This document shows, in pieces, positions 1 to 64,000 of a stretch of 64,000 bases of DNA. Under the pieces are notes generated by a model, which saw only the letters and a list, made by a program, of their open reading frames with translations, was not told the origin of the DNA and made no database searches. This stretch comes from Eledone cirrhosa. Its lineage: Eukaryota. Position numbers and translations under genes: made by a program. Within the stretch, counting starts at the first letter, position 1; each line of letters begins with the position of its first letter. The DNA lies in NCBI GenBank assembly GCA_964016885.1, contig OZ024740.1, positions 15,376,001-15,440,000 on the forward strand, written 5' to 3'.

Positions 1-3000
1 GCTCTGACCTAGGTGTAGAGTCTGTCAACTAGCGGTACACAGCCAAAACACAGCTGTGACCTAGGCATAGAGTCTGTCACCTAGCGGTACACAGCTGAAA
101 CACAGCTCTGACCTAGTTGTACAGACTCTCACCTAGCGGTACACAGCCAAAACACAACTCTGACCTAGGTGTAGAGTCTATCACCTAGCGGTACACAGCC
201 AAAACACAGCGCTGACTTAGGTATAGAGTATGTCACCTAGCGGTACACAGCCGAAACAAAGCTCAGACCTAGGTGTACAGTCTGTCACCTAGCGGTACAC
301 AACCAAAGCACAGCTTTGACCTAGGTGTGCAGTCTGTCACCTAGCGGTACACAGCCGAAACACAGCTCTGACCTAGGTATAGAGTATGTCACCTAGCGGT
401 ACACAGCTGAAACACAGCTCTGACCTAGGTGTACAGTCTGTCACCTAGCGGTACACAGCCGAAACACAGCTCTGACCTAGGTATAGAGTATGTCACCTAG
501 CGGTACACAGCCAAAACACAGCTCTGACCTAGGTATAGAGACTGTCACCTAGCGGTACACAGCCAAAACACAGCTCTGACCTAGGTATAGAGTCTGTCAC
601 CTAGCGGTACACAGTCGAAACACAGCTCTGACCTAGGTGTACAGTCTGTCACCTAAAGGTACACAGTTGAAACACAGCTCTGACTTAGGTGTTGAGCCTG
701 TCACCTAGCGGTACACAGCTGAAACACAGCTCTGACCTAGGTGTACAGTCTGTCACCTAGCGGTACACAACCAAAACACAGCTCTGACCAAGGTATAGAG
801 TCTGTCACTTAGCGGTACACAGCCAAAACACAGCTCTGACTAAGGTATACAGTCTGTCACCTAGCGGTACACAACCAAAACACAGCTCTGACATAGGTGT
901 ACAGTCTGTCACCTAGCGGTACACAGCCGAAACACAGCTCTGACCTAGGTATAGAGTCTATCACCTAGCAGTACACAGCCAAAACATAGCTCTGACCTAG
1001 GTGTACAGTCTGTCACCTAGCGGTACACAGCCGACCACACAGTTCTGACCTAGGTATAGAGTCTATTACCTAGCGGTACACAGCCAAAACACAGCTCTGC
1101 CCTAGGTGTACAGTCTGTCACCTAGCGGTACACAGCCGAAACAAAGCTTTGACCTAGGTATAGAGTTTGTCACCTAGCGGTACACAGCCGAAACACAGCT
1201 CTGACTTAGGTGTACAGTCTGTCACCTAGCGGTACACAACCGAAACACAGCTCCGGCCTAGGTATAGAGTCTGTCACCTAGCGGTACAAAGCTGAAACAC
1301 AGCTCTGACCTACGTGTAGAGTCTGTCACCTAGCGGTACACAGCCAAAACACAGCTCTGACCTAGGTGTATAGTCTATCACCTAGCGGTACACAAACAAG
1401 ACACCGCTCTGACCTAGGTGTACAGTCTGTCACCTAGCGGTACACAGTTGAAACACAGCTCTGACTTAGGTGTAGAGCCTGTCACCTAGCGGTACACAGC
1501 TGAAACACAGCTCTGACCTAGGTGTACAGTCTGTCACCTAGCGGTACAAAGCCGAAACACAGCTCTGACCTAGGTATAGAGTATGTCACCTAGCGGTACA
1601 CAGCCAAAATACAGCTCTGACTTAGGTGTAGAGTCTGTCACCTAGCGGTACTCAGCCGAAACACAGCTCTGACCTAGGTATACCGTCTGTCACCTAGCGG
1701 TACACAGCCGAAACAAAGCTCAGACCTAGGTGTACAGTCTGTCACCTAGCGGTACACAACCAAAGCACAGCTCTGACCTAGGTGTACAGTCTGTCACCTA
1801 GCGGTACACAGCCAAAACACAGCTCTTACCTAGGTATAGAGTCTGTCACCTAGCGGTACACAGCCGAAACACAGCTCTGACCTAGGTATAGAGTCTGTCA
1901 CCTAGCGGTACACAGTTGAAACACAGCTCTGACTTAGGTGTAGAGCCTGTCACCTAGCGGTACACAGCTGAAACACAGCTCTGACCTAGGTGTACAGTCT
2001 GTCACCTAGCGGTACACAGCCGAAACACAGCTCTGACCTAGGTATAGAGTATGTCACCTAGCGGTACACAGCCAAAACACAGCTCTGACCTAGGTATAGA
2101 GACTGTCACCTAGCGGTACACAGCCGAAACACAGCTCTGACCTAGGTATAGAGTCTGTCACCTAGCGGTACACAGCCGAAACACAGCTCTGACCTAGGTA
2201 TAGAGTCTGTCACCTAGCGGTACACAGCTGAAACACAGCTCTGACCTGGGTATAGAGTTTGTCACCTAGCGGTACACAACCGAAATACAGCTCTTACCTA
2301 GGTATAGATTCTGTCACCTAGCGGTACACAGCCGAAACACAGCTCTGACCTAGGTGTACAGTCTGTCACCTAGCGGTACACAGCCAAAACACAGCTCTGA
2401 CCTAGGTGTACAGTCTGTCACCTAGCGGTACACAGCCAAAACACAGCTCTGACCTAGGCATAGAGTCTGTCACCTAGCGGTACACAGCTGAAACACAGCT
2501 CTGACCTGGGTATAGAGTTTGTCACCTAGCGGTACACAGCTGAAACACAGCTCTGACCTAGGTATAGAGTCTGTCACCTAGCGGTACACAGCTGAAACAC
2601 AGCTCTGACCTAGGTATAGAGTCTGTCACCTAGCGGTACACAGCTGAAACACAGCTCTGACCTAGGTATAGAGTCTGTCACCTAGCGGTACACAGCTGAA
2701 ACACAGCTCTGACCTAGGTATAGAGTCTGTCACCTAGCGGTACACAGCTGAAACACAGCTCTGACCTGGGTATAGAGTTTGTCACCTAGCGGTACACAGC
2801 TGAAACACAGCTCTGACCTAGGTATAGAGTCTGTCACCTAGCGGTACACAGCCGAAACACAGCTCAGACCTAGGTGTAGAGTCTGTCACCTAGCGGTACA
2901 CAGCCGAAACACAGCTCAGACCTAGGTGCACAGTCTGTCACCTAGCGGTACGCAGCCGAAACACAGCTCAGACCTAGGTGTAGAGTCTGTCACCTAGCGG

Positions 3001-6000
3001 TACACAGCTGAAACACAGCTCTGACCTAGGTATAGAGTCTGTCAGCTAGCGGTACACAGCCAAAACACAGCTCTGACCTAGGTGTAGAGTGTGTCACCTA
3101 GCGGTACACAGCTGAAACACAGCTCTGACCTAGGTATAGAGTCTGTCACCTAGCGGTACACAGCCAAAACACAGCTCAGACCTAGGTGTAGAGTCTGTCA
3201 CCTAGCGGTACACAGCTGAAACACAGCTCTGACCTAGGTATAGAGTCTGTCACCTAGCGGTACACAGCCAAAACACAGCTCTGACCTAGGTATAGAGTCT
3301 GTCACCTAGCGGTACACAGCCAAAACACAATTCTGACCTAGGTGTAGAGTGTGTCACCTAGCGGTACACAGCTGAAACACAGCTCTGACCTAGGTATAGC
3401 GTCTGTCACCTAGTGGTACACAGACAAAACACAGCTCTGACCTAGGTGTAGAGTCTGTCACCTAGCGGTACACAGTCGAAACACAGCTTTGACCTAGGTA
3501 TAGAGTCTGTCACCTAGCGGTACACAGCTGAAACACAGCTCTGACCTAGGTATAGAGTCTATCACCTAGCGGTACACAGCTGAAACACAGCTCTGACCTA
3601 TGTGTACAGTCTGACACCGAGCTGTACACAGCCAAATCAAAGCACTGACCTAGGTGTAGAATCTCTCAACAGCGGTACGCAGCCGAAACACAGCTCTGAC
3701 CTAGGTGTAGAGTCTATCACCTAGCTCTACACAGCCAAAACGCAGCTCTGACCTAGGTGTAGAGTCTGTCACCTAGCGGTACACAGCCAAAACACAGCTC
3801 TGACTTGGGTGTAGAGTCTGTCACCTAGCGGTACACGGCTGAAACACAGCTCTGACCTAGGTATAGAGTATGTCACCTAGCGGTACACAGCCAAAACACA
3901 GCTCTGACCTACGTTTAGAGTCTGTCACCTAGCGGTACACAGCCATAACACAGCTCTGACCTAGGTGTAGAGTCTGGAATCTAGCGGTACACAGCTGAAA
4001 CACAGCTCTGACCTAGGTATAGAGTATGTCACCTAGCGGTACACAGCCAAAACACAGCTCTGACCTAGGTTTAGAGACTGTCACCAAGCGGTACACAGCC
4101 ATAACACAGCTCTGACCTAGGTGTAGAGTCTGGAATCTAGCGGTACACAGCTGAAAAACAGCTCTGACCTAGGTATAGAGTATGTCACCTAGCGGTACAC
4201 ACCCAAAACACAGCTCTGACCTAGGTTTAGAGTCTGTCACCTAGCGGTACACAGCCAAAACACAGCTCTGACCTAGGTATAGAGTCTGTCACCTAGCGGT
4301 ACACAGCCGAAACACAGCACTGACCTAGGTGTACTGTTGTCACCTAGCGGTACACAGCCAAAATACAGCTCTGACTTAGGTGTAGAGTCTCTCACCTAGC
4401 GGTACACAGCCGACCCACAGCTCTGAGCTAGGTATAGAGTGTGTCACCTAGCGGTACACAACCAAAACACAGCTCTTACCTAGGTATAGAGTATGTCACC
4501 TAGCGGTACACAGCCGAAACACAGCTCTGACCTAGGTAAAGAGTCTGTCACCTAGCGGTACACAGCCGAAACACAGCTCTGACCTAGGTATAGAATCTGT
4601 CACCTAGCGGTACACAACCAAAACACAGCTCTGATCTAGGTATAGAGTCTGTCACCTAGCGGTACACAGTCAAAACACAGCTCTGACCTAGGTATAGAAT
4701 CTGTCACCTAGCGGTACACAGCCAAAACAAAGCTCTGACCTACGTGCAAATTCTGTCACCTAACGGTACACAGCCGAAACACAGCTCTGACCTAGGTGTA
4801 CAGTCTGTCACCTAGCGGTAGACAGCCGAAACACAGCTCTGACCTAGTTATAGGGTCTGTCACCTAGCGGTACACAGCTGAAACACAGCTCTGACCTAGG
4901 TATAGAGTCTGTCACCTAGCGGTACACAGCCGAAACACAACTCTGACCTAGGTATAGATTTTGTCACCTAGCGGTACACGGCCGAAACATAGCTCTGACC
5001 TGGGTATAGAATCTGTCACCTAGCGGTACACAGCCGAAACACAGCTCTGACTTAGGTATAGAGTCTGTCACCTAGCGGTACACAGCCAAAACACAGCTCT
5101 GACCTAGGTATAGAATCTGTCACCTAGCGGTACACAGCCAAAACACAGCTCTGACCTAGGTGCAAATTCTGTCACCTAACGGTACACAGCCGAAACACAG
5201 CTCTGACCTAGGTGTACAGTCTGTCACATAGCGGTACACAGCCGAAACACAACTCTGACCTAGGTATAGATTTTGTCACCTAGCGGTACACGGCCGAAAC
5301 ACAGCTCTGACCTGGGTATAGAGTCTGTCACCTAGCGGTACACAGCCGAAACACAGCTCTGACCTAGGTATAGAATCTGTCACCTAGCGGTACACAGCCA
5401 AAACACAGCTCTGACCTAGGTATAGAATCTGTCACCTAGCGGTACACAGCCGAAACACAGCTCTGACCTAGGTATAGAATCTGTCACCTAACGTTACACA
5501 GCCGAAACACAGCTCTGACCTAGCTGTAGAGTCTATCACCTAGCGGTACACAGCCAAAACACAGCTCTGACCTTGGTATAGAGTCTGTCACCTAGCGGTA
5601 CACAGCCGAAACACAGCTCTGACCTAGGTGTACACTCTGTCACCTAGCGGTACACAGCCGAAACACTGCTCTGACCTAGGTGTACAGTCAGTCACCTAGC
5701 GGTACACAGCCAAAACACAGCTCTGACCTAGGTGCACAGTCTGTCACCTAGCGGTACACAGCCAAAACACAGCTCTGACCTAGGTGCACAGTCTGTGACC
5801 TAGCGGTACGCAGCTGAAACACAGCTCTGACCTAGGTATAGAGTCTGTCACCTAGCGGTACACAGCCAAAACTCAGCTCTGACTTGGGTGTAGAGTCTGT
5901 CACTTAGCGCTACACAGCCAAAACACAGCTCTGACCTAGGTGCACAGTCTGTGACCTAGCGGTACGCAGCTGAAACACAGCTCTGACCTAGGTGTAGAGT

Positions 6001-9000
6001 CTGTCACCTAGCGGTACACAGCCAAAACACATCTCTGACTTAGGTGTAGAGTCTGTCACCTAGCGGTACACAGCCGAAACACAGCTCTGACCTAGGTGTA
6101 CACTCTGTCACCTAGCGGTACACAGCCGAAACACTGCTCTGACCTGGGTATAGAGTCTGTCACCTAGCGGTACACAACCAAAACACAACTCTGACCTAGG
6201 TATAGAGTCTGTCACCTAGCGGTACAGAGCCAAAACACAGCTCTGACCTAGGTATGGAATCTGTCACCTAGCGGTACACAGCCAAAACACAGCTCTGACC
6301 TAGGTGCACAGTCTATCACATAGAGGTACATAGCCGAAACACAGCTCTGACCTAGGTGTACACTCTGTCACCTAGCGGTACACAGCCGAAACACAGCTCT
6401 GACCTAGCTGTAGAGTCTATCACCTAGCGGTACACAGCCAAAACACAGCTCTGACCTTGGTATAGAGTCTGTCACCTAGCGGTACACAGCCGAAACACAG
6501 CTCTGACCTAGGTGTACACTCTGTCACCTAGCGGTACACAGCCGAAACACTGCTCTGACCTAGGTGTACAGTCAGTCACCTAGCGGTACGCAGCTGAAAC
6601 ACAGCTCTGACCTAGGTGTAGAGTCTATCACCTAGCGGTACACAGCCAAAACACAGCTCTGACCTAGGTATAGAGTCTATCACCTAGCGGTACACAACCA
6701 AAACACAGCTGTGACCTATGTGTACAGTCTGTCACCTAGCGGTACACAGCTCTGATCTAGGTATAGAGTCTGTCACCTAGCGGTACACAACCAAAGCACA
6801 GCTCTGACCTAGGTGTACAGTCTGTCACCTAGCGGTACACAGCCAAAACACAGCTCTGACTTAGATATAGAGTCTGTCACCTAGCGGTACACAGCCAAAA
6901 CACAGCTCTGACCTAGGTATAGAGTCTGTCACCTAGCGGTACACAGCCAAAACACAGCTCTGACCTAGGTATAGAGTCTGTCACCTAGCGGTACACAGCC
7001 GAAACACAGCTCTGACCTAGGTATAGAGTCTATCACCTAGCGGTACACAACCAAAACACAGCTCTGACCTAGGTGTACAGTCTATCACCTAGCGGTACAC
7101 AGCCGAAACACTGCTCTGACCTATGTATAGAGTCTATCACCTAGCGGTACACAGCCGAAACACAGCTCTGACCTAGGTGCACAGTCTATCACCTAGCGGT
7201 ACACAGCCGAAACACAGCTCTGACCTAGGTGTAGAGTCTATCACCTAGCGGTACACAGCCAAAACACAGGTCTGACCTAGGTGCACAGTCTATCACCTAG
7301 CGCTACACAGCCGAAACACTGCTCTGACCTATGTATAGAGTCTATCACCTAGCGGTACACAGCCAAAACACAGCTCTGACCTAGGTGTACAGTCTGTCAC
7401 CTAGCGGTACACAGCCAAAACACAGCTCTGACCTAGGTGCACAGTCTGTCACCTAGCGGTACGCAGCTGAAACACAGCTCTGACCTAGGTGTAGAGTCTA
7501 TCACCTAGCGGTACACAGCCAAAACACAGCTCTGACTTGGGTGTAGAGTCTATCACCTAGCGGTAGACAGCTGAAACACAGCTCTGACCTAGGTATAGAG
7601 TCTGTCACCTAGCGGTACACAGCAAAAACACAGCTCTGACCTAGGTATAGAGTCTATCACCTAGCGGTACACAACCAAAACACAGCTCTGACCTAGGTGT
7701 AGAGTCTGTCACCTAGCGGTACACAGCCAAAACACACCTCTGACCTAGGTGTAGAGTCTGTCACCTAGCGGTACACAGCCAAAACACAGCTCTGACCTAG
7801 GTGTACAGTCTGTCACCTAGCGGTACACAGCCAAAACACAGCTCTGACCTAGGTATAGAGTCTGTCACCTAGCGGTACACAGCCAAAACACAGCTCTGAC
7901 TTAGGTGTAGAGTCTGTCAACTAGCGGTACACAGCCAAAACACAGCTCTGACCTAGGTATAGAGTCTGTCACCTAGCGGTACACAGCCAAAACACAGCTC
8001 TGACCTAGGTATAGAGTCTGTCACCTAGCGGTACACAGCCAAAACACAGCTCTGACCTAGATATAGAGTCTGTCACCTAGCGGTACACAGCCAAAACACA
8101 GCTCTGACCTAGGTATAGAGTCTGTCACCTAGCGGTACACAGCCAAAACACAGCTCTGACCTAGATATAGAGTCTGTCACCTAGCGGTACACAGCCGAAA
8201 CACAGCTCTGACCTAGGTGTAGAGTCTGTCACCCAGCGGTACACAGCCAAAACACAGCTCTGACCTAGGTATAGAGTCTGTCACCTAGCGGTACACAGCC
8301 AAAACACAACTCTGACCTAGGTGCAAATTCTGTCACCTAACGGTACACAGCCGAAACACAGCTCTGACCTAGGTGTACAGTCTGTCACCTAGCGGTACAC
8401 AGCCAAAACACAACTCTGACCTAGGTGCAAATTCTGTCACCTAACGGTACACAGCCAAAACACAACTCTGACCTAGGTGCAAATTCTGTCACCTAGCGGT
8501 ACACAGCCGAAACACAGCTCTGACCTAGGTATAGAGTCTGTCACCTAGCGGTACACAGACGAAACACAGCTCTGACCTAGGTAAAGAGTCTGTCACCTCG
8601 CGGTACACAGCCAAAACACAGCTATGACCTAGGTATAGAGTCTGTCACCTAGCGGTACACAGACGAAACACAGCTCTGACCTAGGTGTACAGTCTGTCAC
8701 CTAGCGGTACACAGCCGAAACACAGCTCTGACCTAGGTGTAGAGTCTGTCACCTAGTGGTACACAGCTGAAACACAGCTCTGACCTAGTTATAGAGTCTA
8801 TTACCTAGCGGTACACAACCGAAACACAGCTCTGACCTAGGTATAGAGACTGTCACCTAGCGGTACACAGCCAAAACACAGCTCTGACCTAGGTATAGAG
8901 TCTGTCACCTAGCGGTACACAGACGAAACACAGCTCTGACCTAGGTGTACAGTCTGTCACCTAGCGGTACACAGCCGAAACACAGCTCTGACCTAGGTAT

Positions 9001-10047
9001 AGAGTCTGTCACCTAGCGGTACACAGCCAAAACACAGCTCTGACCTAGGTATAGAGTCTGTCACCTAGCGGTACACAGCCAAAACACAGCTCTGACTTAG
9101 GTGTACAGTCTCTCACCTAGCAGTACCTAGTTGAAACACCGCTCTGACCTAGGTGTAGAATCTATCACCTAGCGGTACACAGCCAAAACACAGCTCTGAC
9201 TTAGGTGTAGAGTCTCTCACCTAGAGGTACACAACCAAAACACAGCTCTGACCTAGGTATAGTGTATGTCACCTAGCGGTACACAGCCGAAACACATCTC
9301 TGACCTAGGTGTACAGGCTGTCACCTAGCGGTACACAGCCGAAACACAGCTCTGACCTAGGTGTACAGTCTGTCACATAGCGGTACACAGCCGAAACACA
9401 GCTCTGACCTAGGTATAGAGTCTGTCACCTAGCGGTACACAGCCGAAACACAGCTCTGACCTAGTATAGAATCTGTCACCTAGCGGTACACAACCAAAAC
9501 ACAGCTCTGACCTAGGTATAGAATATCTCACCTAGCGGTACACAGCCGAAACACAGCTCTGACCTAGGTGTACAGTCTGTCACCTAGCGGTACACAGCCG
9601 AAACACAGCTCTGACCTAGCTGTAGAGTCTATCACTAGCAGTACACAGCCAAAACACAGCTCTGACCTAGGTGTAGAGTCTGTCACCTAGCGGTACACAG
9701 CCAAAACACAGCTCTGACCTAGGTGTAGAATCTATCACTAGCGGTACACAGCCAAAACACAGCTCTGACCTAGGTGTACAGTCTGTCACCTAGCGGTACA
9801 CAGCCGAAACACAGCTCTGACCTAGCTGTAGAGTCTATCACTAGCGGTACACAGCCAAAACACAGCTCTGACCTAGGTGTAGAGTCTGTCACCTAGCGGT
9901 ACACAGCCAAAACACAGCTCTGACCTAGCTGTAGAGTCTATCACTAGCGGTACACAGCCAAAACACAGCTCTGACCTAAGTGTAGAGTCTGTCACCTAGC
10001 GGTGCACAGCCGAAACACAGCTCTGACCTAAGTCTACAGTCTGTCAG
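1..10047. repeat. 52-bp tandem satellite, ~190 copies, runs off the left edge
   Basis: Unit GCTCTGACCTAGGT(G/A)TA(G/C)AGTCTGTCACCTAGCGGTACACAGCC(A/G)AAACACA recurs every 52 nt with scattered substitutions. Confidence 0.98.
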
Positions 10048-10349
10048 CCTCTCTCTCCCCCTTGATTTCTTCCTCTGTCTAGTAGTCCTTGCCCTTCTCC
10101 CCTTTTTCCTCTCATCTATGGCATTTATAGTCGTTTCCATTACTGCTTTCTTTTTCTGTTTCACCAATTTATGGTTATTGCTGTCTAGCTTCCTTGAGAC
10201 ATCGGGGAAGGGTTTGGTCCAGCGACACATTTTAATTTCTTTTGTAAGCAAAAGTGTCGAACAACAATTTCCAGATTCTTCCACGTGTATCTTCTCGCCA
10301 GTGTTCGAAATTGTAGAGAAATATTCCAGATAGTTCAGCTTTCTGCTTC

Positions 10350-10417
10350 TGTATGTGTGTCTGTGTGTGTCTGTGTGTGTCTGTTTGACTGTGTGTGTCT
10401 TTGTGTGTGTGTGTGTC

Positions 10418-10501
<84 letters not shown>

Positions 10502-10563
10502 TGTGCGCGTGTGTGTGCGTGTGTGTGTGCGTCTGTGTGTGTCTTTGTGTGTGTGTCTGTGTG
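10350..10563. repeat. (GT)n microsatellite
   Basis: Directly visible; source of spurious CV/HT ORFs. Confidence 0.95.
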
Positions 10564-10574
10564 TCACCATACCA

Positions 10575-11779
10575 TGAATAGTATGGTATGGTGGGACAAT
10601 AGACTTAAACTTAAACTTAAAGAACAATTAGAAGACAGCAACCTCTTAACCCTGATAATGTACTCCCGCTACGTTGATGATATAAACATCGTAGTAAAAA
10701 CACGCCCACTAGAGAACAGTCAGGAATTAGAGAAAAACACCATGGAAAGCATCCAGCAAATAGCTAACTCCATCCACCAGAGTATTAGAGTTACTATAGA
10801 CTACCCAAGCAAACACCCCAACCATCGATTACCTGTACTAGACACAGAGCTCTGGTTAGAAACCATTAATAACAAAAACAAATCCTCCATTCCCATTATG
10901 CCAAACCCATGACTTCCAAATATCTGATCCAACGAAACTCATCTGTTTCGGACCATACCAAAATCAACATACTGATTGCGGATTTGGTACGGGTGATGAG
11001 AAACGTCTCCCGCATGTGCAACCCCGAAGAACTAGAGAGACACATACAACACTTCATCCACCGTATGCAGTTCTCTGGCTACAATCAGAGTACATAGAGG
11101 AGCCAGAACCAAATGGGAAAAAATAGTAAATAATGATACAAATGGGACCTGCCCCTTGTATAGGAGCAAATTTTGGAATAGAATAGAAAGAACTAGGAAT
11201 AAGGTTAATAGAATAAACTCATGGTATGATAGCAATAAATACCAGAGTGTAATGTTCATTAATACAACCCCTAGAGGTGAATTAGCTAACAAATTTAGAA
11301 GGGCGCTAGATAAACATAAACTCAATATTAAGATAGTAGAAAGACCAGGTACCTCCATAAAAACACTTATGAGCAATACTTTTCAAAAACCTCGCTGTAT
11401 AGATAGGAAATGTATAATCTGTAAACTAAGCCCCCATATTAACTGTAAAACTAGAAATGTAGTGTATAGCATAAGATGTACTGAAGGACAATGTAGAGAC
11501 ACAAATATAGTGTACATAGGTGAGACACCTCGTAGTATAGGGGAACGGTTAAATGAACACTGGCGAGACCTTCAAGATAGTAAAGAATCATCTGTACTCT
11601 ACCAACATGCTAAAATAGAACATAAGGGCAAATTAGAGAACATAGAAATAAAAATAGAATCTACACACAGAAAAGACGCAATGTTTAGACAAATCACAGA
11701 GGCAATAAACATAAATGAACTCCAACTAAAATTAAATAGAAAACATGAGTGGAATAGCAACATCACAACTTACAATTAA
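10575..11779 (+). pseudogene. Frameshifted PLE RT/GIY-YIG polyprotein remnant
   Basis: Three consecutive ORF pieces (to 10912, 10909-11097, 11156-11779) in different frames carry successive RT, thumb and GIY-YIG motifs. Confidence 0.85.
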
Positions 11780-11971
11780 GGACAAAATGAAAACACATAC
11801 GCACATAGAACAAACAACCAACCTGTAACATGTAAATAAACAAATAAATAAACAAATATAAACACACACAGATATCCGGATGTAACACAAACTAAGCACA
11901 CAACACACACAAAAACAAGATGGCGTAGGACAGAACAAAGGAGAGGCACAAAAACAAAGAAAGAATCCCCA

Positions 11972-12014
11972 GTCACTGAAGAGGTCACAGAATGTGTGAC
12001 GAAAGAACTTTGAC
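11972..12014 (+). ncRNA. Minimal type I hammerhead ribozyme motif in the PLE 3' pLTR
   Basis: GTCA-CTGAAGA-G-GTCACA(GAATG)TGTGAC-GAAAG-AA-CTT-TGAC; atypical CUU triplet. Confidence 0.65.
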
Positions 12015-12219
12015 AATATATGAACAACTGTCCAGTTGTGGAACCAACCAACCAACCGGAAATTTATAAATTCTTAAATTTATAAATTTAATTTATAATA
12101 AATTGAAGTGAAAGCAACTGGTGCGTGTGTTTCTTATTGGCAACATAACCCTCCCAAAGTATAACAATATCGGTTTCAACACACGTTTTCAGATAAAAAT
12201 CTTGTTAAACAAATTCAGA

Positions 12220-12265
<46 letters not shown>

Positions 12266-12270
<5 letters not shown>

Positions 12271-12816
12271 TAGCAAGATTCTTTATCTGAAAACGTGTGT
12301 TGAAACCGATATTGTTATGCTTTGGGAGGGTCATGTTGCCAATAAGAAACACACTCACCAGTTGCTTTCACTTCAATTTATTATAATAAATTTATAAATT
12401 TAGGAATTTATAAATTTCCGGTTGGTTGGTTGGTTCCACAACCAGATGGTTGTTTATATGTTGTCAAAGTTCTTTCGTCACACATTCTGTGACCTCTTCA
12501 GTCACTGGGGATTCTTTTCTTTGTTTTTGTGCCTCTCCTTTGTTCTGTCCTACGCCATCTTGTTTCTGTGTGTGTGTTGTGTGCTCAGTCTGCGCATGCG
12601 CCACATCCGGGTGTCTGTGTGTGTTTATATTCGTTTATTTATTTGTTTATTTACATGTTACAGGTTGGTTGTTTGTTCTATGTGCGTGTGTGTTTTCATT
12701 TTGTCCTTAATTGTAAGTTGTGATGTTGCTGTTCCATTCATGTTTTCTATTTAATTTTGGTTGTAATTCTTTTATGCCTATTGCCTCTGTGATTTATCTA
12801 AACATTGCGTCTTTTA
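12266..12816 (-). mobile_element. Second, diverged 3' fragment of the same PLE in opposite orientation
   Basis: Reverse complement of ~11670-12215 with several substitutions and indels; HHR copy at ~12463-12505. Confidence 0.9.
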
Positions 12817-12849
12817 TATGTATATATATATCTAGGGCGGGTAAAATTC

Positions 12850-13140
12850 CCGAGATCCATGGAGTTCTCTCCAGCGTCTCTGTCGCTCATTATCGCTGCC
12901 ATGTCCTGCGTCTCCAACAGACCAGTATCTGCCCTTAGGGCATCAACATATGTTAACCCCTTGGTTTTCCTCTTCCAGTGTCTCCATGCAGGGGCTCCCA
13001 CGGGAGCACTGAGTGCAGTGTAAACTCTGGATGTCGGTGAGCATGTCCAGCTGACCTCAGTCTCCTCTGTGTCACTTTTGAGCTAACTTTTGGGAGTCTC
13101 CCAGTGTAGTTAGGGGCTCTAACCCTAGTGCTGTTAGATA
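12850..13140 (-). mobile_element. RTE-clade LINE 3' fragment
   Basis: RRLRSAGHAHRHPE..LPWEPLHG..GRGKP / TYVDALRADTGL..DR matches the RTE C-terminal pattern RRLRxxGHxxR..GRP..DR. Confidence 0.7.
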
Positions 13141-13219
13141 GATTCTCCATATTTCTTTTCAATGGTTGACAATCCCTCACCGGCGCCACTCGAATAAGGT
13201 AATTATTTAACCCATAAAT

Positions 13220-13306
<87 letters not shown>

Positions 13307-13384
13307 AAAGGAGACAACAAACAGATATACAAACAGTCTTATTAGTTTTAGTTTCATGCTTTACATTGGAAAGAGGAAAGAAAG

Positions 13385-13418
13385 TTCGACGTGTCGGGCT
13401 TAAGTCCTTCTTCAGGAG
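13385..13418 (-). ncRNA. Degenerate PLE-type hammerhead remnant
   Basis: Reverse complement reads CTGAAGA-AGGACTTAAGCCC-GACAC-GTC; GAAA mutated to GACA. Confidence 0.35.
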
Positions 13419-13858
13419 TACAAATAGAGACAGGATCACAATGGAGAAACAGAAAGAATGTTCAGAAAGAATATATATATATATATATATATATATAAAG
13501 AGAGAGGGGGAGGAGAGGACGGTGAAAACATTTCCGAATTGGTGGGGCCAAATTTAGATAATTTAGTTGTAGTGATTATTTTTGCTCTTTGCACTCTAAA
13601 ATGGTCAGAAAACTTCGATATGCGATAAACATAACATGTACACAAATTGTAGAGAATATCTAAATAGATGTGTTGTGGTAGTTTGGGCATAAAATATAAT
13701 TATTGGAGGGGGGCATGCGCCTCCTCCCAGTTCCGCCGCCACTGTATATATGTAATTTTTTAAAATGTGCGCTGGACATTTCCTAAGTTGTATATATTTG
13801 GAGCTTCTCCACATTTGGTTAGAAACTGGTATTATATCCAATTTATTCATCTACTATG

Positions 13859-13930
<72 letters not shown>

Positions 13931-13959
13931 ATTATGTTATAAATATAATTATTCTTTGC

Positions 13960-43265: not shown

Positions 43266-43272
<7 letters not shown>
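42752..43272. mobile_element. Diverged ~320-bp retrozyme-like element: one monomer (-) joined to a partial inverted copy (+)
   Basis: Shares AGAGCGGTTGCCGGTC..GCAGAAATT..TGCTCTGAAATAGCGATATATA and CTGTATG..CATTT(C/T)GAAGACCT..CGCTAT with the 310-bp unit; inverted arms 42752-42902 and 43082-43234; in (TA)n. Confidence 0.8.
42880..42922 (-). ncRNA. Type I hammerhead, U3:A8 core variant
   Basis: Reverse complement: GCT-TTGATAA-GTAC(CAATCA)GTAC-GAAAC-AGAGCTCT-GTC-AGC. Confidence 0.78.
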
Positions 43273-43324
<52 letters not shown>

Positions 43325-43329
<5 letters not shown>

Positions 43330-43493
43330 GTTATGTAATAAACAACATAATATAAGTATTTCATTTACCAGTGGTTTCTTGAAACCAACCAAAATTGCTT
43401 TCATTCATCAGAATTCTGATGAATGAAAGCAATTTTGGTTGCTTTCATGAAACCACTGGTAAATGAAATACCTATCTTATGTTGTTTATTACA

Positions 43494-43502
<9 letters not shown>
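43325..43502. mobile_element. ~180-bp fold-back element of two head-to-head hammerhead-bearing ends
   Basis: Near-perfect palindrome centred on GAATTC (43411-43416); + arm ATT-CTGATGA-ATGAAAGCAA(TTTTGG)TTGCTTTCAT-GAAACC-ACT-GGTA-AAT; between TA tracts. Confidence 0.8.
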
Positions 43503-43539
<37 letters not shown>

Positions 43540-43540
<1 letters not shown>

Positions 43541-44583
43541 ATTAAAATACTGGAGCGTGTTGGAGTTAAACACCCTCTTCGTATTATAGAAATGACAGTA
43601 AAAGGTATAGCTCAATGTAATTAAACAGAGCCGAAGAATTATGAAAATAAAACAAAGAAGCCTTCAATACATCAAAAGTCTTTATTAGCCAACAATGTTT
43701 CGTCCTATTAAGGACTCATCAGGGCAGATGTTTATATTTTTCGTCCTATTAAGGACTCATCATGTAAGATGTTTATATTTTTGTACCATCATAATTTTGG
43801 GTATTGTACAATTTATATTTTTTCTCACCTTCTCTGTAACTCTATATGAATTGATTTGTTAACTTACATGCCATTATATATTATATATTATTATATTATT
43901 ATTATAGTATTATTGTGACATCTATATTGTTTGTGTAAATTAACCGGAGATTATCTATTATATTATATTATATATTATGTAATTATATAGTTTATTATAT
44001 ATTATATGTGTTACTTTTAATCATTCCATTACTTCATGTATATTAGAAATACGTATTATTATTATATTTATTCCTATTATGCTTATTTATATTTAAACTC
44101 TTAATAAGGTTTAATTTGTCCTGTTAATGATGGATATGTGTATTGATGTATGTGTATATGTGCGTACGTGTGCGTACATATATACATATGTATATTGTGC
44201 CTTTTAATCTTAATTTTTAATTTTAATTTTAATATTGTTACAAGTATATTATATTATATTATATTGTATTACATATAGTACTATAATTCCCGCTCTATAT
44301 AACCACCTTTGTTTAGCTCTAGGTTTTTTTTGCTTTGGACTATATTTGTAATATGGTTCAAAATGTTATCCACCTCCTTAGTGATTTTTATTATATATTT
44401 TTACCCATAATCTTCCAATACTTTAGTGTATGTACACTCCATATTCTTCGGAGTTTTTGGCTTGTATTGGCCGATAGTACTTCTTGTGGTTTTAATTGCC
44501 CTGATGAGTCCTTAATAGGACGAAACATTGTTGGCTAATAAAGACTTTTGATGTATTGAAGGCTTCTTTGTTTTATTTTCATA
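43540..44583. mobile_element. Non-coding AT-rich PLE-derived insert with inverted hammerhead-bearing ends
   Basis: 43640-43726 is the reverse complement of 44497-44583; HHR GCC-CTGATGA-GTCC(TTAATA)GGAC-GAAAC-ATT-GTT-GGC at 44498-44535 (+) and 43687-43726 (-). Confidence 0.8.
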
Positions 44584-44606
44584 GATATATATATATATGT
44601 ATATTT

Positions 44607-44738
<132 letters not shown>

Positions 44739-44950
44739 GGAAAAAATGAAACGAAATTTCATTTCTCACTCTTAGTACGGTTTAATACGGGATGTTTGTT
44801 TACAAACACACCGAGCATTATAATAAATGTTCCGTGAATCCATATGTAAATATATATATATGTGTGCATGTATGTATATATATATACATACTACTGTACC
44901 TCTGTATACATATATGTATGTACGTATACATACTTATATATATATATACA

Positions 44951-44990
<40 letters not shown>

Positions 44991-45015
44991 GTATATATAT
45001 ATATATATATATATA

Positions 45016-46427
45016 ATCCATTATAAAGAAAGAAGAAACATTAGATATAAATAAAAAGATGTAACATACCTAAATTCCTTCATTATCCTCAAGGAATTTA
45101 GGTATATTATATTTTTTTAATTATATCTAATGTTTCTTCTTTCTTTATAATGTATTATATAGCTCTTATATTGAATCATTCTAATCCATTCACATTATTT
45201 TGTCCCTATTAATGATAGAGCAACAACGGTTAAGGTTGGCACCACACAAATTCAGGGATATATGTGGGTATATGCATGTATATGTATGTATTCGCATGTG
45301 TCTGTGTATTTTTTTGTGTATATATATCTTTGATACTTATACAGCTCCCAAGGGAATGATCGTAGCATATTCTACATTTATATATATATATATCTGTGTG
45401 TTTCTTAATATATTAATAACTCCCTCTGGTCGAGCAATCTTTGAAGTGTGGGGACAACTGGAAAGCTTCCATTACTCATACTTCTCGCCTTCTTCACTAC
45501 CTCTTCTACGGCCTCGATATGAATACCCCCTCCGCCTCCGTGGTATTTTCTTCGTGGTTATAAGAGGCTTAGCTCTGTTTTTCGACCATTATATCGCGTG
45601 ACTATCTCCCCCTCCGCCTTTTGGGATTCTTTCTCACGTCGTGTAGACGCGTTCTTGAGACTAGTAAAATGAGGTATCCTCTTGATAAGTCGGCAGACCT
45701 CGCAGGGACTCTATATCTTTGATATATTGTTTTTGTTTATGCCACGAAACTACGTAGTCGAGGAATTTAGGAACAGTTTAGGTATGATACATTTTATTAC
45801 TAATTATATCTAAATATTTCTTCTCTCTTCATAATGTATTTTTAACTCTGATACTGGTTCAGTCTGGTTCAAACTGAATTGGTCTGTCCCAGTCATTCAT
45901 TGAGCAACATCGGTGAAGTTGGCACCCTTAACTCACAGTTGGGTGCGGATGCATTCATGTATATATGTGTGTGTCCGCATGTATCTGTGTGTTTCTTAAT
46001 ATATTAATAACTCCCTCTGGTCGAGCAATCTTTGAAGTGTGGGGACAACTGGAAAGCTTCCATTACTCATACTTCTCGCCTTCTTCACTACCTCTTCTAC
46101 GGCCTCGATATGAATACCCCCTCCGCCTCCGTGGTATTTTCTTCGTGGTTATAAGAGGCTTAGCTCTGTTTCTCGACCATTATATCGCGTGACTATCTCC
46201 CCCTCCGCCTTTTGGGATTCTTTCTCACGTCGTGTAGACGCGTTCTTGAGACTAGTAAAATGAGGTATCCTCTTGATAAGTCGGCAGACCTCGCAGGGAC
46301 TCTATATCTTTGATATATTGTTTTTGTTTATGCCACGAAACTACGTAGTCGAGGAATTTAGGAACAGTTTAGGTATGATACATTTTATTACTAATTATAT
46401 CTAAATGTTTCTTCTCTCTTCATAATG

Positions 46428-46430
<3 letters not shown>
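45016..46430 (+). mobile_element. Partial tandem of a ~591-bp hammerhead-containing unit with a short inverted 5' piece
   Basis: 45391-45839 repeated at 45982-46430; HHR CCTC-TTGATAA-GTCGGCA(long loop)TGCCAC-GAAAC-TACGTA-GTC-GAGG at 45678-45763 and 46269-46354; hairpin 45016-45155. Confidence 0.78.
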
Positions 46431-46463
<33 letters not shown>

Positions 46464-46515
46464 TATATATATATGCACACACACATATATATATTTATAT
46501 AAATATATATGTATA

Positions 46516-46609
<94 letters not shown>

Positions 46610-47370
46610 ATAATGAAATACAAAGTAGTTTCAGGTCTTAAAATCCAATGATGACTGTGTCCACGTGATTCCGTGTACCCAGTGCCATGATCTCATCAGA
46701 CAGCTTCCTACATAATAAGGTTACGTTCTCGAGACAATCCAAATTGAAGCGACAAGGGAACGGGCAAAAATGATGATCTTAAAGCTTTCACCCGTTCCCT
46801 TGCGAGCCCCAATCAGACTCCACAACTTTGCGCAGGCGCAAATGTAACGGAAGCTGCCCAGCTATCCAACTATTTACCGCCCAAATACAGTAAACTAGCC
46901 TAGAGAGCCACCCCCCACCCCCACCCAGGCCGGTAAAGTTACATGGTCCCAGATGCCAGCCAACTAAATTGTAGTCCACTGCCAGTCTAGTAGCAACCGA
47001 CTGGAACTCTGAGGTAATAGCAGGCTATGATTTTCAATCTGTTTTAATACTACCCCCCTCTCCCCCAACTATGTATGGCTAATAGAACTGACCATCACCC
47101 GTGAACACACACACGCACATATATATATATATATATGTTAAGTATTTCCGTGGGAAAGGTAAAGGAAAGAAGAGTGCTCTATGTATAGTACAGAGCTATT
47201 TAATAATGTAATAAACAACATAATATAATTATTCCATTCCCCAAGGTTTCACGAAGTTAGACGCTTCTAACATCATCTGATGAACGATATCAGCCGTTTC
47301 TGTTAGAATCGTCTAACTATTGTGTTGTTTATTAAATAAATACATGTATATATATATATATAAATACATG

Positions 47371-47428
<58 letters not shown>

Positions 47429-47432
<4 letters not shown>

Positions 47433-50400
47433 TATAGACATAGAATATTCGAAAATATTCTGTATGTTTATAATAAACATTTTGAAGACCTAATCGCTAT
47501 AGAATAGAATACGTCACGTATTACAATTAGATTCTCGATAAAAGCAAGGGAAGTAATCTACGCGTTTCATTCTTGTTAGAATTCATCAGGACTACATATC
47601 CAGTGCTTTTATCGAGAATGACACAGCTAGAGACTTATAGAATACTTAGCTGTGTACTGGAACTGGTTTGAAAGAGCGGTTGCCGGTCCGGCAGAAATTA
47701 GAAATTGGAATAAATGCTCTGAAATAGCGATATATATGTGAGTATAGACATAGAATATTCGAAAATATTCTGTATGTTTATAATAAACATTTTGAAGACC
47801 TAATCGCTATAGAATAGAATACGTCACGTATTACAATTAGATTCTCGATAAAAGCAAGGGAAGTAATCTACGCGTTTCATTCTTGTTAGAATTCATCAGG
47901 ACTACATATCCAGTGCTTTTATCGAGAATGACACAGCTAGAGACTTATAGAATACTTAGCTGTGTACTGGAACTGGTTTGAAAGAGCGGTTGCCGGTCCG
48001 GCAGAAATTAGAAATTGGAATAAATGCTCTGAAATAGCGATATATATGTGAGTATAGACATAGAATATTCGAAAATATTCTGTATGTTTATAATAAACAT
48101 TTTGAAGACCTAATCGCTATAGAATAGAATACGTCACGTATTACAATTAGATTCTCGATAAAAGCAAGGGAAGTAATCTACGCGTTTCATTCTTGTTAGA
48201 ATTCATCAGGACTACATATCCAGTGCTTTTATCGAGAATCTAATTGTAATACGTGACGTATTCTATTCTATAGCGATTAGGTCTTCAAAATGTTTATTAT
48301 AAACATACAGAATATTTTCGAATATTCTATGTCTATACTCACATATATATCGCTATTTCAGAGCATTTATTCCAATTTCTAATTTCTGCCGGACCGGCAA
48401 CCGCTCTTTCAAACCAGTTCCAGTACACAGCTAAGTATTCTATAAGTCTCTAGCTGTGTCATTCTCGATAAAAGCACTGGATATGTAGTCCTGATGAATT
48501 CTAACAAGAATGAAACGCGTAGATTACTTCCCTTGCTTTTATCGAGAATCTAATTGTAATACGTGACGTATTCTATTCTATAGCGATTAGGTCTTCAAAA
48601 TGTTTATTATAAACATACAGAATATTTTCGAATATTCTATGTCTATACTCACATATATATCGCTATTTCAGAGCATTTATTCCAATTTCTAATTTCTGCC
48701 GGACCGGCAACCGCTCTTTCAAACCAGTTCCAGTACACAGCTAAGTATTCTATAAGTCTCTAGCTGTGTCATTCTCGATAAAAGCACTGGATATGTAGTC
48801 CTGATGAATTCTAACAAGAATGAAACGCGTAGATTACTTCCCTTGCTTTTATCGAGAATCTAATTGTAATACGTGACGTATTCTATTCTATAGCGATTAG
48901 GTCTTCAAAATGTTTATTATAAACATACAGAATATTTTCGAATATTCTATGTCTATACTCACATATATATCGCTATTTCAGAGCATTTATTCCAATTTCT
49001 AATTTCTGCCGGACCGGCAACCGCTCTTTCAAACCAGTTCCAGTACACAGCTAAGTATTCTATAAGTCTCTAGCTGTGTCATTCTCGATAAAAGCACTGG
49101 ATATGTAGTCCTGATGAATTCTAACAAGAATGAAACGCGTAGATTACTTCCCTTGCTTTTATCGAGAATCTAATTGTAATACGTGACGTATTCTATTCTA
49201 TAGCGATTAGGTCTTCAAAATGTTTATTATAAACATACAGAATATTTTCGAATATTCTATGTCTATACTCACATATATATCGCTATTTCAGAGCATTTAT
49301 TCCAATTTCTAATTTCTGCCGGACCGGCAACCGCTCTTTCAAACCAGTTCCAGTACACAGCTAAGTATTCTATAAGTCTCTAGCTGTGTCATTCTCGATA
49401 AAAGCACTGGATATGTAGTCCTGATGAATTCTAACAAGAATGAAACGCGTAGATTACTTCCCTTGCTTTTATCGAGAATCTAATTGTAATACGTGACGTA
49501 TTCTATTCTATAGCGATTAGGTCTTCAAAATGTTTATTATAAACATACAGAATATTTTCGAATATTCTATGTCTATACTCACATATATATCGCTATTTCA
49601 GAGCATTTATTCCAATTTCTAATTTCTGCCGGACCGGCAACCGCTCTTTCAAACCAGTTCCAGTACACAGCTAAGTATTCTATAAGTCTCTAGCTGTGTC
49701 ATTCTCGATAAAAGCACTGGATATGTAGTCCTGATGAATTCTAACAAGAATGAAACGCGTAGATTACTTCCCTTGCTTTTATCGAGAATCTAATTGTAAT
49801 ACGTGACGTATTCTATTCTATAGCGATTAGGTCTTCAAAATGTTTATTATAAACATACAGAATATTTTCGAATATTCTATGTCTATACTCACATATATAT
49901 CGCTATTTCAGAGCATTTATTCCAATTTCTAATTTCTGCCGGACCGGCAACCGCTCTTTCAAACCAGTTCCAGTACACAGCTAAGTATTCTATAAGTCTC
50001 TAGCTGTGTCATTCTCGATAAAAGCACTGGATATGTAGTCCTGATGAATTCTAACAAGAATGAAACGCGTAGATTACTTCCCTTGCTTTTATCGAGAATC
50101 TAATTGTAATACGTGACGTATTCTATTCTATAGCGATTAGGTCTTCAAAATGTTTATTATAAACATACAGAATATTTTCGAATATTCTATGTCTATACTC
50201 ACATATATATCGCTATTTCAGAGCATTTATTCCAATTTCTAATTTCTGCCGGACCGGCAACCGCTCTTTCAAACCAGTTCCAGTACACAGCTAAGTATTC
50301 TATAAGTCTCTAGCTGTGTCATTCTCGATAAAAGCACTGGATATGTAGTCCTGATGAATTCTAACAAGAATGAAACGCGTAGATTACTTCCCTTGCTTTT

Positions 50401-50850
50401 ATCGAGAATCTAATTGTAATACGTGACGTATTCTATTCTATAGCGATTAGGTCTTCAAAATGTTTATTATAAACATACAGAATATTTTCGAATATTCTAT
50501 GTCTATACTCACATATATATCGCTATTTCAGAGCATTTATTCCAATTTCTAATTTCTGCCGGACCGGCAACCGCTCTTTCAAACCAGTTCCAGTACACAG
50601 CTAAGTATTCTATAAGTCTCTAGCTGTGTCATTCTCGATAAAAGCACTGGATATGTAGTCCTGATGAATTCTAACAAGAATGAAACGCGTAGATTACTTC
50701 CCTTGCTTTTATCGAGAATCTAATTGTAATACGTGACGTATTCTATTCTATAGCGATTAGGTCTTCAAAATGTTTATTATAAACATACAGAATATTTTCG
50801 AATATTCTATGTCTATACTCACATATATATCGCTATTTCAGAGCATTTAT

Positions 50851-50856
<6 letters not shown>
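47429..50856. mobile_element. Retrozyme-like array 1: 310-bp hammerhead unit, ~2.6 copies (-) then ~8.5 copies (+); 11 HHRs
   Basis: Exact 310-nt periodicity; HHRs start at 47553, 47863, 48173 (-) and 48485+310n, n=0-7 (+); flanked by (TA)n. Confidence 0.93.
48485..48527 (+). ncRNA. Type I hammerhead ribozyme (representative of array 1); predicted cleavage after GUA at 48521
   Basis: GTAGTC-CTGATGA-ATTCT(AACA)AGAAT-GAAAC-GC-GTA-GATTAC; stem I extended by ATTCTCGATAAAAGCA/TGCTTTTATCGAGAAT (16 bp). Confidence 0.92.
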
Positions 50857-50888
<32 letters not shown>

Positions 50889-51025
50889 TAAAAGCCGGAA
50901 ACAGAAGTTGCCCTCGGCCTCTGTAGGTCTTTATCTTATTTTTATAAACTATCTTTATAGCATTTCTGCGCTTGGGCACTTCTTTTTAACACCATGTTTA
51001 CCTGTTTTTTCTTCCTTAATTATTA

Positions 51026-51078
51026 CTGCCTGATGAGGTCCCAGCCAATAATGGCTGTCACTGAAATATATATAGCAG
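51026..51078 (+). ncRNA. Type I hammerhead motif in a ~340-bp solo pLTR-like insert (50885-51227) between TA tracts
   Basis: CTGC-CTGATGA-GGT..CAGCCA(ATAA)TGGCTG..ACT-GAAA-TATATA-TA-GCAG. Confidence 0.75.
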
Positions 51079-51254
51079 AGAATTAGAATAAACGAAGCCA
51101 ACTTTAACATATTTGACTTACACTTAATATTCTACATTACTCCGGAGTAAACAAACCAGCCTGCGCACCTCGTTGAGTGCGCCAACCTGTATACTGAGGT
51201 GTCGGTAAACAACCAGTATATACTCAATATATATATATATATATATATATTACC

Positions 51255-52604
51255 CTATTCCCAATTCCCCCGTCTTCGTCGACTCTGTAGCTAGGACCAC
51301 GATTTCGAAACCCATTCTCTTCACATGGCCTCCCACTTCATCCAGTGGATATCCCCCCACCCCGATCCAAGCTGCTCTCACCCGCGCCCGTGAAACCGAC
51401 CGTTCAACAGACCCCTCACCTCACCAGCACCCTCCCAATACATGCCTTCCTTTCCCTCTCACCTATCACCCCATCACTTCTCGCATCTTTCCTAACCTAC
51501 CTATCACCGCATTTAAGCGCGCCCGTAACCCCCGCGACCTCCTGGTACGCAGTTCCTTCTCGACCTATCCTATGACACCACCCGGCTCTCATCCTTGTTC
51601 TCGTCTCCGCTGTAACACTTGTCCTTTCATTTCCACCCTCACCACTCTTACAGGCCCTAACGGGTCTTTCCTTATCCGCCATTCCTTCACTTGCACCTCC
51701 ACCCAAGTTGTCTATGCCACCCGGTGTTCTCTTTGATACATCGGACAAACGGGACGCCGTTTGGCGGACCGAATTGCTGAACATTTGAGGGACATATGAC
51801 TCAGTTTGGATACTTCCGTTGCCCGTCATTTCCGTTTCCCAGGTCACTCTTCCTTATATGTCTCAGTCCTGGGTGTCCTTTTACATCACGGATCGCAGAA
51901 CTCGCGCACCAGGACTGAACAGGGTCTGATTTACAGCCTTGGGCCCTGTTTCCCTCACGGACTCAACTCCCCTCCCCAATTTCTTTAATACCCCGGCCGT
52001 TATCACACACGCGCTTGTACATTCACCCTTAGATTCCTATAGCTCTCTTATGATCAGAAACTTCTCTTACCGCTAATACAGATCAACAAAATACGCACAC
52101 TGCTTTTCCCTTCACAGCTCTGTATACACACACACACACACACACACACACTTATATTAACATACTTTTGCTTACAACTTCGTACTTACAAGCACACACA
52201 GATACTCTTTTACTTACATATAGACACGCATATCCTCTTAGCTTCGTAGGACGTATAATAACACACACACAAAGACCCCCTCGCCCATGCGCATACGCAC
52301 GTGCACAAGTATAGCTCTATATACAAAATAGTTTTTTTTTCCATTTCAGGTAGACGCGCTCCATCATCCACTTTTCTAAAACATAAATCATACACAAAAC
52401 ACCAGCACCAACAATTTTGCAAGAGATGTCAACATGAATGGACCTGTTATTTTTATCTAAAGACATTTTTTCCAATTCCAATCCGCCCATCCCTTCAATT
52501 TTTCTTATTCTTTCTTTTGATGAAGGACTAGCGTCCGAAACGTTAAGACCCTCTTCCTGCTATTTCAAACGTTAACCTGATATATTCCTTCCATATACTG
52601 TACT
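51255..52604 (+). mobile_element. Decayed PLE 3' portion (GIY-YIG remnant and pLTR with hammerhead)
   Basis: ~51685-51988 translates FTCTSTQVVYATRCSL*YIGQTGRRLADRIAEHLRDI*..VARHF..GHS..EQGLIYSLG..PHGLN; HHR TCTT-TTGATGA-A-GGAC(TAGC)GTCC-GAAAC-GTT-AAGA at 52513-52548. Confidence 0.82.
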
Positions 52605-52685
52605 ATAATTTTGAGATAGAGCGTCCGTGATGTTTGCTCTAATCTGATTAGAGCAAACATCACGGACGCTCTATCTCAAAATTAT
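52605..52685. repeat. Perfect 40-bp-arm palindrome with 1-nt spacer
   Basis: ATAATTTTGAGATAGAGCGTCCGTGATGTTTGCTCTAATC-T-GATTAGAGCAAACATCACGGACGCTCTATCTCAAAATTAT. Confidence 0.95.
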
Positions 52686-52867
52686 TTTTGAAAAGCATTA
52701 GAAATGCGCAACCGGTAAAACTTAAAACCAAAACTGAATACTAACCAATACTATTACTAATTCTCACTTATTCCTAATTAAACTATTTTTCACTGTGAAC
52801 AATTTGTCAGCATTTTCTTTTCCGTTTACCAATATATCATAACTTGTGTGTTACACCTCTATTCTTT

Positions 52868-52898
<31 letters not shown>

Positions 52899-52914
52899 GG
52901 TACGTTTCTTGTGG

Positions 52915-52940
<26 letters not shown>

Positions 52941-52945
<5 letters not shown>

Positions 52946-54201
52946 AGATCAAAAGATGGTTAAAGGAGTTCAATATATTTTATTATGCGCATTTCAAAAA
53001 CAAACATCATCAAACAATAATATTTGTGTTTTCATCAGATAAAACAGGAGAACATGATATGAAGGCTAAAAAAACACTTGTTGATAGTGCAGTTTTAAAT
53101 CAACATATGAAAAGTGGTTTTAGATTGATGTGTGATATTGGGAAAAATATTTTATTTAGAGAGGGGGGGAGAGAAAAGGATGAAAAGGGAAGGAGATGAG
53201 AGGGAGAGATGGGTGATAGAGAGAAAGAGATAGTTTTTATAACAGAGAGGAGATACAAGCACACACAGATACTCTTTTACTTACATATAGACACGCATAT
53301 ATAAAAACTCTAACTTCACATTATTTTTCTCAAATCCTATACATAAACTTTTTCTCTTTGCTAATTTTAAAATTCCTACATTTCTCCTTTTGAATATTCA
53401 CCCACAATTATTATTTTTTTTTTTCTCTCTATCTCCATACATAATCTCCCTTCGTTATTATTTTTTTCTCTCTATCTCCATACATAATTTCCCTTCGTTA
53501 ATTTTCAAATTCCTTTAATTTATACATTATCTTCCAACGGTTCCCAACCTCTCTATATTAAAACATTATATCTTTTTCTCAGTTATAAAAACTATCTCTT
53601 TCTCTCTATCACCCATCTCTCCCTTTCCACCTTCACTCTCATCTCCTCCCCTTTTTTTTTTTTTTTTTCATCCTTTCCACCCCCACCCCTCCCTAAATAT
53701 AATATATTTTTTCCTCGCACATATCCTCCCTTCGTTAATTTTCAAAATTTTTAATTTATACAGTATCTTCCAACGGTTTTCAACCCCTCTATATAAAATA
53801 TATCTCCTCTCTGTTATAAAAACTATCTCTTTCTCTCTATCACCCATCTCTCCCTCTCATCTCCTTCCCTTTTCATCCTTTTCTCTCCCCCCCTCTCTAA
53901 ATAAAATATTTTTCCCAATATCACACATCAATCTAAAACCACTTTTCATATGTTGATTTAAAACTGCACTATCAACAAGTGTTTTTTTAGCCTTCATATC
54001 ATGTTCTCCTGTTTTATCTGATGAAAACACAAATATTATTGTTTGATGATGTTTGTTTTTGAAATGCGCATAATAAAATATATTGAACTCCTTTAACCAT
54101 CTTTTGATCTTATATTATGCATACTCCAGTCCCACAAACTGTAGAGTGCTTCTTATCCGATATCTGCATTGCTTTATTGTACTACAATAAAACTCACCTC
54201 C

Positions 54202-54203
<2 letters not shown>
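52941..54203. mobile_element. Non-coding PLE-derived insert with ~315-bp inverted ends, each with a hammerhead
   Basis: 52941-53255 is the reverse complement of ~53801-54116; HHR TTTTAT-CTGATGA-(long stem II)-GAAA-TGCGCA-TA-ATAAAA at 54012-54078 (+) and 52978-53044 (-); right arm runs ~85 nt further. Confidence 0.82.
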
Positions 54204-54267
<64 letters not shown>

Positions 54268-54289
54268 ACAAGAAACGTACCATTAAGAG

Positions 54290-54985
54290 ACAGTAAACAG
54301 ACCATAAGTAAAGCATGAAGATAACAAACAGGTAAGTTGTAAACATTTGATAATGACGTAGTAAACATATAATAATGATATAGTAGACAGTAAACACAGT
54401 AAACATACTGTAACAGACAGTAAAATTGATAGTAAACACACAGTAAACATACGATAAAGAGACTATAAAACATTCTGTGAAAATGTAGTAAACATGTAGC
54501 AAACATACAGTAAACATGTAGTAAACATGTAGTAAACATGTAGTAAACATGTAGTAAACACGCAGTAAGCATGCAGTAAACATGTAGAAAACATGCAGTA
54601 AACATGTAGCGAACGTGCTGTAAACATGCAATAAACATGTATTAAATATGCAGTAAACATGTAGTAAACATGTAGTAAACATGCAGTGGATATGTAGTAA
54701 CCGTGTAACGAGCGTGCAGTGAGAATGTAGTAAACATGTATTAAACATGTAGTAAATATGTAGTAAATATGCAATAGACATGTAGTAAACGTGTAGCAAG
54801 CGTGCAGTGAGAATGTATTAAACATGTATTAAACATGCAGTAAACATGTAGTTAACATGTAGTAAACGTGTAGCGAGCGTGCATTGAGAGTGTAGTAAAC
54901 ATGTAGTAAACATGCAATGGACATGTAGTAAACGTGTAATGAGTGTGCAGTGCAGGGAGAATGTAGTAAACATGTAGTAGCATAG
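54290..54985. repeat. Degenerate 11-bp (AGTAAACATGT)n repeat
   Basis: Directly visible. Confidence 0.85.
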
Positions 54986-55439
54986 TATAAAGAAGCCTTA
55001 AAGTAAGGCTGAAGAAAGGAAAGCTGTGTATTTGTATTGATGTGATAGAGTGTCGACGGTGGATGTTGTAACTATGGTAACGTAAGGGTCATTGATAAAT
55101 ATATAAGACATGGTGGAAAGGGAGGGAGAAGGGGGGAGGAAGGATGGAGGGAAGGGGGAGAGGGAGGAGAGGAAGGAGAGGAAGGAGAGTGAATCAACGA
55201 AGGAAGGAAATAAGATAGGAAAGAGGTGGAAGAAAGAAAAATAATAGGATGTAAGAGAGTAGAGGAAGGAAGGAGGGAGAATGACTGAAGAAAGCAAAGA
55301 GGAAGGAAAGAGGGAAAGTGTATGATGGAAGGGGGAGAAGGCGGAGGAAGGGGAGGAGTGAAAGAAAGAAAGCAAATAAAGGGGAGGGGTGGGAATACTT
55401 CAATCGTTCTGACTGACTACATTATCGATTATATCTGAT

Positions 55440-56890
55440 GAGGAGGTGGTGTGTGGTGTGTGTAGTGTGTAGAGGTGGTGTGGTGTGTGTAGTGTGTGTA
55501 GTGTGTGTGTAGAGGTGGTGTGTAGTGTGTGGATGTGTGTGGTGTGTGTGGTGTGTGGTGTGTGGATGTGTGTGGTGTGTTGATGTGTGTGGTGTGTGGT
55601 GTGTGGATGTGTGTGGATGTGTGTAGTGTGTGTGTAGAGGTGGTGTGTAGTGTGTGGTGTGTGGATGTGTGTGTAGTGTGTAGAGGTGGTGTGTAGTGTG
55701 TGTGTAGAGGTGGTGTGTAGTGTGTGGTGTGTGGATGTGTGTGGTGTGTGGATGTGTGTGGTGTGTGGTGTGTGGTGTGTGGTGAGTGGATGTGTGTGGT
55801 GTGTGGTGTGTGGATGTGTGTGGTGTGTGGATGTGTATGGTGTGTGGTGTGTGGATGTGTGTGGTGTGTGGTGTGTGGTGTGTGGTTGTGTGTGGATGTG
55901 TGTGGTGTGTGGTGTGTGGTGTGTGGTTGTGTGTGGATGTGTGTGGTGTGTGGTGTGTGGTGTGTGGATGTGTGTGGTGTGTGGATGTGTGTGTGGATGT
56001 GTGTGTGGATGTGTGTGTATGTGGTGTGTGGTGTGTGGTGTGTGGATGTATGTGGTGTATAGATGTGTGTGGTGTGTGGTGTGTGGTTGTGTGTGGATGT
56101 GTGTGGTGTGTGGTGTGTGGTGTGTGGATGTGTGTGGATGTGTGTAGTGTGTGTAGTGTGTGGTGTGTGGTGTGTGGATGTGTGTGGTGTGTGGATGTGT
56201 GTGGATGTGTGGTGTGTGGATGTGTGTGGTGTGTGGATGTGTGTGGATGTGTGTGGATGTGTGTGGTGTGTGGATGTGTGTGTAGTGTGTGGTGTGTGGT
56301 GTGTGGATGTTTGGTGTGTGGTGTGTGGATGTGTGTGTAGTGTGTGGTGTGTGGATGTGTGTGGTGTGTGGTGTGTGTAGTGTGTGGTGTGTAGTGTGTG
56401 GTGTGTGGATGTGTAGTGTGTGGTGTGTGGATATGTGTGGTGTGTGGATGTGTGTGGTGTGTGGATGTGTGTGTAGTGTGTGGTGTGTGGTGTGTGGTGT
56501 GTGGATGTGTGTGGTATGTGGTGTGTGGTGTGTGGATGTGTGTGTAGTGTGTGGTGTGTGGTGTGTGGTGTGTGGATGTGGGTGTGTAGTGTGTGGTGTG
56601 TAGATATGTGTGGTGTGTGGATGTGTGTGGATGTGTGGATGTGTGTGTAGTGTGTGGTGTGTGGTGTGTGGATGTGTGTGGTGTGTGTTGTGTGTGGTGT
56701 GTGGATGTGTGTGGTGTGTGGTGTGTGGTGTGTGGATGTGTGTAGTGTGTGTGGTGTGGATGTGTGTGTGGTGTGTGGTGTGTGTGGATGTGTGTGTAGT
56801 GTGTAGGGTGTGTAGTGTGTGTGTGGATGTGTGTAGAGGTGTGTAGAGGTGTGTGGATGTGGTGTGTGTAGTGTGTGTGTGTGGAGGTTT
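55440..56890. repeat. (GT/GGT/GGAT) low-complexity tract
   Basis: Directly visible. Confidence 0.93.
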
Positions 56891-57050
56891 ATGTATGTGC
56901 TGGTGTACATGTATGTGTGTGTATGTGTATAGGTGTAACGGTGGTTGCAGTGTGTATGTGTGTGTGTCGGAGTGGAAACGTATATGTGTGTTTGTGAGTG
57001 TGAACGTATGGGAGTGTCTGTGTGTGGTACCTATGTATGTATGTATGTAT

Positions 57051-57570
57051 ATATCAGAGTTTTCCATCTCCTAGAATTCTGCCTTGACAAAGGCTAAGGG
57101 GTCATCTCTCCCGGTGATTTTGGATGGCCATTGACACTTAAGAGCTCCTTTGCCCTTTGACAGGTTTTGTTTTTAGTCCTGCAGGATGTCCAAAGTCACC
57201 CTCCTCACCAAGAAACCTTGGTGGGGTTGCCAGTTTAGTCGCCAATGACCCGACCATGGGACAGGTAGTACTGGGATACATGTTACCAGTAGCACCAACT
57301 GGTGACCTGATTTTGTGCAGTGCCTTTGCTCCCTATAAAAGCTTCACGGCACAGGCATTGCTTTATATCTGGAGATCTCTCTGCACTTGTCGTCACATGG
57401 TACCATGAGCCCAGCACTATGTGTCAATAATTGTCACAAGTGTAGTGTTTGTACCAGAGTTTTCAAGTCGCTGGCTGGACTAAAAAGTCTCACTCGTTCA
57501 GCGCATCGGTAGAGGTTCTCCTACATATAAAGTAGTGGCCGTACTCGAAAACGAGTTGGCAGCCACCATG
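57051..57570 (+). mobile_element. Colinear copy of the ~520-bp RTE-derived bipartite non-autonomous element
   Basis: 3' part encodes CTRVFKSLAGLKS (cf. RTE finger CARHFRSLAGLKS) and ends GGCCGTACTCGAAAACGAGTTGGCAGCCACCATGT like the RTE 3' end at 16830. Confidence 0.8.
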
Positions 57571-57573
57571 TAG

Positions 57574-57605
<32 letters not shown>

Positions 57606-57634
57606 TGTAGTATATATATATATATGTATATATG

Positions 57635-60600
57635 TATGTGAATATAGACATAGAATATTCGAAAATATTCTGTATGTTTATAATAAACATTTTGAAGACC
57701 TAATCGCTATAGAATAGAATACGTCACGTATTACAATTAGATTCTCGATAAAAGCAAGGGAAGTAATCTACGCGTTTCATTCTCGTTAGAAATCATCAGG
57801 ACTACATATCCAGTGCTTTTATCGAGAATGACACAGCTAGAGACTTATAGAATACTTAGCTGTGTACAGGAACTGGTTTGAAAGAGCGGTTGCCGGTCCG
57901 GCAGAAATTAGAAATTGGAATAAATGCTCTGAAATAGCGATATATATGTGAATATAGACATAGAATATTCGAAAATATTCTGTATGTTTATAATAAACAT
58001 TTTGAAGACCTAATCGCTATAGAATAGAATACGTCACGTATTACAATTAGATTCTCGATAAAAGCAAGGGAAGTAATCTACGCGTTTCATTCTCGTTAGA
58101 AATCATCAGGACTACATATCCAGTGCTTTTATCGAGAATGACACAGCTAGAGACTTATAGAATACTTAGCTGTGTACAGGAACTGGTTTGAAAGAGCGGT
58201 TGCCGGTCCGGCAGAAATTAGAAATTGGAATAAATGCTCTGAAATAGCGATATATATGTGAATATAGACATAGAATATTCGAAAATATTCTGTATGTTTA
58301 TAATAAACATTTTGAAGACCTAATCGCTATAGAATAGAATACGTCACGTATTACAATTAGATTCTCGATAAAAGCAAGGGAAGTAATCTACGCGTTTCAT
58401 TCTCGTTAGAAATCATCAGGACTACATATCCAGTGCTTTTATCGAGAATGACACAGCTAGAGACTTATAGAATACTTAGCTGTGTACAGGAACTGGTTTG
58501 AAAGAGCGGTTGCCGGTCCGGCAGAAATTAGAAATTGGAATAAATGCTCTGAAATAGCGATATATATGTGAATATAGACATAGAATATTCGAAAATATTC
58601 TGTATGTTTATAATAAACATTTTGAAGACCTAATCGCTATAGAATAGAATACGTCACGTATTACAATTAGATTCTCGATAAAAGCAAGGGAAGTAATCTA
58701 CGCGTTTCATTCTCGTTAGAAATCATCAGGACTACATATCCAGTGCTTTTATCGAGAATGACACAGCTAGAGACTTATAGAATACTTAGCTGTGTACAGG
58801 AACTGGTTTGAAAGAGCGGTTGCCGGTCCGGCAGAAATTAGAAATTGGAATAAATGCTCTGAAATAGCGATATATATGTGAATATAGACATAGAATATTC
58901 GAAAATATTCTGTATGTTTATAATAAACATTTTGAAGACCTAATCGCTATAGAATAGAATACGTCACGTATTACAATTAGATTCTCGATAAAAGCAAGGG
59001 AAGTAATCTACGCGTTTCATTCTCGTTAGAAATCATCAGGACTACATATCCAGTGCTTTTATCGAGAATGACACAGCTAGAGACTTATAGAATACTTAGC
59101 TGTGTACAGGAACTGGTTTGAAAGAGCGGTTGCCGGTCCGGCAGAAATTAGAAATTGGAATAAATGCTCTGAAATAGCGATATATATGTGAATATAGACA
59201 TAGAATATTCGAAAATATTCTGTATGTTTATAATAAACATTTTGAAGACCTAATCGCTATAGAATAGAATACGTCACGTATTACAATTAGATTCTCGATA
59301 AAAGCAAGGGAAGTAATCTACGCGTTTCATTCTCGTTAGAAATCATCAGGACTACATATCCAGTGCTTTTATCGAGAATGACACAGCTAGAGACTTATAG
59401 AATACTTAGCTGTGTACAGGAACTGGTTTGAAAGAGCGGTTGCCGGTCCGGCAGAAATTAGAAATTGGAATAAATGCTCTGAAATAGCGATATATATGTG
59501 AATATAGACAGTTCCTGTACACAGCTAAGTATTCTATAAGTCTCTAGCTGTGTCATTCTCGATAAAAGCACTGGATATGTAGTCCTGATGATTTCTAACG
59601 AGAATGAAACGCGTAGATTACTTCCCTTGCTTTTATCGAGAATCTAATTGTAATACGTGACGTATTCTATTCTATAGCGATTAGGTCTTCAAAATGTTTA
59701 TTATAAACATACAGAATATTTTCGAATATTCTATGTCTATATTCACATATATATCGCTATTTCAGAGCATTTATTCCAATTTCTAATTTCTGCCGGACCG
59801 GCAACCGCTCTTTCAAACCAGTTCCTGTACACAGCTAAGTATTCTATAAGTCTCTAGCTGTGTCATTCTCGATAAAAGCACTGGATATGTAGTCCTGATG
59901 ATTTCTAACGAGAATGAAACGCGTAGATTACTTCCCTTGCTTTTATCGAGAATCTAATTGTAATACGTGACGTATTCTATTCTATAGCGATTAGGTCTTC
60001 AAAATGTTTATTATAAACATACAGAATATTTTCGAATATTCTATGTCTATATTCACATATATATCGCTATTTCAGAGCATTTATTCCAATTTCTAATTTC
60101 TGCCGGACCGGCAACCGCTCTTTCAAACCAGTTCCTGTACACAGCTAAGTATTCTATAAGTCTCTAGCTGTGTCATTCTCGATAAAAGCACTGGATATGT
60201 AGTCCTGATGATTTCTAACGAGAATGAAACGCGTAGATTACTTCCCTTGCTTTTATCGAGAATCTAATTGTAATACGTGACGTATTCTATTCTATAGCGA
60301 TTAGGTCTTCAAAATGTTTATTATAAACATACAGAATATTTTCGAATATTCTATGTCTATATTCACATATATATCGCTATTTCAGAGCATTTATTCCAAT
60401 TTCTAATTTCTGCCGGACCGGCAACCGCTCTTTCAAACCAGTTCCTGTACACAGCTAAGTATTCTATAAGTCTCTAGCTGTGTCATTCTCGATAAAAGCA
60501 CTGGATATGTAGTCCTGATGATTTCTAACGAGAATGAAACGCGTAGATTACTTCCCTTGCTTTTATCGAGAATCTAATTGTAATACGTGACGTATTCTAT

Positions 60601-62568
60601 TCTATAGCGATTAGGTCTTCAAAATGTTTATTATAAACATACAGAATATTTTCGAATATTCTATGTCTATATTCACATATATATCGCTATTTCAGAGCAT
60701 TTATTCCAATTTCTAATTTCTGCCGGACCGGCAACCGCTCTTTCAAACCAGTTCCTGTACACAGCTAAGTATTCTATAAGTCTCTAGCTGTGTCATTCTC
60801 GATAAAAGCACTGGATATGTAGTCCTGATGATTTCTAACGAGAATGAAACGCGTAGATTACTTCCCTTGCTTTTATCGAGAATCTAATTGTAATACGTGA
60901 CGTATTCTATTCTATAGCGATTAGGTCTTCAAAATGTTTATTATAAACATACAGAATATTTTCGAATATTCTATGTCTATATTCACATATATATCGCTAT
61001 TTCAGAGCATTTATTCCAATTTCTAATTTCTGTCGGACCGGCAACCGCTCTTTCAAACCAGTTCCTGTACACAGCTAAGTATTCTATAAGTCTCTAGCTG
61101 TGTCATTCTCGATAAAAGCACTGGATATGTAGTCCTGATGATTTCTAACGAGAATGAAACGCGTAGATTACTTCCCTTGCTTTTATCGAGAATCTAATTG
61201 TAATACGTGACGTATTCTATTCTATAGCGATTAGGTCTTCAAAATGTTTATTATAAACATACAGAATATTTTCGAATATTCTATGTCTATATTCACATAT
61301 ATATCGCTATTTCAGAGCATTTATTCCAATTTCTAATTTCTGCCGGACCGGCAACCGCTCTTTCAAACCAGTTCCTGTACACAGCTAAGTATTCTATAAG
61401 TCTCTAGCTGTGTCATTCTCGATAAAAGCACTGGATATGTAGTCCTGATGATTTCTAACGAGAATGAAACGCGTAGATTACTTCCCTTGCTTTTATCGAG
61501 AATCTAATTGTAATACGTGACGTATTCTATTCTATAGCGATTAGGTCTTCAAAATGTTTATTATAAACATACAGAATATTTTCGAATATTCTATGTCTAT
61601 ATTCACATATATATCGCTATTTCAGAGCATTTATTCCAATTTCTAATTTCTGCCGGACCGGCAACCGCTCTTTCAAACCAGTTCCTGTACACAGCTAAGT
61701 ATTCTATAAGTCTCTAGCTGTGTCATTCTCGATAAAAGCACTGGATATGTAGTCCTGATGATTTCTAACGAGAATGAAACGCGTAGATTACTTCCCTTGC
61801 TTTTATCGAGAATCTAATTGTAATACGTGACGTATTCTATTCTATAGCGATTAGGTCTTCAAAATGTTTATTATAAACATACAGAATATTTTCGAATATT
61901 CTATGTCTATATTCACATATATATCGCTATTTCAGAGCATTTATTCCAATTTCTAATTTCTGCCGGACCGGCAACCGCTCTTTCAAACCAGTTCCTGTAC
62001 ACAGCTAAGTATTCTATAAGTCTCTAGCTGTGTCATTCTCGATAAAAGCACTGGATATGTAGTCCTGATGATTTCTAACGAGAATGAAACGCGTAGATTA
62101 CTTCCCTTGCTTTTATCGAGAATCTAATTGTAATACGTGACGTATTCTATTCTATAGCGATTAGGTCTTCAAAATGTTTATTATAAACATACAGAATATT
62201 TTCGAATATTCTATGTCTATATTCACATATATATCGCTATTTCAGAGCATTTATTCCAATTTCTAATTTCTGCCGGACCGGCAACCGCTCTTTCAAACCA
62301 GTTCCTGTACACAGCTAAGTATTCTATAAGTCTCTAGCTGTGTCATTCTCGATAAAAGCACTGGATATGTAGTCCTGATGATTTCTAACGAGAATGAAAC
62401 GCGTAGATTACTTCCCTTGCTTTTATCGAGAATCTAATTGTAATACGTGACGTATTCTATTCTATAGCGATTAGGTCTTCAAAATGTTTATTATAAACAT
62501 ACAGAATATTTTCGAATATTCTATGTCTATATTCACATATATATCGCTATTTCAGAGCATTTATTCCA
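57635..62568. mobile_element. Retrozyme-like array 2: 310-bp hammerhead unit, ~6 copies (-) then ~9.9 copies (+); 16 HHRs
   Basis: HHRs start at 57763+310n, n=0-5 (-) and 59579+310n, n=0-9 (+); GTAGTC-CTGATGA-TTTCT(AACG)AGAAT-GAAAC-GC-GTA-GATTAC. Confidence 0.93.
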
Positions 62569-63173
62569 GTATATATGTATGTATGTATGTAGTATATATA
62601 TATATATGTATATATGTATGTATGTATGTAGTATATATATATATATGTATATATGTATGTATGTATACATCCATGGTCCTCTGCTGTAAAGAAGTGGCAG
62701 TCATCATATATATATATATATGCATGTATGTATGAATGATATGAATGTATGTGTATTTTTGTATGTATATATGGATGTATATATGTATGTATATATGTAT
62801 GTATATATGTATGTATATAACTGGTGGCATGTAGGGTATAGTGTATGGTGATTTTATGCAATGAGTGGTTTGCGTGTTTGCTTGTGTATAAGTGTATGTG
62901 TATTCCTGTATATATGTATGTGTGTGTGTCGTGAATATACACCACTGAGAAAACAGATATGCCGGTGTTGTCGAAGTAAAATCCCTGGTAATATTAATTC
63001 CATCTGTATTATTCAGACGTTCCCCTACCCCAGCGACCATCAGACTCTGTAGTATACCAGCAGTAGATCACCGTTGGAAACCTGTAACCAACGACGTTAT
63101 TGTTCACAATATGCCATGCATAAGATTATAACAAATAAATTCAGTAATCAACGACGCTATTGTTCACAATATG

Positions 63174-63217
<44 letters not shown>

Positions 63218-63224
63218 ATATATA

Positions 63225-63305
63225 TATATTGTTATACTTGGGGAGGGTCATATTTGCGTAATATTGCCAGAATTAATAAAAAACACACTCACTGTTTGGT
63301 TGGTT
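63225..63305 (-). mobile_element. Short PLE 3'-terminal fragment related to 12305-12365
   Basis: ATTGTTAT.CTT.GGGAGGGTCAT..AATAA.AAACACACTCAC shared. Confidence 0.55.
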
Positions 63306-63504
63306 TTCGCTTCTCGCTGTCTTTTATATCTGCGATCTAACTTACTCGGTCCTCAATGTATATATATATCCATCACAACCACCCCCATATACACTACAGG
63401 CCTGTACATCGCCTTGATCTTTCTCACCAATCAAAACAACTCATTTTGTCAAACTCTTGAAACTCTGACTTTACCACATAGCATGTATTTCATTTTCTTA
63501 TAGC

Positions 63505-63600
63505 ATTTGAAGAGGCTCCGTCGAGCTGCCGATTATTGAGTCGGGTAGGATCGATATAGATCGAACCTTGAGCTGATCAGTGGCGAAACGCGCGTCACCT
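63505..63600 (+). ncRNA. Possible degenerate hammerhead with long stem II insert
   Basis: TTGAAGAG...GGC-GAAAC-GCGC-GTC; palindromic stem III present but stem I does not pair convincingly. Confidence 0.3.
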
Positions 63601-63649
63601 ATCAATAAATGCAATGAAGGAATGATCAATCGTCCTTTTTATCCTTTCA

Positions 63650-63736
<87 letters not shown>

Positions 63737-63790
63737 CATATATATATATTCATATATATTCATATATATTCATATATATATATAAATGCA

Positions 63791-63889
<99 letters not shown>

Positions 63890-64000
63890 GTATATATACA
63901 CACACATGTATATATATATTTATATATATATACACACACACATATATATATATATATACACATATATATATATATATACACACAATATATATATAAATAT
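63650..64000. repeat. (TA)n microsatellite
   Basis: Directly visible. Confidence 0.95.

Follow-up and report, generated by a model that had tools for sequence, protein, structure and literature searches.

A young hammerhead-ribozyme repeat family of Eledone cirrhosa with the insertion anatomy of Penelope-like elements

Non-LTR retrozymes of animals are non-coding tandem repeats with units of 150–450 bp, a GC content below 50% and one type I hammerhead ribozyme each. Their RNAs and RNA circles are demonstrated, they coexist with Penelope-like elements (PLEs), and the proposal is that PLEs turn the RNA circles into tandem cDNA by reverse transcription (Cervera and de la Pena 2020, PMC7229834). 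Vertebrate retrozymes have likewise been described as non-autonomous tandem repeats with hammerheads, linked to PLEs by pLTR sequence homology and co-occurrence (Li, Clavereau, Pollet 2026, 10.64898/2026.07.22.740005); only one of nine Xenopus retrozyme dimers cleaved in that work. From newt satellite 2 onward, the spread of animal hammerhead repeats has so far been a matter of hypothesis: reverse transcription of a circle by a PLE versus local, satellite-type amplification. The tandem and inverted structures of PLEs are likewise unexplained to date. EN+ PLEs, especially those of the Hydra clade, carry an inverted, 5'-truncated 5' copy and insert at (TA)n targets (PMC8557442, PMC11167929); their one-sided tail measures 30–40 bp (Craig et al. 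2021, PMC8557442). Reverse transcription starts internally at two close sites downstream of the hammerhead, as in an Anolis PLE (Frangieh et al. 2024, PMC11167929), which in vitro used uncleaved RNA and could dispense with its own ribozyme. Non-autonomous Chlamys elements form multicopy head-to-tail insertions, in a clade mostly devoid of canonical hammerheads (PMC8557442).

How does the repeat found in a 64,000-nt stretch of E. cirrhosa contig OZ024740.1 (the window) compare with these systems? The original prediction described an ORF-less 310-bp unit, repeated about 11 and 16 times in two arrays within TA-rich microsatellite, and all of this was borne out: the unit is 310 bp long, non-coding and 34.5% GC, we counted 11.1 units at 47429–50856 and 15.9 at 57635–62568, and both arrays have TA-rich flanks. 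The longest stop-free stretch in a unit concatemer is 59 codons, and this ORF check found no autonomous-PLE reading frame (RT plus GIY-YIG). What did not survive was the description of plain tandem arrays. Each array instead begins with a minus-strand arm, to which a plus-strand arm is joined head-to-head, and 9 of the 27 hammerhead cores in the window lie on the minus strand (Table 1). The arrays differ from each other at four sites and their flanks share no similarity; they are therefore independent insertions, and the unrelated flanks rule out segmental duplication. Unit positions are counted from the first base 3' of the predicted cleavage site (48522 in the window).

Table 1. Coordinates of the retrozyme insertions and associated features in the window.
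Feature	Position	Strand	Description
Hydra-type PLE remnant	23483–25780		
Sister-family insertion	42700–43272	.	67–82% identical; two arms likewise; long end at matching position
(TA)n target tract left of insertion 1	47336–47428	.	right continuation 50855–50883
Insertion 1, short-ended arm	47429–48239	-	2.6 units; 3' end at unit 130, running into (TA)n
Insertion 1, long-ended arm	48224–50856	+	8.5 units; 3' end at unit 163–165; sequence identical to short-ended arm
Insertion 1, centre junction	48224–48239	.	16-bp overlap; self-complementary stem I extension (unit 13–28 / 250–265)
One hammerhead domain	48461–48549	+	16-bp extension, stem I, core, stem II, palindromic stem III
Reference 310-nt monomer	48522–48831	+	cleavage site to cleavage site; putative circular RNA
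Insertion 1, Penelope-type tail	50822–50856	+	unit 131–165, long end only
Neptune-type PLE remnant	51259–52600		
TA-rich target tract left of insertion 2	57568–57634	.	related 39-bp-period tract continues at 62569–62666
Insertion 2, short-ended arm	57635–59510	-	6.0 units; 3' end at unit 134; haplotype 127T 211T 287T 295G
Insertion 2, long-ended arm	59509–62568	+	9.9 units; 3' end at unit 163; haplotype as short-ended arm

Each copy had also been credited with a complete type I hammerhead. The type I topology is indeed present: stem I (GUAGUC/GAUUAC) with 3-bp and 16-bp extensions, the CUGAUGA core (48491–48497), stem II and GAAAC-GC-GUA (GAAA at 48512–48515), with stem III ACGCGU and predicted cleavage after A48521 (GUA). 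“Complete” is not the right word, as stem III consists of a single base pair under the palindromic loop CGCG, which makes this a dimer-acting type of ribozyme. Axolotl HHR_Amex1 has the same one-pair stem III and palindromic tetraloop, and HHR_Amex2 shares with the common 287T haplotype of the unit a U-U pair at the stem II base (PMC7229834). The minimum-energy fold of a dimer is a double hammerhead; the hammerhead domain folds with a z of -6.3, and the circular monomer at -67.2 kcal/mol (z = -4.6 vs. 60 shuffles). An Rfam search, which had been recommended as a check, returned zero matches for the unit at gathering thresholds, although the best sub-threshold match was a hammerhead model (Hammerhead_HH9, 23 bits, E = 0.0035, cut-off 52). 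Could an ordinary satellite carry such a motif by chance? This is scarcely credible: an exact 30-nt pattern of the cleavage region has 16,358 genome-wide matches against none for the reversed control, so the motif is not fortuitous, and in diverged sister families the ribozyme stems are preserved while C3-G8 is replaced by U3-A8. The sister-family insertion in the window is one such case, with a different hammerhead, a U3-A8 core and a palindromic stem III. None of the ten array-wide substitutions in the ribozyme domain is damaging, vs. 18 of the 19 sporadic substitutions and 188 of the 267 that are possible (binomial p = 5e-6; the rule separating damaging from tolerated changes is our own, and indels were excluded). 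Array-wide variants spare the ribozyme, and the selection pattern acts on RNA structure.

The genome holds about 2,000 loci of the unit, of which we read 58. They are dispersed, multi-copy and made of units only, set between TA tracts. Plant LTR retrozymes (PMC4918200, as covered in PMC7229834) are also non-autonomous, hammerhead-bearing and spread through circular RNA, but they have a type III ribozyme in LTRs, PBS/PPT, 4-bp target-site duplications and a Gypsy partner; the present loci, judged by their make-up of units only, have no LTR/PBS/PPT organisation, and their unit is a type I tandem repeat. The anticipated dispersal to other TA tracts is evident from 1,029 exact junctions. The short-end pattern has 1,219 matches, which are not a count of junctions because the 131T haplotype matches it in every unit. 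Sporadic changes within arrays amount to 3.5e-4 per base. The family is thus very young, and its insertions retain their priming sites, junctions and haplotypes.

Two head-to-head arms were found in 32 of 36 junction-selected loci and in 18 of 20 from a whole-unit search; L044, L046 and L139 have a single arm. One arm ends at unit 163–169 (the long end), the other mostly at unit 130 (21/50) or 139 (17/50, TA-ambiguous), and in the 16 of 18 two-arm whole-unit-search loci that were resolvable, long ends lay at 163–169 and short ends at 121–139. The short end thus falls about 26–40 nt upstream of the long end, which leaves a Penelope “tail” on one side only. Neither arm's 3' end coincides with the cleavage site. 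Both ends adjoin TA-type sequence in the 50 listed loci, 32 of which, together with insertion 1 of the window, carry the long-end pattern used for selection; flanks were judged by eye, and target-site duplications are unreadable inside (TA)n microsatellite. Centre junctions lack an insert in 40 of 50 loci, and 27 of these 40 have an overlap of at least 2 nt (2 nt in insertion 2), vs. 18% at random. Each locus has a centre junction of its own, common to no two. No arm 5' end (0/100) lay at unit position 1. Twelve of the 100 lay at unit 13–22, a clustering that is suggestive only (scan p = 0.02 with 10-nt windows, 0.31 with 25-nt windows). Perfect inverted repeats in TA tracts do assemble poorly, and palindromic chimeric long reads might be blamed for them; such an artefact is as hard to credit as the chance motif, given the unequal arms, the two fixed and distinct end positions, the unique junctions, and the presence in run X1 of short-read contigs where both end types occur as loose ends joined to TA.

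This anatomy is that of EN+ PLEs, in the inverted copy, the tail, the (TA)n target and the two internal start sites, except that the unit lacks an ORF and both arms are long concatemers of the 310-nt unit. The family most likely belongs to the animal non-LTR retrozymes, an already known class. The main text of PMC7229834 contains neither “inverted” nor “opposite”, it describes neither a two-armed arrangement nor a tail or fixed sites of priming, and head-to-head arms with a tail were not found in the retrozyme literature searched. For the retrozymes of PMC7229834, RNA and circles are on record; the circle of the present family is putative, and its PLE link is insertion anatomy, unlike the pLTR homology and co-occurrence invoked for vertebrates. 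The dispersed copies and the inverted-arm-plus-tail anatomy support the earlier reading of a non-autonomous element mobilised by a PLE, and we consider that this is very probably a PLE-mobilised retrozyme.

The two arms also agree in haplotype, at 22 of 24 fully covered loci where 15 haplotypes give a chance match of 0.065; at L033 they differ. It is likely that both arms are primed on template RNA of one haplotype, and a single source locus dominating the RNA pool of the cell could produce the same concordance. Alternatively, the first cDNA might fold back and prime its own copying, so that the inverted arm would not stem from a second priming on RNA (a comparable idea is found in PMC3846280). 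Such copying accounts for both the haplotype identity and the junction microhomology, and the centre of insertion 1 uses a 16-bp inverted repeat. A copy cannot exceed its template, however, and the tail-less, short-ended arm is longer than its tailed partner in 14 of 32 loci (18.9 units vs. 3.2 at L063), nor can a tailed arm be copied from a tail-less one. Furthermore, sporadic variants are mostly unmirrored, with only 2 of 25 testable occurrences found in register. Fold-back copying is largely refuted by the arm lengths, and we regard it as very improbable.

What kind of RNA served as the template? The 552 crossings of the cleavage site are free of junction scars, apart from a single substitution seen in two units. 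A monomer circle would give this continuity, and so would an uncleaved linear multimer, primed twice by a PLE, with circles a rare by-product. Three mosaic loci fit the multimer and hold patterns that a monomer circle cannot give: L146 has 204T in the matching unit of both arms, L063 has 13C in both arms off register and a variant pair 7 units apart, and L137 has 276G in all 7 units of one arm and in 2 of 6 of the other. In vitro, the Anolis PLE also worked mainly on unprocessed RNA (PMC11167929). On the other hand, the 15 haplotypes of the 24 loci are fixed along whole arrays, which demands repeated passage through one unit. Of 61 sporadic events, the two arms have only 2 in common, whereas inheritance of all of them from the template would predict as many as about 17 (fewer if most are post-insertion changes); only one of the events is seen again at another locus. 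No centre junction has been copied between loci, and inherited variants leave the ribozyme intact. We therefore consider the linear multimer an unlikely usual template, and a monomer circle the probable one. The unit also appears as a single-haplotype, 340-nt closed contig in three runs labelled as other organisms, which either a circle or a collapsed tandem would yield, the kind of contig being unrecorded; that the circle additionally persists or moves as RNA in a viroid-like manner seems highly improbable.

Arms could also have lengthened later, a short PLE-type insertion being expanded as DNA by unequal exchange, slippage or rolling-circle DNA amplification. Local amplification by unequal crossover is favored for vertebrate retrozymes (10.64898/2026.07.22.740005), and the two longest arrays (more than 22 units) do hold irregularly spaced repeat variants (174C in 2 of 22 units of L062; 81A plus 84A in 4 of 23 of L150). 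Nevertheless, both arms are multimeric at most loci with only 3.5e-4 sporadic changes per base, so that thousands of independent expansions would have had little time; arms of less than one unit, which cannot seed exchange, adjoin long ones; Hydra PLE ends lying in the same tracts show no amplification; and the selection pattern targets RNA structure. Arm lengths show no departure from an exponential distribution (KS p = 0.32). The arrays look born as concatemers, and later DNA-level expansion is quite improbable as their source.

We propose the following cycle. An array would be transcribed as a multimer, in which adjacent hammerheads may pair through the palindromic stem III and release 310-nt monomers for closure by a host ligase. 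A lone hammerhead should cut the monomer circle poorly, so the circle would last; folding and the axolotl retrozymes both point this way. A PLE endonuclease presumably cuts both (TA)n strands, and the two DNA ends would prime reverse transcription on one RNA species, at about unit 165 and 130–139, where the arms end. Each reverse transcriptase would round the putative circle about 0.2 to more than 22 times, the span of observed arm lengths, before a near-random stop. The cDNA 3' ends would then be joined by microhomology into the head-to-head concatemers, tailed on one side, that we observe. We put the probability of this reading as a whole, a young non-autonomous animal non-LTR retrozyme inserted by a PLE protein through this cycle, at roughly 0.65. 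In its most specific form, each locus would record a single event: a PLE reverse transcriptase, acting as a dimer, would use both ends of a (TA)n break as primers on one and the same ribozyme-made circle and roll in both chromosome directions. This we favor slightly. If true, it would amount to genomic proof of animal circular-RNA retrotransposition and would settle the origin of PLE inverted repeats and tails. The data support the proposed but undemonstrated rolling-circle reverse transcription of small circular RNA. For direct testing, the family offers a defined RNA, two mapped start sites and candidate proteins, and the two arms, tail, haplotype concordance and ribozyme selection make a simple computational test for other retrozyme families.

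Which PLE might supply the protein? PLE remnants, cited earlier as relics of the mobiliser, are present in the window, but as mobilisers they found no support. The Neptune remnant and 29 relatives have no sequence in common with the unit, and Neptune was rejected as partner. Neptune copies are about 70–80% identical in protein to the window copy. A Hydra-clade PLE in the genome likewise has two arms, one tail and a (TA)n target, and intact ORFs of at least four Hydra-clade families are present. Of the two clades compared, Hydra and Neptune, a (TA)n-targeting Hydra-clade PLE is, on a judgment a little better than even, the likeliest partner class. The unit's priming region had no match within 650 bases after or 500 before the ORF in the four Hydra-clade families with intact elements, for which part of the 3' UTRs was covered; the sole match in a UTR of one family was a nested retrozyme copy. 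A joint pattern of the tail motif and the Hydra ORF-start motif gave 11 matches, all copies of the family or sister families by their listed starts. An AGAGCA resemblance to two Hydra families was rejected as weak and out of line with the element ends. One Hydra family matches 25 of 28 nt of the ribozyme, to which the unit's pLTR homology is limited.

Tandem Repeats Finder resolves each of the two arrays of the window into two repeats, and mapping of the 310-bp unit explains this split by inverted arms. The original prediction described tandem arrays of about 11 and 16 copies in a TA-rich microsatellite. Its unit totals agree with ours and its microsatellite setting is borne out, but it overlooked the inversion: each array is a minus arm followed by a plus arm. 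In both insertions, the 5' ends of the arms meet at the centre, and the arms are directed outward into TA-rich microsatellite. We number the unit from U1, the first base 3' of the predicted cleavage site (window 48522), to U310 (48831). Every unit of insertion 1 is identical in sequence; both arms of insertion 2 carry four differences from it (127T, 211T, 287T, 295G), and insertion 2 has one further, sporadic change. Their flanks are unrelated to each other. A 330-bp element occurs twice in the window in opposite orientation (16096-16426 and 57312-57639; 90% alike), one copy immediately left of insertion 2. The window also holds large minisatellites (1-10046, 29226-32343 and 33472-34888; periods 52, 44 and 28 bp).

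Features of the window and related loci (L, loci read out of the genome)
Feature	Location	Strand	Remarks
Insertion 1, first arm	47429-48239	minus	2.6 units
Insertion 1, second arm	48224-50856	plus	8.5 units
Insertion 2, first arm	57635-59510	minus	6.0 units
Insertion 2, second arm	59509-62568	plus	9.9 units
Broken Neptune-type PLE	51259-52600	+	Zn-finger linker, GIY-YIG, minimal hammerhead near 52516
Broken Hydra-type PLE	23483-25780	-	interrupted by minisatellites
Sister hammerhead units	window 42700-43272; L036:9300-10000; L113, L126, L133:8022-8190, L153-L161		

The family belongs to a known class, of which it is a new and very young member. A 30-nt pattern spanning the cleavage site has 16,358 exact matches in the 3.0-Gb genome (about 5 Mb; control 0). 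The predicted dispersal to other TA tracts was found in 1,029 exact U133-165-to-TA junctions (control 0). Because such a junction is present in 10 of 20 loci from a whole-unit search, the family comprises roughly 2,000 loci; 16,358 units at about nine per locus give a similar number. In all, 58 loci were read: both window insertions, the 20 whole-unit-search loci (chosen by identity to insertion 1) and 36 junction loci (the first junction matches on one contig, C1, the window's own left out). A head-to-head pair of arms was present in 18/20 and 32/36 of the latter two sets, respectively. Three of the six remaining loci are single-armed (L044, L046, L139), two (L062, L150) have an arm exceeding the 7 kb examined (>22 units), and one was readable for its first arm only. 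Among the first 100 matches to the 30-nt pattern, clusters with both orientations are all head-to-head.

Ends and junctions were analyzed in 50 two-arm loci, leaving out L033 and L036, whose ends could not be extended. One arm has its 3' end at U163-169 and the other at U121-139; 32 of these loci were selected by their long end, and the same split occurs in 16/16 resolved whole-unit-search loci. Short ends lie at U130 in 21 loci and at U139 in 17, the true end being ambiguous at U139 since U131-139 is itself TA-like. Both arm ends lie away from the ribozyme site, which places priming inside the unit. In three arrays of a 131T haplotype, the short priming site has a longer run of TA (genome contig C1: 105760989-105762499, 165008663-165010552, 169700720-169703825). 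The 26-40-nt surplus on one side is a PLE-type tail: PLEs are described with a one-sided tail plus an inverted 5'-truncated copy (PMC8557442, PMC3846280), and in an Anolis PLE the tail is the stretch separating two internal RT start sites (PMC11167929). The Anolis protein, modelled as a dimer, acts on AT-rich DNA, where it cleaves both strands and extends each of them (PMC11167929). As a within-genome control, this layout recurs, with a tail of about 65 nt, in a Hydra-clade PLE whose ribozyme has 10,296 exact matches; it has RWR, DKT, CxCx5C, GIY-YIG and CxxC/CxH motifs (as defined in PMC8557442). The insertion anatomy lends unusually direct support to an already proposed mechanism and renders it testable. 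Two-arm, tailed retrozyme concatemers were not found described in the literature searched, which lay outside most subscription journals, Repbase and Dfam and took in the main text of PMC7229834.

Centre junctions lack an insert in 40/50 loci, 27 of which overlap by at least 2 nt (18% expected); the other ten carry inserts of 1-16 nt. No pair of 5' ends is common to two of the 50 loci. The 24 junction-selected loci with both arms nearly fully covered represent 15 haplotypes (chance match 0.065), yet the arms are identical in 22; discordant sites are absent in 28/32 junction-selected two-arm loci. The second arm might be a fold-back copy of the first, but the tail-less arm is the longer one in 14/32 loci, which largely rules this out. 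With fold-back largely excluded and the haplotypes in agreement, the two target ends probably primed synthesis on a single RNA, or on several RNAs of one dominant source. L033 is exceptional in that its arms differ at three sites and one end lies oddly at U115; it may be a composite locus.

The cleavage site is crossed 552 times over 558 units without scars, save for a single substitution that two L063 units carry, and U1 is the 5' end of no arm in the two-arm loci. The template is therefore covalently continuous, and repeated jumps from one cut monomer to the next are improbable. Arm lengths have medians of 3.0 and 4.9 units and are consistent with an exponential distribution, longer arms being censored by the length of sequence examined. 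Sporadic variants number 61 events (3.5e-4 per base); only two are common to both arms, where inheritance of all of them would predict up to about 17, and one is common to two loci. New variants, in contrast, are fixed along entire arrays, and together these two patterns point to a one-unit bottleneck. This bottleneck appears to select for the ribozyme, since none of ten array-wide substitutions in U250-U28 breaks the core or a pair, whereas damage results from 18/19 sporadic substitutions and would result from 70% of all possible ones (by our own damage rule, indels excluded). Five of the ten lie at paired sites with the pair preserved, and the rest at N7, the base of stem II, loop II and an internal loop. 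A pure monomer-circle model is at odds with L146, L063 and L137, where either a multi-unit template or between-arm conversion is required. In mosaic arrays (L063, L137, L146, L150, L062), variants recur seven units apart, in both arms or irregularly spaced; such arrays can date multi-unit templates or between-arm conversion. The irregularly repeated variants of L062 and L150 also speak against that pure model and suggest that long arrays underwent DNA-level turnover at a later stage.

Among sequencing runs, available as contigs with the library kind not on record, X1 resembles host DNA and holds many variants (287T, 77% of depth). In each of X4, X5 and X6, which carry three other organism labels and come from three other studies, the unit forms one 340-nt contig (depth 18-34, 2-3 differences, without 287T) of a single minority haplotype. 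We infer that 340 is 310 + 30, as a closed cycle yields with 31-letter words. These contigs are a lead rather than expression evidence, as a circle and a collapsed tandem would both give them.

The predicted fold agrees with the hammerhead architecture proposed originally (-32.4 kcal/mol, z -6.3). Rfam returned nothing at gathering level, and Hammerhead_HH9 aligns with E 0.0035 (23 bits; cut-off 52). We use the established hammerhead core numbering and NUH rule. Stem III, ACGCGU, is a single pair closed by a palindromic loop, CGCG, and the predicted minimum-energy fold of the dimer is a double hammerhead formed by pairing of these palindromes. Amphibian retrozymes are described with this arrangement; their monomers cut weakly, whereas dimers cut well (PMC7229834). 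In related units of several sister families of this genome, stems I and II persist although their letters differ, and stem III is mostly still palindromic or nearly so; C3-G8 has switched to U3-A8 in 6/10 aligned sequences. They end at the same two sites as the present family, and all keep U166-197, which may be a protein-binding element. This clan is 65-80% alike over U59-200 but has different ribozymes, several with a U3-A8 core. Other insertions of palindromic or two-arm form, of which most have hammerhead-like cores, lie in the window at 11659-12827, 43289-43538, 43640-44583, 52605-52685 and 52938-54118; the cores of the first pair are convergent, in contrast to the others.

The PLE remnants anticipated in the window are present, one of Neptune type and one of Hydra type. 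The Neptune family has diverged and shows no relation to the unit. The Hydra clade has so far been described from few families; here, at least four with open ORFs (713-759 codons) occur among the best 63 of 90,734 candidates. Open ORFs of 713, 714, 719 and 758 codons have long microsatellite-bearing 3' UTRs (L131:1072-2862, L132 and other genome places); one of these families is the control PLE with the 65-nt tail. One of the Hydra-clade families with open ORFs has 25/28 nt of ribozyme in common with the unit, and the unit's priming region is absent from the examined parts of the families with open ORFs. As a first guess, the Hydra clade might be the partner class, because it is described as targeting (TA)n and having canonical hammerheads (PMC8557442). 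L166:615-800 and L047:1685-2578 belong to a diverged subfamily with a 312-bp unit and about 94% identity, one copy of which is nested in a TA tract within the 3' UTR of an intact Hydra PLE.

Follow-up and report, generated by a model that had tools for sequence, protein, structure and literature searches.

Two-armed, haplotype-uniform retrozyme arrays in Eledone cirrhosa and their probable origin from single template RNAs

The window analysed here is a 64,000-nucleotide stretch of DNA from Eledone cirrhosa (assembly GCA_964016885.1, contig OZ024740.1, positions 15,376,001 to 15,440,000 of the forward strand). It contains two tandem arrays of a 310-nt unit, each with an inverted arm joined head to head to a forward arm, together with an older insertion of a sister family and an array of 52-bp units. 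The features are listed below in window positions, with the outer ends of the arms assigned to two sites of the unit, A and B.

42740..43277, no strand: older two-armed sister-family insertion in (TA)n; unit about 67% identical, ends near the same two sites
47336..47428, no strand: (TA)n target left of array 1
47429..48239, minus strand: inverted arm of array 1 with 2.6 units, whose outer 3' end falls at start site B (unit position 42)
48224..48239, no strand: array 1 head-to-head junction, a 16-bp overlap through an inverted repeat internal to the unit (positions 162-177 / 235-250)
48224..50856, plus strand: forward arm of array 1 with 8.5 identical units, whose outer 3' end falls at start site A (unit position 77)
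48461..48549, plus strand: 16-bp stem extending hammerhead stem I
48485..48527, plus strand: type I hammerhead motif as read from the sequence, one per unit, the first of 8 in the array 1 forward arm
50857..50883, no strand: (TA)n target right of array 1
57568..57634, no strand: TA-rich target on the left side of array 2; the final 13-14 bases of this target are repeated right of the array, a possible target-site duplication that is ambiguous because the target sequence is itself repetitive
57635..59510, minus strand: inverted arm of array 2 with 6.05 identical units, whose outer end falls at site B (unit position 46)
59509..62568, plus strand: forward arm of array 2 with 9.9 units, one of which has a private C>T (61033); the outer end falls at site A (unit position 75), and the arms overlap by 2 bp at the junction
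62569..62666, no strand: TA-rich target right of array 2

The unit has 107 G+C among its 310 bases, and no ORF of at least 120 amino acids occurs within the arrays. Its hammerhead consists of a 6-bp stem I, the core CUGAUGA, a 4-bp stem II, GAAA and a minimal palindromic helix III; the core, stems I and II, minimal helix III and a GUA triplet are found at all 27 places in the window, and the cut is predicted after position 48521, which is unit position 222. The match of this motif to Rfam HH9 (23 bits, E 0.03) does not reach the gathering score of 52, a scan of the window at Rfam gathering thresholds gave no matches, and the hammerhead core is absent from the minimum-energy fold of the unit. 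The unit shows the traits by which non-LTR retrozymes are recognized, namely a short tandem unit (about 150-400 nt), a GC content below 45-50%, no ORF and no LTR. It is also dispersed, multicopy and mobile: one 30-mer has 17,982 exact matches in the genome, or about 18,000 copies, and exact ends number 1,013 for site A and 1,285 for site B. The metazoan non-LTR retrozymes of two reports (Cervera and de la Pena 2020, PMC7229834; Li, Clavereau and Pollet 2026, bioRxiv 10.64898/2026.07.22.740005), in the portions of those texts available to us, share with it a low-GC, non-coding tandem unit of about 300 nt with one type I hammerhead, a short palindromic helix III and thousands of copies; expression and cleavage have been demonstrated for published members, whereas the retrozyme described here is known from genomic sequence. 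Arrays 1 and 2 are young insertions of this abundant non-coding mobile element, a non-LTR retrozyme with a predicted self-cleaving motif.

An earlier note on this DNA had claimed that the units are identical within each array and differ between the arrays at four fixed positions, and a comparison of all monomers with a reference unit (window positions 48300-48609) bears this out. The four differences lie at unit positions 39 (C>T), 123 (A>T), 199 (A>T) and 207 (A>G), in every copy and in both arms. Neither arm of array 1 has a mismatch to the reference unit (a single mismatch at 47428 is already TA flank), the inverted arm of array 2 has none to that array's own unit, and the sole mismatch in the array 2 forward arm is the C>T at 61033, the only private variant that had been reported. 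As had also been stated, two of the four changes fall in stem/loop II of the hammerhead and none in the core: position 207 is part of loop II, and position 199 corresponds to hammerhead position 10.1, the first pair of stem II, which is A-U in array 1 and U.U in array 2, a mismatch at the base of stem II that appears in axolotl HHR_Amex2 as well. The contrast that had been drawn with the heterogeneous 52-bp array is equally clear, the latter having 119 distinct units among 173, a mean divergence of 6.0% and 61 of 95 variant alleles common to at least two units.

The genome-wide sample comprises 116 arrays. Eighty loci were picked by an exact A end, all from one contig, and the haplotype sample therefore favours young, intact copies. 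Duplicates in loci L087 and L103 were dropped, as was the diverged first array of L044 (from variant counts); L031-L049, which had been picked by identity to array 1, were left out of the haplotype counts, the poorly supported L056 and L096 were left out of the variant spectrum, and variant calls exclude 45 nt at the inner and 16 nt at the outer arm ends. The two-armed design, with an inverted copy head to head with the main copy, is present in 103 of the 116 arrays and in 2 more once fetched whole. One A end, near position 77, and one B end, near 42-51, were found in every one of 30 arrays chosen independently of their ends, with A at position 77 itself in 21 of these. Site A covers unit positions 75-84 and site B positions 33-51 (mostly 38-51); the two sites are about 30 nt apart, with a modal interval of 35 nt, a one-sided "tail" as in Penelope elements. 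TA runs of at least 6 bases adjoin 99 of 101 arrays on at least one side and 87 of 101 on both; the flank of L076 is itself a repeat. Candidate target-site duplications were seen in 4 of 101 arrays, all within repetitive targets, and such duplications are unreadable in (TA)n. At the junctions between the arms, overlaps of at least 2 nt occur in 44 of 74 cases against 13.5 expected, and filler bases occur in 29 of 103. The inner ends of the arms are unrelated in phase (no more than 20 nt apart in 11 of 89 junctions, against 12.6 by chance), and the B arm is at least as long as the A arm in 45 of 101 arrays. These results support an insertion event with two primings, one from either end of the target, at a pair of fixed sites, and the anatomy matches the inverted copy and one-sided 30-40 bp tail described for Penelope in the available text of PMC8557442 and PMC3846280.

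Ninety arrays fall into 32 haplotypes, and in 66 of 69 arrays the two arms have the same haplotype, as compared with a mean of 8.2 and a maximum of 17 in 5,000 permutations; even rare haplotypes are common to both arms. The haplotype of array 2 is the commonest (21 of 90 arrays) and that of array 1 occurs in 4 of 90, so that neither is private to its array. Within arrays, 132 of 140 variant events are singletons, where 62 would be expected under a neutral coalescent and 85 under Yule growth, as fits a star-like origin. The private substitutions (110, including 61 transitions) amount to about 0.4 singletons per kb, and arrays of about 32 and 36 units have two private changes each among their full units. 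There are 13 substitutions fixed in one array only, close to the approximately 11 expected from monomer templates, and in L107, L112 and L118 a new variant is fixed across all 19 to 27 units of a single array. The proposal of the earlier note that each array is a single recent event, in which one template was copied many times, thus gains the backing of the larger sample through arm concordance, nearly pure singletons and array-wide fixed variants. Its corollary, that the arrays did not arise by gradual satellite expansion, holds for typical arrays and not for all, because the longest ones (L064, L065 and L088) contain variants common to several units, which in the 45-unit arm of L088 recur with a 27-unit period. 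The signs of a classical satellite (variants shared by neighbours and no fixed ends) are missing from typical arrays and present in these longest arrays and in the 52-bp array; the shared variants of the longest arrays point to their later duplication or reshuffling at the DNA level. Discordant or chimeric arms occur in 3 of 69 arrays (L075, L101 and L110). In L084 the change 116C>T is confined to the first full unit of each arm, and in L101 the two outer units have one haplotype and the inner units another, again in both arms; such variants in the same outer units of both arms are not explicable by a pure monomer circle, and point to multi-unit templates or template switching.

Array-wide changes also seem to bear an imprint of RNA. 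Within helices, 9 of 10 such changes keep the pair, as compared with 17 of 57 private changes (p=5e-4), and among changes that create wobble pairs the array-wide class has 7 A>G and 0 C>T, as opposed to 6 and 11 in the private class (p=0.006). Of the seven A>G changes, two (at positions 224 and 242) are of uncertain polarity, since G is present at these positions in an older copy. Array-wide variants preserve RNA helices and show a bias toward A>G of the kind that A-to-I editing would produce, and positions 188 and 171 are candidate edited adenosines, with the qualification that recurrence at 188 could stem from template switching. A tree-based count of A>G (14 of 37 events) was set aside, since homoplasy may inflate it.

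A search for an autonomous partner with matching sequence (a shared pLTR) found none among four GIY-YIG/Penelope-like families or 30 conserved-motif loci of a genome that has further families, and a relaxed motif search returned only sister retrozyme families. Alignments of the unit to the flanks of two intact Penelope-like families were unconvincing (p 0.055-0.3), and the one match of a sister unit to the flank of an intact family (p 0.035) is located past the end of that element. The unit is present in twenty sequencing runs from 16 studies, with no RNA run containing it among the runs listed. In run X5, which may be the assembly's own source, 9 contigs show a junction of TA with unit position 51 and 1 contig a junction with position 82. 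Runs X1, X3 and X9 have one 340-nt contig each, at depths of 7-26, and X8 has one 261-nt contig; raw reads from the study of X2 gave 0 unit matches in 12.8 million records. Given these lone contigs and the zero raw-read matches, we do not take the presence of the unit in these runs as horizontal transfer, carry-over of a high-copy repeat being equally likely.

We think it probable that each array is one insertion of the retrozyme into (TA)n, made by a Penelope-type reverse transcriptase/GIY-YIG endonuclease that used both cut DNA ends as primers on one monomer RNA, probably a circle, and copied it for many rounds; the haplotype patterns suggest that the template was a closed circle. A genomic array would be transcribed and its RNA would cleave itself at the predicted site after unit position 222, and the monomer might then be ligated into a circle, by analogy with published retrozymes. 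A dimeric Penelope protein may cut both strands of the self-complementary (TA)n, for which an anole element provides an in vitro precedent. The two 3' ends would prime cDNA at internal sites A and B and give rise to the fixed outer ends that are observed. Both polymerases would travel in the same direction round the circle and stop independently, and the two cDNAs, whose ends and junctions can be seen, would be joined head to head via 1-6 nt of microhomology. A change in the one RNA, due to a mutated source unit or likely to A-to-I editing, would in this way be fixed in every unit of both arms, later DNA mutations would remain private to single units, and very long arrays would subsequently be reshuffled by ordinary DNA duplication. 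A bolder version, possible but in our estimate somewhat short of probable, is that the two reverse transcriptases of the dimeric protein follow one another round a single 310-nt RNA circle, starting from the two ends of one cut and making up to 30 or more copies per arm, that the circle is a one-molecule bottleneck which fixes single A-to-I edits as heritable DNA haplotypes, and that the family evolves partly by RNA editing.

Several elements of this scenario have counterparts in known systems. L1 twin priming produces an inverted 5' part, independent truncation and microhomology at the junction, with one L1 start at the poly(A) 3' end and another at an internal site that varies; the arrays described here differ in that both starts are fixed and internal and in that the arms are multimeric and overlap in sequence. 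EN+ Penelope-like elements (Craig et al. 2021, PMC8557442; Arkhipova et al. 2013, PMC3846280) share with our arrays the inverted head-to-head arm, the tail at one end, (TA)n targets and tandem copies, and Craig et al. mention non-autonomous multicopy head-to-tail Chlamys elements such as MRC1; unlike those elements, the retrozyme has no ORF and its arms reach 45 units. The element PAc (Poseidon of Anolis), according to the available text of Frangieh et al. (2024, PMC11167929), cuts and extends both strands of AT-rich DNA in vitro, is predicted to form a dimer, and starts reverse transcription internally at two adjacent sites with the tail as the interval between them. The PAc assays used linear templates only, hammerhead cleavage was dispensable in them, and that text describes neither a multimeric product nor any in vivo assignment of one site to each end of the target. 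That retrozyme circles undergo rolling-circle reverse transcription has been put forward in print as a hypothesis (PMC7229834, PMC4209133), and circle-templated reverse transcription with a Penelope helper is proposed in the metazoan retrozyme papers (PMC7229834; bioRxiv 10.64898/2026.07.22.740005). The portions available of those two papers do not describe a pair of arms arranged head to head, twin ends at fixed sites or units of one haplotype throughout an array (the word "inverted" occurs 0 times in that of PMC7229834), nor were two-armed, haplotype-concordant retrozyme arrays found described in a literature search that fell short of most subscription journals and bioRxiv supplements.

Other routes to such arrays can be weighed against these observations. 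The concordance of arms would be accounted for equally well if the template on which a Penelope protein primed twice had been a long linear RNA, uncleaved and several units in length, transcribed from a homogeneous array already in the genome; L084 and L101 do resemble the products of multi-unit templates, and uncleaved RNA is the main in vitro substrate of the anole element in the available text of PMC11167929. This is nonetheless unlikely for typical arrays, where it fits poorly: copying of that kind predicts about 38 inherited in-register variants (9.5 if the sources were four times cleaner), whereas 2 shared events were observed against 77 unshared positions, and it has no route to fix a new variant in all units of L107, L112 and L118. 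The same monomer bottleneck as with a circle would result from one self-cleaved linear monomer that was re-copied by jumps from its 5' to its 3' end without ligation, and occasional jumps to another molecule would give L075 and L101. End-to-end template jumps are usually imprecise, as is known from work on R2. There are no private indels at unit positions 218-228 in 316 kb of units, and free jumping among 32 haplotypes should yield many more mosaics than 3 of 69, which makes this route decidedly improbable.

Li et al. (bioRxiv 10.64898/2026.07.22.740005), in the part of their text available, suggest local amplification of retrozyme tandem repeats by unequal crossover, which the present family mostly does not fit. 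A short two-armed insertion whose arms grew later by unequal crossover or slippage is compatible with the DNA-level duplication in L064, L065 and L088, yet we regard it as very improbable as a general account, given the excess of singletons, the confinement of 9 of 12 shared alleles to arrays of at least 16 units and the far greater sharing of alleles in the true satellite of the same window. An inverted arm made as a fold-back (self-primed) copy of the first arm, as has been proposed for Penelope inversions (Arkhipova et al., PMC3846280, as available), would give the head-to-head order with concordant, identical arms; site B lies within a TA run able to anneal to the target, and the array 1 junction uses the unit's own inverted repeat. 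The phase test of the inner ends largely refutes this idea, the B arm is often the longer or equal one, and L084 and L101 are symmetric about the outer ends and not about the junction, so that we favour two primings and find self-priming barely credible. Hardly any credence at all is due to the view that the homogeneity is an artefact of consensus collapse or polishing, even though the identity of the units is known from assembled sequence alone: collapse would have erased the 32 haplotypes, the locus-specific lengths and junctions and the private substitutions, and it would not sort fixed changes by RNA structure. Fold-back and gradual expansion, like linear transcripts of typical arrays, thus fit poorly.

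According to PMC8557442, the manner in which Penelope-like elements produce tandem and inverted insertions is still undefined. For animal retrozymes, a circular RNA template has been proposed and not demonstrated (PMC7229834, PMC4209133), as far as the available text of these papers goes. Since the retrozyme family examined here is young and polymorphic and comprises well over a thousand arrays, each array records one reaction. The haplotypes label the template molecule, and with repeated copying of one monomer RNA from both ends of a cut as the probable course of events, they provide genomic evidence for one monomeric template, for two primings at the two tail sites and for repeated copying, in very long runs, by an enzyme related to telomerase. 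The arrays pinpoint the start sites, the target and the candidate edited adenosines. If the bolder version set out above is true, the same event would account for the long-unexplained tandem, inverted and tailed insertions of Penelope elements in general.

The 310-bp repeat occurs as four blocks between window 47420 and 62568 (Tandem Repeats Finder), which make up two arrays of two arms each. All copies were compared exactly with a reference unit, window 48300-48609, and unit positions are numbered from 48300.

47429-48239, minus strand: inverted arm of array 1, zero internal mismatches against the reference unit
48224-50856, plus strand: forward arm of array 1, zero internal mismatches against the reference unit
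57635-59510, minus strand: inverted arm of array 2
59509-62568, plus strand: forward arm of array 2, containing a private (single-unit) C>T at 61033

The earlier note, made from the sequence alone, is correct in all its details of the two arrays: units are identical within each array save for that one private change, and the arrays differ from each other at unit positions 39, 123, 199 and 207 in all copies and both arms. Two of these four changes fall in stem/loop II of a predicted hammerhead (199 is hammerhead position 10.1, 207 lies within loop II) and none in its core. The 52-bp satellite of the same window is, unlike the 310-bp arrays, heterogeneous (119 distinct sequences among 173 units, 6.0% divergence, 61 of 95 variant alleles common to more than one unit).

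The predicted self-cutting motif is a type I hammerhead identified directly in the unit, its parts being read from the sequence as follows.

unit 186-191/223-228: stem I
unit 192-198: core CUGAUGA
unit 199-202/209-212: stem II
unit 213-216: GAAA
helix III: one pair, palindromic
GUA triplet: predicted cut after unit 222

A short palindromic helix III is described as typical of metazoan hammerheads that cleave as dimers (PMC4209133). The unit folds better than shuffled sequences (z -4.5), the hammerhead core is absent from its minimum-energy fold, and its Rfam match is weak (HH9 at 23 bits, E 0.03, the gathering score being 52). Across the 3.0-Gb genome, one 30-mer from within the unit is matched exactly at 17,982 places. 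Motif and copy number place the unit among the non-LTR retrozymes (cf. PMC7229834). More hammerhead-like cores lie outside the arrays, at window 43698-43782, ~51020-51070, ~52519-52550 and ~63570-63600.

Among 116 arrays, called in 113 fetched genomic stretches and in the window itself (two arrays), 103 are head-to-head and two-armed with 3' ends outward, and two of the other 13 proved two-armed after retrieval in full. In 30 two-armed arrays whose selection did not depend on their ends, the A arm always ends at unit position 75-84 (exactly 77 in 21), and the end of the other arm, B, is upstream of it in all 30, at 33-51 in 29 and at 42 in 14; B ends scored as 51 (n=7) extend into the unit's own TA stretch. 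A TA run adjoins at least one flank of 99 of 101 arrays, and genome-wide (TA)n is joined exactly to the most frequent A end 1,013 times and to B ends 1,285 times. The arrays thus resemble Penelope elements, whose insertions carry an inverted truncated copy and a 30-40 bp tail on one side (PMC8557442, PMC3846280); in vitro, reverse transcription starts at two internal sites that form the ends of the tail, and AT-rich DNA is cut and extended on both strands (PMC11167929). Matching ends are found in sister families ~65% identical to the 310-bp unit. These also retain the sequence surrounding start sites A and B, which is the likely protein-recognition module.

window 42740-43277; L032 9400-9960; L058 5854-6232; L156-L185: sister retrozyme families, two-armed, units ~311-317 nt

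Five arrays (L070, L094, L118, L124, L131) lie in TA runs whose flanks on the two sides resemble mutual inverted copies and are apparently the ends of older insertions, with nested targeting of identical (TA)n sites. A long inverted duplication also lies between TA runs in window 52871-54300 (~52930-53200 versus ~53860-54120).

The inverted arm might instead be a self-primed fold-back copy, as modelled in PMC3846280. Several observations argue against this: the inner ends of the two arms come within 20 nt of one another at 11 of 89 clean junctions, with 12.6 expected by chance; the A arm exceeds the B arm in length in just 56 of 101 arrays; and the variants of L084 and L101 are placed symmetrically with respect to the outer ends. 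Filler is absent from 74 of 103 junctions, and these overlap by at least 2 nt in 44 cases (13.5 expected) and by at least 3 nt in 23 (5.0 expected). Junctions and arms together fit twin priming, for which the twin priming of L1 is an analogy.

Once loci chosen because of their identity with array 1 are set aside, 32 haplotypes (sets of variants borne by the units of one array) are found in 90 arrays, and 21 of these haplotypes occur once; the commonest, that of array 2, is found in 21 arrays and that of array 1 in four. The arms agree in haplotype in 66 of the 69 arrays with a full unit per arm (random pairing: mean 8.2, maximum 17 in 5,000 permutations), L075 and L110 having arms that differ at one site. 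The rare allele 310A>T is fixed throughout L107 (25/25 positions), and three rare changes are present in every unit of L118. The two arms are therefore not independent draws from the pool of the cell. Gradual growth, the alternative, would leave fewer singletons than are seen in 316 kb of units, namely 132 of 144 minor alleles (132 of 140 once linked sites are merged), where a neutral coalescent predicts 62 and stepwise growth 85; arrays of ~32 and ~36 units have only two private changes apiece among full units. In its favour are the 45-unit arm of L088, where variants recur at a 27-unit period, and the paired variants of L064 and L065; we read these exceptions, mostly long arrays, as later duplication at the DNA level. 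Haplotypes and singletons thus support the earlier note's proposal that each array is a single event in which one template was copied many times.

That template might have been a linear transcript of an existing multi-unit array, whose private changes should then appear in both arms, in register as counted from the outer ends. This fits poorly: 102 arrays offer 90,972 in-register positions, over which 38 shared variants are expected at present density and 9.5 at quarter density, and two shared events (L084, L101) were seen beside 77 unshared positions. From those two it is clear that templates of several units, or joint template switches, do happen. No other single array records template order as well as L101 (1595-7996), where the haplotype switches in both arms beyond two outer units, and none is a better case for deciding between linear and circular templates. 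With a monomer template, a change in the source unit becomes fixed throughout the new array, and 13 substitutions are confined to one array, ~11 being expected (88 arrays). In 316 kb of units, no private indel falls within unit 218-228, the stretch flanking the predicted cut; ligation into a circle would account for this better than repeated jumps from end to end.

Array-wide changes may also bear an imprint of RNA. In the predicted structure, 10 of 28 distinct array-wide substitutions fall in helices and nine keep the pair, against 17 of 57 for the private ones (110 in all; p=5e-4). Among changes making G.U pairs, A>G outnumbers C>T by 7 to 0 array-wide but not among private changes (6 to 11; p=0.006), though numbers are small and polarity at 224 and 242 is uncertain. 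Structural selection alone should let C>T through equally, so the template RNA was likely A-to-I edited. Six haplotype backgrounds have G in place of A188, which stands in the UAG context that ADAR prefers, and three have it in place of A171; template switching is another source of such recurrence.

GIY-YIG Penelope-like families, candidate helpers, are abundant in the genome. One has ORFs of ~1,000 aa.

window 10334-12224; L186, L187: Penelope-like family, GIY-YIG motifs at the C terminus and a hammerhead-like motif in its terminal repeat (pLTR); intact ~1,000-aa ORFs elsewhere

Its two ends are apparently ~55 nt apart, inside the ORF start. A second, very young family (L221-L226; G000:C2:359515920-359534003) carries 784-aa ORFs at six loci, seven in all, one locus holding five tandem copies and one inverted; the other six ORFs each depart from the first at 15-16 of 2,352 bases, so the family is probably active. 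Copies of both families terminate at (TA)n. Window 52640-52870 is similar to the pLTR of the second, inverted at ~52646. LINE-type reverse-transcriptase ORFs lie at window 17180-20374 (minus; 17180-19258 open for 692 aa) and 14018-15771 (plus). As none of four Penelope-like families compared shares convincing sequence with the 310-bp unit, mobilisation by Penelope is assigned from anatomy.

Penelope enzymes have been proposed to copy retrozyme circles into tandem cDNA (PMC7229834, PMC4209133), and Li et al. (2026) connect retrozymes with pLTRs phylogenetically and suggest that amplification is local; in the main texts of the literature searched we found no description of two-arm, haplotype or editing evidence for such arrays. 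This is an element of known kind, and we think it probable that its insertions record a single-template, twin-primed and most likely rolling-circle reaction. The variants repeated periodically in 27-unit and 45-unit arms (L227+L064 and L088+L228) likely reflect secondary DNA duplication, a possible path from retrozyme insertion to satellite.
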